From the IMG/VR virus record IMGVR_UViG_3300035670_000027: a stretch of 64,000 nt of DNA. One strand, written 5' to 3'. Shown here one piece after another: positions 1 to 64,000 of this stretch (positions are counted from its first letter, which is position 1; the number at the start of each line of letters is the position of its first letter). The position numbers and the translations under genes were made by a program. Source of the DNA: a virus. A model generated the notes under the pieces. The model was not told the origin of the DNA, did no database searches, and was given only the letters and a program-made list of their open reading frames with translations.

Positions 1-690
1 TCATTCTTCAACTCCATATCCATTTGGTGCGATGTTACCACTCACACCCACTTTATCAACATTGACAACTTTACTTCTATCTAAATAATGAAAGAGAAGA
101 TGTTCGATATCAACATAGCCACCTTGCTCTAGTCTTGCAATCATGTGTTCGTACATTTTCTTGTAAACTTCACCAACATGATTATGCTGACTGATATCAA
201 AACTCCATAGTCTACTCATGTACTGCAACTCAAGCCCACCAGTAATGTGTGGAGGAAACTGACTTGTATATGGTCCACGAATTACAATCGGACCATTGTG
301 CCTATTGATATCAAAATTTTCATTGAGTGTATAACGACCACTCATCTTGAAAATTCTAGAGTATTCTGAAAAGTCTGGACCATTCAATACATCCATAAAC
401 ATATAGATTTCAATCAGATTCTTTACAATGTCATGATTGTTTGACTGTTGAATTTCTTTTACTCTAGGATGATCACCATAGTACATGAATTCATAAACAT
501 ACTTACTGAGTTTTTCTTTTTGACCATCGTTGATTGGTTTGAGTCCACCGTCAATCAAAATGATATCTGCATTGTGGCATTTATCTTTGATTGACTTGCA
601 TGATTCATATGTCTGAAGAAATCTTTCTCTTGGCGTATAAATGCCATGTCTGGCATTGATTGCCGAAGACACTAAAAATAAATTTTTCAT
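1..690 (-). CDS. hypothetical protein, possibly glycosyltransferase-like
   Basis: 229 aa ORF, complete (stop at 1-3); IILIDGG and FKMSGRY motifs recall phage GT-A-like proteins. Confidence 0.45.
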   Translation of the reverse strand: MKNLFLVSSAINARHGIYTPRERFLQTYESCKSIKDKCHNADIILIDGGLKPINDGQKEKLSKYVYEFMYYGDHPRVKEIQQSNNHDIVKNLIEIYMFMDVLNGPDFSEYSRIFKMSGRYTLNENFDINRHNGPIVIRGPYTSQFPPHITGGLELQYMSRLWSFDISQHNHVGEVYKKMYEHMIARLEQGGYVDIEHLLFHYLDRSKVVNVDKVGVSGNIAPNGYGVEE

Positions 691-1298
691 GATGTAGTTT
701 TCTTAGTCGCTTTCTTTGTCGGTGCCTTTGCTGGTTTCTTTTTCTTAGACATAATTTCTTTAACTTTTCTTTCAAGTCGCTTCATGACTTCTTCACCATC
801 CATCCAGATATCTTTATTGTCAAGTATACTACGGATTTCTTCTGGTGTCAAGAAGCCCTCATACAGTCTACGAATGATTTTCTCTGACCACTTTCTCTCT
901 TTGGTCAACTGATCATACATCTCGCCACCTTTACCAAAAGAGAATCCTGAGTAATTGTGGAACATGAACAATGAATGTTCAGAGATTTCGTAGCGGTCTG
1001 CTGATAGGAAGATCATTGTTGCGGCAGACATACATGCACCTTCTGCTGATGCAACAACCATACCTTTGCATTCTGCAATTGCACGAAGGAATTGAATTGT
1101 GGTAAACAAATCACCGCCTGGTGAATTGATGTTGAACTTAATGATATCGGTTTCTTGTGCATGACGAATTGCTTCAAATGCGCCAAGATAATTTTCAGGT
1201 GCACCGATCTCACCAGAGAGATAGATTGTAATTAAATTGCCAAGAGGTTTAACATCAATCGCTTTGTTGTCTGTTGAGATTTTGTCTTCATTAGCCAT
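687..1298 (-). CDS. ClpP-like (S14/S49) serine protease
   Basis: INSPGG, ACMSAATMIF (catalytic Ser) and FMFH motifs. Confidence 0.8.
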   Translation of the reverse strand: MANEDKISTDNKAIDVKPLGNLITIYLSGEIGAPENYLGAFEAIRHAQETDIIKFNINSPGGDLFTTIQFLRAIAECKGMVVASAEGACMSAATMIFLSADRYEISEHSLFMFHNYSGFSFGKGGEMYDQLTKERKWSEKIIRRLYEGFLTPEEIRSILDNKDIWMDGEEVMKRLERKVKEIMSKKKKPAKAPTKKATKKTTS

Positions 1299-1866
1299 TC
1301 ACATTCTCCAATGTTTTAGATTTCATAAAACCGTACTTACATATGTAGTACGCATCGATAATATCTGAAGAGGGATTCCATTGTTTCTCCGTTTGATTCA
1401 ACTCCTCTTTCAAACGAATGGTATTCTCTTCTTCAAAAACTTCCTGCATTCTTTCTTTGTTTGCATTGCCTTTACCTGTAGCAAACTTTTTAACTACGGT
1501 TGGTGGTACAGTTTGAAACGGAACATGAAACTGAAAGAATCTATACTTAAGAACTCCTGTGTTCTCGGCAATGTGAAACACTCTGCCTTTTGAACCCATT
1601 GAATAGTCTTCAATGTATACACAAACACCAGGTTCTTTTTCTAAGATTCTGTCTAGAAAAAAACTTGAGATCACTTCGTAGCGATGCATCTCGCTCTGAT
1701 AGTCAAAGTAATGACCAGTCACATTCTTAAAAGAGACTTCGTATTTTTTTGATTGTGTTAAGTAATGAATAAAACAGTTATTGAAGTTAAACTCTCCTGC
1801 GGCATCATCAAAGATACACACCGCAGGAGAAGTCATTGAGTAATCAATGCCGAAATAAGTCATCAA
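1291..1866 (-). CDS. RuvC-like (RNase H fold) nuclease/resolvase
   Basis: GIDYS N-terminus, YIEDYS, KKFATGKGNANK, DIIDAY acidic catalytic pattern. Confidence 0.75.
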   Translation of the reverse strand: MMTYFGIDYSMTSPAVCIFDDAAGEFNFNNCFIHYLTQSKKYEVSFKNVTGHYFDYQSEMHRYEVISSFFLDRILEKEPGVCVYIEDYSMGSKGRVFHIAENTGVLKYRFFQFHVPFQTVPPTVVKKFATGKGNANKERMQEVFEEENTIRLKEELNQTEKQWNPSSDIIDAYYICKYGFMKSKTLENVNG

Positions 1867-2063
1867 AAATACTTTCTCAGCACCTCCAGTTTATCGTGGT
1901 AGTTTGAGATTTCTTCTAACTCTTTCTCAATTGTACCCATGATATCTGGATGCTCTGCTACGCCAACGCTAGTATCTAACAACAATTCTACATTGACAAT
2001 ATGCTTAGTGATATGTGCCTCTAGATGTTGTTCTAAGGCTTGTTTAATTCTACCTCTCATCAT
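1863..2063 (-). CDS. conserved phage hypothetical protein
   Basis: VGVAEHPDIM motif; start chosen at ATGATG 2063, which overlaps the upstream gene end. Confidence 0.55.
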   Translation of the reverse strand: MMRGRIKQALEQHLEAHITKHIVNVELLLDTSVGVAEHPDIMGTIEKELEEISNYHDKLEVLRKYF

Positions 2064-2241
2064 CTTTCCACTCCCAATCAGGTTCTTCTTCGAATTCATC
2101 ATCATCGTATGAATCTGATTCGTTGATGTTTGATTCATCTAATTCTGCGCCACATACAGAACAAAATTTAACTTTTTCTTTTTCTATTTCAACCTCGTGG
2201 TCTGAACCACAAGATTCGCAGTACACTTGATATGTAGTCAT
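2050..2241 (-). CDS. small zinc-ribbon protein
   Basis: CESC...CSVC, acidic tail, GGAG RBS. Confidence 0.65.
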   Translation of the reverse strand: MTTYQVYCESCGSDHEVEIEKEKVKFCSVCGAELDESNINESDSYDDDEFEEEPDWEWKDDER

Positions 2242-2249
2242 CTATTCTC

Positions 2250-2960
2250 CTATTTCCAGTAATTTGAATAGTCAATACTATTCCAATACTTTTCATTATT
2301 GCGATTCCAGAAATTTTTAATCAAATACCATGCCATACCAAAGTAACCCATCTTTTGAAATCGTCTACTGTCTTGACCAAAGTAGTGATTGATCAATGCA
2401 AACTTCTTCACATCATACTTTTTTGAAAGAAAGAAGTCTTCGCTTGTTTCATACTTCGCTGGAAAACAACCAAGTTCTTCAAACTTATCACGCCTTGTTA
2501 AAAAGAATGCACCAACTGCAAAAGGTACCCAATGTTTCATGATACGATTGATAAGATTGAACATGCCAAAACCAATCTTTGCACGAATGTCATTGTCATA
2601 ACACTTCACATATAATCCAACTAGGTCAAGATTCTTACTTTCTAATTCTTCTACCGAATCAACTATGACTGTATTGCTAAAAAATCTTACATCACTATCT
2701 ATAAACAAAATATAAGGTGTTGTGACAAGTTTAGCGCCGTTATTCTTTGCGATTGAAACTGGACCACCTTCAATTATTTCAATGTTCAAACGATCTTTAT
2801 AATTGTTAATTACCGATCTTGTATTGTCTGTTGATGCATCGGCAATGATAATACGAGTTTCACCAATGTCCTGCTGAATCAGATTCAACAATAGATGACC
2901 GATATAGTTTTCTTCATTCTTACACGGAACAACAATGGTTATTTTTTCTGATAGTTTCAT
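2250..2960 (-). CDS. GT2 family glycosyltransferase
   Basis: IVVPCKNEE, IIADASTD, FIDSD (DxD), SED motifs; ATGA overlap with the upstream gene. Confidence 0.85.
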   Translation of the reverse strand: MKLSEKITIVVPCKNEENYIGHLLLNLIQQDIGETRIIIADASTDNTRSVINNYKDRLNIEIIEGGPVSIAKNNGAKLVTTPYILFIDSDVRFFSNTVIVDSVEELESKNLDLVGLYVKCYDNDIRAKIGFGMFNLINRIMKHWVPFAVGAFFLTRRDKFEELGCFPAKYETSEDFFLSKKYDVKKFALINHYFGQDSRRFQKMGYFGMAWYLIKNFWNRNNEKYWNSIDYSNYWK

Positions 2961-3709
2961 TTGAGTATTTCGTTCCAAGTAACAAGTTCCCATTTGCCGT
3001 TATGATGTTCGACAAGTGCAGTACAAGATTCAACCCAATCGCCATCGTTCATATATATCACACCTTCTATTTCTTTAATTTCTGCGTTGTGGATGTGTCC
3101 GCAGATAACTCCATCGTATCCTTTTCTTTTACAGTAGGATGCGAGGTTGTGTTCGAATTGAAAAATGAAATCAATTGCTTTTTTGACCCTATGTTTAAGA
3201 TATTTGCTAAGGCTCCAATAACCCAAACCAAAACGGTGACGCAAGCGATTAAAAGAAGTATTGAAACTAAGGATAACATCGTATGCTTTATCTCCTAGAA
3301 AGGAGAGCCACGGTGCAAGGCGTGTAATACCATCGAATAAGTCACCATGAGTGACCAGATAGTGCTTACCGTCAACACCAATGTGTTCAAACTGATTGAA
3401 GATTTCCACATTTCCAAAACTGAAGCCGTACGGGAGCATTGGTCTGAGAAATTCATCATGGTTTCCCGCAATGTAGATAACTCTTGTTCCCCTCTTTGCA
3501 TGTCCTAACACTCTCCTTACGACATTAGTGTGGCTCTGTTTCCATCGCCATTTGTTTTGTTGTATTTTCCATCCATCAATTATATCACCAACCAGATAAA
3601 GCGTTTCGCAATCGTTATGCTTTAAAAAATTATTCAGTAATTCTGCTTTACAGTCTTTTGTTCCAAGATGTACATCACTAATAAAAATAGTTTTGTACTT
3701 TTTTTCCAT
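2957..3709 (-). CDS. calcineurin-like metallophosphoesterase, UDP-2,3-diacylglucosamine hydrolase (LpxH/LpxH2)-like
   Basis: SDVHLG, GDIID, GNHD, HGD, GHIH, NDGDW motifs. Confidence 0.8.
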   Translation of the reverse strand: MEKKYKTIFISDVHLGTKDCKAELLNNFLKHNDCETLYLVGDIIDGWKIQQNKWRWKQSHTNVVRRVLGHAKRGTRVIYIAGNHDEFLRPMLPYGFSFGNVEIFNQFEHIGVDGKHYLVTHGDLFDGITRLAPWLSFLGDKAYDVILSFNTSFNRLRHRFGLGYWSLSKYLKHRVKKAIDFIFQFEHNLASYCKRKGYDGVICGHIHNAEIKEIEGVIYMNDGDWVESCTALVEHHNGKWELVTWNEILK

Positions 3710-4153
3710 TTAGTTACACCAACTTTGTTTTGCCTCTCCATAATATTCTCTAGCGAAACCCCTCTCAATAAGCATCATGCGTAGGCTCTTGCCATCAAGA
3801 ACAACATCACCTAACACACGACCACCATATTTGTCCCAAGCCATAAGATAAATTTGTCTTTGTTGTGCTGATGCGATTGCTTGCTTAGTAAACTCTGATG
3901 CCGCTTTACCTCTTGCATCTTCTTGTGGGCATTGGGCACGATGACCTTTCTCAGGAGTATCTACACCAAATACACGAATAGACAATTCTTTCTTAAGTGG
4001 ATCGGGCAACCAGTTTGCTTGAAACGCAACTGTGTCACCATCGATAACTCTGGTAATTGTTGCGTTATAGAGTACACCTTCTTTTTGTTTCTGTGCATAC
4101 GCTACTGGTGATAAAAGTAGCAATGCGACAAGTGAATAAATTATAGTTTTCAT
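3710..4153 (-). CDS. exported thermonuclease (SNase-like)
   Basis: signal peptide; VIDGDT, IRVFGVDTPE, DKYGGR motifs. Confidence 0.85.
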   Translation of the reverse strand: MKTIIYSLVALLLLSPVAYAQKQKEGVLYNATITRVIDGDTVAFQANWLPDPLKKELSIRVFGVDTPEKGHRAQCPQEDARGKAASEFTKQAIASAQQRQIYLMAWDKYGGRVLGDVVLDGKSLRMMLIERGFAREYYGEAKQSWCN

Positions 4154-4323
4154 TGAATTTTATCTCCTCGAATTACAATGCAGTCATATATGTATGCGTC
4201 ACGATTGTTGTCTTGTAAGTTATGCTTTTCGACTAGGCATTGGCTATGTGTTTCAAAATATCTTACTGTGTGCATGTCGGCAGTATTAATTGCTGACATA
4301 GCAACAAGGGCGTAGAGATACAT
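4150..4323 (-). CDS. small hypothetical protein (57 aa), not in the ORF track
   Basis: MYLYALVAMS...IRGDKIQ*; fills the gap exactly with TGATG and ATGA overlaps. Confidence 0.6.
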   Translation of the reverse strand: MYLYALVAMSAINTADMHTVRYFETHSQCLVEKHNLQDNNRDAYIYDCIVIRGDKIQ

Positions 4324-5318
4324 CATGCGGCTTTACCCCATACATCATCCCACTTACCAGACAATGCGCCTTTGGCATAGTCTGTGGCACGATTCTCAAA
4401 GAAGTTTGTATGAGTTGGTGCATTGATCATCTCTTCAACCCATGGCAATGGATTCTTTTTACGCTTGAAGATACCTTTCATGCCAAGAGAAATCAATCTG
4501 CGGTCTGCAATGTAGCGAATGTATTCTTTTACATCCTCTGCCTTGAGGTTTTCCATCTCGCCCATTTCAAACGCAAGATCAATAAACTTATCTTCCAACT
4601 CAACCATCTTATCCGCAATCGTATATATTTTGCCTTTAAGTTCATCATTCCAAATCTCACGATTCTCTTCTATGTATGTACGGAATAACTTGATCATGGA
4701 TTCGGCATGTTGCGTTTCATCTACAATTGACCAAGTAACGATCTGCCCCATGCCACGCATCTTGCCATGTCTTGGAAAGTTCAATAGCATGATGAATGAT
4801 GAGAACAATTGCATACCCTCTGTGAATGCAGAGAATGCGGCAATGTGTGTTGCAGTATTTTCTTTTGTTGTATTCTTTGATGAAATGTCGAGAATGTATT
4901 CATGCTTCTCTTTCATCTGTTCATACTCCATAAACTCATTGTATGTGCTTTCAGGCATACCAAGAGTTTCAATCAAGTGCGAGTATGCGGCAATGTGCAA
5001 TGCTTCTCTTGCGGCAAAGCCACAAAGCATCATGCGTACTTCTGGTTGTGGAAAGTATGGCAGATAGTTCTTGACATAGCCACCAGCAACATCAATGTCG
5101 CCCTGTGTGAAGAAACGAAAAATGTGTGTAAGAAACTTCTTTTCGTTTTCTGATAGTTTTCTCTTCCAATCTTTTACATCTTCAAGCATCGGTACTTCTG
5201 TGTGAAGCCAGTGACTTTGCTCATGCTTCAACCATGCTTCATACGCCCATGGATAATTGAATGGTTTAAAGTATGAACGATCTTCTTGTAGATTTAACTC
5301 TCTCTTGTTTGTAACCAT
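4323..5318 (-). CDS. nrdB: ribonucleotide reductase class Ia beta subunit
   Basis: FFTQGD, REALH, EGMQLFSSF, DETQH di-iron motifs; NFFENRATDY C-terminus. Confidence 0.95.
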   Translation of the reverse strand: MVTNKRELNLQEDRSYFKPFNYPWAYEAWLKHEQSHWLHTEVPMLEDVKDWKRKLSENEKKFLTHIFRFFTQGDIDVAGGYVKNYLPYFPQPEVRMMLCGFAAREALHIAAYSHLIETLGMPESTYNEFMEYEQMKEKHEYILDISSKNTTKENTATHIAAFSAFTEGMQLFSSFIMLLNFPRHGKMRGMGQIVTWSIVDETQHAESMIKLFRTYIEENREIWNDELKGKIYTIADKMVELEDKFIDLAFEMGEMENLKAEDVKEYIRYIADRRLISLGMKGIFKRKKNPLPWVEEMINAPTHTNFFENRATDYAKGALSGKWDDVWGKAA

Positions 5319-5593
5319 TTTTCTAAGTCCCTATTTGATACGATTAAATAATTTTTGTTTGGAAATTTCTGCTGAATATGATCTAGTACATCTTCAACTT
5401 GTTTTGATTGAACGATAAAGTCATTGTCACGCCATGCATAATATGTGTCTTCGATCTGTTCAATCTTAATATTGATTCTTTCTGCTTTTGGTTTTTCTCC
5501 TACATCTTCGTCTTCAATTGAAAATTTATCTCGCATGTAGATTGCAAGAAGAATGCCAATGACAAAGAAAATTAAATCAAAAATGTTATTCAT
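5294..5593 (-). CDS. hypothetical membrane protein
   Basis: N-terminal TM segment; coupled between neighbouring genes. Confidence 0.55.
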   Translation of the reverse strand: MNNIFDLIFFVIGILLAIYMRDKFSIEDEDVGEKPKAERINIKIEQIEDTYYAWRDNDFIVQSKQVEDVLDHIQQKFPNKNYLIVSNRDLEKWLQTRES

Positions 5594-6218
5594 ACATCAC
5601 CGTATCAGAATCACCAAGCGCCCACTTAGCATTGTGTTCGACAACATACTTCTTAGTGCAAACTTTAAAGTCTGGAAACAACAACTCTTTTGGATTTGAT
5701 GATGGGTCCAAAAAGATTGTACGATTGTTTGGTTGTGCGGCATACTGTCCATTGTCAAGTTCAATAAAGTTAAATGACTTATGGTCCATTGGCTCTTCAG
5801 CGAAACCTGTTGGTACTATGTTGGGATCAGCATTCGCATGATCAACTGTAAACATGTACTTGCCTTCATACCAGTTCTTATCTTTTGCATAAAATTTGCA
5901 ACTGAGATTTTGCAAGAATGACTTACGAATTACTGTAATGTCATAGCCCATGCAATCCCAAATCTGAAGATAGTTGAGTGGTAAGAATTCATCAGGCTTC
6001 AAATCTTTATTGCGAGATACAAATGCTGAGATTGGAAACTTATCATACAATGCACCATAGTTAGGTAGATATGCTTCAATGCGTAGTGCTTGCCCTTGAA
6101 TAGACTTCACACTTACCCAATAGCAAGGTTCATACTCTCCAAAACCTTTTTCAAAGTCATAGAGAAATTCTTTGCGAATGTAACAATAAACTGTCGGTAT
6201 GTTAGCAACTAGAAACAT
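5586..6218 (-). CDS. conserved hypothetical protein between nrdA and nrdB
   Basis: 210 aa; LQIWDC and LDNGQYAAQPNNR motifs. Confidence 0.6.
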   Translation of the reverse strand: MFLVANIPTVYCYIRKEFLYDFEKGFGEYEPCYWVSVKSIQGQALRIEAYLPNYGALYDKFPISAFVSRNKDLKPDEFLPLNYLQIWDCMGYDITVIRKSFLQNLSCKFYAKDKNWYEGKYMFTVDHANADPNIVPTGFAEEPMDHKSFNFIELDNGQYAAQPNNRTIFLDPSSNPKELLFPDFKVCTKKYVVEHNAKWALGDSDTVMYE

Positions 6219-6220
6219 GA

Positions 6221-8005
6221 TCAGCCTTCACATGCCAAGCAAGTATCACCCTCCACAATTGCTTTCATGTCGAGTTCTTTGATGACTTCCCTCTCAATAC
6301 GCTTCGCCACTTTATCTGCCTTACCAATCTTTTCAGAACGGCAATAGTAAAGTGTCTTAAGACCATTTTTCCAAGCCATGAAATGAATGGCATGAAGATA
6401 CTTGATATTAACATCTGGTCTGAAGAATAGATTTAGCGATTGTGCTTGATCGACAAACTGTTGACGATCTGCGGCATGTTGAACAATCCATCGTTGATCA
6501 ATCTCCATAGAAGTTTTGAATACATCTTTAGTCCAATCATCCATCCACTCTAGATGTTGTACTGAACCATCGTTTGCAATAATGCTTGACCATGTTTCTT
6601 CGTACCAACCCTCTTTGTGATTCTCTGCTTCTTTGCGAATGATTGCATCAAGATACTTATTCTTATTCAATGATGAACCTGATAAGGTATCTTGTCGATA
6701 AGCGTTTGCACGAAATGGTTCAATGCTAGGACTGGTATTGCCCATAATAATACTGCTAGAGGCATTGGGTGCAATAGCCACCATGTGAGAAAAGCGCCTA
6801 CCGGTGCCCATTGTATCAGGTGCTTCACCTCTTTCAGTACCAAGTTGTAGATTTGCATCTTCTAATCCTTTTTGAATGTGCTTGAAGATTTTCAAGTTCG
6901 TACCTGTTGCTTGGGCAGATTCCCAAGGAATATTTTTCTGCTGAAGATACGCATGAAAACCTAATGCACCAATGCCAATAGAACGCTCTTGCTTTGCAGA
7001 GTAAATCGCTCTTGAAATAGTTTTTGGTGCGTTATCAATAAAGTATTGTAACACATTATCTAGCATCTCTGCAACATCTTTAAGGAACAATTTATTCTTT
7101 GACCATTGATCATAGTACTCAAGATTCAATGACGATAGGCAACATACCGCAGTACGCTTCTTATCGGTAGGCAGAATAATCTCTGAACACAAGTTCGATT
7201 GCCTAATTGAAAGCCCTTTGTCTTTCTGAAACTGTGGCATCAAACGATTGCTTGTATCGATGAAATGAATGTATGGTTCACCAGTGATCATGCGAGTTTC
7301 AAGAATGCGTTGCCACAATTCTCTCGCAGAGATAACTTCACGAACCTCACCGCTATGTGGGTCTTTAAGTTCCCATGAATCATCTGCATGTGCATCAAGC
7401 ATACACTTTTCAATCAATTGCATGAAGTCATCTGTAATATTGATGCCGTGATGCAAATTGAGTGTACGCATATTTGGATCGCCAGTTGGCTTTCGCATCT
7501 CTAAAAACATAAGTATATCAGGATGGGAAATATCCAAGTAAGTAGCATAACTGCCTCTACGAGTTCGACCTTGCCTGTAAGCAAGAGAAGAAGCATCATA
7601 AGTGCGTAGGTGAGGCATAACACCAACACTTTTGTCATCAGCACTACGAATACCAAGACCAATTCCAACACCTCCTCCCAACATCGATAGCCAGTTAACT
7701 TCGGATAGTGTATCGACCAGTCCCTCTGCGCTATCATCTAGGTAGGGAAGAAAACAACTTATAGGAAGACCACGCTTAGAACGACCAAAGGACAAGATAG
7801 GAGTAGAATAAGAAAGCCAATGTCTACTACTATAGTCATAAAGTCTTTGTGCGTGTTCGGCATTTGATCCGAACGCTTTTGAAACATATGCAAACCTTTC
7901 TTGTGGAGAGTTTTCTTCCTCTCTCATGTAACTCTCTTTTAATCTTTTGATTCCCAACTCATCAAATAGTTCATCTCTACTATAATCGACTATAATTTCA
8001 GACAT
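6221..8005 (-). CDS. nrdA: ribonucleotide reductase class Ia alpha subunit (short, no ATP cone)
   Basis: SNLCSE, VCCLSS, IAPNASSS, KTLYY, C-terminal CLAC. Confidence 0.95.
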   Translation of the reverse strand: MSEIIVDYSRDELFDELGIKRLKESYMREEENSPQERFAYVSKAFGSNAEHAQRLYDYSSRHWLSYSTPILSFGRSKRGLPISCFLPYLDDSAEGLVDTLSEVNWLSMLGGGVGIGLGIRSADDKSVGVMPHLRTYDASSLAYRQGRTRRGSYATYLDISHPDILMFLEMRKPTGDPNMRTLNLHHGINITDDFMQLIEKCMLDAHADDSWELKDPHSGEVREVISARELWQRILETRMITGEPYIHFIDTSNRLMPQFQKDKGLSIRQSNLCSEIILPTDKKRTAVCCLSSLNLEYYDQWSKNKLFLKDVAEMLDNVLQYFIDNAPKTISRAIYSAKQERSIGIGALGFHAYLQQKNIPWESAQATGTNLKIFKHIQKGLEDANLQLGTERGEAPDTMGTGRRFSHMVAIAPNASSSIIMGNTSPSIEPFRANAYRQDTLSGSSLNKNKYLDAIIRKEAENHKEGWYEETWSSIIANDGSVQHLEWMDDWTKDVFKTSMEIDQRWIVQHAADRQQFVDQAQSLNLFFRPDVNIKYLHAIHFMAWKNGLKTLYYCRSEKIGKADKVAKRIEREVIKELDMKAIVEGDTCLACEG

Positions 8006-8173
8006 TTAATTTCCTTTTTCTTTTAATTCTTCGTACTTCAATTTAAGCCAAGGCAAATTTCGTTTAACATATTCATCGAATGTTATATACTCTTGGTTAT
8101 AGTTTAATCTCTCTTCACGATTTAAACTATACATGCTATACATCCAAGTTCTAAATTCGTTATCGTTATCCAT
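8006..8173 (-). CDS. small hypothetical protein
   Basis: GGAG RBS before ATG 8173. Confidence 0.5.
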   Translation of the reverse strand: MDNDNEFRTWMYSMYSLNREERLNYNQEYITFDEYVKRNLPWLKLKYEELKEKGN

Positions 8174-8849
8174 CTGTTTTCTCCACAAAGTCTGAGATCA
8201 TAGGGAACACCTTACTTATAACTTCTGCACATGCTTTTGCAATTTCGATATGTTCTTTCTGAGTACCATTACCACTTCTCAATTCAATGTAATGCACCCA
8301 ACTTCTTAATGTGCCATTGACATACAACCTTGATACAGTCAATCCTTCTGGTAGTACTGCTCTCGCTTGTTCTTTTGCAATACCGTTTTTGATTGCCCAA
8401 TCATATTCTCTTTGTGCCGCAAAGATAACTCTCTTTTGCGCTCTCTCCCATTCAATTTGAAGAAGATGATCGTCAATTTCTATACTGTTTTGTCGATTCT
8501 TGGTGTCCTGAAGGCGTGCCTCTCTACATACGAAATCCAAATCTTTCGTTGGATCGGCGTAGCGTTGGCTAAATTCTTGAAAGGAAAAACTTCTGTGTCT
8601 AAGGAATTGTCTTGCGATATCTCTGGTTGTTTCGACTTCGATGCAGACTGAGACCATTTCGAGTGGTGACCAGTGCTTATTGTTGACGAGGTATTTGATG
8701 AGTCTTTCTGAAGTTTCGGTATTGGACTGATTGGCTGGATTCGAAACTCTCGCACAATACGCCACCAAGTCCTGGGCGTCAAAGGTATGTTGTAAAGCAT
8801 TTTTGAAATCCTCAGAGGGTTGACTGTAACTAATTAATTTGACTTTCAT
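8166..8849 (-). CDS. thyX: flavin-dependent thymidylate synthase
   Basis: RHRSFSFQEFSQRY ThyX motif; HWSPLE. Confidence 0.95.
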   Translation of the reverse strand: MKVKLISYSQPSEDFKNALQHTFDAQDLVAYCARVSNPANQSNTETSERLIKYLVNNKHWSPLEMVSVCIEVETTRDIARQFLRHRSFSFQEFSQRYADPTKDLDFVCREARLQDTKNRQNSIEIDDHLLQIEWERAQKRVIFAAQREYDWAIKNGIAKEQARAVLPEGLTVSRLYVNGTLRSWVHYIELRSGNGTQKEHIEIAKACAEVISKVFPMISDFVEKTDG

Positions 8850-9874
8850 GTTTTCTTCCATAGATTAAATTGCAACATCGCTTCAGGACCAGAAAAAGTA
8901 TTTTTATTTATAGTATTCTGTATCTCTTCAGCACTTAAATTCTGCTTGACTATCATATCGTTGATATCTTTTTCCAAAATTTCTTTCGACCAAATGCAAA
9001 CTGTATAACCATCATCGATTGCTGATTTAACTTCTCTTACGATTTCTTTGTTTCTAGGTTCATTGTCATATACTAAAATCAATTTATCTTTAGGCAAATA
9101 CTCACCAACTGATTTTAGATTTGCGTTACCAACTGCTACAGAGTTAGGTAAGAATAAACTATCAATAGGTCCTTCTGTTACATAAATTGTCTGATCTTTG
9201 TCTACATTATTCAGACAAAAAATCATTGGGGCATCATCTTTGATGCGTATTGTCACATAGCGTAACTTTTCACCACGAATTGCACGACCAGATAATCCAA
9301 CCAGGTCACCATCGCCGTCAAAAAAAGGCAATACGAGCCTCGGCTCATTGCCTAGTATCTTGTCTTCATATCCATCTGCAAACTGCTTAAACTTCGCTAT
9401 GTCATCCACATAGTATAACTCATCATACTTATGCTCTGGGATTTTTCTAGAACGCAAGTATTTGACTACCTCATGATCATTTGCCAACTTTTTAATTGGT
9501 GTCAGTAAACCTTTAAATGCGTTATCTTGTTTCGTACTCTGAAATGTAACTGGCTTGAAAACAAAGCCATGCTCTTTGTGTGCTTTGTGCCCAGTCTCAC
9601 CAGACTTGTATCGATCAAGGCAATATTCTTTGTATAGATTTGGATCAAGAAATTTTATCAGATTGCCAAGAGACATTGATGCCTGACAATTGTGGCACTT
9701 GTATGATAGCCCACCTTTGTTTGGGTAAAGATATCCCCTCGCTTTGTTGCGATTGGTTTGACTGTCACCACATACGGGACAACGGAAATTATAATTGTAG
9801 TCGCCTTTGCGCTTAAACTTATCTAAGCGAATGGAAATAGTACCGACATACTGCTGATCAAGCCACATACTCAT
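8846..9874 (-). CDS. gp61: T4-like DNA primase
   Basis: CPVCGDS...CHNC zinc finger; TOPRIM EGPIDS, YDNEPRN, KDINDM. Confidence 0.95.
   Translation of the reverse strand: MSMWLDQQYVGTISIRLDKFKRKGDYNYNFRCPVCGDSQTNRNKARGYLYPNKGGLSYKCHNCQASMSLGNLIKFLDPNLYKEYCLDRYKSGETGHKAHKEHGFVFKPVTFQSTKQDNAFKGLLTPIKKLANDHEVVKYLRSRKIPEHKYDELYYVDDIAKFKQFADGYEDKILGNEPRLVLPFFDGDGDLVGLSGRAIRGEKLRYVTIRIKDDAPMIFCLNNVDKDQTIYVTEGPIDSLFLPNSVAVGNANLKSVGEYLPKDKLILVYDNEPRNKEIVREVKSAIDDGYTVCIWSKEILEKDINDMIVKQNLSAEEIQNTINKNTFSGPEAMLQFNLWKKT
8905..8912 (-). promoter_or_regulatory. candidate T4-type late promoter TATAAATA upstream of thyX
   Basis: exact octamer inside the primase 3' end. Confidence 0.4.
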
Positions 9875-9907
9875 AATTTAAAATACTCCAGAGATACGAT
9901 TTCTGCT

Positions 9908-9936
9908 AGTATAGCAGAAAGTCGCTTAAAGGTCAA
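9908..9936 (-). promoter_or_regulatory. sigma70-like early promoter for primase
   Basis: TTGACC-17-TATACT. Confidence 0.75.
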
Positions 9937-10368
9937 CTAGCCAAATAATGCAAGAAGTGCTTCTATTCTAACATTGGAGATAATCCATGCCAAAACAACT
10001 ACGCCACCGGCAATCATCCACTTCCATTGAAGAATCTTTTTGAGGTCTTCATCCTCTTTTTGATTGTGTTCGCTAATGTGTGAACGCAAAGACTTTATCT
10101 CATCCATAATCCTACGCTCAGTCAATTCTATCTTATCAGATAGATTTCTGTCAACTGTTGATATGCGAGAATGGAGTTCTTTGATATCTTGTCCTGTATC
10201 GTCTTCTCTTTTGTTCATGTCGTTATAAATCTGATTGACCATGCGATCATTATTGTCCACCAATTTTTCTATAATGGTGTCCATCTTTTGGCACAATTGC
10301 GTGATGTTGGAGACCTGAGTTTTCAGGACCTCCACATCAACTCTAAGACTAACTGTTGAATCTTCCAT
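9937..10368 (-). CDS. coiled-coil protein with C-terminal TM helix (lysis-cassette associated)
   Basis: heptad-rich body followed by WKWMIAGGVVVLAWII. Confidence 0.6.
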   Translation of the reverse strand: MEDSTVSLRVDVEVLKTQVSNITQLCQKMDTIIEKLVDNNDRMVNQIYNDMNKREDDTGQDIKELHSRISTVDRNLSDKIELTERRIMDEIKSLRSHISEHNQKEDEDLKKILQWKWMIAGGVVVLAWIISNVRIEALLALFG

Positions 10369-10605
10369 TTACTTTGGTGGAACTTTTGTTCCTTCAAGTT
10401 TCTTATGTACCTTCATTTCTTTGCATTCTTGAACCTGCTTGCCATCTTTACCCATGACTGGCTTGCCATCTTTGGTTACTTTGTCAATGCAAACTTTTTT
10501 AACTTGTGCAGGTACGGGTTCTTTTTTTGGTTCTTCTTTAGCACATGCGGCAGTACCGAATGCCAAAGACATTGCAACAAATGTAGATGTGATTAATTTC
10601 TTCAT
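10369..10605 (-). CDS. small exported protein or lipoprotein
   Basis: signal peptide ending TAAC; two additional Cys. Confidence 0.6.
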   Translation of the reverse strand: MKKLITSTFVAMSLAFGTAACAKEEPKKEPVPAQVKKVCIDKVTKDGKPVMGKDGKQVQECKEMKVHKKLEGTKVPPK

Positions 10606-10859
10606 AGTTCCTCCTGATGGTTTGTATATTTATCGATTGAAGGTTTTCTATCTGCAAATCTTTCGGTGACTGTGACACCTAATCCTGCGATTGCAATAAA
10701 CATCATACCTTCAAACATGTATTCATGTACTTCATAGCCAAAAAATAAATTTGCGAAAAAAGCAATGCTACAAAAACAAAATGCGGCGAATGTTACAACT
10801 CGCTTACTACTCCAAGTTCCATCCGCCCCATCTTGCAACATGCTTTTGAAAAACGACAT
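10602..10859 (-). CDS. two-TM membrane protein, holin candidate
   Basis: SSKRV followed by two hydrophobic helices; lies in the lysis cassette. Confidence 0.55.
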   Translation of the reverse strand: MSFFKSMLQDGADGTWSSKRVVTFAAFCFCSIAFFANLFFGYEVHEYMFEGMMFIAIAGLGVTVTERFADRKPSIDKYTNHQEEL

Positions 10860-11345
10860 TTAAATCTCCGGATGATTCACCGGTGCTGGTCCTGGCTTAC
10901 CACCAAATCCTGACACCACTTCTCCAGTAGACATAGATTCATAATCAACTTTTGGTTTTTCAAATACTGGGTCTTCTTTCTTAAAAGGATTCTTTACATC
11001 ACCGAATCCAAAACCACCTGATGTTGGTGCTGGTGGTGGCGGTGGTGTGTATGGTTTGTTTGCGGCTTCAAGTGCTTTCATTTTCATGTCTTTGTCATCG
11101 CCAGCAAGCATGATGCCTGATAGAGTACCAGTCAAGAATGTTGCGATTGGAATGATTAACTCAAAGAATTTGTTGTCAACTGGTGACATACCATTCATTG
11201 GTTGAGTAACAAAGATAAGAGAATAAAGAACAACAAATACAATGCCGAACAATGTGAGTCCTAGCACAATGCCGATGAAAAATTTTAATCGTGCATTGAG
11301 TTCTTCTGTGGTGTATTTTTCACCTCTAAATAAACTGTCTAACAT
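10860..11345 (-). CDS. two-TM membrane protein with Pro-rich tail
   Basis: two TM helices, PPPPPAP tail. Confidence 0.6.
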   Translation of the reverse strand: MLDSLFRGEKYTTEELNARLKFFIGIVLGLTLFGIVFVVLYSLIFVTQPMNGMSPVDNKFFELIIPIATFLTGTLSGIMLAGDDKDMKMKALEAANKPYTPPPPPAPTSGGFGFGDVKNPFKKEDPVFEKPKVDYESMSTGEVVSGFGGKPGPAPVNHPEI

Positions 11346-11569
11346 GATCCCGCCCCTCCTTGTGCTGGTTTATTACTTGGTGCTGGTTTTGGTGCACCTG
11401 GCTTTTCATAGTGAGTTAAGTCTTCAGGACATGTTCCATCAGCACTACACCATGGCTTCTTACATTCTTGTTTGTCCCAATTGTCCGGGTCTTGACATGG
11501 GTATCTAAATCGGTCACTACATCCAGTCATCATCAAAGCGGCGATTCCCGCAATGATTAGTAATTTCAT
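11339..11569 (-). CDS. Cys-rich lipoprotein
   Basis: lipobox MTGC; RYPCQDP motif with four further internal Cys. Confidence 0.65.
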   Translation of the reverse strand: MKLLIIAGIAALMMTGCSDRFRYPCQDPDNWDKQECKKPWCSADGTCPEDLTHYEKPGAPKPAPSNKPAQGGAGSC

Positions 11570-12195
11570 TAGTGTGCTCCTAATACATGAAGTGCATGGT
11601 TGTAATGCTTAATGCGATCTTCAAGACCGATAAAACCACCATTGATGCGCTTTGTTAAAGTTTTAATATCACCGCTATCTGCCCACTGGTTGAGTTTGTT
11701 TGTCTCCCAGAACCAACATGCAGATTGTGCGGCACCTTCGAATGTGCCAAGATACTCGGTTGCTTCGTCAGCAGAAATCTCTAATGATGCGGCGAACCAA
11801 GTATAGTTATCTCTACCTGTCAATTGAATCAAACCACGACCACGATACTTCCAGCCATCACCTGATGCTTCATCACGATTGCCCATGCGATTTGCATAGA
11901 CACGATTTGCGATTGCTTGTGCTTTGTTTGGTCTGCTTGCGTACTCTTGTGCTAGTGCATCTGTTGGGAAGTACTTTGGAAAAATCTTTCTTAGCGTTTG
12001 CCAACGATAGTTTAGATTCTCTTCAAGAATTGCAAAGTTTGCAGATTCGTGGGCGCATTGTGCAATGAACGCCGCCATTCTCTGCGGTGTATTAATTTCG
12101 TAATCAGGAAACAATTGTGCTAGAGCGCCATGCCAATATTCGACATACTTGTTTCTAGGCAATAATTGTTTCAATTGGTCTAAGGTTAATTCCAT
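11569..12195 (-). CDS. GH19 (chitinase-like) endolysin
   Basis: AQCAHES, YRGRGLIQLTG, TKRINGG motifs. Confidence 0.9.
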   Translation of the reverse strand: MELTLDQLKQLLPRNKYVEYWHGALAQLFPDYEINTPQRMAAFIAQCAHESANFAILEENLNYRWQTLRKIFPKYFPTDALAQEYASRPNKAQAIANRVYANRMGNRDEASGDGWKYRGRGLIQLTGRDNYTWFAASLEISADEATEYLGTFEGAAQSACWFWETNKLNQWADSGDIKTLTKRINGGFIGLEDRIKHYNHALHVLGAH

Positions 12196-12209
12196 AAGCC
12201 ATCCTTTCT

Positions 12210-12599
12210 TTATTTACTTTTCTCAGATTTTTTCGCAGGCTCATAATATTCTTTATACTTAACGATGATTGCTCTTTGCTTCACAATATAGTTTCTCAAC
12301 TCTGCCATTGTTAATGACAACTGCTCATAGCCTTCATCGGTAAGTGCAATTAAAACAAGATCAACATTCTTTTCTCTTAGACTGTTCCATACTTGTTCAG
12401 CATTCTCTGGTGTGATTACAACCCATTGTACATCACGCTTTTCTAGCGGTGGAGGATCACTCAGATTTAATGGTGTCTTTTCTACTGCTACAGTTTTTAC
12501 CTCTAGAGGTTTTACATCTGTACCCCACTTAGGCAAAATAGAGCAACCACTAATTAGCGGGATTAGTGTAGTCGCTATCAATAAGGTTCGGACATTCAC
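12210..12599 (-). CDS. o-spanin (Rz1-like lipoprotein)
   Basis: GTG start after GGAGG; lipobox ISGC; overlaps the i-spanin. Confidence 0.75.
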   Translation of the reverse strand: MNVRTLLIATTLIPLISGCSILPKWGTDVKPLEVKTVAVEKTPLNLSDPPPLEKRDVQWVVITPENAEQVWNSLREKNVDLVLIALTDEGYEQLSLTMAELRNYIVKQRAIIVKYKEYYEPAKKSEKSK

Positions 12600-13032
12600 G
12601 ATTTGCCTCCGTTGGTGTTTTTGCTTTTTTCTCTGCTTCATTCAATGGTGCACCAGATGCAAGTTCTAAACAACGCAATGCATTTGTTGTACCACGATTA
12701 ATTAGTTCTTGTGCTTTCTCTGGATTGTTTGCAACAAACGCACCAAAGTCTCTCTTATCAAATTTCTTTGTTAGATTCGCAACATCTTTCTTTTGCTTTT
12801 CATTCTCAACTTCTAATTCTTTGTTAATGGTTTGAATCTGTGCAACTTCTTTCTGCATATTCTCTATGACTTGATTCTGTTTCTCTGCGGCATCTTTCAA
12901 TGTTTTTGCATTCATTTCAGACACGGCTAAGTCTGCTTTCAAATTAGTGATATACCAAATACCACCAATCACGGTAAGCACAACTACCGAAATCAAAACC
13001 ATACGAATTATCGGAACAATTGCGAGTATCAT
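12550..13032 (-). CDS. i-spanin (Rz-like)
   Basis: N-terminal TM, long coiled coil, two C-terminal Cys. Confidence 0.75.
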   Translation of the reverse strand: MILAIVPIIRMVLISVVVLTVIGGIWYITNLKADLAVSEMNAKTLKDAAEKQNQVIENMQKEVAQIQTINKELEVENEKQKKDVANLTKKFDKRDFGAFVANNPEKAQELINRGTTNALRCLELASGAPLNEAEKKAKTPTEANRECPNLIDSDYTNPAN

Positions 13033-14087
13033 ACTTTTAACTTTGGATTACTTGTCATGAAATTCTTTTTTCTCATAACTGTTTTAGCAACTAGGTCCAA
13101 CTCTTCAGCATCACGATCCCACTTGAGTACAAATGGCATATTGATATCTGATGCCATGTCAGCAATAACTGCTTCAGCGTCAGGACCTAACTTTGAAATT
13201 CTTTTACCATGAGTGTTATATGTCTTGCGGAACAAGGCAGTCAACTCATCTGTTGTAATATCTTTTTGATTTCTTGCATCGTTAACACGGTCTAGAAAAT
13301 GTCGAGTAAATTCTACATCAATGCCAAGTGCTTTAAACAACTTATCAGCATAAACTTCGATGCCTTTGAGATCACCTTGAGTAATGCTCTCCATTACTTG
13401 AAATGATTCTGTGAACATTCCACTACGACCATAACGCAAGAAAATCATTGCGCCTGTTTTATCATCTTGAAGTATGATGGGTTTCTTTGGATACTTACGA
13501 CCATATTGACGAATCTCATTGCCAACTTCATCGTTACCAACATATGTTTCATACTTCAGATACTTCTTCTTACCTAGTCTTGCTTTGTTAAATCTTTCTG
13601 TGTCAACTACGAACACATCATTGTTTGCAAACTTTGCTCTGCGAACAAGTGCCATCTGTGCTTTCTTGCCAACTGGTGCATCATCACCTGTGCCAGCAAT
13701 TTGTCCACCACCAACTGCATTGACTGGTGCTTCTTCATTTAATTTCTTTTCAAACTTCTCATTTAGTCTATGTTTGCGAAACTCTTCTTCAAAGTTTTCT
13801 TCAGTCAAATTCTTTTCTTCTTTAATTAACCACAAAGCGGCGGCATAAGATGCAAGGCGTGTTTTACCACCTGGAATTGTACCAAGCAACTTCTTTAACT
13901 TGATCATGAGAACATCAAAGGTTGTCAGAGAATCTTTCTCTGCCATTGTTCTACGATCATCACCTTTCTTCAGAATGTTACCTTGTGAATCAATGACGCC
14001 AAGTTTATAGGCATCCCACTCAGTAAAAGGCTGAGTAAGTCTTCTTAAGATTCTGTAAACAACATATAAGTCTACTAAGTTTGCCAT
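13029..14087 (-). CDS. modular late protein, probable capsid-internal polyprotein
   Basis: three domains separated by LTEE/LNEE/FTES/VMES acidic linkers. Confidence 0.6.
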   Translation of the reverse strand: MANLVDLYVVYRILRRLTQPFTEWDAYKLGVIDSQGNILKKGDDRRTMAEKDSLTTFDVLMIKLKKLLGTIPGGKTRLASYAAALWLIKEEKNLTEENFEEEFRKHRLNEKFEKKLNEEAPVNAVGGGQIAGTGDDAPVGKKAQMALVRRAKFANNDVFVVDTERFNKARLGKKKYLKYETYVGNDEVGNEIRQYGRKYPKKPIILQDDKTGAMIFLRYGRSGMFTESFQVMESITQGDLKGIEVYADKLFKALGIDVEFTRHFLDRVNDARNQKDITTDELTALFRKTYNTHGKRISKLGPDAEAVIADMASDINMPFVLKWDRDAEELDLVAKTVMRKKNFMTSNPKLKV

Positions 14088-14434
14088 ACTCTTCTCTGAA
14101 TTTCTTCTAACAATTCTATGTCATGTTCAACATTGTTCTTTATGTAATTTAGAAAAATCAAAAAACTATTTAAGACTTTGTGATTTTCTTTCTCTACTTT
14201 AAATGTTAACATGTTGACCGTTGCTTCTACCCCAAAAACATTTGAGAGAAAGATGATATGATTCAGCACCAGTCTTTCTCTCAACTCTCTTTTCTCAGAG
14301 TACTTGTTCAGCAGTCGCTTGATATACTTAATTTTATTTAAGTCTTCAAGAAACTCAAGTACTGATATGCAATTTGGATTTTGATAATTGTTGATTGCAT
14401 ATTCATCAAAATCATCTTCATTCTGTATTAGCAT
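14075..14434 (-). CDS. conserved T4-like hypothetical protein
   Basis: YQNPNC, KYIKRLL, ERLVLNHII motifs. Confidence 0.7.
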   Translation of the reverse strand: MLIQNEDDFDEYAINNYQNPNCISVLEFLEDLNKIKYIKRLLNKYSEKRELRERLVLNHIIFLSNVFGVEATVNMLTFKVEKENHKVLNSFLIFLNYIKNNVEHDIELLEEIQRRVWQT

Positions 14435-14439
14435 AATAA

Positions 14440-14859
14440 TTAGAATGCGCTAAGTGAAGCCCTCACAATGTTTGTTGAGTTCGCCGCAATGTAGATGTAG
14501 TTATCATCCCATGCAATTGTACCAACTGCCCAACCAACTGCGGTATTGTTACCACTTGCTGGTGTTTGTTTTGTGCGAATACGAATCTCATCATTGTTGA
14601 AATCTGCAAGACCGACAACCTCAAAGCGAGTGTTTGGTGTAACCTTAACAACATCACCACCAATCGTTGCAGTACCAGATGTGGTATTTGCGCTAATATC
14701 GATTGTGCTGAAAACTGTTTGAGATGTTTCACCAAAGATATCACCGAGTTCAACTTTCTTTGAAACTGGTGATCCTGATGGATCGTCAATAATCAAAAGA
14801 AGATCAGTATTTGCTGGTGCAGTCAATGCGGTCAACTGCGTTACTTTTTTATCTGCCAT
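14440..14859 (-). CDS. putative virion structural/fibre protein
   Basis: MADKKVTQLTAL start; GTIAWDDNYIY beta-rich C-terminus. Confidence 0.6.
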   Translation of the reverse strand: MADKKVTQLTALTAPANTDLLLIIDDPSGSPVSKKVELGDIFGETSQTVFSTIDISANTTSGTATIGGDVVKVTPNTRFEVVGLADFNNDEIRIRTKQTPASGNNTAVGWAVGTIAWDDNYIYIAANSTNIVRASLSAF

Positions 14860-14881
14860 TTAATTCTCCTAATTTTATAAA

Positions 14882-14899
14882 CCCCCTCCGAAGAGGGGG
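14882..14899 (-). terminator. C(UUCG)G hairpin, weak terminator or stabiliser
   Basis: CCCCCTC-TTCG-GAGGGGG followed by TTT. Confidence 0.6.
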
Positions 14900-14933
14900 A
14901 ATGCTACTCCTGGGACTCAGGCCAAAGTGTTAC

Positions 14934-15680
14934 TTAAACAACTTCTGTAAGTGTTGCGTTAGCGGAAACTGTATTTGCAGTTACACCAGCCGCAGACAAC
15001 TGAACACGATAGATGTATCCATCAAGTCCTGTGTTATCAGAAATTGTAAGTGTCGCATTACTTGTGTTAGAGTACACACCAGTATTAGTTAGATTCACAA
15101 AGCCAGCGCCTTGATCTTCTTGCCAACGATAGTTAATTGTAGTACCTGCTGGTAGTGTGCTTGCAACAACTGAGAACGAAACTGCATCACCAGTATTTGC
15201 TGATGAGTTTTGTGGCTGAGTATTGATTGTAATAACTGTGTCTGGATAGACAACATCTTCAGCGTCAGCAGAAATGCTAGACAATGCAACCAATACTTCA
15301 CGCTTGTCACGGGTGCGACCATGAACATCTGTGTAAGTATTGCGTAGAACCCAACCTGCATCTCTTGTGGTTGCTTCTGCTTCAGTTGTATCAACACCGA
15401 AAGTCTTGCGACCATCAGCAGGTGTTAAATACTTTGGTGTGTCTTGACCAGTAATGGTACCACCAGAAACATTAGAGCCAGAGAATGCTGGACTAATTGT
15501 TAGGTAAGTATCATTAGCGATTGCGACAACCTTGTATTTGCTATCTGAAATTGTAATCATGTCGCCAATGTTTAAATTAGCGGTAAATGAGGTACTTGTT
15601 CCGACAACAATTGTTTCAGTATTGTTAACATCTACAGTACCGGCGATTGAGAATGAATCTCTTTTTCCCCATAGTGCCAT
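14934..15680 (-). CDS. virion structural protein with Ig-like C-terminal domain (Hoc-like decoration candidate)
   Basis: MALWG start; ITINTQP...YRWQ...LTIS...DGYIYRV Ig I-set pattern; late promoter upstream. Confidence 0.7.
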   Translation of the reverse strand: MALWGKRDSFSIAGTVDVNNTETIVVGTSTSFTANLNIGDMITISDSKYKVVAIANDTYLTISPAFSGSNVSGGTITGQDTPKYLTPADGRKTFGVDTTEAEATTRDAGWVLRNTYTDVHGRTRDKREVLVALSSISADAEDVVYPDTVITINTQPQNSSANTGDAVSFSVVASTLPAGTTINYRWQEDQGAGFVNLTNTGVYSNTSNATLTISDNTGLDGYIYRVQLSAAGVTANTVSANATLTEVV

Positions 15681-15692
15681 TGTTTTTCTCCT

Positions 15693-16184
15693 TTAGTATC
15701 CTAATCTTCGTAGTTGAGATATGGTTTTCATAGTATTTATATGACGAATACCTATACCACCCTTTGCAACCCATTCATTTATGTTTTTAATGTGGTCATC
15801 GATAAGTAAATTTGGTTTGCCATCTTTTGTCATAGCATAATTCTGCTTTTGTTCACGAGGAACAAGGTGTGTTTCTTTCACACGACCCAAATGCTTACGA
15901 ATCCACTCTATTTTTTCTGGTCTACAAGTTGGCATTCTTTTAGAAGGCGTAGAAAGAATGATTGGATTGTAACCACGAATAAACTTCCATAATGCCATGC
16001 CATCTGGCATAGGGTCTAGGTTTGCCCAAAACTTGGGTACCCGTTTTAGTGCTTCCCATTTCGCTTCCTTGTCTTCGTCTGGGAAATCACGCAAGCCTTG
16101 CATACGCAATGCTTCATTGGCGCCGCCTAAAAAATTGACTAGCACCTGGTCCATATCGCAATAAATTTGTGGTAACTGTTCCAT
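15693..16184 (-). CDS. HAD-family 5'(3')-nucleotidase-like phosphatase
   Basis: YCDMDQVL (DxD) and LLIDD motifs. Confidence 0.8.
   Translation of the reverse strand: MEQLPQIYCDMDQVLVNFLGGANEALRMQGLRDFPDEDKEAKWEALKRVPKFWANLDPMPDGMALWKFIRGYNPIILSTPSKRMPTCRPEKIEWIRKHLGRVKETHLVPREQKQNYAMTKDGKPNLLIDDHIKNINEWVAKGGIGIRHINTMKTISQLRRLGY
15734..15741 (-). promoter_or_regulatory. T4-type late promoter TATAAATA
   Basis: exact octamer about 55 nt upstream of the structural gene start at 15680. Confidence 0.7.
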
Positions 16185-18014
16185 TTAATTCTTTTCATCG
16201 ACCTCTGGATCAATCGTAATAGGTTCTTTTTTATTGCTTATCTTTTCGCCGCTTTTAACTGGCTTTTCTTTACCAGTCGCTTCTTTTTTCATTTCTTTCT
16301 TTTCAGCCATAATTTTTTTAACGACATTTGCTCCAGTAGACTTCATCTTACCTGGAATCATTACGCCTTCTTCTTTTGGCTTCTTGCCTGCTTTCTTCAT
16401 AGAGATTGCAATGGCGGCTTGTTGTGCAGGTGATGATGCTTCTTCAACTTCTTCTTTCATTTTCTTTTCGTCTGGGCTCTTACCAAAAGTCTTATGCACA
16501 AGTTTGTCTAACTTTGTGTGAAACTCAGTTTCTTTTTTCTTGCTTGCGCCTTCGTCTTTTGCTTCTTCTAAAGCGGCTTTGGCATCATCCATAGACTTGT
16601 AGTACTTTGTTTTTTTGCCGTCTTTGTATAGTGCAAACTTTTCATCGCCATACTTTTCAATATGATCGTTACCTTTTTTCCACACTACAGGACCACCAGA
16701 TTCTTCAAGTGCCTCTTCTTCGTTCATCTTTCTCACTACACGATTCTGTGCAAGACCAGAAACAAATTTGATTTTTGCACCTGCCAATTGCTGAAGTGTT
16801 TTGATATCAAGTTTGTCAAGCATTGCAGTAAGTTTCTTGTAATTGTCACTTGCTGGATCAATCTTGCCAATCTTCTCATATTCTTGACGCAACTTTGCAA
16901 CTTGTGCAGAAGACATGCCTTCTTCAAGTTCTTCTTTTTTGATTGGCTTCTTTTGTTGTTGCATTGCTCTTCTTTGCGCCGCAAGTTTTTCTAAACCAGG
17001 ATTAACATATTTTTCTTCAACATCTTCTTCTTTGATTGACTTCTTTTGTTGTTGCTTTTTCATTGCCATCTTTGCTAGATGTTTTGCAATAGAAGGACCA
17101 ACGCCACGCTTGCCAGGAACAACACCAGGATTCTTCTTTGGTTTGTCTGGTGTGAATGGTAAGTCTCTTTCTTCATCGAGGTCTTCTTTGTACATGTTGA
17201 GTTCGTAACGCTTGTTGTCAAGGTTAGTCACCTGTACTTGAATTGCTTTTTTACCAGTCTTATCTAGCAAACGATATGCATTTGCTTTACCAGATGATGG
17301 TTTCTTTGGACCCATCGCAACATTGCGGTCAATCTCTTGTGGATCAACTTCAATGTTATATTTCTTTTTTGCAAAATCATATGCGTGTGCCATCGCTGAA
17401 GAAAAGTCTTTGTGATAGAGTTCATAGCCTGTACCAGACTTACCTTCTTCAAGTTCTACATCTTCTTTTACTTTTTTATCTTTATATGATTTGTACAATG
17501 TTTTTAATGCATCTTGCTTAAGTTTGTTAGTTTTAATTGGGTTCGCTTTTTTTCCTGTTGGCACACCCTCCGCACCACGACTTGAAGATGGTTGAGATTT
17601 GTCCATTTCATTGATTTCAACTTCTTCAGCCACACTACGAATCACCTCAGCAATTTTTGATGCGGTTGCTTCTGGATGACGCTTAACGGCTGATGCAAAT
17701 TCTTTGTCTACCATCTTCTTGGCAGACTGAGGATTGTTACCATACTTGATTAATAGTTTAGTAACATCCTCTTTGCTAACAGGCTTTTTTGCTTCGTCAA
17801 GATTAGCCTCCTCATTCTTTGCTTGATGCATTGAATCAAGTGTATTGAAGAATGCTTTCTTTTCGTCTGGCGACAACTGGCTCAATGAAGTAATGCCTTT
17901 CTTTTTCATCAAGGCTTTTACTTTCATCTGATATTCAGTTTCTTCAGTTTGAATCTTCTTGACTGCATCAAGCAATGATTCTGGCAAACCAAATTTGTTT
18001 GACATGTGGTCCAT
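16185..18014 (-). CDS. Lys/Glu-rich modular protein, probable gp21-processed internal head polyprotein
   Basis: about ten repeated (K/N)E-E-x-(L/I/V)-x-E linkers separating short basic modules. Confidence 0.65.
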   Translation of the reverse strand: MDHMSNKFGLPESLLDAVKKIQTEETEYQMKVKALMKKKGITSLSQLSPDEKKAFFNTLDSMHQAKNEEANLDEAKKPVSKEDVTKLLIKYGNNPQSAKKMVDKEFASAVKRHPEATASKIAEVIRSVAEEVEINEMDKSQPSSSRGAEGVPTGKKANPIKTNKLKQDALKTLYKSYKDKKVKEDVELEEGKSGTGYELYHKDFSSAMAHAYDFAKKKYNIEVDPQEIDRNVAMGPKKPSSGKANAYRLLDKTGKKAIQVQVTNLDNKRYELNMYKEDLDEERDLPFTPDKPKKNPGVVPGKRGVGPSIAKHLAKMAMKKQQQKKSIKEEDVEEKYVNPGLEKLAAQRRAMQQQKKPIKKEELEEGMSSAQVAKLRQEYEKIGKIDPASDNYKKLTAMLDKLDIKTLQQLAGAKIKFVSGLAQNRVVRKMNEEEALEESGGPVVWKKGNDHIEKYGDEKFALYKDGKKTKYYKSMDDAKAALEEAKDEGASKKKETEFHTKLDKLVHKTFGKSPDEKKMKEEVEEASSPAQQAAIAISMKKAGKKPKEEGVMIPGKMKSTGANVVKKIMAEKKEMKKEATGKEKPVKSGEKISNKKEPITIDPEVDEKN

Positions 18015-18301
18015 TATAGTTCCTCTCTAATTTCTAAAACTAAGTTTCCGTTACCTTTTAAAATTCTATGATACTGCATAGCCTCGATAAAATAAATTTT
18101 TCCTTCTTCTAAATCTACTGGAAGTTCATTGTCCATTTGCAACTTCCAATCTTTAGATTCTACAACTTTGACATAGCGATCTCTACGATCACGATGCCAT
18201 ATTAATTCTTCGCCAACAACATTATCATCAAATGTTCTGTGAATAATACCTTCAGCCCAAAACTCTGAGTAAGGTTTACCAGAAGAAGTTTCCACCACCA
18301 C
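18014..18301 (-). CDS. small cupin-like protein
   Basis: LIWHRD...YHRILKG two-His cupin-like pattern. Confidence 0.55.
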   Translation of the reverse strand: MVVETSSGKPYSEFWAEGIIHRTFDDNVVGEELIWHRDRRDRYVKVVESKDWKLQMDNELPVDLEEGKIYFIEAMQYHRILKGNGNLVLEIREEL

Positions 18302-21239
18302 TTAATCCTAACTGCTTTGCATATCTTGGTGTATTGCAAGCCCAGTATGCGGCACTTGTTCTATCTTTCTGTGTTGAACATTGATGACGAGCCGCAAAAG
18401 ATTTTCTTGCTTCTGGATCATTCATCTTAACTGATAGACCAGTCGTATCGCCCCATGTGACTTTCTTAATGCCACCATCAGGTTTTCTTACATACACATA
18501 AAACTTTTTAGGACCACCACGCTTTGGTTGATTCAATGGTGGGTCTTTCTCTTCTTCTTCGTACATTGGGCAGTCAAGAGGAACATGATTGCCATCGTAT
18601 TCTGCAAACTCGCCAATGTCTGTTTCTTCAATGAGATGTTTATCTTCTGCGCTGAGTTCTAACTTGCCTTCGTTATACAATTTTCTTGCTTCACGAAAGA
18701 GTTCGAAATAGTTTTCTGAACCTACACGATAGACATTTTCGCACAATGGTACTTGATTGTCCATGTGCCAATCGATTGCTTCATGCACCTTTTCTCTAGA
18801 GAACATCTTCTTCAAGTCTTTAAACTTTTCAGGAAGTTGTACTGCTGGTTTTTCATCAGAAAATTCTGCAACATTTACTAGACTTTCTTGCCCTGGAGTA
18901 TCTGCCGCATACTTCTTACGCATTTGGTCAGTTCCCCACTCCAGGGCTTCGATAAAATTTGCGAATTCTTCGTTCTTTGAAACTTTCTTTGCAAGGTCAC
19001 TATCAGCACCGCCCCAAGTTCCTTTGCCTTTTGTGATGAATGAGTTCACTCTAGCAAACGCCCATTGTTGTGGTGTTGTACCTGGACGATGACCACCTTG
19101 CCATGCCGCCATACCACGGTCATAGACTTTCTTTAGAATGCCGTAAGGTATGCCAGACTTCTCTGCTTTCTTTTTGAGTCCATCGATCTCTTCGAAAAGA
19201 TCAGCAAATTCTTTAATTTCTTCTTCAGTCAATTCTTCTTGTGGAATCTCTGAGATTGCTTCGTAGATATCCTCATCATCGATTTCAAATTCATCTTCGC
19301 CTTCTTCTTCATCGTCTTCCATATCTTCATCATCGTAATCGTACATACCTTCAAACTCAAGATAGTCTTTTACGCTTTCGATATAGTCTGTTGCTTTTGT
19401 AATCTTAGAGAGAACCCATGCTTCTGGTTCTTCATCCATCATGTCAAGCAACTCTAGAAGTTCTTCAGCATCTTGCATGAGATTAGCAACTTCAATCTGT
19501 GCCATCTCAAGCCCATCAATTTTATCGTAATCATCGTACTCGCCTTTTTCAACCATGTTGGCAAGTTTCTTTGTGTCTACGCCAGGATAACTTCTGGCAA
19601 CTTGTGATGCATAATAGAGTTTATCTTTACTACCATCTTTCTTTCTTGCCAATACACCTTGCAATGCATCTTTGGCTAAACTATATGACTTCGCATGTGT
19701 GATTGGGCTGAGTGCTTTGCGAATGCCAAACATGTCTTCAAAGACTTCGTTGACTTCTTCTTTTTGCAATTGTGTTCTTGTCAAACGGAACAACTGATCG
19801 GATGATGTGACCATATCAAGCAAAGTAGTAAGAAGATTCTGTGTCGCAGTTCTTTCTGTAGGATTCAATACTTCGCCATTGTCCATCTTTGTAATTGAAC
19901 GCTTGATGATTGCTAGAAGTTTTTTGTCAGCAAGACCCATGCGAACCAATTGCTCTAACTTGTTGACTTGTTTCTTGTCTAACTCTTCGCCATACATCTG
20001 CTTAAATTTCTTTGTATGCTTTGACTGTGGCATGCCTTTTTCTCTTGCCTCTTTGTCGCCTGGTGCGTCTGCGTATGCTGATTGATCAGAATCAGACTTT
20101 GGTCCCATACGCTTGAAGTGTGCATCTCTACGCTCTTTAGTATCTTTGTCTAAACCTTTATAATACTTTGAAGGTTGTGTACCTGGTTTACCAGACACAT
20201 CTTTGTCTTGTGGCAGTTTACCTTCTAAGAAATTTTCAAACGCTTCATTCTTTGCTTGTGTTTGGCGCTTCTTTCTTTCAATCTCTGCTTTGCGTACTCT
20301 TGGTAGCAAGCGCATTGAAATCTTTGCGATTGCGCCTTTCATCTTTTCAACTTTTTTATCAACTGCAATCTTTTGTCCAACTGAAAGAGACTTGTATGCT
20401 TTGCCGCCACCAAAACGCTTTTTCAAAAACTTAAGTGCGGCTCTTCTTGCTCTAGTTTTTAGTTTGCCTTGTGTAGCAAAACGGCGAGAGGCGAGTTCTC
20501 TAGTTCTCTTTAGTTTTGCTTTCATTCTTCTCAGCATCATACCTCTTTTTCTACGCTGAGCCATTGATAAGGCTTCGGTAGTATTCTCTTCCTTTTCTTC
20601 AGGAACGCAATTTGGTACCATACGATTACCCTTCTTTTTTAGTCCTTGTTGTTTGTAACCAACCCAACATGCTTCGTCTATACTTTCTGTTAATCTCATT
20701 CCTTTTTTAACTGCATCAAACATTTGCTTTGCTTGCATATCGTTGAGTGCAGATGGAACACCTTCTTTAAACTTTTTGAAATCGTTATCTCTTACAAAAC
20801 CACGCATCTTAGAAGCGGACATACCAGATACACCTTCGGCATCAGGATCACGCTCACCTGCGCTAATGACTTCTATTGAATTGAAGGTAAAGTCTTTACC
20901 ATTGTATCGATTCAATAGAGTTTTAAATTCTTGTACACGATCACTTCCGACAACAACTGTTACATCGGTAAACTTTTCTCTTTGAAGTTCTTGCATGACT
21001 TCAATGATTGTTCTTGCTCTTGACTTGACAACATCAAGCATTTTACCAAAAGCAAGTTTCGCAAACTTCAGTTTGTCATCGTATGAAAGTGGATCTTTTT
21101 TGGGATTAGTCGTGTGGGAAAGATACAGTCTAGCGACTGCGCCACGAGATTTTGCCGCTTTGGCTATATTTTGTGCAACCAGTTCATGACCGGTTGTTGA
21201 TGGATTCATTCTACCGAATCCGAGTGTAACTTTCTTCAT
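18276..21239 (-). CDS. HIGH-family (NMNAT/cytidyltransferase-like) nucleotidyltransferase fused to multiple small modules
   Basis: FGRMNPSTTGH (TxGH), VVGSDR, MSASKMR; about 800 aa of modules separated by acidic linkers. Confidence 0.75.
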   Translation of the reverse strand: MKKVTLGFGRMNPSTTGHELVAQNIAKAAKSRGAVARLYLSHTTNPKKDPLSYDDKLKFAKLAFGKMLDVVKSRARTIIEVMQELQREKFTDVTVVVGSDRVQEFKTLLNRYNGKDFTFNSIEVISAGERDPDAEGVSGMSASKMRGFVRDNDFKKFKEGVPSALNDMQAKQMFDAVKKGMRLTESIDEACWVGYKQQGLKKKGNRMVPNCVPEEKEENTTEALSMAQRRKRGMMLRRMKAKLKRTRELASRRFATQGKLKTRARRAALKFLKKRFGGGKAYKSLSVGQKIAVDKKVEKMKGAIAKISMRLLPRVRKAEIERKKRQTQAKNEAFENFLEGKLPQDKDVSGKPGTQPSKYYKGLDKDTKERRDAHFKRMGPKSDSDQSAYADAPGDKEAREKGMPQSKHTKKFKQMYGEELDKKQVNKLEQLVRMGLADKKLLAIIKRSITKMDNGEVLNPTERTATQNLLTTLLDMVTSSDQLFRLTRTQLQKEEVNEVFEDMFGIRKALSPITHAKSYSLAKDALQGVLARKKDGSKDKLYYASQVARSYPGVDTKKLANMVEKGEYDDYDKIDGLEMAQIEVANLMQDAEELLELLDMMDEEPEAWVLSKITKATDYIESVKDYLEFEGMYDYDDEDMEDDEEEGEDEFEIDDEDIYEAISEIPQEELTEEEIKEFADLFEEIDGLKKKAEKSGIPYGILKKVYDRGMAAWQGGHRPGTTPQQWAFARVNSFITKGKGTWGGADSDLAKKVSKNEEFANFIEALEWGTDQMRKKYAADTPGQESLVNVAEFSDEKPAVQLPEKFKDLKKMFSREKVHEAIDWHMDNQVPLCENVYRVGSENYFELFREARKLYNEGKLELSAEDKHLIEETDIGEFAEYDGNHVPLDCPMYEEEEKDPPLNQPKRGGPKKFYVYVRKPDGGIKKVTWGDTTGLSVKMNDPEARKSFAARHQCSTQKDRTSAAYWACNTPRYAKQLGLSGGGNFFW

Positions 21240-21297
21240 GGAGTTTTCCTTAGACTTATCCTGACAGGTTTGGCATACCCTAACTGTCCATACTTCT

Positions 21298-21304
21298 TAT
21301 TTAG
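21298..21304 (-). promoter_or_regulatory. variant late promoter CTAAATA
   Basis: about 60 nt upstream of ATG 21239. Confidence 0.5.
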
Positions 21305-21309
21305 TAATT

Positions 21310-22311
21310 TTAAACGCCACCTCGCTCATTTGCCGCAATTTTAATGACATTTCCTGTCATTCTACTCTTGTATGCGGCTAACGCTCTAGTTCCTGGATAA
21401 CCAGGGATTGATTTTCTTGTTGAATCGTTACGAATTAGAAACCATACTTTCTTACTGTCTGGCACTTCGCTGAGTTTTGTAATCACGCTTGAAACGCTGA
21501 TTGTCAGAGTATTGTTCTCACCAGTATATTTGAAGTCATCACCTTCGAATGTTCGTGTGATAACTGAACCTTTGTTTGGCAGAATATCGCTACCAAAGAT
21601 TACGCTCTTTGATTCTTCTACTGTTGCTTCAATACCAATGTTTGGTGTAATCTTAATAACGCCACCAGCAAGACTTTCTACTTTTACTTTATTCTCTTTA
21701 ACTGCTTTGTCTAAAAAGTTCTTTGCATTCTCTCTCCAGAAACTATCAGCAGATTCCCAATACTCAGCATTGTCTTTCTTCAATGAGACTGGTATCACTT
21801 TACCTTTTGAATCTGTAATGGTCAAGTCTGCTTTCTTTCTGCCTGCGGTGTCTTCACCAGTTCTCTTTGCAATCTTTGCTTCTTTGATGAGGTGTTTGTG
21901 CTTACCATCTGTAAACAATACATCACACACACCATACTTTTGAATCACAAAGTTAATTGCTTGCACTAAGTTTGTTTCGTTTGCAACACCAGCAGAGGCA
22001 GTACCTTGTAGTGAAAGAGGCTTAACTGCAATTCTGAAATTAGCAACATCAATGTGACCAAGAGAACCACCGAATGAACGATTTGGATTTCTCTTACCAC
22101 CAAGTTGATTCATTAGATTCGCCATCACGGTATCACGCTTTTCATTTGTCAAAACAAAGAGTGATCTTGCATCTTTTTTCTTCAAGTCTTTATAGCCGAT
22201 AGAAGCCATGTACTTCATCAACGCATCTAATGTTGTAAATCGTGCCATATTACCATCCTCTTCTTCGTTTTTCTTTTCGGTAATAAATGATCTGAATCTC
22301 ATTATTGCCAT
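21310..22311 (-). CDS. PD-(D/E)XK nuclease-like protein with capsid-targeting-like N-terminus
   Basis: ANE...KADL...VSLKK pattern; MRFRSFITE N-terminus. Confidence 0.55.
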   Translation of the reverse strand: MAIMRFRSFITEKKNEEEDGNMARFTTLDALMKYMASIGYKDLKKKDARSLFVLTNEKRDTVMANLMNQLGGKRNPNRSFGGSLGHIDVANFRIAVKPLSLQGTASAGVANETNLVQAINFVIQKYGVCDVLFTDGKHKHLIKEAKIAKRTGEDTAGRKKADLTITDSKGKVIPVSLKKDNAEYWESADSFWRENAKNFLDKAVKENKVKVESLAGGVIKITPNIGIEATVEESKSVIFGSDILPNKGSVITRTFEGDDFKYTGENNTLTISVSSVITKLSEVPDSKKVWFLIRNDSTRKSIPGYPGTRALAAYKSRMTGNVIKIAANERGGV

Positions 22312-22358
22312 GGTTTTTGGTCTCTTTCTTTATAAATTGAGGTGTAGCCTTTCATCTG

Positions 22359-23588
22359 CTACCTCTGCCAGCCTTTAATAACATCCGGTGAGAAATTGGC
22401 GTAACTGAATCTCATTCTGTCAACCAACTTCACGGTGTTACCACTCAGATGGTCAATCGCAACATATCCCTCAACACCCGTAACTTCGTAACCTTTATTT
22501 GTCATCAAGAAAGTACCAATCGACTTCACTTGATCTAGTTTTGTAATCAGCACCAACTTCGCTTCAGCAAGCAAGTTCATCAAAGTAAAAATACTTTCAA
22601 GTTCAGATTTATTTCCAGCAGAAAAGAATTTCAAAACCTCATCACGCTTTGCGTATGTAGTCGCTTTTCCTTTCTCGCCTTTCTTTGATGCTTCTTTTTC
22701 ATAGTAGTCTGTAATGAATTGAATGAGTTCAGCAACATGTCGCTTGACATTTGTGATCTTCAATTGATTTCGTACTTTTGTATTGTTGAATGTCTTGATG
22801 CGATCTCTTAAATCATCATTGCCTGCAATAAAGTTCAATGTTTTTGCATCGATGCGATAGAATACTTTGCCTGCATCAGATAGAATCTTTGTGATTTTCT
22901 TTGTTTCGGCATCTGTCATTGTCGCTTTGCCTGAGAGGTCACGATAGTTCACATCGGTCGACCAAACTCTTGGTGTTTTTCGAATCATTGAAAGAATATC
23001 TTTACCAAAGACTGCTCTCATCTCTTCAAATGTATTGCCTTCGTATAGTGTGTGCCATACAACGCCAATTTTAGCGGCTTTTATCTCTTTTGCAAGTTCA
23101 CTTTGCGCTGGGATTGCATACACGATTGTATTTGGATGAAAGGTGATATACTCTTCACCATCAATTGTTGCAGTCTTCAAGTCTTTTTCTGTGAAAAGCA
23201 AGTCACCTTGAATCACGCCTTTGGTGATTCCTAGGTTTTTAAATTCTTCAAGAGATGCTTTCAGTTTATCTGCTAGGTCTCCTGAAGTGTCGGCATCGAT
23301 CTCGGATGGCGTCTTGTATATTTTGGGATTCTTATTGAATATTCCCTTCTTTGCGACAAAAAATTTCCCATCGCTTGGATCGATTCCAACGAAAACTGCG
23401 GGTGCACCATCCCACTTTACTGTAATGTCTACACGCTTGGTAGATTTACCAGCAAGCATATCACGCACCGCTCTAAGTGCATTGATTGAGTTACGGGCAC
23501 CAGTTACACCATGGTTGAGAACATCGTCCTCTGCATGCTCCATGTGTGTATTTTTCTGTTCTACTATAAATTGTTTGAAGTTCAACAT
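22359..23588 (-). CDS. conserved T4-like protein with ligase/nucleotidyltransferase-like motifs and capsid-targeting-like N-terminus
   Basis: TVKWDG (KxDG), QGDLLF, EGYV, VKLV; MLNFKQFIVE N-terminus. Confidence 0.65.
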   Translation of the reverse strand: MLNFKQFIVEQKNTHMEHAEDDVLNHGVTGARNSINALRAVRDMLAGKSTKRVDITVKWDGAPAVFVGIDPSDGKFFVAKKGIFNKNPKIYKTPSEIDADTSGDLADKLKASLEEFKNLGITKGVIQGDLLFTEKDLKTATIDGEEYITFHPNTIVYAIPAQSELAKEIKAAKIGVVWHTLYEGNTFEEMRAVFGKDILSMIRKTPRVWSTDVNYRDLSGKATMTDAETKKITKILSDAGKVFYRIDAKTLNFIAGNDDLRDRIKTFNNTKVRNQLKITNVKRHVAELIQFITDYYEKEASKKGEKGKATTYAKRDEVLKFFSAGNKSELESIFTLMNLLAEAKLVLITKLDQVKSIGTFLMTNKGYEVTGVEGYVAIDHLSGNTVKLVDRMRFSYANFSPDVIKGWQR

Positions 23589-23596
23589 TGTCCTAG

Positions 23597-23624
23597 ATAA
23601 AAAAAGTCCATCTTGCGATGGACT
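23597..23624 (-). terminator. intrinsic terminator overlapping a late promoter
   Basis: AGTCCATC-GCAA-GATGGACT followed by a T-tract. Confidence 0.75.
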
Positions 23625-23631
23625 ATTTATA
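23624..23631 (-). promoter_or_regulatory. T4-type late promoter TATAAATA
   Basis: exact octamer at the head of the late block. Confidence 0.8.
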
Positions 23632-23643
23632 AGATTGAAAGAT

Positions 23644-23982
23644 TTATCGCCTCATTGTGGCTTGATCTTTGGCTTCTTCATCGGAAAAGATAGGCACCGC
23701 ATTTGACTTATGTAGGGTGCCAATGCCAAGCATTTTTGTGCCTGTATATCGAACACCTTTGATAGGTTTCGTGCAAGTGTCAGGACTGTTTGTCATCAAA
23801 CTAGGATAGTGTGGCGTTTGCCTCACAAAAGGTTTGGGCGGCACATAGGTGTCGCTTTTATTTGCCTTAGCAACAGGCTTTGTCGCATGTTTTAGTTTAA
23901 TGGCTTCCCACTCAGCGGCAAGTTGCCGTTGCTTTGCGGTAGGCTTACGCTTTTTGGAACGCTGATTTGTGTAAATTATCAT
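23644..23982 (-). CDS. basic conserved phage protein (112 aa), probably leaderless
   Basis: YTGTKMLGIGTLHKSNAVP motif; ATG 6 nt after the -10 box. Confidence 0.7.
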   Translation of the reverse strand: MIIYTNQRSKKRKPTAKQRQLAAEWEAIKLKHATKPVAKANKSDTYVPPKPFVRQTPHYPSLMTNSPDTCTKPIKGVRYTGTKMLGIGTLHKSNAVPIFSDEEAKDQATMRR

Positions 23983-23988
23983 GCTTAC

Positions 23989-24017
23989 ACTATAACATAA
24001 CGACAAACTCCTGTCAA
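23989..24017 (-). promoter_or_regulatory. sigma70-like promoter
   Basis: TTGACA-17-TATAGT. Confidence 0.8.
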
Positions 24018-24037
24018 TACTGTAAATTTATACAGTA
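24018..24037. promoter_or_regulatory. LexA (SOS) box
   Basis: TACTGT-AAATTTAT-ACAGTA matches CTGT-N8-ACAG with TA flanks and abuts the -35 box. Confidence 0.75.
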
Positions 24038-24271
24038 TTACCTAGCACTAATATTGATTTCAGATAGTGAAATGCTATCGTCTACATGGAGTGTAGGTTG
24101 TGCGGCGGCAAAATTATAGTTCATGTTGTCATCAATGGCTCCAGAGACAATATATTGATCACCAAAAGATACAAAGATATCATTCTCATCTTTCTTTGGT
24201 TTGCCAATGTGTGCTTCAAGTTCTTCAACCAATGCTTTCATCTCTACTAAAATTTCGTTTAATGTTCTCAT
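24038..24271 (-). CDS. hypothetical protein
   Basis: 77 aa; ATGA overlap with gp41. Confidence 0.5.
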   Translation of the reverse strand: MRTLNEILVEMKALVEELEAHIGKPKKDENDIFVSFGDQYIVSGAIDDNMNYNFAAAQPTLHVDDSISLSEINISAR

Positions 24272-25668
24272 ACTTTAAACCCCTCAAATTTTCGTTGTTT
24301 ATCCCTACGCCCGAAATCTGATTTATCGAACACAGGACCATCGTCTTGCTTACTGTCGAGAATGTCATCTTGTGCAGTTTGCTCTGCATCGTATAACTTC
24401 ATCTTTGCTTTGTCAACTCCAATCACGAATCGTTTGTTTGTATCTGGATTACTATAACGATTCTTCAATTGCTTGACCATGATTTGATTGAGATCAATCA
24501 ACTCTTCAGTACTGATAAGTGCAATCATAAAGTCTGCGGTTGCAGGCAAACCAAATGATTCTGAAGTATCAGTCAAGTCAACATCTGAATTAGAGTAGCC
24601 ACTTCTCGTAGTTTGTGTAGCCGATATGACCGGCACACTATGTTCAACTGCAAGCCCTCGCAACTCTTCGGCAATTGCTTTGATGTATGAATATGAATTG
24701 ACATTCGATCCGTGCTTGATTCGTGCTGATGCACAAATGTTTAGATAGTCAATGTAGATGATATCAGGAATGAATTGTCGTTTCAGTTTCAGTTCATTGA
24801 GTAGATGCTTGAAGTGTGTTACGCTGGCGCTGGCAGTTGGATACTCTTTGATAATCAATCGACCCAAAGTTTTTTCTTTGAGTTTTTCAATCTTTCTGAG
24901 ATAAGTTTCTTTTGGTAATGCCGCAAGTTTATCAACATCGGTGTTCAAAAGATTCGCATCAATTCGTTCAGCGATTCTTTCTTCAGCCATCTCAAGTGTG
25001 ATATACAAAACATTCTTACCTAGATTTAGATTCGATGCCGCACAATGACACATGAACATCGACTTACCGACACCAGTACCAGCAAGAATAATGTTTAGTG
25101 TTTTCTCAGGAAGACCGCCTTTTGTAATTCTGTTAAGGTAGTCAAGGTCAAAAGGTATGCGCTTCTCAACCTTATGATAGAAATCATACCGATTCGATGC
25201 ATCGTCAAGAAAGTCATGACCAACATGGTTATCAAAAGATATCGCAAGTGCGTCAGATAGAATAGTAGGGATTGCGCCTTTGTCATGTTTACTCTTTCCA
25301 CTTTCATCTAGAATCTGTATAGATTCCATAATTGCGTTGTAGATAGCCTTTTCTTGACAAAACTTCTCAGTAGCATCAACAAGCCATGTGGTATCTTTCT
25401 TGTCGAATTCAGCACCCGCAATTTCGTGTATGAGTGCGGTAATTTTCTTGTGCTGATCACCAGAGAGATTGGTCCTCTTATCAACTTCGATTTCAATCGC
25501 TTCGGTGGTAGGTAGAGTGTTATATTTGGTGATGTATTTGTGAATCTCTTCAAATACTGTTTTCTCGGAATGTTCAGAGAAATACTCACCGGATAGGAAT
25601 GGCAGAGTTTTGCGTGTGTATTCATCATCGTTAATCAGGTGTTTCAGTATCTTTTTTTCTACGCTCAT
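24268..25668 (-). CDS. gp41: T4-like replicative helicase
   Basis: AGTGVGKS Walker A, IYIDY, SATQTTR, SESFGLPATAD. Confidence 0.95.
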   Translation of the reverse strand: MSVEKKILKHLINDDEYTRKTLPFLSGEYFSEHSEKTVFEEIHKYITKYNTLPTTEAIEIEVDKRTNLSGDQHKKITALIHEIAGAEFDKKDTTWLVDATEKFCQEKAIYNAIMESIQILDESGKSKHDKGAIPTILSDALAISFDNHVGHDFLDDASNRYDFYHKVEKRIPFDLDYLNRITKGGLPEKTLNIILAGTGVGKSMFMCHCAASNLNLGKNVLYITLEMAEERIAERIDANLLNTDVDKLAALPKETYLRKIEKLKEKTLGRLIIKEYPTASASVTHFKHLLNELKLKRQFIPDIIYIDYLNICASARIKHGSNVNSYSYIKAIAEELRGLAVEHSVPVISATQTTRSGYSNSDVDLTDTSESFGLPATADFMIALISTEELIDLNQIMVKQLKNRYSNPDTNKRFVIGVDKAKMKLYDAEQTAQDDILDSKQDDGPVFDKSDFGRRDKQRKFEGFKV

Positions 25669-25954
25669 GTTCTCTTTCTGCTTCTTCTAGACTGTTCATT
25701 AAAATATCATTCATAATCTGTTCAAGCACCAATTCAAACTTTTCATTCTTTTCTAACTTGTCATTGTTATGCACCTGATAATCAAATGAGAGTGTAGCAG
25801 TACCTTGCTCTTCGTCTTCTTTGATTGATACAGTACCGAATGTAAATTGTGTGCCTTCGAAATCGCCAGTCTTGATTTCAATCGTGGCGATATCATCTTT
25901 CTCTTTGTAAGACTGATGAATGTCTAATACCTGATAGTCTTCATTCATTTTCAT
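25631..25954 (-). CDS. gp40: gp40-like protein (head vertex assembly chaperone position)
   Basis: syntenic between uvsX and gp41; start MKMNED. Confidence 0.55.
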
Positions 25955-27029
25955 TTTCAGTCGCCAATTCTTCAAATTCTTCCATTGAGTTCTCACCTTG
26001 GGCACCTTCTTGACCATACAAGAATTCTTTCTTACATGCTTCGTCAATCTTGTCCAAAACTTCTTTGGTGAAATACTTCTCAGGTTCTTCGTTGATTGCT
26101 TTACCGAAAACTTTAGAGCCATCAGGCAGTTCGTACCTTGTAGATACTTTCTTGATTATATCATACTTCTCAGCAATGTCAAGCAAGCCATAGTAACGAT
26201 CAAGACCTGTGCTATAGGTAATCTTTACTTCTACCTGTGCATTCTCTTTCGTCAATCGTGACTTCACAAGTTTTGCTTTCACAATGTTGCCAATCACTTC
26301 AGTACCATCTTTGTCTTTCTTCTTAGAAAGAAACACAATTGTTGATGCGGTGTACTTGAGACCAGAACCACCAGACATTTCTTTTGTTGGAATGTATGCA
26401 CCGACAACATCGTACACATGGTTTGTCACAATTAAAGGCACACCAATCTTTGCAAGTTTCAGATTTAATACTCTGAATGTTGCTTTGAGAATGGATGCTT
26501 TGGTCATGTCTTTTGTTTCTTTGCCTTCAGCAGTATCTTCCATTTCTTTCGTAGAAGACAACTGACCAAGAGAATCAAGAACCATCATCATTGGTTTGCG
26601 TTTCGATTCTGCCTGTGCAGAATACTTGTCGATGATCTGCAATGCAGTATGACGAAACTTTTGAATTGTATCTGGTTCAGAGATTACAACTCGCTTCGTA
26701 TCAACACCACGAGATTCCATCATCTGTCGTGTAACTGCCGCTTCAGTATCAAAGTAAATGACACCGCCTTCAGGATTTGCATCTAAGAATTGCTTTACAA
26801 TTCCGAGTACAAAAAAGGTTTTACCTGTGGCAGATTCTCCTGCAAATGCGGTGACTTTGTTGTTGGGCACTCCACCATATATACTTCCACTAAGGACTGC
26901 GTTGAGAGCATATGAACCAGTATCGATACAACCGCTATATTCAGCACTAGCAGTACCATCAGCGAGAATTGTAGTATCTTCATCTTTTAATTGCTCCACT
27001 AAATCTGTAAAAAAATTACCCATAATCAC
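25941..27029 (-). CDS. uvsX: RecA-like recombinase
   Basis: [22 protein letters not shown]. Confidence 0.95.
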
Positions 27030-27544
27030 CTCTCAGACTTTTTATGTAACTCGTTTAAATATTTTTCAAGTAATGCTGGCGAGTGTTGTTCTACTGCCAA
27101 TTCTACTTTATCGTTTTGCTTCTTCAATTCTAATTCATAGGTTCGTTTTCTCAAATCGCTTGAACTATATGAATGTCTACGCTTATGATAATACAATTCG
27201 ATCCCGTTGTCAATACAGTATTGCTTTCCTGTGAAATCTCTACCATAATATTCTTCACTTAGAAAACGAATGTTTATGTCTTGCGTCATCAGAAGATTTA
27301 ATAAATCTGCTTCGGTATCATAAACAAGAATCTCATCTACATATCGGCAAGCCTGTAACTGAACATACCTTTCATAGATTGATTGTACAGGTTTGTTTTT
27401 TACACCAGGTCTGTCGATTGTAGGATCAACTTGAACGGCAACTTTAAGATAGTCGCACAATTCTTTTTCTTGTTTCAACATGGTAACATGACCAGCATGA
27501 AGCAAATCAAATGACGAACATTGAAAACCAATTTTCATAATCAC
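27026..27544 (-). CDS. TagD-like cytidylyltransferase
   Basis: [25 protein letters not shown] motifs. Confidence 0.8.
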
Positions 27545-28389
27545 CTCTCAATTTTTGTTTTCTTTTCTATCTCTTCCTTATCCATAGGAATTGGGTCCAA
27601 TGATGTAAGATCAATCTTTTCTTTTTTCTTCTTAATCTTATCTAGTCCTTTTGCAAAGTCTTCTTTGATATTGTCTGTGATGCTAGTCATATCAACAAAT
27701 GCTGGTGCATCAGGTTTTTTGTATTGCTTCAATGAATAGTTTGCCGCAACAATTAGTAAGACTGCAAGTGGATCAAACACAAAGATTAGTAGAATGATCA
27801 CCAAGCGAACTGCGGCATCAAAATGATTCTGTGCGTCACTTCCGTAAATCATCTCTGCAATATACTTCAGAGGACCAACCTCTGCCATCATCTTATTTTC
27901 TTCTTTTAGAAGAGGTAGTTTTTCTTTTTGAATTGCAATCAATTCATCTTGCGTTTGTTGAATTTGGTCTGCGGTTCTTCTTGCAATTTTCTCAGGATCA
28001 TCACCTGCTCTCTTCAAAAGAAACTGAAGTCTTTCTTTTGTAATCTTTTCTTTTTCTTCCAGCACTCTTAACTGTACAGAATTTTCACCAACATTCAAAT
28101 TCGCTTCAATGTGCGCCCTGGAAAGAAAACCAAAGATGCCCAATGATGTAATGAACATAAGAACTACAACTGCAAATGTGAAATAGTATTTTAGAAGTCT
28201 TGGTGCTTCATGCCAGTTACGATACAACCAAGAAGCGGTAACAAGTTTTGCTAACTCTAGTGATCCACCCATCAATGCAATCGCAAGTGGTGATGCCGCA
28301 AAGATCGCCATCAAGCCAACAACTGAGTACCATGCGGCAATCGCAGATACTATCAATGCACAAAATAGAGTGAGAAGGGCGAATAGCAT
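27541..28389 (-). CDS. conserved multi-TM protein with coiled coil
   Basis: three N-terminal TMs, EVGPLKYIAE, FVFDPLAV. Confidence 0.7.
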   Translation of the reverse strand: MLFALLTLFCALIVSAIAAWYSVVGLMAIFAASPLAIALMGGSLELAKLVTASWLYRNWHEAPRLLKYYFTFAVVVLMFITSLGIFGFLSRAHIEANLNVGENSVQLRVLEEKEKITKERLQFLLKRAGDDPEKIARRTADQIQQTQDELIAIQKEKLPLLKEENKMMAEVGPLKYIAEMIYGSDAQNHFDAAVRLVIILLIFVFDPLAVLLIVAANYSLKQYKKPDAPAFVDMTSITDNIKEDFAKGLDKIKKKKEKIDLTSLDPIPMDKEEIEKKTKIER

Positions 28390-28390
28390 T

Positions 28391-28792
28391 TTATTCTCTA
28401 GTCAATTTCAGAATCTTATCAATTTGATCCTGAATCTTTTCGGTTCTGTTTGGCCAGTAGATATATTCTTTCTCTGGATTCTTCATGAGATTCACAAGCA
28501 ATGGCATGATCATTTCTTCTAATTGCTTTAACTTGCCTGTTGTTTCCTCGTAGAGTTTTGCTCTCTCTGCATCAAGCCCTAACTTACCTTCATTGTACAA
28601 CTGAAGAATTGAATCCATTTTACTTTCAAGGCGAGAGATGCCTTCTGTAGTAGCGCCTACAGTTTCACGAATGACTGAAGTTTCAAGTGTGTCTTGATTG
28701 ACAACTGGTGTTAACTCTGCTTCGTCAACTGCGCTGAAACCAAAATCTTCCATTGATCTTGGTAGTAAATATTCTTGAGGAATTCTACTCAT
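28391..28792 (-). CDS. conserved T4-like hypothetical protein
   Basis: DFGFSAVDE...NPEKEYIYWPNR. Confidence 0.7.
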   Translation of the reverse strand: MSRIPQEYLLPRSMEDFGFSAVDEAELTPVVNQDTLETSVIRETVGATTEGISRLESKMDSILQLYNEGKLGLDAERAKLYEETTGKLKQLEEMIMPLLVNLMKNPEKEYIYWPNRTEKIQDQIDKILKLTRE

Positions 28793-29223
28793 TCGAAAAA
28801 CCTTTCTAAATTTGCTTTGGATTTATCCTGTCGTTCTCTGTATGTTTTCCAACTGTTATGCATTTCTCTATTCTTAAATGTTTCTTCAACATGACAATTC
28901 TTGCATAGTATTTTACACTTGCGAATCTCGTCTATCAACTCTCTCAGATACTTTCGATTCTTCTCCGCATCTTTAACTGATATTCTTCCTACAAGTTTTC
29001 CAATGCCAGAACCACAAGGACCATGCTTCGTGATCTCCACACTCTTTTGCGATGGATCAATGTGTGCAAAGTCTAACGCAAGTGCATACTTATTGAACCC
29101 ACACTTTTCACAACCTTTGTCTGTCTTGTATTTACTCAGCCAATGTTGTCTTCTTTTCAAAATAAATTTTCTTTTGCTCAACTGAAAAATCCCATCAATG
29201 AAGAGACTGGCTCTGGATTCCAA
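28789..29223 (-). CDS. HNH endonuclease-like protein (start uncertain)
   Basis: CEKC...LDFAHID...CKILCKNCH. Confidence 0.65.
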   Translation of the reverse strand: MESRASLFIDGIFQLSKRKFILKRRQHWLSKYKTDKGCEKCGFNKYALALDFAHIDPSQKSVEITKHGPCGSGIGKLVGRISVKDAEKNRKYLRELIDEIRKCKILCKNCHVEETFKNREMHNSWKTYRERQDKSKANLERFFE

Positions 29224-30269
29224 CCAAATGTATTCACAATAATCTTAAGCGGTTCAAGATATGCTTTCTCAAATTGTGTATCGTAGTCGATATACTTCTC
29301 TAAGCCAAACTCTTTTGGTAAAACATTCAATACAGAAAATACATTTTCTTGCAATGGGTTTGGCAACTTCATGTAACAAAACTTGATCTTGTCGCCATCA
29401 CGAATTGCTTGGTATTTCTTGTCTAACTTCTTTTGCCTTAGCATGTGATTGTAAAGCAAACTGCCACGAACATGAATAGGTGTACCTTTTGGATACAGAC
29501 TACTTTCGTTCTTGTTATCATATTTAGTCAGTTCAGAAACGCCTCTTGGAAACGCAACATCTTCAAATGGCAGAGATTTAAACTCTTCTTTGAATTTCGC
29601 ATTGAATGCTTGAAACTCAGATTCATCACCACGCATGATGATCACCAACGCTTCTTTAATTTTTTCACGGCATGACATTGGTGTGGAAGACTTGACTGCT
29701 TCGATACCCATCATCTTGAGTTTTGGTTCTGAATAACGAACACCTTCAGAGTCCCAGACATTAAGAATGTATCTCTTCTTGGCAGTCCAGATGCCTTTGT
29801 CTGCAATGACTTCTCGTTTCATCTGCATCTTTTGATCAAAGGCATTCATGTAGTATGCAAGTTCTTCATATGCCTTGTCGATGAATGGTTCAATTTTATC
29901 TGAACATGCTTTGTCTAATAGATTCACAATCTCTTCTCTGCTCTTGCCTTTGAATACTTTCTCAACAAGAGGACCAAGGTGTAGATAGATTGAATCTGTA
30001 TCTGATGCAATTACATAGTCAACATTCTCAGTCTTCAATAGTTTGTTCATAAACTGATTGAGTTTCTTTTCGATCCAACGAATAGACAATTGACCAGAGA
30101 GTGTGATTGCCTCTGCCTGACGAATATCAAAGAAGCGAAAGTATTCGTTGCCTAACGCACCATAGGCTGAGTTCAACTGAACCTTCTTGGCTAGTTGAAG
30201 ATTTTTGTAGCGTGAGATTTCGTTTTCTAATTGCTTCTTACGCTTAAGTAATTCTGTTTTTTCAGACAT
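29178..30269 (-). CDS. gp43: family B DNA polymerase, C-terminal subunit (gp43B)
   Basis: KVQLNSAYG, SDTDS, AKKRY motifs; C-terminal clamp-binding SLMGFF. Confidence 0.95.
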   Translation of the reverse strand: MSEKTELLKRKKQLENEISRYKNLQLAKKVQLNSAYGALGNEYFRFFDIRQAEAITLSGQLSIRWIEKKLNQFMNKLLKTENVDYVIASDTDSIYLHLGPLVEKVFKGKSREEIVNLLDKACSDKIEPFIDKAYEELAYYMNAFDQKMQMKREVIADKGIWTAKKRYILNVWDSEGVRYSEPKLKMMGIEAVKSSTPMSCREKIKEALVIIMRGDESEFQAFNAKFKEEFKSLPFEDVAFPRGVSELTKYDNKNESSLYPKGTPIHVRGSLLYNHMLRQKKLDKKYQAIRDGDKIKFCYMKLPNPLQENVFSVLNVLPKEFGLEKYIDYDTQFEKAYLEPLKIIVNTFGWNPEPVSSLMGFFS

Positions 30270-30771
30270 AATGGAAGTATGTACTCATAATGTATTTTGG
30301 TGTTTGTGTTGGCATCAAACCTTCGTGTGGATACATCCACATTGGAGGAAAGATTAAAACATTGCCTTGCTTTGCTTCATATGTAAATTCATCGTTTGGC
30401 ATATAAAACTTTGTGCCTGCTTCGTTGTCATTAAGATAAAATAAAAATGCTAGGTATCTAGTACATGATTGTACACTAATTGCATCGGCATGTAAAGGGA
30501 AGCAATGCTTATTTGGCTCATATCTTTTCACACGGAAAGATTCTATTCTTCTTTTTGTTGGTAAGAGTTTCTTTGGATCGTATCTGCTGGTATAATCTTC
30601 TGCAAGACCTTTTGCCACTTCAACTAAATCTTTGTGTTCACTTTTCCAATGTGTGATTTCAATCTGATCAAAAATGTCATATGAGGTATCTTTGTTTTCA
30701 TCGGCATCAAACTTCGCCATGATGTATTCACAAATTTCTTTGGGCAAAACATTTTGATACATTTGAATCAT
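30262..30771 (-). CDS. 2OG-Fe(II) oxygenase (prolyl-4-hydroxylase-like)
   Basis: HAD...YLND...GT...FPP..YPH...KY. Confidence 0.8.
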   Translation of the reverse strand: MIQMYQNVLPKEICEYIMAKFDADENKDTSYDIFDQIEITHWKSEHKDLVEVAKGLAEDYTSRYDPKKLLPTKRRIESFRVKRYEPNKHCFPLHADAISVQSCTRYLAFLFYLNDNEAGTKFYMPNDEFTYEAKQGNVLIFPPMWMYPHEGLMPTQTPKYIMSTYFHYV

Positions 30772-32210
30772 GCCAACTCCTTCAATTGTGCTTTGATGTT
30801 TTCTAGTTCTTTCTGTGCTTCAATCATCTTCTTTTTATATAGAACACGGTCATCATACATTTTCTGCATCATCTCAGGAAGAAAACCTTGAACATCTTTT
30901 TTGAAATAGTGACCATTGGCTGCCATACAATAATTTCGATCTGGCTCATACGCACCTTCTAGAAGTTCATCGATGGTCGTTGTTGTGTGCTTACCACTAA
31001 TGAATGTGTCAGGCGAAACATTGTACTGCATAATCAAGTGCGGATAGAGAGAGTTCAAGTCAAACGATACAACCCATTCGTACTTGCCTGGTACAGGTTC
31101 TTTCACATAAGCGCCAGCATATTGTTCGTTCTTTGAAGTGTGCTTTTTCTGAGGAACAACAATGCTCTTCTTCCACAAATGATTGTGCGTGAGAGTATCC
31201 CACATGCGTACTTGCGTGAACACATCGGTCAGATTCACCTTTGCGTCATAGGCAAGTGCAAGCACCATGTCAATAAACTTCATCTTCTCATCTAGTTTAT
31301 CGACAAGTTCCACATCTTTGATGTTGTATTCAATAAATTTTTGATAGTCAAGTTTATACAGTTGGTGTAGCGTTTCATATTCAGAGTAATCGATTTTGTT
31401 TTCACCAAGTTCAATGTACGCAATGTGGTCAAGGCGAAACGATTCTTGCTGAGTGTATGTGAATTTTTTGTAGAGTTCTAGATAGTCTAGAATTGCGATG
31501 CCAACAAGATCAAATGCAGTCTGTTGACGATTGTGAATTGTTGTCGTGCGTTCACCAATCATGCGATATGGTGACAAACGATTTGCAACTTTGTCATCCA
31601 TCAAACGCTTGATGCGATTATAGAGATATGGTATGTCAAAGAATTGAATGTTCCAACCGGTCACAATGTCAGGCGACTTCTCTTCCCACATCTGAAGAAA
31701 CTTGTTGATCAAATCATTTTCATCACGGCACTTGAAGTATGTAACATCTTCACGATTGTTTCTGAAGTCACCACAACCAAACACATAGAATGCGCCAGCA
31801 ATCTTGAATGTGATTGCAGTAATTGGTTCGCTTGCTTTGTCTGGTTCTGGAAAGCCATTCTCAGAGCCAACCTCAATATCAATATTGGCGATGCGAATTA
31901 GTTCACGATCATAATGCACTTCATCTGGATACTGTTCATTGATATAAACATAGGCATAGTTTGTCGAACCATAGATGGGAAAGTTTTCTACTTGCTCATA
32001 CTTTTGAATGAAGTCACTAGCATCACGCATAGTACCCATCTCAATCGCAGAGACATATCTTCCGTCTAGTGTGCGAAACTCGGTTTCATCTTTTGCAGGA
32101 ACGAAAAGAGTAGGATTGTATTCTACTTTGCGAGAATATCTTCTACCGTTTTCGTAACCTCGTTCAAGGATGTAATTACCTTTTCTTGTGAAGTGCGTAT
32201 AAAATTTCAT
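30768..32210 (-). CDS. gp43: family B DNA polymerase, N-terminal subunit (gp43A: exonuclease plus motif A)
   Basis: DIEV, GWNIQFFD, YNIKD, FDLNSLYPH; ends in the fingers helix. Confidence 0.95.
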   Translation of the reverse strand: MKFYTHFTRKGNYILERGYENGRRYSRKVEYNPTLFVPAKDETEFRTLDGRYVSAIEMGTMRDASDFIQKYEQVENFPIYGSTNYAYVYINEQYPDEVHYDRELIRIANIDIEVGSENGFPEPDKASEPITAITFKIAGAFYVFGCGDFRNNREDVTYFKCRDENDLINKFLQMWEEKSPDIVTGWNIQFFDIPYLYNRIKRLMDDKVANRLSPYRMIGERTTTIHNRQQTAFDLVGIAILDYLELYKKFTYTQQESFRLDHIAYIELGENKIDYSEYETLHQLYKLDYQKFIEYNIKDVELVDKLDEKMKFIDMVLALAYDAKVNLTDVFTQVRMWDTLTHNHLWKKSIVVPQKKHTSKNEQYAGAYVKEPVPGKYEWVVSFDLNSLYPHLIMQYNVSPDTFISGKHTTTTIDELLEGAYEPDRNYCMAANGHYFKKDVQGFLPEMMQKMYDDRVLYKKKMIEAQKELENIKAQLKELA

Positions 32211-32500
32211 CGTATAATTGGTTGTTGAGCAATGACAATACCTGATCCAAAGATTTCATTATACTTGTTTTCGATCTTAATGTCAACGCTTGTAACAAAC
32301 AATACATGCGAATCTTTTAGTGTGACTTCTTTTTCGGTAGAAAAGATTAACCATGGTTGCATATTCAATGATGGTTTGCCATCAGGACCCGCACCAATCA
32401 TAATCACGCAAGGGTTTTTAATTTTGTGTTCAGTACTTGAAGAATCTAAAACTTCACCAAGCACTTCTTCACCGCTAATCAAACGAAATAATTTAATCAT
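32207..32500 (-). CDS. conserved T4-like small protein (Sm-like fold suspected)
   Basis: KLFRLISGEEVLG start; YNEIFGSGIV end. Confidence 0.65.
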   Translation of the reverse strand: MIKLFRLISGEEVLGEVLDSSSTEHKIKNPCVIMIGAGPDGKPSLNMQPWLIFSTEKEVTLKDSHVLFVTSVDIKIENKYNEIFGSGIVIAQQPIIR

Positions 32501-32518
32501 AATGTTTCCTTCATGTGA

Positions 32519-32540
32519 AATGGGGGCATTGCGCCCCCAT
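32519..32540 (-). terminator. GC-rich hairpin, probable terminator
   Basis: ATGGGGGC-GCAAT-GCCCCCAT followed by TT. Confidence 0.55.
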
Positions 32541-32542
32541 GT

Positions 32543-32605
32543 TTATTTTTTATTTGGGTAGTTTAATTCTTCCCACTCTTCGTCTGTATATGGCCACCAG
32601 TTCAT
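32543..32605 (-). CDS. micro-ORF, 20 aa (MNWWPYTDEEWEELNYPNKK)
   Basis: starts 2 nt after the preceding stop and ends just before the hairpin. Confidence 0.4.
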   Translation of the reverse strand: MNWWPYTDEEWEELNYPNKK

Positions 32606-32607
32606 GA

Positions 32608-32724
32608 TTAATCCCATCTACCACGGCGGTGCTTAATGTAATAGTCCGCTTGTGCTTGACGGGCTTCCGCTACAGATTCTCCGAAGCCGACAAGAAAGTC
32701 CCAAATCTTACTTAGAATCTTCAT
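32608..32724 (-). CDS. small ORF, 38 aa (MKILSKIWDFLVGFGESVAEARQAQADYYIKHRRGRWD)
   Basis: GGAGG RBS; overlaps the hsp20 stop. Confidence 0.55.
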   Translation of the reverse strand: MKILSKIWDFLVGFGESVAEARQAQADYYIKHRRGRWD

Positions 32725-33241
32725 CTGTATCCTCCACAAGCAACTGAGGTTGTGGATTCTTAGAAGCAAACTCGGATACAGTAGAACCTTCTTCGCTAAC
32801 TTCGATTTTCTTTGGCTTCTTATGTTCTGGAATGATTTTCTCTAGACCGATCTTAAGCATACCGTTGACTAGAGCCGCACCTTTGATTTCGATTTGATCA
32901 TTCAAAGCGAATGTGCGAGTAAAGTTTCTTGCGGCAATACCTTGGAAGAGATAATCATATGGGGATGATGTGTCTTCTTTAGCGTTACCTTTCACAATCA
33001 ACTTGTCATCCACAAACTCAATTTCGATCTCTGATTTAGAGAAACCAGCAACCGCAAGTTCAATGACATAGCGAGTGTCATCAACTTTCTTGATGTTGTA
33101 TGGAGGATAGTTAGGAATGTGTTTTGTTAGATCATCATGCATCTTTGAGAGTTTGTTGAATTGATCATCAAAACCTACAAAGAATTTATCAAAGTCTTTG
33201 CCGAATTTGGCAAAAGGATATGGAAAGTCGAGATTGGACAT
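32708..33241 (-). CDS. hsp20: small heat-shock protein (IbpA-like)
   Basis: NYPPYNI, ELAVAGF, GIAARNFTRTF, NGML, IIPEHKKPKKI. Confidence 0.92.
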   Translation of the reverse strand: MSNLDFPYPFAKFGKDFDKFFVGFDDQFNKLSKMHDDLTKHIPNYPPYNIKKVDDTRYVIELAVAGFSKSEIEIEFVDDKLIVKGNAKEDTSSPYDYLFQGIAARNFTRTFALNDQIEIKGAALVNGMLKIGLEKIIPEHKKPKKIEVSEEGSTVSEFASKNPQPQLLVEDTDEDSK

Positions 33242-33270
33242 AATAGTCTCCTTAATTAAGCGAGTTAAAG
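33242..33270 (-). promoter_or_regulatory. ROSE-like RNA thermometer hairpin in the hsp20 5' UTR
   Basis: CUCGCUU-AAUU-AAGGAG pairs the SD with a bulged G. Confidence 0.65.
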
Positions 33271-33318
33271 TTTACTACCCATTAGGCGTAGTAGATGCAC
33301 CAACGGATGCATCATAGT

Positions 33319-33326
33319 TATTTATA
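33319..33326 (-). promoter_or_regulatory. late promoter TATAAATA inside an 11-bp inverted repeat
   Basis: CCAACGGATGC (33300-33310) / GCATCCGTTGG (33329-33339). Confidence 0.7.
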
Positions 33327-33355
33327 ACGCATCCGTTGGAATTTCAGTTAAGAAA

Positions 33356-33583
33356 TTATGATTGCCAAATCATTCGGCGAGAAACAAAGTAAGTCGTGCG
33401 ACCCTCGGTGTTGATTGTCTTGCGAACACGATAGCCTGCTTGGCGAATGTCGCTCATGCGGGCACGGAGGTTCTTAACACCGAAAAGTGCTTGTGCTTGT
33501 GGTGCTGAGATACCACGGCTCTTACCACGAAGGAAAGAAACAAGGCTCTCTACTTGAGTTTTACCAGTTTTAACAAATGCCAT
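33356..33583 (-). CDS. small winged-helix/HTH-like protein
   Basis: ISAPQAQALFGVKNLRARMSDIRQAGY HTH-like pattern; GGAG RBS. Confidence 0.65.
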   Translation of the reverse strand: MAFVKTGKTQVESLVSFLRGKSRGISAPQAQALFGVKNLRARMSDIRQAGYRVRKTINTEGRTTYFVSRRMIWQS

Positions 33584-33643
33584 ATTAATGCTCCTTATTC
33601 AAGTCAAAGTTTAAAGTACGATGATTAACCTATCATCAAAGGA

Positions 33644-33672
33644 ATTGTAACACATTTACATGTGTTTGTCAA
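33644..33672 (-). promoter_or_regulatory. sigma70-like promoter with palindromic spacer
   Basis: TTGACA-17-TACAAT; spacer region AACACAT-GTAA-ATGTGTT. Confidence 0.8.
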
Positions 33673-34073
33673 ATTCTTTTCTTGTTACCAATGCTATACT
33701 TTGTAACAAGTTCCCAATCATCTCTTTCAGTATATGAGAGAATTTTAATTTGAGACAATGGCGCAATTGGATGCTCAGACATATCTTTCGAAATGATTTC
33801 GACCAAGCCCCATTCAGCCAATAGTCTGGCAATTGTATTTCGTCTACCTAGATCGTTCTCATCAAAGTCTGTTGATTTGCCGTCTAGTGCGAATAGTTCT
33901 TTAAAATGGACAATATAATACTTACCTTTCTTGTGAAGGATGTGGCAAGATTGATAGAGTTTCTTTTCTTTCCGAGATGCAACACCAATACGGGTAAGTG
34001 TTTCTCTAACTTTGAGAAAATCGTCTTCTTCTTTTAATCTTACCTCCAACAAATTTTCAATACTCAAACTCAT
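33669..34073 (-). CDS. regA: translational repressor RegA
   Basis: FLKVRETLTRIG, LYQSCHILHK, YYIVHFKELF. Confidence 0.95.
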   Translation of the reverse strand: MSLSIENLLEVRLKEEDDFLKVRETLTRIGVASRKEKKLYQSCHILHKKGKYYIVHFKELFALDGKSTDFDENDLGRRNTIARLLAEWGLVEIISKDMSEHPIAPLSQIKILSYTERDDWELVTKYSIGNKKRI

Positions 34074-34477
34074 GCTTTTCTCTCCTTGGCGTTCGTACCG
34101 CCTTTTTGTAGTTTTTCTTTTATGATTTTTATCTGATCATCGGTGAGAATTTCAATGATATCTTTTGCCTTGGATTTGCTATAGCCAAAATACTCAGATA
34201 TAATGTCCAACTTCTCAATTTTTTCTTGCTTAAACCACTTACTATAACGCTTGCGTGGTCTGATACTATTTAGTAAATAGGCAAATTGAGGTTTTTTGTC
34301 AAGCATAGCAAGGCGATTCATCTCATTGGCATGAAGAATCGTATCGGTAAAAAAAGACAAGCCACGGTTTACAATGTATGGTTCATACATCTTTTCTGCT
34401 AGTTCTGGATTGTCACTCTTGGCAATTAAGTCTTCTTTCGATTCGTTGATTGCCTTGATAAAGTCAAACGGCGACAT
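34070..34477 (-). CDS. gp62: clamp loader small subunit
   Basis: position between gp44 and regA; YIVNRGLS, RKRYSKW, YFGYS, KGG motifs. Confidence 0.85.
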   Translation of the reverse strand: MSPFDFIKAINESKEDLIAKSDNPELAEKMYEPYIVNRGLSFFTDTILHANEMNRLAMLDKKPQFAYLLNSIRPRKRYSKWFKQEKIEKLDIISEYFGYSKSKAKDIIEILTDDQIKIIKEKLQKGGTNAKERKA

Positions 34478-34665
34478 TATGACACCCAATCTTCTGCAAC
34501 ACTCTCGGCATAGTCTTCCGAGTTTACTGCATACTCTACATCCATATTGGGTTTAAGTTTATCAATAAGTTTAATTACAAATTCTTTTTTGTCTTGATAA
34601 ACTTCCTGATAGATTTGTGCGATTCGATTGGCATCATCGCTGAAGTATTCTGAAAGTAGTTTCAT
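34477..34665 (-). CDS. small hypothetical protein
   Basis: AESVAEDWV C-terminus; TAATG overlaps on both sides. Confidence 0.6.
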   Translation of the reverse strand: MKLLSEYFSDDANRIAQIYQEVYQDKKEFVIKLIDKLKPNMDVEYAVNSEDYAESVAEDWVS

Positions 34666-35606
34666 TATTTCACCTCACATGAAGCCATGACTTCGGTTAG
34701 AAAGGCAACCATATTGATTTCTTGGTCAGCAACGAATGCAGACTTGTATTGATACTCACCAAGGAGTACAACAAGTTCTGGAATAGATTGTGGCGAAAAG
34801 TAATCAACTGCATGGTCAAAAAAGTTTCGAAACAAGACAGATGATTCATTGTCAAGATTGTCCACCACCCATTTACGCATTGTGGTGAAGTCTTTCTCGC
34901 CAATTGCTTCTAAGAGTTTCTTCATCGAAACTTCAGTTACATTTGCAAGAAGACCTGTATCGATTTTACCTGTGGCTGAGTAACGCTGAAGTTCATTCAG
35001 CACACGGCGAAAGTCTGGAAAATGTTTCTTGACAAGTTCAGCAACAACTTTGCTATCGTACTCTACTTGTTCACTTTGCAGAATACTCTCAACTCGTTTG
35101 AAGAATTGTGTAGCAAGTTTTGGCTTGTCTGTTGCGGCTATCTTAAATTGTACAACTGAGCACCGACTGTGTAGTGGTGCAATAATTCTGTTGAGAAAGT
35201 TACAAGTAAGAATAAAACCGCAATTATTAGAATACTCTTCCATAAAATTTCGTAGTGCTGGCTGAGTGCTTTGAGGATTAAGATAGTCAGCCTCGTCAAG
35301 TATAACATACTTGCGACCCCCAACAAACGAAACAGTACTGGCAAAGTTTTTAATCTCATTACGGAGCGTATCGATATTGCCATTCATACTCCCATTGATA
35401 ACGATATAGGAACAACCAAGTTCTTCCAGCATCGATTTAGCAATAGTAGTCTTACCGATACCTGGACCACCTGCAAGAATTAGATTTGGTATTTCTTTCT
35501 GATCAACAAATTTTTGAAATGTGTTTTTCAGTTCCGCTGGTAGAATTGTGTCTTCTACTTTTCTTGGGCGATACTTCTCGACCCACAAGAATTCTTCTTT
35601 CATCAT
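34665..35606 (-). CDS. gp44: clamp loader large subunit
   Basis: WVEKYRP, GPGIGKT, LDEAD, SRC. Confidence 0.95.
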   Translation of the reverse strand: MMKEEFLWVEKYRPRKVEDTILPAELKNTFQKFVDQKEIPNLILAGGPGIGKTTIAKSMLEELGCSYIVINGSMNGNIDTLRNEIKNFASTVSFVGGRKYVILDEADYLNPQSTQPALRNFMEEYSNNCGFILTCNFLNRIIAPLHSRCSVVQFKIAATDKPKLATQFFKRVESILQSEQVEYDSKVVAELVKKHFPDFRRVLNELQRYSATGKIDTGLLANVTEVSMKKLLEAIGEKDFTTMRKWVVDNLDNESSVLFRNFFDHAVDYFSPQSIPELVVLLGEYQYKSAFVADQEINMVAFLTEVMASCEVK

Positions 35607-35633
35607 TCACCTCATTCATAACATAAAAAATAT

Positions 35634-35662
35634 ATTCTAACATAAACAATGTTAGAAAGCAA
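35634..35662 (-). promoter_or_regulatory. sigma70-like promoter with inverted repeat over the -10 box
   Basis: TTGCTT-17-TAGAAT; TTCTAACAT-N5-ATGTTAGAA. Confidence 0.65.
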
Positions 35663-35670
35663 GAGTAGTG

Positions 35671-36045
35671 TTATACTTGTGCAGGATCGCAATAAGTAGG
35701 ATTACACCAATCAGGATCAAGTGCTACTCTTCGCCACTTGCCATCCGCTTTAATCCATAGCCTGTTATCTTTACCAACAGACATATGGACCTTGTTTAGG
35801 TATTCTTCATTAGTCATAACAAAAGAAGAGTATTCACCAGGTAAAGGAGATTTTTGAGGTTTTTTATTACCCTGAAGAACAAATGTTAGGTCACTTTCTG
35901 GTTTCAAATGAGATATATCCTCAATCTCTTTCTTTGCCTCTGGCATCGTCACGACCACAGTAGTCACTACTGGTGCTACAATTGCCGCACCAACAATACC
36001 TGCTTTACAAAAAAAATTTCTACGACTTACTTGGTTAGAATCCAT
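35671..36045 (-). CDS. Tat-signal protein of unknown function
   Basis: SRRNFF twin-arginine motif followed by a hydrophobic helix. Confidence 0.65.
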   Translation of the reverse strand: MDSNQVSRRNFFCKAGIVGAAIVAPVVTTVVVTMPEAKKEIEDISHLKPESDLTFVLQGNKKPQKSPLPGEYSSFVMTNEEYLNKVHMSVGKDNRLWIKADGKWRRVALDPDWCNPTYCDPAQV

Positions 36046-36320
36046 TTGGCGATTTCCTTTGCATCTGTTTCAATCACTTGTTTTTGCGCTGGCATAGGGA
36101 TTGCACCCCAAACGCCTTGTGCGCCATTACGAATCTTGCCAGCAAGATAATTAACATTGTCGCCTTTCGTTTTGTACTTTGCAGAGATATCTTTGAATGC
36201 AGGACCAACAATCTTCTTCTCTACATTGTGACATGCCACACAACCATACTTCTTAACTAGGTCTTCGCTGGCATAGATTGACGGTGAAACTAAAAGTAAA
36301 GCAAGTAAAAGTTTTTTCAT
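36027..36320 (-). CDS. class I cytochrome c (c551/c552-like)
   Basis: Sec signal, CVACH heme motif, VGPAF, GVWGAIPMP axial Met. Confidence 0.92.
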   Translation of the reverse strand: MKKLLLALLLVSPSIYASEDLVKKYGCVACHNVEKKIVGPAFKDISAKYKTKGDNVNYLAGKIRNGAQGVWGAIPMPAQKQVIETDAKEIAKWILTK

Positions 36321-36329
36321 ACTGCCTCC

Positions 36330-36593
36330 TTATTTGATAACTTGAGTATATAGTTCCTCAAGGTCAGAGATTTCTGTGGTCACTTCAGCGAGGTTCTGCT
36401 TGTGATAGATTCGTGCCATCTTTGCAATGTACTTCTTTGGCACACCAACTTGGTCGTGCAAATTCACAATTGCTTCTTTGATGAAATCTTTCTCTGAATC
36501 GATTCGTGTCATTGATGCATCGATTTCACGAATACAATCTGCAATCTTTTTCTTGTCTGCTTCACTTGTTGGAATAACAATATTGGTACTCAT
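36330..36593 (-). CDS. dsbA: T4 DsbA-like dsDNA-binding protein
   Basis: size and MARIYHKQN...EELY pattern resemble T4 DsbA. Confidence 0.7.
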   Translation of the reverse strand: MSTNIVIPTSEADKKKIADCIREIDASMTRIDSEKDFIKEAIVNLHDQVGVPKKYIAKMARIYHKQNLAEVTTEISDLEELYTQVIK

Positions 36594-36595
36594 AA

Positions 36596-37264
36596 TTAAG
36601 CCTCGTAGCGTGAACCTGCCTCAGTTGCAATCCAATATTCAATTGGGTCTTTCTTCGATTTGAAGTGTGAGATACCTTTAGAAGAAATCTTCACATCATA
36701 GTCGCCAGGAATCATTTTGAGATTCTCTGTGACAAAGATCATCTGAAAGTCTGCATCGGTGTCACCAACATCAATAGAGAATACATCTGAATCGCCATTC
36801 TTCACATCAAGACAAACGATAGAGATTTTTTTGCGGTTGCCACGAACTGCAATGTTGGGCAAGCCAAGAACACCTGCAAGTTTGAGAACCTGATTCAAAT
36901 CGTCTTTTGTGAGTGTGAAATTCACTTCGGCGTTTTTCACATCTAGGTCTTTATCTGGTGGTGCAACAACCATAGATTCATCAGAGAGACCATAGGTGGT
37001 GCTAGAAGTTCCGGCGGTGATTTTCAAAGTCTTGTCATTGACTTTTACATCTGGATCCTTTAGAGAGGTCAACAATGCAAGCAAACGATTGAGATCATAG
37101 ATTGCAAAGTCTTTGTCAAAGGATTCTGTTACGGTTGCTTTCGCCATAACATTTTGTTGTTTACTGATAGTGCGTAGAGTGCTACCAGTCTTGAAAACGA
37201 TTCCTTGATTGATTGTAGAAAAGTTTTTCAAAACATTCAAGGTTGATTCACTTAGTTTCATCAT
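36596..37264 (-). CDS. gp45: sliding clamp
   Basis: MKLSESTLNVLKNFSTINQ, FAIYDL, YWIATE. Confidence 0.95.
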   Translation of the reverse strand: MMKLSESTLNVLKNFSTINQGIVFKTGSTLRTISKQQNVMAKATVTESFDKDFAIYDLNRLLALLTSLKDPDVKVNDKTLKITAGTSSTTYGLSDESMVVAPPDKDLDVKNAEVNFTLTKDDLNQVLKLAGVLGLPNIAVRGNRKKISIVCLDVKNGDSDVFSIDVGDTDADFQMIFVTENLKMIPGDYDVKISSKGISHFKSKKDPIEYWIATEAGSRYEA

Positions 37265-37538
37265 TACTTACTCCTTCATATAGGTCATGTACATAGAGCA
37301 TAATCATAGCATAGTGTAAGACTTTTAGCAAGTCTTTTCGGTTCTTTCCTTCTTTCTTACCATATCTCTGAGCATACTTGATGATGTTGCCACGACAGAA
37401 TCCAATACCATCTCCATTATCGATAATGAATTCTGTGGTTTGAAATTTGCTCTGAGAATAATGTTCACCATATGTCTTATCAATGTACTCTTTCAATTCG
37501 TTGATAAGTGCCGCTTCATTATATTTGTAGTCAATCAT
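37248..37538 (-). CDS. DUF3310-like (nucleotide-kinase-associated) small protein
   Basis: HY...GFCRGNIIKY..RYGKK...DLLK. Confidence 0.7.
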   Translation of the reverse strand: MIDYKYNEAALINELKEYIDKTYGEHYSQSKFQTTEFIIDNGDGIGFCRGNIIKYAQRYGKKEGKNRKDLLKVLHYAMIMLYVHDLYEGVSNDETK

Positions 37539-37554
37539 AATATAAAATCCTCAA

Positions 37555-38511
37555 TTACTTTTTGGGAGAATCTACACTCGCAGTTGGTGATGCGCCAACT
37601 GCCGCAAGTGCTGAAAGAGAACCGCCAAAAATGTATGTACCAGTGTGCTTGAGTTTAACCCATGGTAGCATCCAAATGTGACCACCTGCTTTACGCAAGT
37701 ACTGGCAGAACATATAGTCTTCAGATAGATAACGCTTGGAAGATTCTGGCTCTCTTGAAAGATACTCTGCCGCTCTCGCTTTGATTTCTTCAGTATCTTT
37801 ACCTTCGGCTAAATCTTCTAGCACCTTGTGCATGTCATCAAAAGTGTAACCACGATCAATGACACAATCAAAGTAAGTCATGATTTCACGGGTGCCATCA
37901 AAGTTCTTTGTGCGAACATGGTCTGGTTTGTATGAGAAGTTTGGATATGCTTCATCCATCAATTCAAATGCTTCACGCTTGATCATCATGAAACCAGTAC
38001 CACCTTCTTTCACTTCAACTGGTTCATCAACTTTGAATGATGTGATATGATCAGCAGGATTGAAAACATAATCACCAACAAACTCTTCAAGCATCATTGG
38101 ATTCTTATCTGCAAATCCTTTATCGACTGCTTGCTTGATCTTCTCCCAAGAAATTGCTTTCTTTGGATATGGACCGCAGACAACATCCATTTGCTTACCA
38201 TTGTAACCATTGGTAAGAAAGTGTGACATAACAAGAATGTCATGGGCTTCGAAATGAATGTCACTATCGATAAAGAGCAAATAGTCATAACCGCTTCGCA
38301 GAAATTCATCTGCCAAGTAGTTTCTTGCTCTGGTGATTAGGGATTCGTTAAACATGAAAAAGAGTTTGGCATCGATTTGATGCTTGGTTGCCAAGATCAT
38401 AAAGTCTGTAAGTGCTTTGGTATATGAACCATAACACATACCGCCATACATTGGCGAGGCAATAAAGATTTTCTTTTCACGCAATTGTTGGATGTTCAAT
38501 TCAAGTTGCAT
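37555..38511 (-). CDS. GT-A fold glycosyltransferase-like protein
   Basis: ESLITRARN, FIDSD, GTGFMMI, LSEDYMFC, LKHTG. Confidence 0.75.
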   Translation of the reverse strand: MQLELNIQQLREKKIFIASPMYGGMCYGSYTKALTDFMILATKHQIDAKLFFMFNESLITRARNYLADEFLRSGYDYLLFIDSDIHFEAHDILVMSHFLTNGYNGKQMDVVCGPYPKKAISWEKIKQAVDKGFADKNPMMLEEFVGDYVFNPADHITSFKVDEPVEVKEGGTGFMMIKREAFELMDEAYPNFSYKPDHVRTKNFDGTREIMTYFDCVIDRGYTFDDMHKVLEDLAEGKDTEEIKARAAEYLSREPESSKRYLSEDYMFCQYLRKAGGHIWMLPWVKLKHTGTYIFGGSLSALAAVGASPTASVDSPKK

Positions 38512-38544
38512 ATGTTCTCCATTATAAGGGAATGATAAGTGTTT

Positions 38545-38552
38545 TATTTATA
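38545..38552 (-). promoter_or_regulatory. late promoter TATAAATA
   Basis: exact octamer just after a terminator and before ATG 38511. Confidence 0.7.
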
Positions 38553-38557
38553 TATGC

Positions 38558-38587
38558 GAAAAGAGGTCGCATTTAACGACCTCTTTC
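38558..38587 (-). terminator. intrinsic terminator after the AAA gene
   Basis: AAAGAGGTCG-N7-CGACCTCTTT. Confidence 0.7.
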
Positions 38588-38602
38588 AATTAGTACCGCA
38601 GA

Positions 38603-39781
38603 TTAGAACGGAATTTCTTCTTCGTTTTTCACTTCGGCAGTTTCTACCGGAGCGGCGGTAGGATCGATACCAGCATCAATCTTGGTGTAGAGATCAAGGA
38701 AAGAAGTCTTGGTCTCGCCATCGAATCGATTGATACAGTACTGAATCGCATCCATTTTATCACCAAAGATTGTATATGCTTCGGCAATGTGGACAAGACG
38801 GCGAGTAGAAATCAATTCGTCAATCGCACCTTCTTCGAAAGTCTTACGAATGATATCAGCCCACTTCACAAGATTTGTGGCAAACTCTTCATCTTGAATG
38901 CTAAGACTGGCGAACACTTTCTTGAGAATCTTGGTCTCAATAGAAGTGGAAGGATATTCTTGCTCGACTGTAATCGGGAATCGCTCAAGGAAGGCATCAT
39001 CAAGAATCGTAGCCGCCATGTAACGACCAGTCTCATCACCTTTACCCTTGGTGTTAGCGGTAGCGATAATGTTGAAACCATCAACGGGATCGACAAACTC
39101 ACCAGTCTTCTTAATCAGAATACCTTTGCCTTCAAGGATACCTTGCAGACACATAAGTTTGTTAGAGCCACGATCAATCTCATCAAGCACAAGGACAGAG
39201 CCACGCTTCATTGCTTGGATAACAGGACCGTCAAACCATTTGGTCTCACCATCAATCAAACGGAAGCCACCAACAAGATCATCCTCATCGGTCTCAGGTG
39301 AAATGTTCACACGGAGAAACTCTCGCTTGGTTTGGGCACAGGCTTGTTCGACCATGAAAGTCTTGCCGTTACCAGACAGACCAGAAACGAATACAGGATA
39401 GAACCGCTTGCTATTCACAATGGCTTTCATCTTGTCAAAGAAACCAAACGCAACATATAGAGGATTCACTTTAGGAATCACGGCGCCTTCTTCGACACGA
39501 CCAACAGTAGAAATTTTTGCAACAGGTTTTTGAACAACCGGTGCGGGAGTTTGTTTAGGCATCTCAACAACATTCGATCCAAGGTTGAGGTCGATACCGA
39601 ATTCTGCGAGGGGCAATTCATACTTGCCACGACCAACTCGGTATTTATCGTTTTCAATCCAGAAGTGGCGACTGAACCCTTCGCTAGAAAGGTCAACCAA
39701 TTGCTGGCGGGTCACTACATTACCATAACGCTTTGCGGCTTCGGTCAAGAAGGCAACTTTTTCGGTCTGGCTAATCATCAC
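38603..39781 (-). CDS. MoxR/CobS-like AAA+ ATPase
   Basis: GLSGNGKT, LVLDEID, TANTKG, AFLERF, ISTRR. Confidence 0.9.
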   Translation of the reverse strand: MMISQTEKVAFLTEAAKRYGNVVTRQQLVDLSSEGFSRHFWIENDKYRVGRGKYELPLAEFGIDLNLGSNVVEMPKQTPAPVVQKPVAKISTVGRVEEGAVIPKVNPLYVAFGFFDKMKAIVNSKRFYPVFVSGLSGNGKTFMVEQACAQTKREFLRVNISPETDEDDLVGGFRLIDGETKWFDGPVIQAMKRGSVLVLDEIDRGSNKLMCLQGILEGKGILIKKTGEFVDPVDGFNIIATANTKGKGDETGRYMAATILDDAFLERFPITVEQEYPSTSIETKILKKVFASLSIQDEEFATNLVKWADIIRKTFEEGAIDELISTRRLVHIAEAYTIFGDKMDAIQYCINRFDGETKTSFLDLYTKIDAGIDPTAAPVETAEVKNEEEIPF

Positions 39782-39813
39782 AAATTTCCTTTCATCATCA
39801 AGTCAATAAACAT

Positions 39814-39842
39814 AGTATACCAAAGAAGTGGTGGTATGTCAA
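39814..39842 (-). promoter_or_regulatory. sigma70-like early promoter
   Basis: TTGACA-17-TATACT with extended TG. Confidence 0.85.
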
Positions 39843-42034
39843 GCGATTTCTTCAATTACTTTGGACAGTAGCACTCGGTTGGTCAAGCGGTTCTGATTCA
39901 TCTTAAGAAACGCACCCCTAAGTTTGCGAGTACTCACTTCTTTGTTGTCATCTCCCAACAAGTCATTCAAGTCTTCATCTTCAACATTCAATTCTTTGCC
40001 ACCAGGAATCAGAAAATACTGATTGTATCCATAGTTAGGAATCGAATAGAATTTTTCACTCTTGAAAGATTTGTAATCACTATCAGGAACAAACATACCA
40101 AAGCGGCGCATTGCATCAAAGAAGTAACGCTTGGTCGCTGGCAGAATGTAAAAGCCAATCAGATTACAACCGGTGCGGTCTTTAAGAATCTGCAACAGTA
40201 CAGGCGTCACACCATTGTCACCGATACGGTACCGCTTTTGTGTTTGCTTATCTTGAATATAAGAAACAGAGTACCGAGTAGGAGCCGCAATGCGAATCGA
40301 ACTGTAATAGTCTTCACCTTTGGTGTAGAGAGAACTGCTATCATCACCGTCAGTCAAAAAGACAACATCAACAATTTCTGCTTTGTGCGATTTGCGAAAA
40401 CGATTCACGATACCGCTTGCGGCATAGATTGTTGCATTCAGCGGAGTACCACCAAGACCCATGTTAGGATTTATGGCACTATTCCGCTTGTAGTAATCAA
40501 GAATAAACTCACCATAATTCAACATGTCATTCGCCATACGGCGATACTCTTGATTCTTCATGCGGCTGGAAAAGAGATTCAACAAAACAAATTGCTCACC
40601 GAAAGTAATGTCACCAGTCTTTTCGCTGAAAGGAGTAACACGCTTGCGGAAACCATTTTCATCTATTTGAATATCACGCTTAACATATTCAGTAGAGAAT
40701 GCATACACTTCAAAAGGAACATTCACTTTGCGGCAGAAGGTTGTGAGAGTAATCAACTGCTCAATGGTGCCTTGCATGTTATCAGTCATAGAACCAGACC
40801 AGTCAAGGAACATCACAATGCCGTGATTCTTACCAGCGGCTACTGAACCGACCTTGCGGAAGATATTGTCATTGAATTTGTATGTGTGAAGTTTGTTGGT
40901 ATCGATAACACCAGTATCAGACACAACCACACGGCGCAACTCAGCCGCTTTCTTACGCATCTCAAATTCTTTGACAAGATACGAAACTGAATTCTTTGTT
41001 TTCTTTTCGAATTCAATCAGCATATCGTTTTTGTAATCTTCATGCTTTTCAAGAAACACTTGACCAACAAGGTCTTTGAAAGGCACAATTAATTTTGCGT
41101 AATTTACGCATTCATCACAACCAGACAAAGGACCATTGTGAATCTCTTTTTGCTCTGCCATGTTGCGTAGAGCATTTTCAAGATTCTCATCGGTAGAAGA
41201 TTTCACTTCATCATATTCTTTCAATTCTTCTGGTTGATGATCTTCGAATTGTGGCTCTTGACTACGATAGCCACGACCTTCGGTGCTATCATCAAAATCA
41301 TCTTCATCAGAATCAACCATGTCTGGATTCAGACTTTCGGCTTCATCTTGAAATGGATCATCGAAATCATCCATGTCATCCATGTCCATCTCATCATCAA
41401 ATTCGCCAGCGGCAAGTTTCTCTTTGAATTCTTGCATGGCTTCTTCACGCTTTTTTTCTAATTCTTCTTTACAGTAGGCATACAATTCTTTGCACACGGC
41501 AACAACATCATCAAAGGTTTCGCATGAGGAAACTTTTTTGACAAGGGCTTGCTCTTCAGGTGTGAAGTCTACAGTAAAGAAAGGACCGATCTTAAAGTAA
41601 AGATTGATTCGGTCAATGAGTAACATGCGATTTACATCCTTGTTTTTCACTTGGAAGAAATCACGATTCATAAATTCTTTGTAACCAACATTGAATGATT
41701 TTTTGAGACCAGGATAGCGGTCTTTGATGCGCCGTTCAATACGGGCATCTTCAACAACATTCAGGAATGTTTTGAACCCCTTAGGCATATCTGCTTGAAC
41801 AGAACCGTAGTCTGTCGGAGTATCAATCGCATGACCGACTTCGTGACCAATGAACAGGTCTTCCATATCGGTAGTCATATCGTTAAGTAGGGGAAGAACC
41901 AGAGTCCGTGTCGCAACATTGAATGATGCCGTATCAGTCTTGCGGTATTCAACATTGATATTTTCGGTGGCTAAGAGTTTAGCCAGATTAGATTTGGTAA
42001 TTTGCGTGGTTTGCATCATTGCCCTTTCGATCAC
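39839..42034 (-). CDS. HEXXH metallopeptidase-like + VWA (CobT-like) protein
   Basis: HEVGH, NVVEDARIE, acidic linker, DWSGSM MIDAS, GGTPL, LTDG. Confidence 0.85.
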   Translation of the reverse strand: MIERAMMQTTQITKSNLAKLLATENINVEYRKTDTASFNVATRTLVLPLLNDMTTDMEDLFIGHEVGHAIDTPTDYGSVQADMPKGFKTFLNVVEDARIERRIKDRYPGLKKSFNVGYKEFMNRDFFQVKNKDVNRMLLIDRINLYFKIGPFFTVDFTPEEQALVKKVSSCETFDDVVAVCKELYAYCKEELEKKREEAMQEFKEKLAAGEFDDEMDMDDMDDFDDPFQDEAESLNPDMVDSDEDDFDDSTEGRGYRSQEPQFEDHQPEELKEYDEVKSSTDENLENALRNMAEQKEIHNGPLSGCDECVNYAKLIVPFKDLVGQVFLEKHEDYKNDMLIEFEKKTKNSVSYLVKEFEMRKKAAELRRVVVSDTGVIDTNKLHTYKFNDNIFRKVGSVAAGKNHGIVMFLDWSGSMTDNMQGTIEQLITLTTFCRKVNVPFEVYAFSTEYVKRDIQIDENGFRKRVTPFSEKTGDITFGEQFVLLNLFSSRMKNQEYRRMANDMLNYGEFILDYYKRNSAINPNMGLGGTPLNATIYAASGIVNRFRKSHKAEIVDVVFLTDGDDSSSLYTKGEDYYSSIRIAAPTRYSVSYIQDKQTQKRYRIGDNGVTPVLLQILKDRTGCNLIGFYILPATKRYFFDAMRRFGMFVPDSDYKSFKSEKFYSIPNYGYNQYFLIPGGKELNVEDEDLNDLLGDDNKEVSTRKLRGAFLKMNQNRLTNRVLLSKVIEEIA

Positions 42035-42041
42035 AGACTAT

Positions 42042-42070
42042 ATAGTAACATAACTTTTCGGCAATGTCAA
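42042..42070 (-). promoter_or_regulatory. sigma70-like early promoter
   Basis: TTGACA-17-TACTAT with extended TG. Confidence 0.8.
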
Positions 42071-42411
42071 GCGACTGCTACCGCTTCATCAATCAACTTG
42101 ATGCGAGGATCAGTCGGATCAATCTCTTCAAGTACCATTCGCTCTTCCATCATATTGCCAACATCAGCACCAATGTAGGGGTTAGCAGGTTTTGCTTTCG
42201 GTTTGAATTCGCTCAAAGGCTTCCAAGATATCTTGCGAAAGAACCAGTCAGGCACCGTGACTTTGACTTCGAAATTCTTGCCGATGAATTTCACTTGAGC
42301 CACAGAGAGTGGCATCCAAGATTCAAGTCCATCCTTCACAACCAGAATTGCTTTATCGGTTTTTGCTTTTGAGGTACCGATAATATTGTAGTAGGCAATG
42401 GTGCGACCCAT
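42067..42411 (-). CDS. early hypothetical protein
   Basis: 114 aa; TDKA...WMPLS pattern; TAATG coupling. Confidence 0.6.
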   Translation of the reverse strand: MGRTIAYYNIIGTSKAKTDKAILVVKDGLESWMPLSVAQVKFIGKNFEVKVTVPDWFFRKISWKPLSEFKPKAKPANPYIGADVGNMMEERMVLEEIDPTDPRIKLIDEAVAVA

Positions 42412-42722
42412 TATACACTCTCCTTCATATCGATAGGATCGAAACCGTAGGGCGCTACGACCCAGGTTTCACCAGTATAGACATTTTGAATAATGTCGCC
42501 AACAGAGATGGAATGCATCTCACCGATGATGGCGATGGAATTGCGATCTTCTTCAACTACGAAATTGCCGATGCGAAAAACTTCATCCAAGGTGTTAGCC
42601 TTAACGGCGGCGACAAATTCGTATTCATCGGACATGGCTTCAATCTCATAGGACTTCATGAAATACATGTCACGAATTTTGGGGTTGCTTTCGGGCAACT
42701 GGTAGACGGCGAACTCTTTCAT
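42411..42722 (-). CDS. YodL-like early protein
   Basis: FAVYQL...LDEVF...HSISVGDII...GF; AAGGAG RBS before MKEF. Confidence 0.6.
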   Translation of the reverse strand: MKEFAVYQLPESNPKIRDMYFMKSYEIEAMSDEYEFVAAVKANTLDEVFRIGNFVVEEDRNSIAIIGEMHSISVGDIIQNVYTGETWVVAPYGFDPIDMKESV

Positions 42723-42752
42723 TGCTTGCTCCTTATCAATCACTATAGATAC

Positions 42753-42780
42753 AGTATACCATAGTGACGGAGGAAGTCAA
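42753..42780 (-). promoter_or_regulatory. sigma70-like early promoter
   Basis: TTGACT-16-TATACT with extended TG. Confidence 0.7.
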
Positions 42781-42816
42781 CAACTTTTTTCGGATTTGTT
42801 GCAGAAAAGCAACATG

Positions 42817-42840
42817 AAAAAACCCTTGTCTAGCAAGGGG
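42817..42840 (-). terminator. intrinsic terminator
   Basis: CCCTTG-CTAGA-CAAGGG followed by TTTTTT. Confidence 0.7.
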
Positions 42841-42860
42841 TTGAGGTTAGTTAGTACTCA

Positions 42861-43499
42861 CTAATTAAGATCAACTTCAACTTTGATGTTTCCCGATACC
42901 GAAATACGATAATCATCGGAAGTAAAAAATGGATATACGCAATGGGCTAATGACGATGGAAACAGTACTCCTGAATTTTCAAAGTTTTTATCGGCTGGAA
43001 TTTTATGCGGTTGAAGTCTGCCCAAAGAATTAGTAAGCATAAATTCAAAATGACCGGGACAATTGTTGTTAGATTCTTTAGATGCTGGTCTTGCCATTTC
43101 ATCTTTTATATCATAAGGATTTTGTATCCATATAACAAAAGAAAAAAGTCCTGAGTGAAGATGATATGGATTGAATTCGTGTTTTTTTTGAAAATTAACC
43201 CATAAAGAATCTAAAATTAAAGGACAGTTTTTAGTTAAAATATTAATTGTTTTTAAATAGTTAAATTGTTCATCGAATTTTATGGCGATTGGAAGAATAA
43301 GATTTTGTGCATAATTTTTAGATTCAACTAATTTAAATTGTTTTTCAATATTTCCTGCCAACTGAGAATTATATTGAATTCCATTAAAATTTTTTTTTTG
43401 AATTTTATTTATTTCATTTTTAATAGGAAGAAGTTCTTCTTCAGTAAAAGAAATATAACTATATCCAATATTTGGAAAATAAATTTGTTCTATGTTCAT
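42861..43499 (-). CDS. 2OG-Fe(II) oxygenase (AT-rich)
   Basis: WVNFQ..EFNPYHLH, FPS.L.HCVYPF, RISVSGN. Confidence 0.8.
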   Translation of the reverse strand: MNIEQIYFPNIGYSYISFTEEELLPIKNEINKIQKKNFNGIQYNSQLAGNIEKQFKLVESKNYAQNLILPIAIKFDEQFNYLKTINILTKNCPLILDSLWVNFQKKHEFNPYHLHSGLFSFVIWIQNPYDIKDEMARPASKESNNNCPGHFEFMLTNSLGRLQPHKIPADKNFENSGVLFPSSLAHCVYPFFTSDDYRISVSGNIKVEVDLN

Positions 43500-45061
43500 G
43501 GTTTATAAAAAACAAAAATAGGTTCGTACTTGAGCCACATGCCATTGACCTTACAGAAATTCTTTGCCTTTGGTAGACCTGTATCAGGATCAATGCGATT
43601 ACCGCCAGGCATTTGTGCGAGTGACATTTTCAAAACGCCTTTGTACTTCATACCTAACTCTTCAAGAATTTTTCTACTGTCTTCTTCAAGTGGTAGAATG
43701 TCTGCACCAAACTTCGCATCAGCGATGTTCCACAATAGATAACGATCATTGCGTAACCATTCAACGGCAGTCTCCAGCGTTGGGCGTAAGAAACCCTCAC
43801 GCCATGCATCATAGCCTGTGAATTTTTTATAAGATTGTGTAGGGTCTTCACTATAAGCCTCCTTCGCAAAGTAAGGGGGTGAAGTAAACACCATGTCTAG
43901 TAAACCTTTGTACTCCTGAAAGTTCCTGTCTTCTCTAATGACTTCAGAACCCAATTGATATATGTCGAAAGTATGGGCGCTTTCAAACAAAACTCCAGAG
44001 TTCTTTGAGGCATTATAGAAATTAGCCAGATCGGCATACTTAGTAGAAGAAACGCCACCAGTCCCATTAATAGTATGGTCGGTGTTAGGATCAGTACCGA
44101 CATAATGAAGAGGAAGAGAAGTCCGAGTAGACATAGCACCGAGAATGCGACCACCCCAACCACTAGAGGGATCGTAAACCACAATTCTATCTTGTCCTGT
44201 AATGTGCTTAGTGAATTTTTCATATAAGAATTTTGCAGTTAATGGAGGAAAGTTTACGGCATACTGACACCACGAAACACGAAATGCTTTTAGTCCCAAA
44301 GGAAAAAGTTTCTGTCCGTATTTATAGTAACGAATGCGATACTTCGATTGCTTTGCTTGAATGTTCTTTGTTGTAGTCTCTGCACACTTGCTGAGATCAG
44401 ATATCTCAAGATACTTGGCACTCTTTAGTTCTTCATTGTAGCCAGTGTATTCGTCTTCTTCATCTCTTGATTCGATCCAGTAGTCATATCCATACTCACG
44501 CAGGTTGTTTGATTCGAACCACTCAACAAACTCATCTCCAGTTTTAAACTTCCGCTTGTGGGATCCAATCTGCACAACTTCACCGACTTTGATTGTACTA
44601 GAGTAGTGATAAAACGAATCACGCTTGTAATGTCTTCTTGCATATTTAAGTGTCTTTTCTAAAAGGTCATCACGAACAAAATGGTCATAGATTGAAAGCC
44701 CGTCATCGTTCTTGGTATAGTTGATGCGAGTTTTCATCATAGTAGGAAACCATTGATTAGCGGCATTGCCTACTACGCTTGTGTTACGAATTACATCTTT
44801 CTCGCCTGTGAGTTCATCAATTTGTTCAAACTCATGTACAGGAAAGCCATACATCTCTCTAAACTGTTTTCGAATATCGTCTTCATCCCAACCGACTCTT
44901 GGAGGTTGACCAAGTTCATCCCACGCATACACAACCGCTTTGCGTAGATCAATAAACCATTGTCTGAATTCATCATCATTCATCCATTGAATTTGTTCAA
45001 ATGTCTTGTTCGTTTCGTGATTGAGTAACCAATCATTGCGTTCATAAAAATGTTTTGTCAT
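43496..45061 (-). CDS. SAM-dependent amino-methyltransferase-like DNA modification enzyme
   Basis: YDPSSGWGGR (motif I), GTDPN, FTSPPYF (motif IV), EPIFVF. Confidence 0.75.
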   Translation of the reverse strand: MTKHFYERNDWLLNHETNKTFEQIQWMNDDEFRQWFIDLRKAVVYAWDELGQPPRVGWDEDDIRKQFREMYGFPVHEFEQIDELTGEKDVIRNTSVVGNAANQWFPTMMKTRINYTKNDDGLSIYDHFVRDDLLEKTLKYARRHYKRDSFYHYSSTIKVGEVVQIGSHKRKFKTGDEFVEWFESNNLREYGYDYWIESRDEEDEYTGYNEELKSAKYLEISDLSKCAETTTKNIQAKQSKYRIRYYKYGQKLFPLGLKAFRVSWCQYAVNFPPLTAKFLYEKFTKHITGQDRIVVYDPSSGWGGRILGAMSTRTSLPLHYVGTDPNTDHTINGTGGVSSTKYADLANFYNASKNSGVLFESAHTFDIYQLGSEVIREDRNFQEYKGLLDMVFTSPPYFAKEAYSEDPTQSYKKFTGYDAWREGFLRPTLETAVEWLRNDRYLLWNIADAKFGADILPLEEDSRKILEELGMKYKGVLKMSLAQMPGGNRIDPDTGLPKAKNFCKVNGMWLKYEPIFVFYKP

Positions 45062-45708
45062 GTTAATTTACACCTAAATAAAATACTATGCCTATAAACA
45101 TAAGGAATTAAAGGGGCTCTTGCTTTGTGTAAAATGTTTCCATCAAAGTATAATACTCTTCCAGGAACATATTCAATTAATTTTGAATCAGTCGCATTTT
45201 CATTTTCTAAATACTCAAATTCTCCGCCCCATTCTTTCTCCCAATAAGAGGTAGTGTATATCATTACACTTTTTATATTTCCATCACGATGATAACTTCC
45301 TTCCATTGACATAACTTGCATGTTTGTGTGAATACTGATCAATTCAAAATTTTTTTTAATGACATTATTAGCAATGTGGGTAAATGCTTCCATAAAAATT
45401 ATTGGACATTTACTTTCGTAAATATATTTACCTTTTTTTTCAAAAATGACATTCCCTAAAATGTTGTGTGTGCCTTGAGTTCCATACGGAAAAGTTTTTC
45501 TGTTTGCTATATTATTTGGAAAATTAGGAATTTTTTCCGCCTCTTCATTTAACTCTAAAATATATTTTCTATCGAAAACATTATCAAAAATTTCTAAAGA
45601 ATAATTTTTCATAATATTAATGTCTTTAAAACTCCGTATGTGATACCTACTATCGTTATACCTATTATCAATGCCGACATGAGCAATATTCCAAGTATTG
45701 TCATCCAA
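45058..45708 (-). CDS. 2OG-Fe(II) oxygenase (AT-rich; true start may be MKNYS near 45610)
   Basis: YHRD, WEKEWGGE, PGRVLYFDG.I.H, R. Confidence 0.75.
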   Translation of the reverse strand: MDDNTWNIAHVGIDNRYNDSRYHIRSFKDINIMKNYSLEIFDNVFDRKYILELNEEAEKIPNFPNNIANRKTFPYGTQGTHNILGNVIFEKKGKYIYESKCPIIFMEAFTHIANNVIKKNFELISIHTNMQVMSMEGSYHRDGNIKSVMIYTTSYWEKEWGGEFEYLENENATDSKLIEYVPGRVLYFDGNILHKARAPLIPYVYRHSILFRCKLT

Positions 45709-45726
45709 GAAATGTAGAGTAAAAGT

Positions 45727-46161
45727 TTAGTCAATCTTTCTAACATCTACGCCACACTTATTTAGGAATTCTATACCACTATTGTCACGATAGTCTTCGC
45801 CATAGAAAACTTTTTTGATACCAGATTGATAGATCATTTTAGCACACTCTATGCATGGACTGCAAGTAATAAACACACTTGCACCATCACCGCTTTCAGA
45901 TGACTTGGCAAGTTTAGCAATGGCATTTGATTCTGCGTGGAGAACTTCTGGTTTGGTGATTAGTGCTTTACCACCATAATTATCGTATATGGCATCTTCA
46001 CATGTATTATCCCAACCTGCTGGCATACCATTGTACCCAATAGAGATGATGCGATCATCTTTGACAATGACCGCACCAACTTTCTTTCTGACTGCACTAC
46101 TATGCTCGGCAAATAATCTAGCAGTTTTCATGTAAGTGCCGAGGTATTTTTCTTTAATCAT
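45727..46161 (-). CDS. cd: dCMP deaminase
   Basis: VGAVIV, GYNG, HAE, SPCIEC. Confidence 0.9.
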   Translation of the reverse strand: MIKEKYLGTYMKTARLFAEHSSAVRKKVGAVIVKDDRIISIGYNGMPAGWDNTCEDAIYDNYGGKALITKPEVLHAESNAIAKLAKSSESGDGASVFITCSPCIECAKMIYQSGIKKVFYGEDYRDNSGIEFLNKCGVDVRKID

Positions 46162-46402
46162 CCCAACCTTCTGTTTGTAAAAACCTTTTCTCTTGGATTG
46201 TCTTTTCTTTAAAAGTCTTTCTAGGATTTGAACACATGATACATTTAGGATCACCGCAGTTTAACGCATGATGTTTTACATATCGATGCGGCTCTTCGAT
46301 TGGTACACCAGCCGCCTTTGCAATTTTCATTTGCTTACGAATTGCATGTTCATCACCAAGAATTCTCTTACCACGCTTTTCTTTATCGATCTCATTGCTC
46401 AT
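46154..46402 (-). CDS. small basic Cys-cluster protein
   Basis: CGDPKCIMCSNPR; AGGAG RBS. Confidence 0.6.
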   Translation of the reverse strand: MSNEIDKEKRGKRILGDEHAIRKQMKIAKAAGVPIEEPHRYVKHHALNCGDPKCIMCSNPRKTFKEKTIQEKRFLQTEGWDD

Positions 46403-46430
46403 TTTATTCTCCTTTAGTTAAGCAATTAAC

Positions 46431-47192
46431 TTAAGCGACATTCCAGATTAAGGCTCCTTTCTTTCCATTTGCTTTGACAAATTCCCATAACTTCGCATCA
46501 TAATATTTTTCGCTAGGATATGGGGGCGCATACTGCTCTTCAATTGCTTGATCGTATTTGTATGGTGACCGCATTGTCTTTGCACGACCTTTCTCATAGT
46601 CACTCATCTTGTGACCAATCTCAACTGCAAACGCAGGCACATCAGGAAATGCTAATTGCAATCCACGATTGAGTGTGCCGCTTGATGCGACTGTCCAAAT
46701 CTCTGTTGGTTTTACTTTGAGGGATCGTGCTACTTTGATGATAGAACCTAAGACTGTTGGGTGTTCAAGACCAAGTGGCAATACTCTACGATTGACTGTA
46801 TCTTCTTCGTAGTAGTTTCTTGCTTTTGCTTTTGTTACATTCAACATGCCATTCGCTACCCAATGAATTGTTCCACCCATGTCTAAGACTTTTTGTTGAT
46901 GCCAGGTTGGCTCTTTACGCTTAGCCATGAAAAATGTTGCTCTCTTTCCGTATTTATTACAAACATATGTCAAAGAGATAGGTCCCCAACCAACTTTATT
47001 TGCACCACCAAAGACCCACTCATCACCTTCTGTGCTTATCAGATAGTCAATGAATCTTGCTTTACTGCCATAGCCGAGTTTGTCATCACGAACAACACGA
47101 AAACCTTCGTACTCTTCTATGACTGGTGGTGGATAAGGGTCTTCCCATCCTTTAATTGTATCAAGATATTCTTCAGGAGACAAGAGATTCAT
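46431..47192 (-). CDS. fold-type II PLP-dependent enzyme (ACC deaminase/D-Cys desulfhydrase-like)
   Basis: VVRDD...GSKAR (Schiff-base Lys), VASSGT phosphate loop, YDAK, IWNV; GGAGG RBS. Confidence 0.8.
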   Translation of the reverse strand: MNLLSPEEYLDTIKGWEDPYPPPVIEEYEGFRVVRDDKLGYGSKARFIDYLISTEGDEWVFGGANKVGWGPISLTYVCNKYGKRATFFMAKRKEPTWHQQKVLDMGGTIHWVANGMLNVTKAKARNYYEEDTVNRRVLPLGLEHPTVLGSIIKVARSLKVKPTEIWTVASSGTLNRGLQLAFPDVPAFAVEIGHKMSDYEKGRAKTMRSPYKYDQAIEEQYAPPYPSEKYYDAKLWEFVKANGKKGALIWNVA

Positions 47193-48288
47193 GCAAGTTT
47201 TCCTCCACTCGTACATCAATTACCAAATGTATGCGTTCTTCATTACCACCATTGATTGCTTGGTGTGCCTTTCGTGTATCAAGAAACCATACATCACCTT
47301 CTCTCATATGCACTTTCTCAGGTTCGCCTTTTGTGTCCCATACTGTAAAGATCACATCAGGATTTGTTTTGATAGGCAAATGAATTCGTGCTAACTTACC
47401 CAATGCACCGCCAGAATCAGGATCAACTTGATCGGTGTGTCTTTCAAGTTCACCACCACCTGGCTTCAATCGCATGAATCGCACACGATGAATTTGATTG
47501 CCAAGTGTGCTACAGTATTGTTTGATTTCAGGAAACAATTTGTACAATGATGTGTCTTGCAATTCAAAGAGTGTATCGCTATTGTCTTCTTGCCACTTCT
47601 TACTCATCTCAATTGGCTTCGTGATGAATGATGGGTCTTCAGTATAACCTCTGAGTGACAATGCTGACCACGATTTGTCTTTGTTGTAATTGCTATAGTG
47701 ATTTGTAAACTCAGGCAATATCTCAAGTTTCTCACGAATAGATTTAATCAGATTCATGCTTACAGTACCAATCTGCTTGATGCTTAGATACTCAGCATGG
47801 TCTACTTTAGGAAACTGTCGTGGTGAACCTCTGTAATAGATTGCATAAATTTCACCATAGGTTGTAATCTTAGGACCAACATAACAGAACCCGCACTCTT
47901 CTGCTAATTTGCAATGATCATCATTTTCTGCCCACACATACAACCAAACATCTCTCTTAGGTGCAAGCCCCTCAAACTTTGTCATTGGCTCTAAGCATTT
48001 TTTGAGCGTATTCAAATTTCCTGATAACTTGCCTACAGTCATATCACCTTTTTCTTTTCTTGCGATAACTGTGTCGCCATGCATGGTGATGTTTGAACCT
48101 GCTTTCGATTCAATTACTTCTAGTCTTGCATCATCAAGAAGAATCAATGTTTCTTTGTGCAATGCTTCTGCAATGTTGTTCTTCTTAAATTGTGCGAATG
48201 GTGATAGTGTGTATGCATTATAGTCTGAATACTTTGCTTCAATCTCTTTGAGATAGTCTAACTCATATCCATGTTGCCAGTCTTTCAT
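47173..48288 (-). CDS. fusion of a GNAT-like N-domain and an Asp/Asn beta-hydroxylase-type 2OG-Fe(II) oxygenase
   Basis: WLYVWAEN...LAEECGF (GNAT motif B-like); RVRFMRL.PG..HTD, IHLP, AHQAIN, RIHLVID. Confidence 0.7.
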   Translation of the reverse strand: MKDWQHGYELDYLKEIEAKYSDYNAYTLSPFAQFKKNNIAEALHKETLILLDDARLEVIESKAGSNITMHGDTVIARKEKGDMTVGKLSGNLNTLKKCLEPMTKFEGLAPKRDVWLYVWAENDDHCKLAEECGFCYVGPKITTYGEIYAIYYRGSPRQFPKVDHAEYLSIKQIGTVSMNLIKSIREKLEILPEFTNHYSNYNKDKSWSALSLRGYTEDPSFITKPIEMSKKWQEDNSDTLFELQDTSLYKLFPEIKQYCSTLGNQIHRVRFMRLKPGGGELERHTDQVDPDSGGALGKLARIHLPIKTNPDVIFTVWDTKGEPEKVHMREGDVWFLDTRKAHQAINGGNEERIHLVIDVRVEENLHESLVS

Positions 48289-48797
48289 TTTTGTACTTTC
48301 TTAACTTTGCGTTGAAGAATCATTCTTTTTCTTTTTGCTCTTTGTGTTTCAAACTGAGATGCCTTTTGCGTAAAGACTTTGCCTTCCATGTGATCATACT
48401 CATGCAATGCAACCCTCGCAGTCAATCCAATAAATGTTTCTGTTACTGTTTCACCATTCTCATTTTGAAAACGAACACGGCATCGATCTGGTCGCTTTAC
48501 ACTCAAATAGAGTAATGGATAACTTAAGCATCCTTCTTTCGCTAGAATCTCATTGTCTGATACATCGACAATTCTTGGATTGAACAATGTCAATGGTGGT
48601 TCGCTACGCATCGTAAACACACGATATGGTACACCAACTTGATTTGCTGATAAGCCAAGACCATCATTCTTTAGCATGGTACTATATAGGCTTTCTGCAA
48701 GTTCTTTTGGATCGTACGGTGGGTTCTCAAAGTCAAACTCTTGGCATGGCTCAAGTAACATTAGAGAATCTTCAGGTATAAGTTTAAATTCTATCAT
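48285..48797 (-). CDS. def: peptide deformylase
   Basis: GLGLSANQ, EGCLS, HEYDH. Confidence 0.92.
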   Translation of the reverse strand: MIEFKLIPEDSLMLLEPCQEFDFENPPYDPKELAESLYSTMLKNDGLGLSANQVGVPYRVFTMRSEPPLTLFNPRIVDVSDNEILAKEGCLSYPLLYLSVKRPDRCRVRFQNENGETVTETFIGLTARVALHEYDHMEGKVFTQKASQFETQRAKRKRMILQRKVKKVQK

Positions 48798-49372
48798 TGG
48801 TTTCTTCCTATATTAAAGGCAATAGAAATACGATCTTCATTAGTCACATTTGTTTCTACATAATGCATAATTTCAGACGGGAAAAAAATTAATGCATTTT
48901 TTCTTGGAGTAAATGCCCATCGGCTTGAACTGTACTCATCTAACTCTTTAACTTTTGGTATAAACATTTCATGATATATGTTTGGATGTATGAAAATTAA
49001 ATCGCCAGAATCTTTAGGATATTTAACATAATAAACTCCAGAAAAAAAAGATTGTGGATGAGTATGTGGTTTGTTGTGGCCACCATTATTATTAACATTG
49101 ATCCACATGTTTAATAATTTTAAATCTTCAACAATTTTAAATCTTAAACTGAGTTCACTCACCGATTCTTTAATTTTTTCTATAAGAGGATGTAAGGCAA
49201 CATTACTGTTATCGAATATTGTAATATCTGGACTTTGCCAACCACTAACATTACTTCTATTTACTGAAGCGGTTGTAGATTTCAAATTATAAACAAATTT
49301 TTCAATATTACTTGTGTCTAAAGATAGATCATCCCAACATAAAAAATTATAAAATATTTTTTTAAAATTCAT
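48794..49372 (-). CDS. 2OG-Fe(II) oxygenase (TIGR02466-like, AT-rich)
   Basis: SN.SGWQS, WIN, HTHP, SGVYY, FPS..MHYV, RISIAFN. Confidence 0.8.
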   Translation of the reverse strand: MNFKKIFYNFLCWDDLSLDTSNIEKFVYNLKSTTASVNRSNVSGWQSPDITIFDNSNVALHPLIEKIKESVSELSLRFKIVEDLKLLNMWINVNNNGGHNKPHTHPQSFFSGVYYVKYPKDSGDLIFIHPNIYHEMFIPKVKELDEYSSSRWAFTPRKNALIFFPSEIMHYVETNVTNEDRISIAFNIGRNQ

Positions 49373-51081
49373 TTTATCATCCTCGAAAAATTATTTACCT
49401 TTTCAAAACGAACAACATTTCTAAACTTGTCTTGCAGTATGTCACCCTTGTGTGAGATGACAAATAGATTTGTGTGTTCAAGCAAGTTCAGAATCTTCAT
49501 CAAGTCTTCAGTTCCATTTGCATCAAGTGACGAATCAAAAATCTCATCAAGTATCAAAATATTTGTGTTAGTAGAATTTTTCATCTTTGCTACGGCACGC
49601 CAAGTCAACATAAGTGCCATATCAATTCTTTGCTTCTCACCTTCACTAAACGATGCGTAACTAAAATCGTCACGGTGTCTAGACTTGATTGTTTCTTTGA
49701 ATGATTCATCAAGATTAAAGTTCACAAAGAAGTCTAATGTGCTAAGATACTTATTCACCAACTTGTTGATGATTGGTAGATACTGTTTGACAATCTTTGT
49801 TTTGATACCAGTATCTTTCAGTAGTATCGATGCCGTGTCATAGTATGCTCTCTCATCGATAAGCACTCGTAAATCCTGCTTTAAGCCGTCTAAACACGCA
49901 TTTATGCTAGTTAATTCTTTCTCTTCTTTTGCCGTGACTGTTGTAGATGTTTTGATGTGATTGATTGCTTCGTGCAATTTTTGCACATACTTATTCAATT
50001 CAGTAACAGTAGAAGTATCGCCAGCAATCTTTACCTGTAGTTTGTTGATTTGCTTTTGCACATCTGCAATCTCTGCCAACTTCAATTGTTCATCAGCGAG
50101 TTTCTTTTCTAACTCTTCTAATCCGTGTTTGCAACCGGCAACTTTAATTGAGAGGTTGTTAAGTTCTTCATCTTTAAATTCATCGGCAATGGCTTGCCTA
50201 CAGGTTGGACAATTATCATTTTGTTGAAAGAAACTGATATCCTTTTGAAATTTGGATAGATTGCTTTCAATCTGCGATTCAAGTTTTGTAAGTTTCTTGA
50301 CCTTACCCTCAACTGTAGTTTTGTTCTCAACAACCAATTGGAGTTCTGTGACCTTGGTACTCGCTTCTTCAATAGATGTGAGTAAGGTGGATATGGTATT
50401 GCCAGTACTCTGTATGTCTTGATCATGTTCTTTTACCTTGTCATCATTGTTCTGTTTCAGTTCATCAAGATGTTCTTTCATCATGTCATACTTTTGTTGC
50501 TGAAGATCAATCTCATATTTCTTTACTGAGATTTGTTCTTTAGTGATCTGCAACTTTTCTTTGACGATGCTATTCATGCGAGAGAAGATTTGAATGTCTA
50601 ACAAGTCTTCAATGATTGCTCTACGGTCGCTTGCTGACAACTGCATGAATGGTGTGAATGAAGCACTACCAAGAATCACAATTTGCGTAAACGATTTGTA
50701 GTTAAGTTTGAGAATGAATTTCTCTAGATGTTCTTGATAGTCTTTGATTGCGGCATCTTGTGTAATCAATGTTTGACCACAACGAATCTCAAAGAGATTT
50801 GGTTTGATGCCACGGGTGACTTTGTATGACCTGCTACCAATGTCAAACTCAACTTCAACCACACAATCTTTTGCATTGATTGAATTGACTAACTGCCCTT
50901 TGTTGATGCTACGAAAAGGCTTACCAAACAGACAGAAACACAATGCATCAAGCATAGTAGACTTACCTGATCCATTTGAACCAACAATCAATGTTGATGT
51001 TTCAGTATCAAGGTTAATCTCTGTAAACAGATTGCCTGTGCTTAACAGATTCTTCCAACGAATTTTACGAAATAAAATCAT
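49369..51081 (-). CDS. gp46: recombination endonuclease ATPase subunit (Rad50-like)
   Basis: GSNGSGKS, CPTC hook, FSEGE, LDEIFD. Confidence 0.95.
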   Translation of the reverse strand: MILFRKIRWKNLLSTGNLFTEINLDTETSTLIVGSNGSGKSTMLDALCFCLFGKPFRSINKGQLVNSINAKDCVVEVEFDIGSRSYKVTRGIKPNLFEIRCGQTLITQDAAIKDYQEHLEKFILKLNYKSFTQIVILGSASFTPFMQLSASDRRAIIEDLLDIQIFSRMNSIVKEKLQITKEQISVKKYEIDLQQQKYDMMKEHLDELKQNNDDKVKEHDQDIQSTGNTISTLLTSIEEASTKVTELQLVVENKTTVEGKVKKLTKLESQIESNLSKFQKDISFFQQNDNCPTCRQAIADEFKDEELNNLSIKVAGCKHGLEELEKKLADEQLKLAEIADVQKQINKLQVKIAGDTSTVTELNKYVQKLHEAINHIKTSTTVTAKEEKELTSINACLDGLKQDLRVLIDERAYYDTASILLKDTGIKTKIVKQYLPIINKLVNKYLSTLDFFVNFNLDESFKETIKSRHRDDFSYASFSEGEKQRIDMALMLTWRAVAKMKNSTNTNILILDEIFDSSLDANGTEDLMKILNLLEHTNLFVISHKGDILQDKFRNVVRFEKVNNFSRMIK

Positions 51082-52154
51082 TCAATATGCTCAGTCGATA
51101 GTGCTTCCAAATATAGTTCTTTCATCACAGTCTTAAGTTTATTAATTTTATCCGGTTCTATCTGTAAAGATTGTGAATCAATGTAATTGGATAGTATAGT
51201 TAATGTGTCTTCCGCTTGGTCAACAACTTCAAAAGTATTATTCGCCATCTCGCTAAAATCTTCCACGATGTTGATATCGATTGGATTAACTTTGTACAGA
51301 TTGTCCACCAACTGATCAAAGATATGTGGATTTGATTTGTGCAAGACTACTATCTTTATATAGGCTTTCTCATACATGGAATAGTCTATAGTCTTCAATT
51401 GCTCCATTGTAAGTTTGCTATCGTCATACTTGATCTTATAGAACATACGATATGGATTATTAATAAACTCAAGTTCTTTCGTTTCGGTATCAAAGATGCC
51501 AAAACCTTTTTGATCTTTGTAGTCATTCCAAAATAGTTCGTATGGCGTGCCAAGATACATGACATTGCCTTGAGAAGATTTCATGTGATAGTGACCGCTA
51601 TACACTTGATCATAGTTCTCTAGAAAATCATCTGAGTATCCTTCATGACTTGGCATACCAGGCCATAGTTGATAGCCAAGCAGTTCAAAGTGACCAACGC
51701 AATGTGACGATACGCTATTAGAAACAAACTCACGAATTTCTTTTTCGTTCTCTTGACATATCCATGGTATCATGTCAATATTCATACCATCAAGTTCAAG
51801 TGTGCCATGCTTAGACCATAGCGTAATGTTGTCATAGTCTTTCAGTAGAAGGTCAGGCGAATTGACTTCTAGACTGTGACGCCAAAAGATATCGTGATTG
51901 CCAATGAGTGCGTGAAGATGAATGCCTTTTTCTTTCAGTACATCAAAGAAGTACCGTCTGCTTTCAAAGAGCGAAAGAAAGTTCATATACTTTCGGCGAT
52001 CAAAAAGATCACCTAGTTGTATAACAACCTTGATATCATGCTCTTCTAAGTATGGAAAGAAAATGTTGCTATAAAACTTCTCATAGAATTCATGAAAGTG
52101 CTTTGCGTCATTTCTTACACCGAAGTGCGTATCACCGAGTAAACATATTTTCAT
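51078..52154 (-). CDS. gp47: recombination endonuclease nuclease subunit (Mre11-like)
   Basis: GDTHFG, GDLFD, GNHD, GHYH. Confidence 0.95.
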   Translation of the reverse strand: MKICLLGDTHFGVRNDAKHFHEFYEKFYSNIFFPYLEEHDIKVVIQLGDLFDRRKYMNFLSLFESRRYFFDVLKEKGIHLHALIGNHDIFWRHSLEVNSPDLLLKDYDNITLWSKHGTLELDGMNIDMIPWICQENEKEIREFVSNSVSSHCVGHFELLGYQLWPGMPSHEGYSDDFLENYDQVYSGHYHMKSSQGNVMYLGTPYELFWNDYKDQKGFGIFDTETKELEFINNPYRMFYKIKYDDSKLTMEQLKTIDYSMYEKAYIKIVVLHKSNPHIFDQLVDNLYKVNPIDINIVEDFSEMANNTFEVVDQAEDTLTILSNYIDSQSLQIEPDKINKLKTVMKELYLEALSTEHIE

Positions 52155-52347
52155 TCTTAGTCTTGTTTGTTTTCCAATTATTCTTTACCGTCTCTTGGCG
52201 AGAGTTGTCCTTGATAACCTTGTCAATTATAGCATGGATGTTCTTCAAATGCAAGAGCGAAGTTTCTTTCAAATCGTATGGCGATTTCTTGTTTTGTACC
52301 ACTTTGATCCATTGCTCAAGTTGCACTGGTAATGGTGTCTGCATCAT
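52132..52347 (-). CDS. small hypothetical protein
   Basis: AGGAG RBS; bridges gp55 and gp47. Confidence 0.5.
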   Translation of the reverse strand: MMQTPLPVQLEQWIKVVQNKKSPYDLKETSLLHLKNIHAIIDKVIKDNSRQETVKNNWKTNKTKNENMFTR

Positions 52348-52879
52348 CTATCTCCTCTTTCTTTTTCTTCCTAGCGTTTGTTTTCTTACGCTTGGTATCT
52401 TCAAATGTTTCGATGAAGTCTTTAATGAATTCATCTTGGTATGATTCGTGCATCATGCCTTGCATCTGTGAGGTAATAATTTCTTCACCGTTGTTGGCAA
52501 TGAGTGCATTGACAATTTCATTCTGCATACTCTTGTACTTGATGTACATGTGTTTCTTTTCCTTTTGTATTCTGCGAAGGAAGGCATAGTAAATGATCTG
52601 TGTAAAGTAGGCAAAAGGATTCTTTGACTTCTCTGGATCAAAGTTATCTATGTATAGCAAACAGTTCTCTACACCATCGGAAATCATATCGTCTTTAAAA
52701 GTGTAGTTGGCGAAGTTTGGCTTTCGTGCCAAGTGTGTGGCGATCTTAAAAAGGCAAGTGCCGATGTACTCAGGCACCCTTGGTCTGATAGCGTTTGCTT
52801 GCTCTGCCTCTTTCACGCTTTTACGGTAGGTGATCATCTCATTCAAAAATTGTTCGTTGTTTACATAATGATTGCCCAT
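52316..52879 (-). CDS. gp55: late-transcription sigma factor
   Basis: HYVNN, YIGTC..KIA, NF.NYT, DMISDG, NPFAYFTQI, FLRRIQKEK. Confidence 0.95.
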   Translation of the reverse strand: MGNHYVNNEQFLNEMITYRKSVKEAEQANAIRPRVPEYIGTCLFKIATHLARKPNFANYTFKDDMISDGVENCLLYIDNFDPEKSKNPFAYFTQIIYYAFLRRIQKEKKHMYIKYKSMQNEIVNALIANNGEEIITSQMQGMMHESYQDEFIKDFIETFEDTKRKKTNARKKKKEEIDDADTITSAT

Positions 52880-52897
52880 AATTTTTCCTTTTTAATG

Positions 52898-52926
52898 TTG
52901 ACAAACTCTTGACATGTGTGTAGAAT
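52898..52926 (+). promoter_or_regulatory. plus-strand (antisense) sigma70-like promoter
   Basis: TTGACA-17-TAGAAT in the intergenic gap upstream of gp55. Confidence 0.65.
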
Positions 52927-52940
52927 CAGCGTGTAGCCTT

Positions 52941-53330
52941 TCAATGCATAGTCTTAGGATTAATGTTCTTAAGTAACTCAGACATGATTTCGTTCAGTTC
53001 AGTAATTTCATCCTCTTCAATTTCTTCTCTAGCAGAAGGCTCTGTAATTAATTCACCATAATTCTTCAGCATCAACTGTGTTGGTTCAGCACAACATACA
53101 ATCGATGTTTTGTATACACGAATAGGAAACTTGTAATCAAAACTTGGATCCCATTTCAATACTGACATGTTCATTTTACTTTCCTGTGGGTTAACCAAAA
53201 CTATTATCTTAAGAGGTGTTTCAACATCAATGTATGATGGAGTTTCTTTCGAAATATTTCCAATGATTGTTTCACCATTTGACAATTTCAACACCTTGCA
53301 TATTTTTGTATCTTGTTGTTCTTGGTGCAT
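52941..53330 (-). CDS. conserved T4-like hypothetical protein (Sm-like fold suspected)
   Basis: KLSNGETIIG; syntenic between uvsW and gp55. Confidence 0.65.
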   Translation of the reverse strand: MHQEQQDTKICKVLKLSNGETIIGNISKETPSYIDVETPLKIIVLVNPQESKMNMSVLKWDPSFDYKFPIRVYKTSIVCCAEPTQLMLKNYGELITEPSAREEIEEDEITELNEIMSELLKNINPKTMH

Positions 53331-53331
53331 G

Positions 53332-54780
53332 TTAGTCCTTTAGATTGATGGTGTAAATTTTGTAGTCAAACTTCTCATCATTGTAAATTTTCATTCTCTC
53401 TATAAAATGGTCTAGCGTAAAGTTCTTTCTACTCTTGTGCGTCATATCGTCTGCAATGTCAAACAATGTCGCCTTGTCTTTGTTTTCTCCTAGTCTAAGT
53501 ACTCTACCAATTGACTGTAATGTACGAATCTTACTCTTACTCGGTGAAGCAAACACAATATTGTGTAAGTGTCTTATATTTATACCTGTAGAGAATGTCC
53601 CGTAAGAAGCAATGATGATTGCATTTTGTTCTTTCTCTGTTATCTCTCTTACAAGTTCTCTCTCTTCTGCTTCTACTCCACCATGCACAAAAAACACTTG
53701 ACGATCACCTGCTCTATCTTTTATCATATTGTATAGAGGTTCGCCGTGCTTATGTACAAACTGATAAAGTACAAGTGTATTCTGTTTTAGGGAAATAGTC
53801 AAGTTGGTAATAAACTTATTCCGTGCTGGCGATGATACCAGATAATCTATTTCCTCTTGATACTTATACTTCTTTACCTCTGAACATGCCTCTTCATTGT
53901 GTTTCAATACAAGTGCTTTGATTTTCAGATTTGCAAGATTACTTTTATCCATCAACTCTTTTGTTGTGGTGACTTGCTTGACTGCACCAAACAAGCCTTC
54001 AAGTACCAATCGATGTGTCTGTGTGCCATCAAGTGTACCTGTCATGCCAAAACGATAAGCGCAGTCTGTAAGATTCGTCATGATCTTTGTAAGCGACTGT
54101 GCTTTAAACAAGTGTGCTTCATCACCAATGATAAGATCGTATTGTGAGAACCAATCTTTGGGTAACTTGTATATACTCTGCCAAGTAGAAATTACAATGG
54201 GCTTCTTTGTAACTTTATCTGAACCACCTGTGATTGTATGACAGAATGTATCACTATCGAAACCATAGTCTTTGAAGTCTTTGTACATCTGCGACACCAA
54301 AGAGATTGTTGGTACAATAATGAGTGTCTTGCATTTTAAATATCGCACAATGAGATATGCAATGAGTGACTTGCCTGATGCAGTTGGTGAGAGTAGTAAA
54401 CCACGCTGATTACGAATTGCATGAACAAACGCTTTCATCTGATAGTCTCTCGGTTCAAAAGGCAGATTGAGTTTTTTTACAAACTCTTCTGCTTCAACTA
54501 ACGAGAAATTCTCAGTAGTTCGTAACTCATAGTCAACATCAAGTTCGTAGTCACGCTCTTTACAAAACTTCTCAATGTAATGTAGCAAACCACCATAGAT
54601 GTTATGTGTTTGTCTATCGAATAGGCGAATCTTTCCATCCCACACCTTGTTGCGAAATGCGGGCATGAATTTATATCCTGGTACATAAAAGGTAAAGTAC
54701 TCTGAGAGTTCCATTGCTTCACCTGCTTCACAATGAACCTTAATGTACACATCATTAACTTTTGATATTCTAAGCGACAC
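53332..54780 (-). CDS. uvsW: SF2 helicase
   Basis: PRDYQ, SPTASGKS, DEAH, TGT, QSIGRVLR; GTG start chosen. Confidence 0.93.
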   Translation of the reverse strand: MSLRISKVNDVYIKVHCEAGEAMELSEYFTFYVPGYKFMPAFRNKVWDGKIRLFDRQTHNIYGGLLHYIEKFCKERDYELDVDYELRTTENFSLVEAEEFVKKLNLPFEPRDYQMKAFVHAIRNQRGLLLSPTASGKSLIAYLIVRYLKCKTLIIVPTISLVSQMYKDFKDYGFDSDTFCHTITGGSDKVTKKPIVISTWQSIYKLPKDWFSQYDLIIGDEAHLFKAQSLTKIMTNLTDCAYRFGMTGTLDGTQTHRLVLEGLFGAVKQVTTTKELMDKSNLANLKIKALVLKHNEEACSEVKKYKYQEEIDYLVSSPARNKFITNLTISLKQNTLVLYQFVHKHGEPLYNMIKDRAGDRQVFFVHGGVEAEERELVREITEKEQNAIIIASYGTFSTGINIRHLHNIVFASPSKSKIRTLQSIGRVLRLGENKDKATLFDIADDMTHKSRKNFTLDHFIERMKIYNDEKFDYKIYTINLKD

Positions 54781-55207
54781 CTTGTGTAAACTTCTTCCAG
54801 TCAATTGCGTTTTTGATTTGAAAGTTTCTCTGATTGAGATTTTTGATCACCTCTTCAAGAAACGCTAGTTTCTCTTTTTGCATAACAATCTTCATGTTCT
54901 TTTGAATAATGTCTTTGTCTGATTCTAAGTACATATCAATTTCATGCTTCATTAATCTTTTGAGAAAAGGTTCCCAACCAAGTTCATTGAGTTCCTCTTC
55001 AGACATTTTACCATTATAGTACTCATACTTTTGAAGAAAAAGTTCTTTCGACTGAAACTCTGTTGCTTTCAGTATGCGTCTTTCATCAAAGTAGTATTTG
55101 AGATACTTACTATGTAGTTCCGGAATTTTTGCTGATTCTAAACCTAGTTCAGTTGAATCAATCGATGCGTCTTTACGCCATTCTTCCATCAGTTGATCTA
55201 AAGTCAT
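54770..55207 (-). CDS. uvsY: recombination mediator
   Basis: LHSKY, YYNGK, RNFQIKNAIDW. Confidence 0.9.
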   Translation of the reverse strand: MTLDQLMEEWRKDASIDSTELGLESAKIPELHSKYLKYYFDERRILKATEFQSKELFLQKYEYYNGKMSEEELNELGWEPFLKRLMKHEIDMYLESDKDIIQKNMKIVMQKEKLAFLEEVIKNLNQRNFQIKNAIDWKKFTQGVA

Positions 55208-55239
55208 ACCACCTCTCCATATGGATCCAATTACATAAC

Positions 55240-55268
55240 ATCATAACAGAAAAGACTTTATTTGTCAA
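55240..55268 (-). promoter_or_regulatory. sigma70-like promoter for uvsY
   Basis: TTGACA-17-TATGAT with extended TG. Confidence 0.8.
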
Positions 55269-55771
55269 GCAGTAAGCGTATAATAATCGTATAAAAATAC
55301 TGCGGAAGAGGTAAGAAACTCTTGCGATTCTGTGCTGGTAAATTGTAGACTACCAAGTTCAATTGGGAAAACATTTTTGAATGAGAATTTAAGATTCACA
55401 TTGTTTGAGTTTGATTTGACTATGAGTACCGCATCACTCACCACACTATTTGATCTTCCTAATGCGGTAGTTAAATTGCCTAGTTTATCTTTGCTTGTTG
55501 GATTTCCCATTGTGGTAATCCATGAGTAGATATCTCTCCACGATTGCATATTTTCATCGACAATGTATGTCACACTCAATTGTTCAAAGGTAAGAATGTT
55601 ACCTGGTGTATTGACTTGAACGAACGGAGTTTGTGTGGCTACACTATTCAATGTGATTGATGGAAGATTAATTGACTGTAAAAAGAATGTGGTGTTAGGC
55701 AATCTATCAAAAATAAGTTCGTACTTATTGTTTGATAAAAAACTTTTGTTGATTGATGTGGTATCTGACAT
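55265..55771 (-). CDS. gp3: tail tube terminator / tail completion protein
   Basis: FFLQSINLP, VDENMQSW..IY.W, FKNVFP; syntenic after gp23. Confidence 0.8.
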   Translation of the reverse strand: MSDTTSINKSFLSNNKYELIFDRLPNTTFFLQSINLPSITLNSVATQTPFVQVNTPGNILTFEQLSVTYIVDENMQSWRDIYSWITTMGNPTSKDKLGNLTTALGRSNSVVSDAVLIVKSNSNNVNLKFSFKNVFPIELGSLQFTSTESQEFLTSSAVFLYDYYTLTA

Positions 55772-55793
55772 GATATCTCCTCATTGTTCATAC

Positions 55794-55801
55794 TATTTAT
55801 A
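55794..55801 (-). promoter_or_regulatory. late promoter TATAAATA
   Basis: exact octamer upstream of gp3. Confidence 0.8.
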
Positions 55802-55804
55802 AAC

Positions 55805-55832
55805 AAAAAAAGAGGGCACCGAAGTGCCCTCT
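55805..55832 (-). terminator. intrinsic terminator after the major capsid gene
   Basis: AGAGGGCAC-TTCG-GTGCCCTCT followed by a T-tract (UUCG tetraloop). Confidence 0.9.
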
Positions 55833-55860
55833 CTGAAGTCCGATCTGTGTCGGCTCAATA

Positions 55861-57213
55861 TTACATGAGGTTGTTAATTGCGATTCTACGATAGTAGATG
55901 TTCTTGTTCGCAAATGCAATTGTACCATTAGCGGCAGTTGTCGCAAATGGGTTAGCAACCATTCCGTAACGAGTTTTGAAACCGATCTTTGGCTGGAATG
56001 TATCCTGACCAACGGCACGAACCATTTGGAGAGGAACATATGGGCAGTAGAAAAGACCAGCGTCAAATGCTGAAGCACCTTTGTAACCCATTGTTGCGTA
56101 GTGTACGCCAGATGTTGCGGCGAAATATGGGTCGATGTAAACACGGATACGACCGTTAAGAACACCAGCAAATGTGTTACCTGTGTCATCAACTTGAAGG
56201 TTGTTTGCGAGAGCAGGAGTGTAATCAAGTACACCAGCCATCTGAAGAGCAGAAGCCACATCTGATGAACAGATGAGGATGTTACCTTTACCTCTACGAG
56301 TTGCTTTTGCAATCGCATTGGATTCTCTTTCGAGTTGGAACATCAAGCCCTTGAATTTCTCAACTGACCAACGACCATTTGCGTCAACATCAAGGTCGAA
56401 TGTACCAGCAGTCGCAACATTTTCTTGTGCGCCGATAGTAGCAGTTTGGTTGATTGTACGAACAACTTCACGATTGATCTCAGCAAGGATTTCAGTTGTG
56501 AGGATGTTAGCAAGTTCTTGTTCAGCGTCAAGACCATGAACAGCCTTAAGGTCTTGTGCAAGTTCCATTGTGTATTCTGCTTTTAGCGCACGGCTCTTAG
56601 CAACAACAGAAATCTTCTCAATTGAGAAAGCCATTTCGTTGAAGTTGTTACCAGCAGTACCGTCACCAAGTGCTTCGGCTTGTGCAGTAGTCATACCACC
56701 ACCGAATGTGTACTCTGTACCACCTGATAGATCAGCAGGAGAAGAACCTGTCTGAAGTGTACCAATTGTGTTACCTGAGTTGGTACCAGAGAATGTTGTA
56801 TTTGCTTCGTTAAACAATGCTTCAGTACCAGTCTGATTCTGACCAGCAACAGCGTAGCGTGAACGCATTGCAAAGATAAGACCAGTTGGACCGCTCATTG
56901 GCTGAACGCCGCAGATATCATAAGCGATTAGGTTTGGAGCCGAACGGCGAACAAGAGAGATAAGAACTGGATCATAGATATCGATCTGACCATCACCAGC
57001 AGTTGAAGAAGAGGCGCCAAAGTTGTTTGTTGGTGCGGCTTCAGAAAGAAGTGATTGTGGGTTACGATAACCAGCGGACTCGCCAGTGCGGCAATCAATT
57101 TCTTGGTTCTCAAGAAGTTGTGCAACAACCGCTCTCTTGTGAGAGTCTTTAATTGGGGCTAGTTCAGGATGATCAAGAACTGGTGCCCATTTTTTAATTA
57201 ATGCGTCTGACAT
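55861..57213 (-). CDS. gp23: major capsid protein
   Basis: KWAPVL, DICGVQPMSGPTGLIFAMR, ELAQDLKAVHGLDAE, FYCPYVP, FKTRYG. Confidence 0.98.
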   Translation of the reverse strand: MSDALIKKWAPVLDHPELAPIKDSHKRAVVAQLLENQEIDCRTGESAGYRNPQSLLSEAAPTNNFGASSSTAGDGQIDIYDPVLISLVRRSAPNLIAYDICGVQPMSGPTGLIFAMRSRYAVAGQNQTGTEALFNEANTTFSGTNSGNTIGTLQTGSSPADLSGGTEYTFGGGMTTAQAEALGDGTAGNNFNEMAFSIEKISVVAKSRALKAEYTMELAQDLKAVHGLDAEQELANILTTEILAEINREVVRTINQTATIGAQENVATAGTFDLDVDANGRWSVEKFKGLMFQLERESNAIAKATRRGKGNILICSSDVASALQMAGVLDYTPALANNLQVDDTGNTFAGVLNGRIRVYIDPYFAATSGVHYATMGYKGASAFDAGLFYCPYVPLQMVRAVGQDTFQPKIGFKTRYGMVANPFATTAANGTIAFANKNIYYRRIAINNLM

Positions 57214-57250
57214 ATGTTTTCTCCTTTGAGTATAAGATTAACTCTGTTGT

Positions 57251-57258
57251 TATTTATA
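57251..57258 (-). promoter_or_regulatory. late promoter TATAAATA
   Basis: exact octamer upstream of gp23. Confidence 0.85.
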
Positions 57259-57263
57259 ATTTT

Positions 57264-58181
57264 TTATCTTTTGACTATCTTAGAGAGGTTAGTCACATAC
57301 TTTTCCATGACTGGACTGTATGATTCTTCGATAGTAGATGCATCAGAATCTAAACCAACATTCTTTACTTCTTGCTTTTTATCTTCCTGAACAGTTTCAA
57401 AGTACTTTTTCTTTGTGAGAGAAAGTTTCTCTTTGTAGTCTTCTTCAGAAATGAATTCGATGTTTTCAGCAAGAGATTTGAGTTTCTCAACTTGCACTTC
57501 AGTTAGCCCTTCAGTAACTTCGGCAACGATTACTTCTTTCTTGTAGCCGTTCAACTGGTCAACTAATTCAGCATTCTCTTGAATTTTTTTGTCAAGGTCT
57601 TGCTCTGCTTTTACAAGTTTTTCGCCCATATCAGAAACTAGATCAACTTTATCTTCAGGAATGTCGATATAGTTCTCTACAAAAAGATTCTTGATTCCTA
57701 CCATGAAATCTTCAGCAATTTCTGCCTTGAGATTGTTTTGAATAGCAACTTCGTTTTCTTTTTGCCACTCAGCAACAACATAGTCAAGATACTCATCAAC
57801 CTTGTCTACCAAGCCTGAAGCAAATTCGTTTTGCGCTTCTTCCAATTTTTGTGCGTATTGCTCTTCAAGTGTAGCGACTTGCTCTTCTACTCTTACGGCA
57901 ACTGCGGCTTCAAAAATTGCTTGTGCATTCTTTTTGAATTCTTCTGAGAGATTTTCTCCAGAGAAAATAGCGTCAATGTCTTCTTTCATTTTCGCATGTT
58001 TTTTCTCTTTCATTTCTTTCTCATCTTCGTCATCATCTTCGTCTTCGTCCTCATCTTCTTCGCTATCTTTCATCTTACCTTTTTTCTTTTCGATAGCGGC
58101 TTTGAGAGCAGGTGGAAGTTCACCTTCTTCTAACTTCTCATCTTCTAGGTCAACTTCTTGATCCTTAATTTCTTCTGCCAT
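57264..58181 (-). CDS. gp22: prohead core scaffold protein
   Basis: LSEEFK..A.AIFEAAV, VDEYLDYV..EW; syntenic. Confidence 0.9.
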   Translation of the reverse strand: MAEEIKDQEVDLEDEKLEEGELPPALKAAIEKKKGKMKDSEEDEDEDEDDDEDEKEMKEKKHAKMKEDIDAIFSGENLSEEFKKNAQAIFEAAVAVRVEEQVATLEEQYAQKLEEAQNEFASGLVDKVDEYLDYVVAEWQKENEVAIQNNLKAEIAEDFMVGIKNLFVENYIDIPEDKVDLVSDMGEKLVKAEQDLDKKIQENAELVDQLNGYKKEVIVAEVTEGLTEVQVEKLKSLAENIEFISEEDYKEKLSLTKKKYFETVQEDKKQEVKNVGLDSDASTIEESYSPVMEKYVTNLSKIVKR

Positions 58182-58220
58182 GATGCGTTCTCCTTTTGAT
58201 TAATAAGGTTTTGCTTGATA

Positions 58221-58228
58221 TATTTATA
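58221..58228 (-). promoter_or_regulatory. late promoter TATAAATA
   Basis: exact octamer upstream of gp22. Confidence 0.8.
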
Positions 58229-58235
58229 TAACTAT

Positions 58236-58889
58236 TTATAGTTTATTGATAAAATTCTCAAAAATTTGTAACTTTGTTTTCTCTAGGTCTTTTCGACTTA
58301 CTTTTTTGATTTGCTTTTTAGATTCTTCGATCTGTCTTTCAGTCCAACGACCAGCAACATAGACCCACTCTCTGTTCTCCATGATGCCATGTACAAAAGC
58401 ATCAGGTGCAGAAGGATCGGCAACGATATCAGCCGCAGTTGCAAGATAGAAATCATCTTGAACAACCTTAGTGCCGTCTTTGCCCTCTCTCAAAGAACCA
58501 AGACCTCTAGTTGAAACACCAACGCAAGCACCTTCATTAATCAAATTCTTGACAATGTTTCCGTATGGGGTGTCCATGATCTTTGCTTTACCAATGAAAT
58601 TACTTCCATCTTGGCGCAATTCTTTGATCATGTGAGAAACTCTTTCAAGATTGATCGTAGGACCTTCTGGATGTCCTAACTCTCCATATGCACGATTCTT
58701 ATTGACATAATCGTTTACATATCTGGTGACTTCTCTTTCCATTACTGAAAGAGGATACATTCTGCCGTTGCGATTCTTTTGCTCTGCTTGCATGAAGATG
58801 CCTTCGATGTACATGTTTTTCTTGCCACTCTCGCCGGTCTCTTCGGTGACGAATTTAATTTCTTCGTTAATCTCTGTGATTAGTCTCAT
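58236..58889 (-). CDS. gp21: prohead protease
   Basis: MRLITE, NRNGRMYP, GELGHP, GVSTRGLGS, DIVADPSAP. Confidence 0.95.
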   Translation of the reverse strand: MRLITEINEEIKFVTEETGESGKKNMYIEGIFMQAEQKNRNGRMYPLSVMEREVTRYVNDYVNKNRAYGELGHPEGPTINLERVSHMIKELRQDGSNFIGKAKIMDTPYGNIVKNLINEGACVGVSTRGLGSLREGKDGTKVVQDDFYLATAADIVADPSAPDAFVHGIMENREWVYVAGRWTERQIEESKKQIKKVSRKDLEKTKLQIFENFINKL

Positions 58890-58902
58890 TGTTCTAATCC
58901 TT

Positions 58903-59145
58903 TTATGACTTGTATGCAACTGGTGTGCAATTGGCTGCCGTGCTACATGCAATTGTATCTGTAGCATGTTTCTCGACAATCTCAACAAAGTTTGCAGGAA
59001 TTGAAATTGAACCTAGTGTTGAACCAGTTGAGTTTGCTACTGTAACTGTAGTGATTGCAGTTGTATGAATTCGAACCAAGTTAGAATTGGCTACAGTATT
59101 TGCACTTGTAACTGAAATGATTTGACCTAATGGTTTAATAATCAT
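58903..59145 (-). CDS. small beta-rich head-region protein
   Basis: 80 aa; located between gp20 and gp21. Confidence 0.6.
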   Translation of the reverse strand: MIIKPLGQIISVTSANTVANSNLVRIHTTAITTVTVANSTGSTLGSISIPANFVEIVEKHATDTIACSTAANCTPVAYKS

Positions 59146-59147
59146 TT

Positions 59148-59651
59148 TTATTCCTCTGCTACTGAAATTGCAAACTCGATAAGTTTATCGTAGTCTTCAT
59201 CTAATTTTTGTAGAAAGAATTCTCTGTTGCTTTCATGTAGGTCATCATACAATCCAGTTAAAAGAATTTCGTGTTGTTCATTCTTTGCTTTTGCTTTGAT
59301 TGTTTTGTATGCTTTTTCAGCCGCCGCAGGTTTATCTTTTACCATTGCAGTTGCGACCGCATAAGGACCACCCTTTGATGGATCACCAACCTTTTTCTTT
59401 TCAAAGTGTTTACCAATGGTGTGTGCCATTTTGGTTTCTTTCTTTGAAAGGTCTTCTTCAGTAACAGGTGGCTTGTCTGCTGGTCTTTTTCCGCTACGCT
59501 CTTTTGTAGCAACCTTCGCAGAGTTTGATCCCTGTTCTTCTGGATCAGAAACGGCTACTTTGTGGGCATCGAAAAAGTCTTTCTCGCCCTTTGCTTTGGG
59601 CTTAGCAACCTCTTCTAATCTATCTCCAAGAAAACTTTTAAAGGTCTTCAT
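59148..59651 (-). CDS. probable prohead core/internal protein
   Basis: capsid-targeting-like MKTFKSFL...LEE N-terminus; gp67/gp68 position. Confidence 0.6.
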   Translation of the reverse strand: MKTFKSFLGDRLEEVAKPKAKGEKDFFDAHKVAVSDPEEQGSNSAKVATKERSGKRPADKPPVTEEDLSKKETKMAHTIGKHFEKKKVGDPSKGGPYAVATAMVKDKPAAAEKAYKTIKAKAKNEQHEILLTGLYDDLHESNREFFLQKLDEDYDKLIEFAISVAEE

Positions 59652-59862
59652 CTACATTTTCCTCTTCTGTTTTGAAGTCTTCTCCGTCCTCAATGCCGGT
59701 ATCGCCTTCATTCTTATTGTTGAAAATTGAATTCGAAATCTCTATCTTTTTAAGCAATAGCGCATCGTCAACCTTTCTGCTAAGTTCGCCATAAATGGCG
59801 TCTTTAAAATCAGTAGGCATTGTATCAATTGCGGCTTGAATTGCGGTATGAATGTTTTCCAT
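59638..59862 (-). CDS. gp67-like prohead core protein
   Basis: small protein with acidic tail; late promoter upstream. Confidence 0.55.
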   Translation of the reverse strand: MENIHTAIQAAIDTMPTDFKDAIYGELSRKVDDALLLKKIEISNSIFNNKNEGDTGIEDGEDFKTEEENVDEDL

Positions 59863-59880
59863 AATTTATCTCCTTCTGTT

Positions 59881-59888
59881 TATTTATA
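59881..59888 (-). promoter_or_regulatory. late promoter TATAAATA
   Basis: exact octamer. Confidence 0.8.
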
Positions 59889-59905
59889 AAATTTAAGGTT
59901 TTCGG

Positions 59906-62245
59906 TTATCTACTTAGCATGAAATCGGTCGAATTAATGCGAATAAACCTCATATTGTGTATGAAATCTCTTTCTGTAAAAGTAATTGTATTACCACTTA
60001 GAGTTGAGCCGATTAGCAGACTGTCAAAAGTCTTTTCTCCATATGTATCTGAAGACTGGTTATAAAATATTCTAACCTCTTTAAGTCTGTGGGGACCGTA
60101 TCGAATAATATCTGTAGTCGTATTTGCAACTTCAAAAATAACATTGCCATTATTAATAAAATCAAATGATACATTAAAACCTTGAGATACATTATTTGCC
60201 AATGGTAAAGTAACATAATTTTCTACAGAGTTATTTGCAATCAAATTCTTCTCTAACAAAACCGTATCGCCATTTTCATCGAGTGGTGTTTGGTTTTCAA
60301 TCTCTGATATTGTATTCGCTTGTAGTGAAGAGATTGGTAAGTTTCGATAAATGACTTGATCGTAAATTGTAGAACCAGCATCGTCTGATTTAATATTGAC
60401 GCCGTACTCAAGTGTAGTGAGAGATAAAAACTCTGAGTACTGATTGGCTTGTTCAAATGCAGAGTTGGCAATTGATCTTGCAAGTGGATCAACTTGTGTA
60501 TCACTTACAATTGTATTGGCATAATCGTATGCCGCTTGTGCTAGTATTGTTGCAGAGTTTGCTTCATCAAATGCTGAGTTTGAATTAGACCAAACAATGT
60601 CTAATGTGGTATTGACTGCATAACCTGTTAAGTTTGCAGTACTACCACCAACACTCACTTGCATATGTTCCCAGCGATTGTTTGCAGAAATATAAACTAA
60701 AAAATCACCATTTGCTGGACTTGAAAGTTGAACATTGGATAAATCTTGAAGTCTAGGATTGATTGTGACACGAACTTGAATGTGCCCATCACCGCCAGAT
60801 TTTTTAGTGACTGCACCAAATTGAATCTTAGGGCCAGGACCATCTGGTTCTATTGCAGTCCAAGCACCAGCAACGGTGTTATTTGCCCAAAGAATATCGC
60901 CTGCATTAAATCCGTTGGTGTTTAATCCTCTTAACTGACCAACTGTAAGGGCATATCCCATGCCGTTGTTTGACATAGTATTTTTTGCAACACCAATAAA
61001 CCATGATGGTATAAATCCTAACACACTTGGATTATATTTTCTTGCAAGAAGATTTTCACCATCAACACCAGCAAACATAACAAGATCACCCTTATTAATT
61101 GCTTCAGTTGCTTTGATGAAAATGTGAGTTTCTTCACCGATATTTACTGTAGTGTTATATAATGAACCATATTGAAGTGTGCCGTCAGTTTCATCCCAAA
61201 CAATTTGACCTTCACTAGGTTCTAAATCTGCATCTGTTCTAACTTGAAAATAATCTGCAACAACATTTGCTACTTCAATACCATTGTTTGTTGTGTTACC
61301 TCTTGTGGTAACAGTATCAAGTGTGTCGTTGCTTGAAGCCGCCGCCACACTTATGAATTCAAATTTATTGTTTGCTGAATTGTAAGATAGAACATAACCA
61401 TTTTGAATGGTGTTACGATTAACATCATCAAGATATCTTAGATTGACTTCACCAGACCCGGTTGCTTTCCATGCATCGCTTGCTAGTGATTTTGAAATGA
61501 GTGAGTTAAGTCTATTGCGATACTCAGAGAATGTATCGTCAAGTGTCTTTGTATACTTTGTGAATTTTTCTTCGATGGGTTTAATGTCACCATCTTTACC
61601 TGGTTCACCTTGCGGTCCTTGTGGACCTGCTGGTCCTTGTGGACCAACTGGACCAATGTCACCCTTGTCGCCCTTTGGTCCTTGCTTACCATCTCTACCT
61701 GCTTTGCCATCTGCACCATCTTTGCCTGGCACACCTCTTGGACCTATCTCACCTTGTGGTCCTTTTTCGCCTTGAGGACCAACGGGACCTTGTTCACCAC
61801 GGTCGCCTTTATCTCCTTTGTCGCCCTTCTCGCCTTGTATGCCTTGTGGTCCTTGCTCACCTCGCACACCTTGTTCACCACGATCACCTTTGTCACCCTT
61901 CTCGCCTTGCGGTCCAGGTTCACCTTGTATGCCTTGTTCGCCTTGAGGTCCTTGTGGTCCAATCTCACCTTGAGGACCAATGTTGCCTTGTGGTCCTTGT
62001 TCACCAAGAAGTCCACGCTCACCTTGATCTCCTTTTGGACCAATAAATCCACGAGGTCCATCCTTTCCAGGAGGACCTTGAGGACCTTCAACTACTTCAA
62101 CAATCTTTTCTTTTGGTTGACTTTTAAGAGAATCGATTTCTTCTTTAAGTTTTCGAATCTCTTTTCTTGTATATGCAACCGATGTTGCTACAGAGAGTGC
62201 TTCGTTGAAGATCGTTTGGTCTAAATCATTTTGTTTCTTTGTCAC
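59906..62245 (-). CDS. collagen-like fibre protein
   Basis: 56 Gly-X-Y triplets followed by GSGEVNL and fibre-like domains; GTG start after GAGG. Confidence 0.8.
61583..62086 (-). repeat. Gly-X-Y collagen repeat (56 uninterrupted triplets)
   Basis: GPQGPPGKD...GEPGKDGDI, counted in the translation. Confidence 0.95.
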
Positions 62246-63911
62246 CTTTAGCCTCTTCAACTAAGGTACCGAAAAACGCTGACATTGATTTCACAAGTTC
62301 TTTTTGATCAGTATTATCAAAGTTAGATTCTTTCGTAGGTTTTGGTTCTTGAATCACAACAGGAATTGGTTGTGGATTCTCAACCTTTTGTTGAATTGGT
62401 GTTGGTGGCATATTTCTTTCTTGTGGTGGTTGATCACCATCTTCATCACCACCCTCTGCCTCTTCTTCTGCCATCTCTTTATCCATTTGCTCAATGTCAT
62501 CTTCAGTTTGTTGAAGAACTTTTCTGCGAATGTAAGCAACGGAGAAATATTTACCAGCATAGTTATCAATGTCTGAAAGAAGCATCAAACGCTCTTTCAT
62601 AATTTCAGTTTCTTTTAATTCTGTGAAGTGTGCATCAGTAACGAAGTCATAGTAAATTTCTTCTTTGATTTGTTCCCACTCTGCACGATTACAAATGCCT
62701 TTTAGCACCAATTGAGTTTCAAGTAGTCGATCAAATAGATGTGAGAATCTTGAACGAAGTCTTGCAATGAATTTTGAAAACTTCAATTCGTCACGGGTAA
62801 TCTCACTTGCACGACCAAGAGAGAAACCATTGTCTGCTTCTAAGCGAGAGACTGGAACATTAAGTGCTTTGTAGAGTTTCTTCTGAAAGTATAAAACATC
62901 TTCAATCTCACCAAGATTTTGTCCAGGTGGTAGTGTAGTAATTTCTGTACCACGACCGCCTTCTCTTCTTGGCAGCCAGAAGTCTTCAAGCATTGTTTGA
63001 AATCTGCGATCATCACGAATCTCACCAGTGGTTGCATCGTATACAAGTTTGTTCTTGTACTTCTGCATAATGTCACGCAAGTATTGCTCTGCTTTCATCT
63101 TTGGTAAGTTACCAACATCGATGTAGAACACTCTTCTTTCAGGTGCTCTAGAGATACGATAGATAACAGTCGCATCTTCAAGCATACGCAACTGATTCAA
63201 TGGGCGAATAACTTTGTGCAGATAAGAGATAATTACTTTACCATCTTTATCTGTAAGACCAGAGTGTACATAACAAATTGAATCTGGAGAAATCTTTAAG
63301 CCTTGATTGGTGTCACGCATGAAACCTTTGTCTGAAAATACAAAGTATTCAATTGGCTTAATGTAGTTTGGTTGACCAACGCCTTGTGCTTGTTTGCCTT
63401 TTGGCACTTCACGCACTTTACGAATCTTGCGTGGGTCAATATATCTTAATTCTTGTAATCCTGCTCTAGGATTTTTATCATCAATCATCATATGATAGTA
63501 CAATCGACCATCAACATACCATCTACGATAGATATCGTATCCTTGATTATTGAAATCTAGAAGTTTAAGTATGTGTTCAAATTCATCACGAATTTTTTTC
63601 TTGATTGATTCTGGTTGTTTGAGTTTATCTAATACAATTTGAACCGGATATTCATCAGGTTGGTAAACAATAGATTCGTTGACAATATCATCAATAGCGG
63701 CATCACACTCTGGTTGCAATGCCATCTCACGATATCGTTTAACTAATTCAGCATCGTTTCTTACCTGACCTTCAAGATCAACATATGTACCATAAACTCC
63801 GCCACCAACGATACTTGCCGCATCGTTATCATTGTCTGGTGGAACAAATGACCTTAGTTCTTCTTTGTCATCGTCCTTACCAATTTTAAATCCGAAAAGT
63901 TTTATTGCCAT
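62226..63911 (-). CDS. gp20: portal vertex protein
   Basis: [43 protein letters not shown]. Confidence 0.98.
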
Positions 63912-63930
63912 ATTTTTCTCTCTTCATAAG

Positions 63931-63954
63931 AAAAGGGGGCGTAATAGCCCCCCA
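63931..63954 (-). terminator. hairpin with T-tract upstream of gp20
   Basis: GGGGGC-TATTAC-GCCCCC followed by TTTT. Confidence 0.6.
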
Positions 63955-63967
63955 TTTGAAACTATTA

Positions 63968-63987
63968 CGCAACTATTTATCGTTGCG
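63968..63987 (-). promoter_or_regulatory. late-promoter variant GATAAATA in a hairpin loop
   Basis: CGCAAC-GATAAATA-GTTGCG. Confidence 0.5.
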
Positions 63988-64000
63988 AAAATGTTTCTGT

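Follow-up and report, generated by a model that had tools for sequence, protein, structure and literature searches.

A T4-type capsid-targeting leader on ligase-fold and nuclease-fold proteins suggests head-carried cargo in a Kyanoviridae-type phage

Gene content and predicted transcription of the block

The window (the whole stretch of 64,000 nucleotides that was analysed) comes from a T4-like phage of Kyanoviridae type, which encodes gp20, gp21, gp22, gp23 and gp55. A first-pass annotation had singled out the block 13029-23631 as a late-expressed payload module, and all the ORFs that it named were recovered on the minus strand at the same coordinates. The block and the features that bear on its transcription are as follows.

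24017-23989, sigma-70-like (early-type) promoter, upstream of the hairpin
23624-23631, minus strand, T4-type late promoter TATAAATA at the head of the block, 36 nt 5' of the DUF6267 ATG
23598-23624, minus strand, terminator-like hairpin AGTCCATC-GCAA-GATGGACT with a T run, overlapping the end of the late promoter
22359-23588, minus strand, DUF6267 protein of 409 aa, first gene of the block (Pfam DUF6267 at 3e-105)
23559-23588, minus strand, leader MLNFKQFIVE, the N-terminus of the DUF6267 protein
21310-22311, minus strand, 333-aa protein (phrog_12709), starting MAIMRFRSFITE, or MRFRSFITE from the second ATG
22276-22302, minus strand, leader MRFRSFITE, followed by an acidic linker
18276-21239, minus strand, 987-aa modular protein, N-terminus without leader
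18014-18301, minus strand, 95-aa acidic protein, without leader and without PHROG match
16185-18014, minus strand, 609-aa modular basic protein, without leader
15693-16184, minus strand, 5'(3')-deoxyribonucleotidase (HAD/NT5C) of 163 aa
15734-15741, late promoter inside the nucleotidase gene, serving the next gene
14934-15680, minus strand, Ig-like head protein, not leader-tagged
within 13029-15680, minus strand, 139-aa ORF, not leader-tagged
14075-14434, minus strand, DUF7207, not leader-tagged
13029-14087, minus strand, 352-aa protein, without leader
52316-52879, gp55 late sigma factor

The late promoter proposed at 23624 is indeed present at the block head. The window contains 12 copies of its octamer where 2.85 would be expected, every one of them on the minus strand, and copies also stand 5' of gp23, gp22 and the tail tube gene. 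In addition, among other leader-bearing ORFs, 23 of 55 have the octamer no more than 100 nt upstream; the corresponding counts are 44 of 110 for polyprotein genes, 0 of 53 for helicase genes and 0 of 37 for UvsX genes. The hairpin would halt transcripts arriving from the sigma-70-like promoter and so isolate the block; a late transcript beginning within the hairpin stem would escape this terminator. Late expression of the DUF6267 and 333-aa genes is thereby predicted from the promoter, gp55 and the terminator.

Predicted folds of the two leader-bearing proteins

The first gene of the block had been described as KxDG ligase-like, a description that holds for the motif and, in the AF2 model, for the fold. 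The invariant columns of the family are K58-W-D-G61 (invariant in 32 sequences), E373-G374 and K387. The model (pLDDT 86, residues 1-14 disordered) gave moderate VIA Z values of 8.1 with 5cot (181 aa), 7.3 with Trl1, 7.2 with T4 Rnl2 and 7.0 with T4 Rnl1; RNA ligases make up nine of the 13 best VIA matches, including the top seven (e.g., 6n0t 7.3, 2hvq 7.2 and 9do4 7.0), and the Foldseek list puts DNA ligases first at E ~0.01. A covalent-nucleotidyltransferase (RNA-ligase-like) fold is thus supported by modelling. The nearest known proteins are Rnl2/Rnl5-type RNA ligases (T4 Rnl2; Naegleria NgrRnl, PDB 5cot) and the Trl1 ligase domain, which share the fold (Z 7.0-8.1 over 170-199 aligned residues), the KxDG lysine motif and the EG and K motifs near the C-terminus. 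The DUF6267 protein differs from them by a helical insert of ~130 residues (~226-354) between the fold halves and in that no sequence search ties it to a ligase family or a PDB chain: Pfam returned DUF6267 alone, NCBIfam returned nothing, and sequence and profile searches of the PDB gave no match.

The 333-aa protein, first annotated as PD-(D/E)XK-like, combines a small alpha/beta domain (residues 22-100) with a predicted restriction-endonuclease fold of the MspI/HinP1I/HhaI type (residues 100-312), so that the earlier call gains support from the model, at grey-zone Z values in all cases (MspI 6.6 over 161 aa, HhaI 5.9, HinP1I 5.9). Atlas leads for it score 0.89, and its language-model neighbours carry R-HinP1I and Endonuc-MspI domains. 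The family keeps D159, S173-x-K175 and E183 invariant, and in the model D159 precedes strand 160-164 and S173-x-K175 ends strand 169-175. Compared with these monomeric type II enzymes (146-162 residues aligned), the modelled protein shows a catalytic-type D...x-K motif on the expected strands, but reads S-x-K instead of N/Q-x-K and has an extra N-terminal domain. A methyltransferase partner was not found in the window.

A T4-like leader and the head-maturation genes

In T4, the capsid-targeting sequence MKTYQEFIAE, which we confirmed in IPII and IPIII as read from the T4 genome, directs targeting through residues 4 and 7 and processing through residues 8 and 10; internal-protein leaders there span ~10 residues, up to 19. 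The likeness to this sequence noted in the first-pass annotation was borne out, since MLNFKQFIVE carries F4, F7, I8 and E10 at all four determinant positions and MRFRSFITE has the same core, one residue shorter. The residue that follows Glu10 is Q or K in the window leaders, as compared to Ala in T4. Across the lineage, the decapeptide reads M-x-x-F-x-x-[FY]-[IL]-x-E, and among 95 distinct leaders the consensus is F4 in 93%, Y/F7 in 92% and L/I8 in 93%, with E10 at 100% by construction.

The motif is specific. Under its tight form, the DUF6267 and 333-aa proteins are the only ones in the 64 kb with the leader at their N-terminus; 125 of 2740 ORF N-termini bear it, versus 16 internal occurrences, and none of 66 helicase homologues does. 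In the related genome C48C1, all four genome-wide matches fall inside the homologous block, with no control match. The T4 genome has only three matching sites: IPII and IPIII, which are internal-protein genes, and 19101-19130 (MKTFKEFIKE), which is presumably ipI.

Among relatives the leader behaves as a conserved addition. It is found on ~80 related contigs, is conserved at the amino-acid level while its codons differ, and in relatives also stands at the start of independent module proteins whose counterparts are joined in the 987-aa protein of the window. Nearly all DUF6267 orthologues at 80 related loci carry it, followed by x-KNTHMEH; the cyanophage orthologues of P-HM2, S-PRM1 and S-SM1 lack the decapeptide, those of P-HM2 and S-PRM1 beginning directly at KNTHLEH. 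Similarly, some homologues of the 333-aa protein are leader-bearing (MLGFVEYITE, MKSFIEYLEE), and leaderless ones begin at MARF, which corresponds to window residue 22. In the AF2 models of both window proteins the leader is disordered and the folded domain begins after it. On these comparisons, the decapeptide is supported as this phage lineage's putative version of the T4 capsid-targeting sequence.

The machinery that packaging would need is encoded in the same window.

55861-58988, minus strand, head-maturation genes
58236-58988, minus strand, gp21 prohead protease
57264-58181, minus strand, gp22 scaffold
55861-57213, minus strand, gp23, with the maturation site ...SLLSE/AAPT
59148-59651, minus strand, 167-aa protein starting MKTFKSFLGD...RLEE, encoded between portal and prohead protease (the gp67/gp68 position)

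The gp21, gp22 and gp23 set matched phrog_207, phrog_237 and phrog_138 at 1e-74 to 1e-162, and the LLSE/A site reported earlier in gp23 was found as given above (T4 gp23: ...FLTE/AEIG). As for the 167-aa protein, nearly all of the 120 homologues listed begin with MKTFKSF[IL], followed by hydrophobic-x-Glu at about residue 10-14.

Leader-bearing proteins in published virion proteomes

In the cyanophage S-CREM2, five genes (SAM hydrolase, kinase, cytidylyltransferase, ORF13 and ORF136) begin with the leader, and every one of them was detected in the virion proteome, against a background of 52 of 221 genes (Fisher p = 6e-4). In S-SM1 the sole leader gene, SSM1_190, was detected with 25 counts. 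The association is drawn from few genes (5 and 1), and contaminants may show up in mass spectrometry of virions. The proteomes support the leader as a mark of MS-detected non-structural virion proteins in these two phages. SSM1_190 is a cytidyltransferase orthologue, 41% identical to residues 4-195 of the 987-aa protein. Indeed, the virion cytidylyltransferases of S-SM1 (T4-GC190) and S-CREM2 (ORF154) are orthologous to the N-terminal domain of that protein (41% and 31% identity), were found in purified virions and start with the same leader (MKKFSAFLNE, MKNFSSFLTE), whereas in the window the domain has no N-terminal leader and belongs to a protein with many more modules. The accessible text of the S-SM1 and S-CREM2 papers reports the virion association and makes no mention of the leader. 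Several leaderless neighbours in S-SM1 (GC1453, GC1454) were virion proteins too, which means that proteins can enter the virion by other routes than the leader.

These data also bear on whether the conserved N-terminus is related to the capsid at all. A short amphipathic N-terminus may have any of many functions: the leader might act in translation or in protein stability, or be bound by some other phage factor, the proteins being ordinary late enzymes of the cytoplasm. This explanation is very improbable, because conservation acts on amino acids with differing codons, the determinants are those defined genetically in T4, the motif picks out two T4 internal-protein genes together with the S-CREM2 and S-SM1 virion proteins, and the 167-aa protein of the head gene cluster bears the same leader.

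The 987-aa modular protein and the other genes of the block

Next in the block lies a protein that had been called an NMNAT-like polyprotein, with the following parts.

residues 1-185, HIGH-motif nucleotidyltransferase module
residues 181-189 (20673-20699, minus strand), junction MRLTESIDE
residues 186-339, very basic module, pI 11
residues 330-339, junction NEAFENFLE
residues 675-684 (19188-19217, minus strand), junction IKEFADLFEE
residues 685-764, DUF5824, one of the further modules
residues 755-764 (18948-18977, minus strand), junction KNEEFANFIE
residues 895-969, phrog_7595, another of the further modules

Its multi-module nature and HIGH-type nucleotidyltransferase class stood (phrog_3041 at 5e-78), and the NMNAT part of the name did not: TIGR00482 (NadD) scored 17.6 bits against a cut-off of 112.45, and CTP_transf_like was likewise below threshold (18.2 bits, cut-off 21). 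Neither this protein nor its closest orthologues, L007 and L015, carries an N-terminal leader. However, the four junctions are conserved leader-like or hydrophobic-x-Glu sequences, the internal form (F-x-x-F-[IL]-E) being one residue shorter than the N-terminal leader, and in relatives the modules are encoded individually, every such ORF having a leader of its own. Judged by these gene arrangements, the 987-aa protein joins in one chain what relatives encode as individual leader-tagged genes, and it is probably loaded into the head too and cut at the leader-like junctions. Several of its modules are small and very basic (pI 9.8 to 11.1).

Downstream, a cupin had been claimed for the 95-aa protein, an identity that we did not retain (Cupin_2 13.2 bits against a cut-off of 27.2, E = 0.07). 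Some modules of the 609-aa protein occur within the nucleotidyltransferase polyproteins of relatives, for instance residues 182-296, which match internal parts of L043 and L059, and the C-terminal module of the 352-aa protein is fused to leader-bearing polyproteins in relatives. The HAD phosphatase was confirmed as an NT5C nucleotidase, above threshold for PF06941 (26.2 bits, cut-off 24.8), with phrog_2643 at 9e-27 and an N-terminal DxDxV motif (DMDQV, residues 10-14). The genes between 13029 and 15680 (Ig-like, 139-aa, DUF7207 and 352-aa) are probably structural or accessory, and the first three of them look structural and not like cargo.

The first-pass annotation had gone further and read the whole block as one cooperating injected kit for end repair or NAD+ rescue against host defences, acting before phage transcription. 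In its favour, the genes adjoin one another, share an orientation and lie behind a single late promoter; the block could plausibly supply ligase-like, nuclease-like, nucleotidyltransferase and nucleotidase activities; and in some relatives the variable slot beside DUF6267 is occupied by a leader-tagged P-loop kinase or a HAD phosphatase. Nevertheless, only two block proteins have the N-terminal leader, which is missing from the nucleotidase (it begins at its catalytic motif) and from the 95-aa, 609-aa, 352-aa and 987-aa proteins, so that a single payload spanning the 10.6-kb block is not supported. Moreover, NadD membership fails, the second late promoter at 15734 opens a structural-looking sub-block, and the cyanophage DUF6267 is leaderless and, as SSM1_189, absent from the S-SM1 list of detected virion proteins. 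The partner of DUF6267 also differs from phage to phage, mostly without a recognisable family, a variation that speaks against any fixed pathway. The data give no support to a kit acting jointly in repair or NAD+ rescue, and we consider it improbable.

Packaging model

Our preferred reading, to which we give a probability of roughly 70%, is that the leader-tagged DUF6267 and 333-aa proteins are head cargo delivered to the next host. Since both are predicted late products with a T4-type tag, we infer that they are carried in the virion and injected. Loading, cleavage and ejection would proceed as in T4: made late from the TATAAATA promoter, the ligase-fold and nuclease-fold proteins would bind the gp22 scaffolding core through their leaders during prohead formation, gp21 would cut the leaders off after Glu, and the mature proteins would remain inside the head alongside the DNA, to pass together with it into the next host, where any function would follow. 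The 167-aa MKTFKSF protein beside gp21 may likewise be an internal or core protein of classical type. Cleavage of the 987-aa protein at its junctions would give a nucleotidyltransferase and several small, mostly basic products resembling T4 internal proteins, and the nucleotidase, the 95-aa protein, the Ig-like protein and DUF7207 would be ordinary late or structural genes.

Alternatively, the tagged proteins could be loaded but work inside the head, in the assembly core or in DNA condensation, their enzyme folds being inactive or acting on the packaged genome. T4 IPIII affects head morphogenesis, the 167-aa protein occupies the gp67/gp68 core position, and the basic 987-aa modules would suit such a role. 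Yet the catalytic-type residues are invariant in both the DUF6267 and the nuclease-like protein, and the tagged set varies by phage, which is typical of host-directed cargo (T4 IPI, Alt) and unusual for assembly parts; we regard a purely in-head role as unlikely.

Comparison with known packaged proteins

Delivered cargo of the kind that we favour would most resemble the T4 internal proteins, with their N-terminal leader of about 10 residues (aromatic 4 and 7, aliphatic 8, Glu 10), late expression (predicted here), gp21, gp22 and gp23 orthologues in the same genome, and a cargo that varies between relatives and includes small basic proteins. In contrast to T4, the window cargo includes enzyme-fold proteins of 37-46 kDa and perhaps the 987-aa multi-module protein, the phage belongs to a Kyanoviridae-like lineage and not to Tevenvirinae, its leaders follow the consensus MK/L-x-F-K-x-[YF]-[LI]-x-E, and loading and cleavage are predicted. 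T4 Alt, a capsid-packaged and injected ADP-ribosyltransferase, is likewise a head-carried enzyme with a cleavable N-terminal propeptide (MELITELFDE) that acts at the start of infection, but the folds here are ligase-like and restriction-endonuclease-like. The P1 Dar proteins and the inner-body proteins of phiKZ and SPN3US are also head-packaged accessory proteins, some of them large enzymes, delivered with the DNA; their targeting signals and phage lineages differ from those of the window, and the inner-body proteins of jumbo phages are processed by the prohead protease.

T4-type leaders in the block and in related genomes

Two proteins of the minus-strand block at 13029-23631, the DUF6267 protein and a 333-aa protein, start with a leader of about ten residues, M-x-x-F-x-x-[FY]-[IL]-x-E (one residue shorter in the 333-aa protein), that resembles the capsid-targeting sequence (CTS) of phage T4, and we consider it probable (roughly 70%) that both are capsid cargo. 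The open reading frames (ORFs) claimed in the first-pass annotation exist, with the sizes and first residues given there:

22359-23588, minus strand, DUF6267 protein, 409 aa, begins MLNFKQFIVE
21310-22311, minus strand, 333-aa protein, leader MRFRSFITE (from the second ATG)
18276-21239, minus strand, 987-aa modular protein
18014-18301, minus strand, 95-aa protein
16185-18014, minus strand, 609-aa protein
15693-16184, minus strand, NT5C nucleotidase
13029-14087, minus strand, 352-aa protein

The leader census covered the 64-kb window and related genomes. Within the 64 kb, the tight motif was found at the N-terminus of the 409-aa and 333-aa proteins only, and a looser scan added a 167-aa protein (59148-59651) starting MKTFKSFLGD, which occupies the gp67/gp68 position of T4. 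Its gene sits between the gp20 portal and gp21 protease genes. Of the 120 listed homologues of this protein, nearly all begin MKTFKSF[IL], with a hydrophobic-x-Glu site at variable residues 10-14, a distance that agrees with the 10-19-residue propeptides of T4 internal proteins; it is probably an internal or core protein of the lineage.

The T4 CTS itself, MKTYQEFIAE, is present on IPII and IPIII, as read from the T4 genome. When this genome was scanned with the back-translated pattern M-x-x-[FY]-x-x-[FY]-h-x-E, only three sites were returned (reversed control, 0), two of which encode MKTYQEFIAE and correspond to the 193-aa and 100-aa internal proteins; the third (19101-19130) encodes MKTFKEFIKE and is, we presume, probably ipI. 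Mutational work has attributed targeting to CTS residues 4 and 7 and processing to residues 8 and 10, and Asp at position 10 blocks processing while targeting stays intact (PMC9026906). MLNFKQFIVE agrees with the T4 sequence at all four positions.

In a sample of 80 related viral contigs, almost all DUF6267 orthologues begin M-x-x-[FL]-x-x-[FY]-[IL]-x-E, and a single residue separates this from a conserved KNTHMEH. The orthologues of cyanophages P-HM2 and S-PRM1 start directly at KNTHLEH without the decapeptide, and that of S-SM1 has an unrelated short N-terminus; hence the decapeptide is an add-on to a complete DUF6267 domain. The 333-aa family follows this pattern too: some members carry the leader as MLGFVEYITE, MKSFIEYLEE or MRYKSFAQFVE, and others begin with MARF, at what is position 22 in the window's copy. 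The leader forms a disordered tail ahead of the folded domain in both AlphaFold models. Among 2740 ORFs of related loci, the strict leader occurred 125 times at the N-terminus versus 16 times internally, and in none of 66 helicase homologues.

In relatives, cytidyltransferases also carry the leader, as do a P-loop kinase, a HAD phosphatase and, in the slot upstream of DUF6267, many proteins of no known family; small stand-alone ORFs that are homologues of parts of the 987-aa protein are leader-headed as well. As an example, a HAD phosphatase (Acid_phosphat_B) with the leader MQSFKQFITE (related contig L082:5608-6213) and a leader-tagged P-loop kinase (Zeta_toxin/AAA_33; L018:4171-5016) both lie directly upstream of DUF6267. 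Pfam searches with ten leader-tagged proteins from this upstream slot gave no family for eight, one P-loop kinase and one HAD phosphatase, and no shared pathway emerged among the ten. The cargo had been proposed to act in concert, for instance in nucleic-acid end repair or NAD+ rescue; we regard such a concerted repair or NAD kit as quite improbable.

Published virion proteomes

The capsid-cargo reading can be confronted with published virion proteomes. In S-CREM2, a scan of all six frames for starts followed by the leader returned 8 leader sites, 5 of which are gene starts.

S-CREM2 genes starting with the leader, and their detection in virions (Table 3 of PMC10665884)
ORF6, SAM hydrolase; MKDFDSFLEE; in virions
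ORF13, 78 aa; MKDLHSFLTE; in virions
ORF14, kinase; MKRFDAFLTE; in virions
ORF136; MQTFSMFFSE; in virions
ORF154, cytidylyltransferase; MKNFSSFLTE; in virions

All five leader genes were detected in purified virions versus a background of 52 of 221 ORFs (Fisher p = 6e-4), and the undetected neighbours gp1-5, 7-11, 16 and 18 are without a leader. Within the S-CREM2 segment 3837-13331 (L095), the SAM hydrolase, ORF13, the kinase, ORF15 (MNFSEFNE) and an 869-aa ‘Cas9-like’ protein (LRFASFMAE, residues 17-25) form a group of non-structural proteins detected in virions, each with the leader or a variant; their undetected neighbours have none.

The single real leader gene of S-SM1 is SSM1_190 (MKKFSAFLNE), the T4-GC190 cytidyltransferase, which shares 41% identity with residues 4-195 of the 987-aa protein, and its product was found in S-SM1 virions with 25 peptide counts (PMC3037559). 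The adjacent leaderless DUF6267 gene, SSM1_189 (GC71), is absent from the table of detected proteins. The leaderless neighbours GC1453, GC1454 and GC1455 are detected in the same virions (PMC3037559); therefore, the leader is not the sole route into the particle. Note that no comparison of leaders with virion proteomes was found in the available parts of either paper (PMC10665884, PMC3037559), and in those parts the S-CREM2 authors say only that such enzymes “may be encapsulated” (PMC10665884).

Predicted folds of the two tagged proteins

Sequence and profile searches of the PDB with the DUF6267 and 333-aa proteins gave nothing meaningful, and Foldseek with their models gave no match at E <= 0.001; the fold calls are based on VIA-align Z scores of 6 to 8 together with consistent match lists. 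The DUF6267 protein (Pfam E = 3e-105; more than 8000 database relatives; model pLDDT 86) aligned best with RNA ligases, namely Naegleria NgrRnl (Z 8.1), Trl1 (7.3), T4 Rnl2 (7.2) and T4 Rnl1 (7.0), with DNA ligases next. K58-W-D-G61, E373-G374 and K387 are invariant, and a helical insert lies at ~226-354. These structural alignments and invariant motifs lead us to predict that DUF6267 is an unrecognised branch of the lysine-nucleotidyltransferase superfamily, in line with the KxDG ligase-like character first assigned to it.

The model of the 333-aa protein shows a small alpha/beta domain and, after it, one that aligns with MspI (Z 6.6 over 161 residues), HhaI and HinP1I, with D159, S173-x-K175 and E183 invariant and on the expected strands; its language-model neighbours carry R-HinP1I and Endonuc-MspI domains. 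The PD-(D/E)XK-like assignment is supported by fold and invariant residues, at scores that stay in the grey zone, and we describe the protein as probably restriction-endonuclease-like, without calling it a restriction enzyme. A methyltransferase partner was found neither among the ~40 annotated ORFs of the window nor beside a homologue in the related contig L093.

The 987-aa protein as a candidate polyprotein

The N-terminus of the 987-aa protein is a HIGH-motif nucleotidyltransferase (phrog_3041, 5e-78), which replaces the earlier ‘NMNAT-like’ label, as the NadD and CTP_transf_like matches are both sub-threshold. The remainder is a chain of modules that is highly variable across relatives, and the corresponding proteins measure between 183 and 1622 aa. 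In one contig (L012:8674-12813), a leader-bearing DUF6267 (MNFKDFIVEQKNTH) is joined in one 1379-aa ORF with the modules that follow the nucleotidyltransferase, and in other relatives the same modules are separate genes, each with its own leader. The 987-aa protein has no N-terminal leader, and an upstream alternative start or leader was ruled out by reading the 70-nt spacer.

Residues 181-189 of this protein read MRLTESIDE|ACW, where a free-standing relative has MKTFKEYAE|ACW. Hydrophobic-x-Glu sites are kept among eight orthologues at residues 185, 339 (NEAFENFLE|G), 501, 564, 684 (EFADLFEE|I), 764 (NEEFANFIE|A) and 871. The window contains [FY]xx[FY][ILV]x?E seven times, and four of these instances fall in the three proteins of this block (binomial p = 0.0014). 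Enrichment of [LI]-x-E as such was unconvincing (0.9 to 1.6 per 100 aa, about as in other proteins, and inflated by acidic linkers), and only sites conserved among orthologues were retained. Cleavage by gp21 would yield a 21-kDa enzyme and pieces of 7-19 kDa, mostly basic. We put the chance of loading and cutting for the 987-aa protein at about even, the cutting being deduced from its sites. More generally, these observations suggest that long modular proteins of this phage group are polyproteins that the head protease processes.

Transcription of the block

The octamer TATAAATA lies at 23624-23631, 36 nt 5′ of the DUF6267 ATG. It occurs 12 times in the window versus 2.85 expected, on the coding strand every time, and stands 38-40 nt upstream of the gp23 and gp22 genes; from this excess, strand and placement, TATAAATA appears to behave as a T4-type late promoter in this phage, as had been proposed for position 23624. 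In related loci, it is found within 100 nt upstream of 23 of 55 leader-bearing ORFs and 44 of 110 polyprotein genes, and of no helicase (0/53) or UvsX (0/37) gene. A terminator-like hairpin (23605-23624, plus a T run) shares the last base of the late promoter, and farther upstream, at 24017-23989, is a sigma-70-like promoter of strong type (TTGACA-17-TATAGT). By inference, early transcripts may be halted at the hairpin, and late ones, beginning within its stem, would escape.

Remaining genes of the block

The idea that the whole block is payload probably holds for the leader-tagged 409-aa and 333-aa proteins; the nucleotidase, the 95-aa protein, the Ig-like protein, DUF7207 and the 609-aa and 352-aa proteins are without a leader. 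The predicted HAD phosphatase is real as an NT5C nucleotidase domain and falls away as payload, since it is untagged and begins at its catalytic motif, and ‘cupin’ for the 95-aa protein is unsupported (sub-threshold). The Ig-like protein matches a head-protein PHROG and is served by a late promoter of its own, and DUF7207 is kept beside it in cyanophages. The 609-aa and 352-aa proteins have modules in common with leader-bearing polyproteins of relatives, which would tie them only loosely to the payload. Each has its own conserved N-terminus unlike the leader (x-KFGLPxSLLDAV and DL[FL]LVYQF[IL]KRLTTPF, respectively).

Relation to known systems

The T4 CTS has so far mostly been seen as a feature of T-even phages and as an engineering tool. 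The mechanism considered here is that of T4 internal proteins and Alt; compared with T4, the lineage differs, the cargo is made up of enzyme-fold proteins plus a candidate polyprotein, and in Kyanoviridae the tag seems to work as a predictor for virion proteins. Literature searches on DUF6267, on the CTS in cyanophages or metagenomes and on packaged RNA ligases found no prior description. Tentatively, the lineage may use the T4 tag as a general pre-loading route, with nuclease-like and RNA-ligase-like enzymes (in relatives, kinases, phosphatases, SAM hydrolase and nucleotidyltransferases) delivered at DNA entry; ahead of phage gene expression, these would act against host nucleic acids or reverse the damage done by defences.

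If this is true, the leader could let one read the injected proteome directly from sequence for thousands of uncultured T4-like phages of marine and fresh waters. If the tag works across the very abundant Kyanoviridae-like phages that infect marine and freshwater bacteria, it would account for the ‘non-structural’ enzymes recurring in cyanophage virion proteomes and offer a simple sequence rule for predicting injected proteins, and the DUF6267 ligase-fold and MspI-like nuclease families would become candidate first-minute effectors in phage-host conflict.

Genome context

All substantial ORFs of the window are on the minus strand, and PHROG matches include:

62226-63911, minus strand, portal gp20
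58236-58988, minus strand, prohead protease gp21
57264-58181, minus strand, scaffold gp22
55861-57213, minus strand, major capsid protein gp23
52316-52879, minus strand, late sigma factor gp55

PHROG matches also cover gp46/47, the clamp and clamp loader, and a split gp43; homology adds UvsX and the gp41 helicase. When the block was compared by megablast with 50,697 phage records, no match at nucleotide level came up, and relatives are seen at the protein level only. Among cultured phages, the closest by protein are Phage C48C1, Stenotrophomonas phage DLP_6, the Methylophilales phages Melnitz and Pelagibacter phage HTVC008M; hundreds of cyanomyoviruses come next, and all of them keep the order gp41 - X - DUF6267 - small ORFs - ‘cytidyltransferase’.

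The gp43 DNA polymerase is split into a 480-aa N-terminal ORF (30768-32210) and a 363-aa C-terminal ORF (29178-30269), with a 169-aa ORF in between that matches 2OG-Fe(II) oxygenase and DNA endonuclease PHROGs. A 784-aa ORF (59906-62260), which matches collagen-like and tail-fibre PHROGs, separates the portal gene from the head core genes and shares 35 nt with the end of the portal ORF. Auxiliary genes at 687-1298, 32708-33241, 48285-48797 and 38603-42034 encode a ClpP-like ATP-dependent protease, Hsp20, a peptide deformylase, and a CobS-like ATPase plus peptidase, respectively; the Hsp20 gene has TATAAATA at 33319, and the CobS-like ‘porphyrin biosynthesis’ ATPase adjoins the 731-aa peptidase.

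Follow-up and report, generated by a model that had tools for sequence, protein, structure and literature searches.

The locus studied here raises the question of what could be made by a SAM enzyme, a PLP enzyme and a GNAT-fold/AspH fusion protein encoded together in one block of phage genes. The window (the whole stretch of DNA that was analysed, 64,000 nucleotides) originates from an uncultured T4-like phage. A new DNA hypermodification pathway had been proposed in the first-pass annotation, and the genes described for it were found on the minus strand, in the same block as gp46. In transcription order, gp47 (51078-52154) is followed by gp46 (49369-51081), a 2OG-Fe oxygenase (48794-49372), peptide deformylase (48285-48797), the GNAT-fold/AspH fusion (47173-48288; 371 aa), the fold-II PLP enzyme (46431-47192; 253 aa), a variable insert (45058-46402), the methyltransferase-like enzyme (43496-45061; 521 aa) and a flanking 2OG-Fe(II) oxygenase (42861-43499; PF13759), which overlaps the methyltransferase stop by 4 nt. 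The insert contains an 82-aa ORF (46154-46402), a dCMP deaminase (45727-46254; PF00383, E 3e-23) and a 2OG-Fe oxygenase-like gene of 216 aa (45058-45708). Thus, the dCMP deaminase and the oxygenases said to lie downstream of gp46 do exist, and the ThyX gene claimed for the window was found at 8166-8861 (PF02511, E 7e-43).

Comparison with related T4-like viral loci was used to separate the conserved genes from their neighbors. The GNAT-AspH gene immediately preceded the PLP gene in 67 of the 71 loci that had room for it, and the methyltransferase gene was found downstream of the PLP gene in 50 of 51, with variable intervening genes and a gap of 0 to 2616 nt. The GNAT-AspH gene was missing in three loci (L050-L052), and the PLP gene stood alone in two (L004, L063). 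The co-occurrence of the three genes, on which the first-pass annotation had staked its proposal, was thus found in these loci and, in the form of fusions, elsewhere. The 216-aa oxygenase-like gene was absent from all 80 related loci, and the flanking PF13759 oxygenase was seen behind the methyltransferase gene in just a few. The conserved set does not include the dCMP deaminase, the other oxygenases or the peptide deformylase, and the earlier inclusion of the deaminase and the neighboring 2OG oxygenases in the pathway was not supported.

The 80 closest loci all belong to one T4-like lineage with gp47-gp46 synteny in common, as would be expected if these were unrelated auxiliary genes kept together merely by descent. 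This explanation is most improbable, since the pair is retained while the intervening genes change, and fused proteins with differing domain orders are encoded by unrelated types of phages and by bacteria. Triple fusions of 1057-1191 aa are collinear with the methyltransferase, GNAT-like, AspH and PLP parts, and one of them, from Nitrosomonas nitrosa, is listed in nr. An AspH-PLP fusion (P0062) was also found. Many siphovirus-like contigs encode ParB-methyltransferase-PLP proteins of about 800 aa, in which the PLP domain interrupts a methyltransferase of the same subfamily after motif II and before motifs III/IV (DFVFSCPPYGDLEVYSDDP vs DMVFTSPPYFAKEAYSEDP). The 20 fused PLP-family representatives carried N6_N4_Mtase (11), YunG (6), DUF3102 (2) and ParB_N (1) domains. 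In the siphovirus-like contigs the PLP/methyltransferase gene adjoins terminase and portal genes; the module of the window adjoins gp46 and gp47. The near-universal synteny, together with the repeated fusions, including triple ones, and the methyltransferases that harbor the PLP domain, makes it very probable from sequence comparison that the three genes work as one functional unit, as had been suggested for the pathway.

The PLP enzyme has a characterized relative. Its protein matched phrog_7093 (E 7.8e-27), the same PHROG to which gp52 of phage M6 was assigned (E 2e-159), and an hhalign comparison of the two indicated full-length homology (probability 98.3%, E 2.2e-14, 219 columns). A tblastn search with M6 gp52 as a query also found the PLP gene of the window. 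A Pfam PALP match was reached only by relatives of this protein and not by the protein itself. The RDD..GSK.R motif by which a fold-II enzyme had first been recognized proved to be real: VVRDD..GSK.R and SSGT show little or no variation among homologues, and the family retains its lysine and phosphate loop. The codon of the Schiff-base lysine is located at 47061-47063, and in an alignment this residue pairs with Lys41 of rat serine dehydratase. Although the ORF is open to TTG 47219, the most likely start is ATG 47192 behind a GGAGGA Shine-Dalgarno site, which gives a 20-nt overlap with the 3' end of the oxygenase gene. Reading the sequence directly shows a translational coupling region (47173-47206, minus strand), in which the final codons of the oxygenase gene, before its stop at 47173-47175, include GGAGGA (47201-47206) and ATG (47190-47192). 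DNA is the substrate of the sole characterized PLP-family member: M6 gp52 decarboxylates C-alpha-glycinylthymidine in DNA, as was proven with the pure enzyme (PMC8989533). Because of this homology, the proposed PLP decarboxylation of a base-linked amino acid is plausible.

The fusion protein was modeled by AlphaFold with a pLDDT of 91 and matched PF05118 (E 1.3e-14, 54.7 bits, cut-off 22.6). Its C-terminal part (aa 163-363; 47200-47802, minus strand) was attributed by fold matches to AspH/proline-hydroxylase-type 2OG-Fe(II) oxygenases, namely proline cis-4-hydroxylase 4p7x (Z 15.5), the nucleoside-antibiotic beta-hydroxylase 7v4p (Z 15.2) and human AspH (Z 14.6). The triad H284-x-D286...H354 is invariant among the homologues aligned, and domains of this type hydroxylate the side chains of amino acids. 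The N-terminal part (aa 9-156; 47821-48264, minus strand) showed GNAT-fold matches with VIA-align, namely 2pc1 (Z 11.6, rmsd 3.5, 139 aligned), 2fia (Z 10.5) and SbzI (Z 9.9). However, the acetyl-CoA loop motif Q/RxxGxG/A was not conserved in 18 homologues, so that of the GNAT-like/AspH fusion described earlier the AspH domain is confirmed and the GNAT domain holds only at the fold level.

A PLP domain sharing a polypeptide with a SAM-binding domain could also act on the cofactor, destroying SAM or clearing inhibitory SAH for the purpose of anti-restriction or faster methylation, with no hypermodified base being formed. SAM and SAH are nucleoside-attached alpha-amino acids and in this respect resemble the substrates of the gp52 family. 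We consider this quite improbable, as it leaves the conserved amino-acid hydroxylase and GNAT-fold domains of the same polypeptide unexplained, and destruction of SAM would starve the fused methyltransferase.

The large SPPY-type SAM enzyme reported earlier was recovered as the 521-aa protein. Its N-terminal domain (aa 1-250; 44312-45061) is specific to the family and precedes a class I SAM-binding core (43499-44311) with motif I DPSSGWGGR (44147-44173) and motif IV TSPPY (43871-43885), all on the minus strand. FTSPPY and the upstream motif I are invariant in 23 homologues. Both the SAM-binding motifs and the amine-activating motif (S/D/N)PPY are retained and are those of ordinary amino-methyltransferases; the PF01555 match (21.5 bits) was under the cut-off of 26.7. 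Such canonical motifs would suit an enzyme that makes no more than N6-methyladenine or N4-methylcytosine in DNA. The PLP enzyme and the GNAT-oxygenase would then either tailor an amino-acid conjugate made by another installing enzyme as a separate modification or assist the methylase otherwise. The nearest relatives of the core occur in 23 cultured phage records (Bacteroides, Mammaliicoccus/Staphylococcus, Vibrio) that lack a PLP partner, since the PLP family matches only 3 other records, and these relatives may carry out simple methylation. In addition, ORF1 of Erythrobacter phage vB_EliS_R6L, a member of the methyltransferase-PLP family that shares the methyltransferase subfamily and the position beside packaging genes, was interpreted by its authors as a CcrM-like methylase (PMC5463345). 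The inserted PLP domain, which ordinary ParB-methyltransferases lack, was overlooked in that annotation. Besides vB_EliS_R6L, the phages that carry the methyltransferase-PLP pair include ZS04 and Microcystis phage Mae-JY30. Methylation as the sole activity of the SAM enzyme is nevertheless rather unlikely. Neither the T4-like nor the siphovirus-like loci have another transferase conserved beside the pair, and repeated fusion and the insertion of a PLP domain into the methylase are hard to reconcile with unrelated substrates.

The structure model of the enzyme (pLDDT 86) was closest to Trm11 (Z 15.9) and TrmN (Z 15.3), both m2G tRNA methyltransferases, with PrmC and METTL5 close behind, which would agree with a module modifying RNA (tRNA or rRNA) or protein. 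AspH-type enzymes mostly hydroxylate proteins or free amino acids, and one fusion (P0156) carries a VP39-like RNA 2'-O-methyltransferase domain. A comparable case on RNA is the formation of wybutosine, where TYW2, with a class I methyltransferase fold, transfers the aminocarboxypropyl group from SAM and TYW5 is a 2OG-Fe hydroxylase of the JmjC type. This tRNA-Phe pathway (PMC2938197) is similar in logic, the amino-acid part of SAM being placed on a base before 2OG-Fe hydroxylation; it differs in its tRNA substrate, in the JmjC rather than AspH type of TYW5 and in the absence of a known PLP step. RNA or protein as the substrate seems improbable: the Z-scores of the RNA enzymes barely exceed those of generic class I methyltransferases, the Pfam matches are DNA methylase families, ParB_N and DUF3102 fusions and proximity to terminase point to DNA, as does the activity of M6 gp52, and no tRNA genes were found in the window. 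Thus, the substrate of the module is probably DNA.

The thymidine pathways of phages M6, ViI and PaMx11 (PMC5889632, PMC8989533) are among the closest known systems, with post-replicative tailoring of a base-hung amino acid, the PLP-enzyme homologue gp52 in M6, a GNAT-fold protein and further tailoring enzymes, and fusions among pathway members. In them 5-hmdU is the starting point, and a 5-hmdU DNA kinase and an amino-acid:DNA transferase (aGPT-Pplase) are required. In tblastn searches with M6 gp51, gp53, gp54 and gp58 and PaMx11 gp46-49 and gp51, no match was found in the window at E<=0.1 or in 175 related loci at E<=1e-3. The reported lack of a hydroxymethylase, hmU kinase and amino acid:DNA transferase was borne out in this way, which supports a pathway separate from the 5-hmdU route and counts against a methylase working beside a thymidine-type installing enzyme. 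The GNAT domain of the window showed no detectable relationship to the PaMx11 gp48 acetyltransferase, and the AspH-type oxygenase is outside the known thymidine pathways. The invariable partner here is the amino-methyltransferase-like SAM enzyme, which makes the methyl group of thymine a less likely target than an exocyclic nitrogen of A, C or G. Tentatively, cytosine N4 is favored, because SPPY is its usual form of motif IV.

All these characteristics allow us to assume, with some reserve, that the five-domain phage module adds a side chain larger than methyl to the exocyclic amino group of a DNA base. The smallest fused forms contain only the SAM enzyme and the decarboxylase homologue, which makes SAM the simplest source of an alpha-amino acid, and the presence of the aminocarboxypropyl transferase 8zhv among the fold matches indicates that the class I fold is capable of this chemistry. 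The leading idea, still a tentative one, is that SAM supplies the side chain from its amino-acid part (aminocarboxypropyl or aminopropyl). The methyltransferase-like enzyme would flip the base and alkylate its exocyclic nitrogen with the 3-amino-3-carboxypropyl group of SAM, and the PLP enzyme would later remove the carboxylate to leave a cationic aminopropyl arm. Alternatively, the PLP enzyme might decarboxylate SAM first, followed by aminopropyl transfer as in spermidine synthases. The arm could then be hydroxylated by the AspH-type domain and bound or acylated by the GNAT-fold domain.

The module may be likened to Mom of phage Mu, a GNAT-fold protein that converts an exocyclic purine amino group to give N6-carbamoylmethyl-adenine. 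Unlike the module, Mom works as one protein and is not known to have a methyltransferase, PLP or oxygenase partner. CmoX of Synechococcus phage S-B43 (PMC12783734) is reported to be a methyltransferase-fold phage enzyme that adds a non-methyl group to a DNA base as a handle for further hypermodification. CmoX is described there as a C5-cytosine enzyme using carboxy-SAM, whereas the window enzyme has the exocyclic-amine (SPPY) motif, and neither a PLP enzyme nor an AspH-type oxygenase is reported to take part in the carboxymethylcytosine system. No published description of the module itself was found in the literature. If the proposed function is true, the module would be the builder of an undescribed, larger-than-methyl DNA base mark.

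The window covers part of the genome of an uncultured T4-like myovirus with a G+C content of approximately 38%, and all the genes discussed here are located on the minus strand. A comparison of the region with 50,697 phage records via megablast and blastn searches revealed nothing except a 93-nt match to dCMP deaminase, and no cultured close relative of the window was found among these records. The best match of gp46 belonged to the Methylophilales phage Melnitz (49.6% amino acid identity). Downstream of gp47 and gp46, the genome contains genes encoding a 2OG-Fe(II) oxygenase (gene position 48794–49372), a peptide deformylase (48285–48797; PF01327, E 6e-35), a 371-aa protein with an AspH domain (47173–48288), a PLP enzyme (262-aa ORF, 46431–47219), an 82-aa protein (46154–46402), dCMP deaminase (45727–46254), a 216-aa oxygenase-like protein with a weak PF13640 match (45058–45708), a 521-aa methyltransferase-like protein (43496–45061) and a second PF13759 oxygenase of 212 aa (42861–43499). 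Note that the last two oxygenase-type genes, both of the 2OG-Fe(II) type, lie on either side of the methyltransferase-like gene with 4-nt overlaps. The first-pass annotation had placed methyltransferase-like, PLP, GNAT/AspH, deaminase and oxygenase genes downstream of gp46, and this description proved accurate; the ThyX gene that it had reported was also located in the window (8166–8861).

The methyltransferase-like gene is followed (38603–42034) by genes encoding a 731-aa protein, assigned to phrog_459 (“peptidase”) with a weak CobT-like match, and a 392-aa AAA_5/CbbQ-type ATPase. The 731-aa gene is retained as a downstream neighbour in most related loci. These two proteins are probably a CobT/CobS-like pair with no relation to the module.

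The most likely start of the PLP gene is the ATG at position 47192, which lies 8 bases past a GGAGGA site, so that the gene overlaps the end of the preceding one by 20 nt. The RDD..GSK.R motif, from which a fold-II PLP enzyme had been proposed, is well preserved: the lysine in VVRDD..G(S/T)K.R is invariant in 15 diverse members of the family, and the SSGT loop is kept. This lysine aligns with the Schiff-base Lys41 of rat serine dehydratase, whose GGGG loop corresponds to SSGT, the phosphate-binding loop of the family; the same lysine also aligns with FSKIRG of the Pseudomonas phage M6 protein gp52, where K36 is the Schiff-base lysine. Single-sequence searches of the PDB with the PLP and methyltransferase proteins returned nothing, and a PDB search with a profile of close PLP homologues gave nothing useful; a broader PLP profile reached serine dehydratase weakly (E 0.054). 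As for PF00291 (PALP), the protein from the window had no match at E ≤ 0.01, and its relatives from the phages Mae-JY30 and R6L scored 46.3 and 40.6 bits, respectively, against a cut-off of 35.

The PLP protein matched phrog_7093 with an E-value of 7.8e-27 over profile positions 15–278 of 279. The label “threonine dehydratase” of this profile derives from the GenBank annotation of M6 gp52, which itself matches the profile with an E-value of 2e-159. Comparison of the family alignment of the window PLP protein (A5) with gp52 using hhalign gave a probability of 98.3% (E 2.2e-14, 219 columns), and the aligned region takes in both the lysine and the distinctive C-terminal signature PFP..YD.KAW..FWN. 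This full-length homology to gp52 allows us to assign the enzyme, at the sequence level, to the M6 gp52/ViI gp226 family (phrog_7093). The only characterised representative of the family acts on DNA: Lee et al. used pure enzymes to show that M6 gp52 and ViI gp226 are PLP-dependent decarboxylases acting on thymine-attached amino acids within the DNA polymer, so that fold-II PLP enzymes can decarboxylate (PMC8989533). The kinship with gp52 raises the odds that DNA is the substrate in the window phage as well and that the base carries an alpha-amino acid at some stage. A cysteine-synthase-like beta-replacement adding an alanyl group to the base was also considered, but it is less likely given the decarboxylase homology.

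The 521-aa protein was modelled with a pLDDT of 86 and contains a class I SAM-binding core. It has motif I, the acidic motif II and the (D/N/S)PP(Y/F) motif IV of class I methyltransferases acting on exocyclic amines (N6-A, N4-C or N2-G). Motif I DPxxGWGGR (D297–R305), motif II GTDPN (D324–P325) and motif IV TSPPY (T393–Y397) are invariant in 23 sequences including triple fusions, in agreement with the earlier designation of an SPPY-type SAM enzyme. Motif I precedes motif IV, unlike in the beta-class model, and the PF01555 (N6_N4_Mtase) score of 21.5 bits is below the cut-off of 26.7 and covers profile positions 2–83 only. The nearest folds of the core were those of the exocyclic-amine enzymes Trm11 (Z 15.9) and TrmN (Z 15.3), barely above generic methyltransferases, and a Foldseek search with the model returned generic class I methyltransferases only. 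The N-terminal 250 residues are clade-specific, and the fold matches listed were all taken by the catalytic domain. An SPPY motif IV is the usual mark of N4-cytosine methyltransferases, so cytosine N4 can serve as a weak first guess for the target.

Modeling of the 371-aa protein (pLDDT 91) led to a predicted two-domain structure. Residues 163–363 are predicted to form the double-stranded beta-helix fold of a 2OG-Fe(II) oxygenase, and the PF05118 score of the protein was 54.7 bits against a cut-off of 22.6. The oxygenase fold matched proline cis-4-hydroxylase (4p7x, Z 15.5), a beta-hydroxylase of a nucleoside antibiotic pathway (7v4p, Z 15.2) and human AspH (8re5, Z 14.6), each of which hydroxylates amino-acid side chains; the iron-binding residues H284, D286 and H354 do not vary among 18 homologues. 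Residues 9–156 are predicted to adopt a GNAT fold (2pc1, Z 11.6, rmsd 3.5, 139 residues aligned; 2fia, Z 10.5; 9mto, Z 10.0). The protein had no Pfam GNAT match, and hhalign detected no relationship between this domain and PaMx11 gp48 (probability 1.8%). The acetyl-CoA pyrophosphate-binding loop Q/RxxGxG/A between beta4 and alpha3 (approximately residues 86–93) is not conserved and varies freely among the 18 homologues. The term “GNAT-like” used in the first-pass annotation therefore holds for the fold but not for the acetyl-CoA loop, and the domain may not bind acetyl-CoA.

Relatives of the PLP protein were found by a pattern scan of IMG/VR in 387 viral contigs, and the closest 80 loci (PLP identity 52%–93%) were examined. 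The three genes, whose co-occurrence had been suggested as a check, were found together in these loci: the GNAT-oxygenase gene immediately preceded the PLP gene in 67 of 71 loci with room for it, and in 50 of 51 loci the methyltransferase gene was located downstream. The PLP and methyltransferase genes were separated by 0 to 2616 nt, with gene content differing between loci. Synteny alone is weak evidence here, because all 80 loci represent one lineage; gene fusion is stronger evidence for a joint function. Triple fusions of 1057–1191 aa were found in which the methyltransferase, GNAT-like, AspH and PLP parts are collinear, one of them an nr protein of Nitrosomonas nitrosa, and one metagenomic protein is an AspH–PLP fusion. 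The predicted complex of the PLP enzyme with the GNAT-oxygenase fusion and the methyltransferase core scored 0.01 against a mark of 0.32, a value that speaks neither for nor against a joint function.

Several loci deviate from the common arrangement. Three related T4-like contigs (L050, L051 and L052) lack the GNAT-oxygenase gene and encode a 339-aa protein without Pfam or PHROG matches between the PLP and methyltransferase genes (L052:8212-9231); this protein is a possible alternative tailoring enzyme. The T4-like contig L003 is more distant and differs in two places (L003:6480-8004 and L003:8787-9383): ORFs encoding 139- and 365-aa proteins of unknown function are located between the oxygenase and PLP genes, and the PLP and methyltransferase genes are parted by a GIY-YIG homing-endonuclease-like gene encoded on the opposite strand.

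A second IMG/VR query revealed 555 viral contigs with a group of ParB–methyltransferase–PLP proteins of approximately 800 aa, in which the inserted PLP domain interrupts the methyltransferase after motif II and before motifs III/IV. By sequence, the methyltransferase of these fusions is clearly a member of the subfamily that includes the 521-aa protein of the window. The genes adjoin those of terminase and portal proteins, and in 80 siphovirus-like loci of the 555 no additional conserved enzymes were found beside them, the neighbours being terminase, portal and small unknown ORFs only. Cultured carriers in this group are Erythrobacter phage vB_EliS_R6L (ORF1) and its relative ZS04 (PV416405); in Microcystis phage Mae-JY30 (PP438422) and Acidovorax sp. 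Leaf78, the methyltransferase and PLP parts are encoded by adjacent, overlapping genes. In total, the methyltransferase–PLP pair occurs in three cultured phages. The published “DNA modification methylase” of vB_EliS_R6L (KY006853, ORF1; locus L001) holds a previously unnoticed PLP domain inserted in the methyltransferase, and a PAPS-reductase-like gene is located near ORF1. In the paper describing this phage, ORF1 was treated as a CcrM-like methylase (PMC5463345).

Among 20 fused representatives of the PLP family, a DNA-methylase domain was found in 11, YunG in 6, DUF3102 in 2 and ParB_N in 1. Fusions of the PLP domain with the small domain YunG (PF24585, sub-threshold scores) recur in P0132, P0161, P0164, P0182, P0188 and P0231, and in P0132 YunG is located between the AspH and PLP parts. 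The metagenomic protein P0136 (1129 aa) is a ParB–methyltransferase–PLP fusion in which an intein with Hint and LAGLIDADG domains lies close to the C-terminal part. The protein P0156 (1051 aa) combines a vaccinia VP39-like methyltransferase domain (PF01358, E 3e-13) with an N6_N4-type methyltransferase and a PLP domain, an odd architecture that might hint at RNA or at an additional alkylation step. The PLP family as a whole includes 1504 cluster representatives at 50% identity and is almost absent from cellular genomes, with 13 loci, most of them in metagenome bins, among 185,579 species genomes; it is a large, phage-specific family.

The dCMP deaminase and the neighbouring oxygenases had been listed alongside the candidate pathway enzymes, and the comparison of loci does not place them in the module. 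The dCMP deaminase gene and the 82-aa ORF are variable inserts across related loci, and the 212-aa oxygenase is present in a few of the closest 80. None of the 80 related loci contains the 216-aa oxygenase-like gene, so it is a recent addition in this phage. The peptide deformylase gene is kept directly upstream of the module in most related loci and has no fusion link to it. The known thymidine hypermodification route was represented in the search by the amino-acid:DNA transferase (aGPT-Pplase), 5-hmdU DNA kinase, radical SAM isomerase and dUMP hydroxymethylase. A tblastn search with M6 and PaMx11 proteins detected none of them in the 64-kb window at E ≤ 0.1, at pairwise sensitivity, or in 175 related loci at E ≤ 1e-3. 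The reported absence of the hydroxymethylase, hmU kinase and amino acid:DNA transferase from the window was reproduced in this way.

All three accessory domains belong to classes that act on amino-acid moieties, and a PLP enzyme requires a free alpha-amino group. Besides the PLP part, the minimal fused forms have a SAM-binding alkyltransferase as their sole catalytic part, so the aminocarboxypropyl part of SAM is the simplest source of an alpha-amino acid. In the proposed scheme, an exocyclic nitrogen of a base would first be alkylated with the aminocarboxypropyl group of SAM, PLP-dependent decarboxylation would then leave an aminopropyl arm, and in T4-like phages this arm would be hydroxylated and perhaps acylated. 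The order could also be reversed, with SAM decarboxylated first and the aminopropyl group transferred as in spermidine synthases. We consider this mechanism, in either order, tentative and more probably wrong than right. The overall reading, in which a methyltransferase-fold enzyme places the SAM aminocarboxypropyl or aminopropyl group on a DNA exocyclic amine and a gp52-type PLP enzyme yields a cationic aminopropyl arm that T4-like phages hydroxylate or acylate, is likewise a possibility of clearly less than even standing.

Plain methylation by the methyltransferase-like enzyme is a serious rival to SAM amino-acid-part transfer, because in 23 cultured phage records the relatives closest to the core have no PLP partner; in addition, the methyltransferase motifs are ordinary. 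The proposed mechanism is also weakened in that acetyl-CoA binding by the GNAT domain may be doubtful. An ACC-synthase/ACC-oxidase-like route to ethylene was considered too and set aside, as nothing speaks for it beyond the enzyme classes.

Three described systems come nearest to the module. Compared with the thymidine hypermodification pathways, the module has a decarboxylase family in common with them, whereas the entry enzyme and the target atom differ. The wybutosine pathway includes aminocarboxypropyl transfer and hydroxylation, but its substrate is tRNA. The complex phage DNA modifications known so far are carried at C5 of pyrimidines or at C7 of deazaguanine. A full-text literature search found no description of a methyltransferase–PLP DNA modification system or of aminocarboxypropyl-DNA in phages. 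In the system reported for CmoX carboxymethylcytosine, a methyltransferase fold transfers a non-methyl group, as proposed for the module (PMC12783734).

If the transfer of the SAM amino-acid part is correct, it would be the first case of a methyltransferase-fold enzyme moving that part to an exocyclic amine of a DNA base, and aminocarboxypropyl or aminopropyl transfer from SAM would extend from RNA, proteins and polyamines to DNA. An amino-bearing side chain placed on an exocyclic nitrogen by a methyltransferase-type enzyme would open a new way into DNA hypermodification. The three cultured phages with the methyltransferase–PLP pair make the question directly accessible to experiment. Enzymes for placing amine handles at defined DNA sites could also come from such systems. 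The system would be widespread, with hundreds of viral contigs in IMG/VR and approximately 1500 protein clusters at 50% identity in addition to the cultured phages. Such marks bear on restriction and other host defences, as well as on the sequencing and cloning of environmental phage DNA. Given the size and phage specificity of the PLP family, different chemistry may lie behind many of the “DNA methylase” annotations of phage genes.
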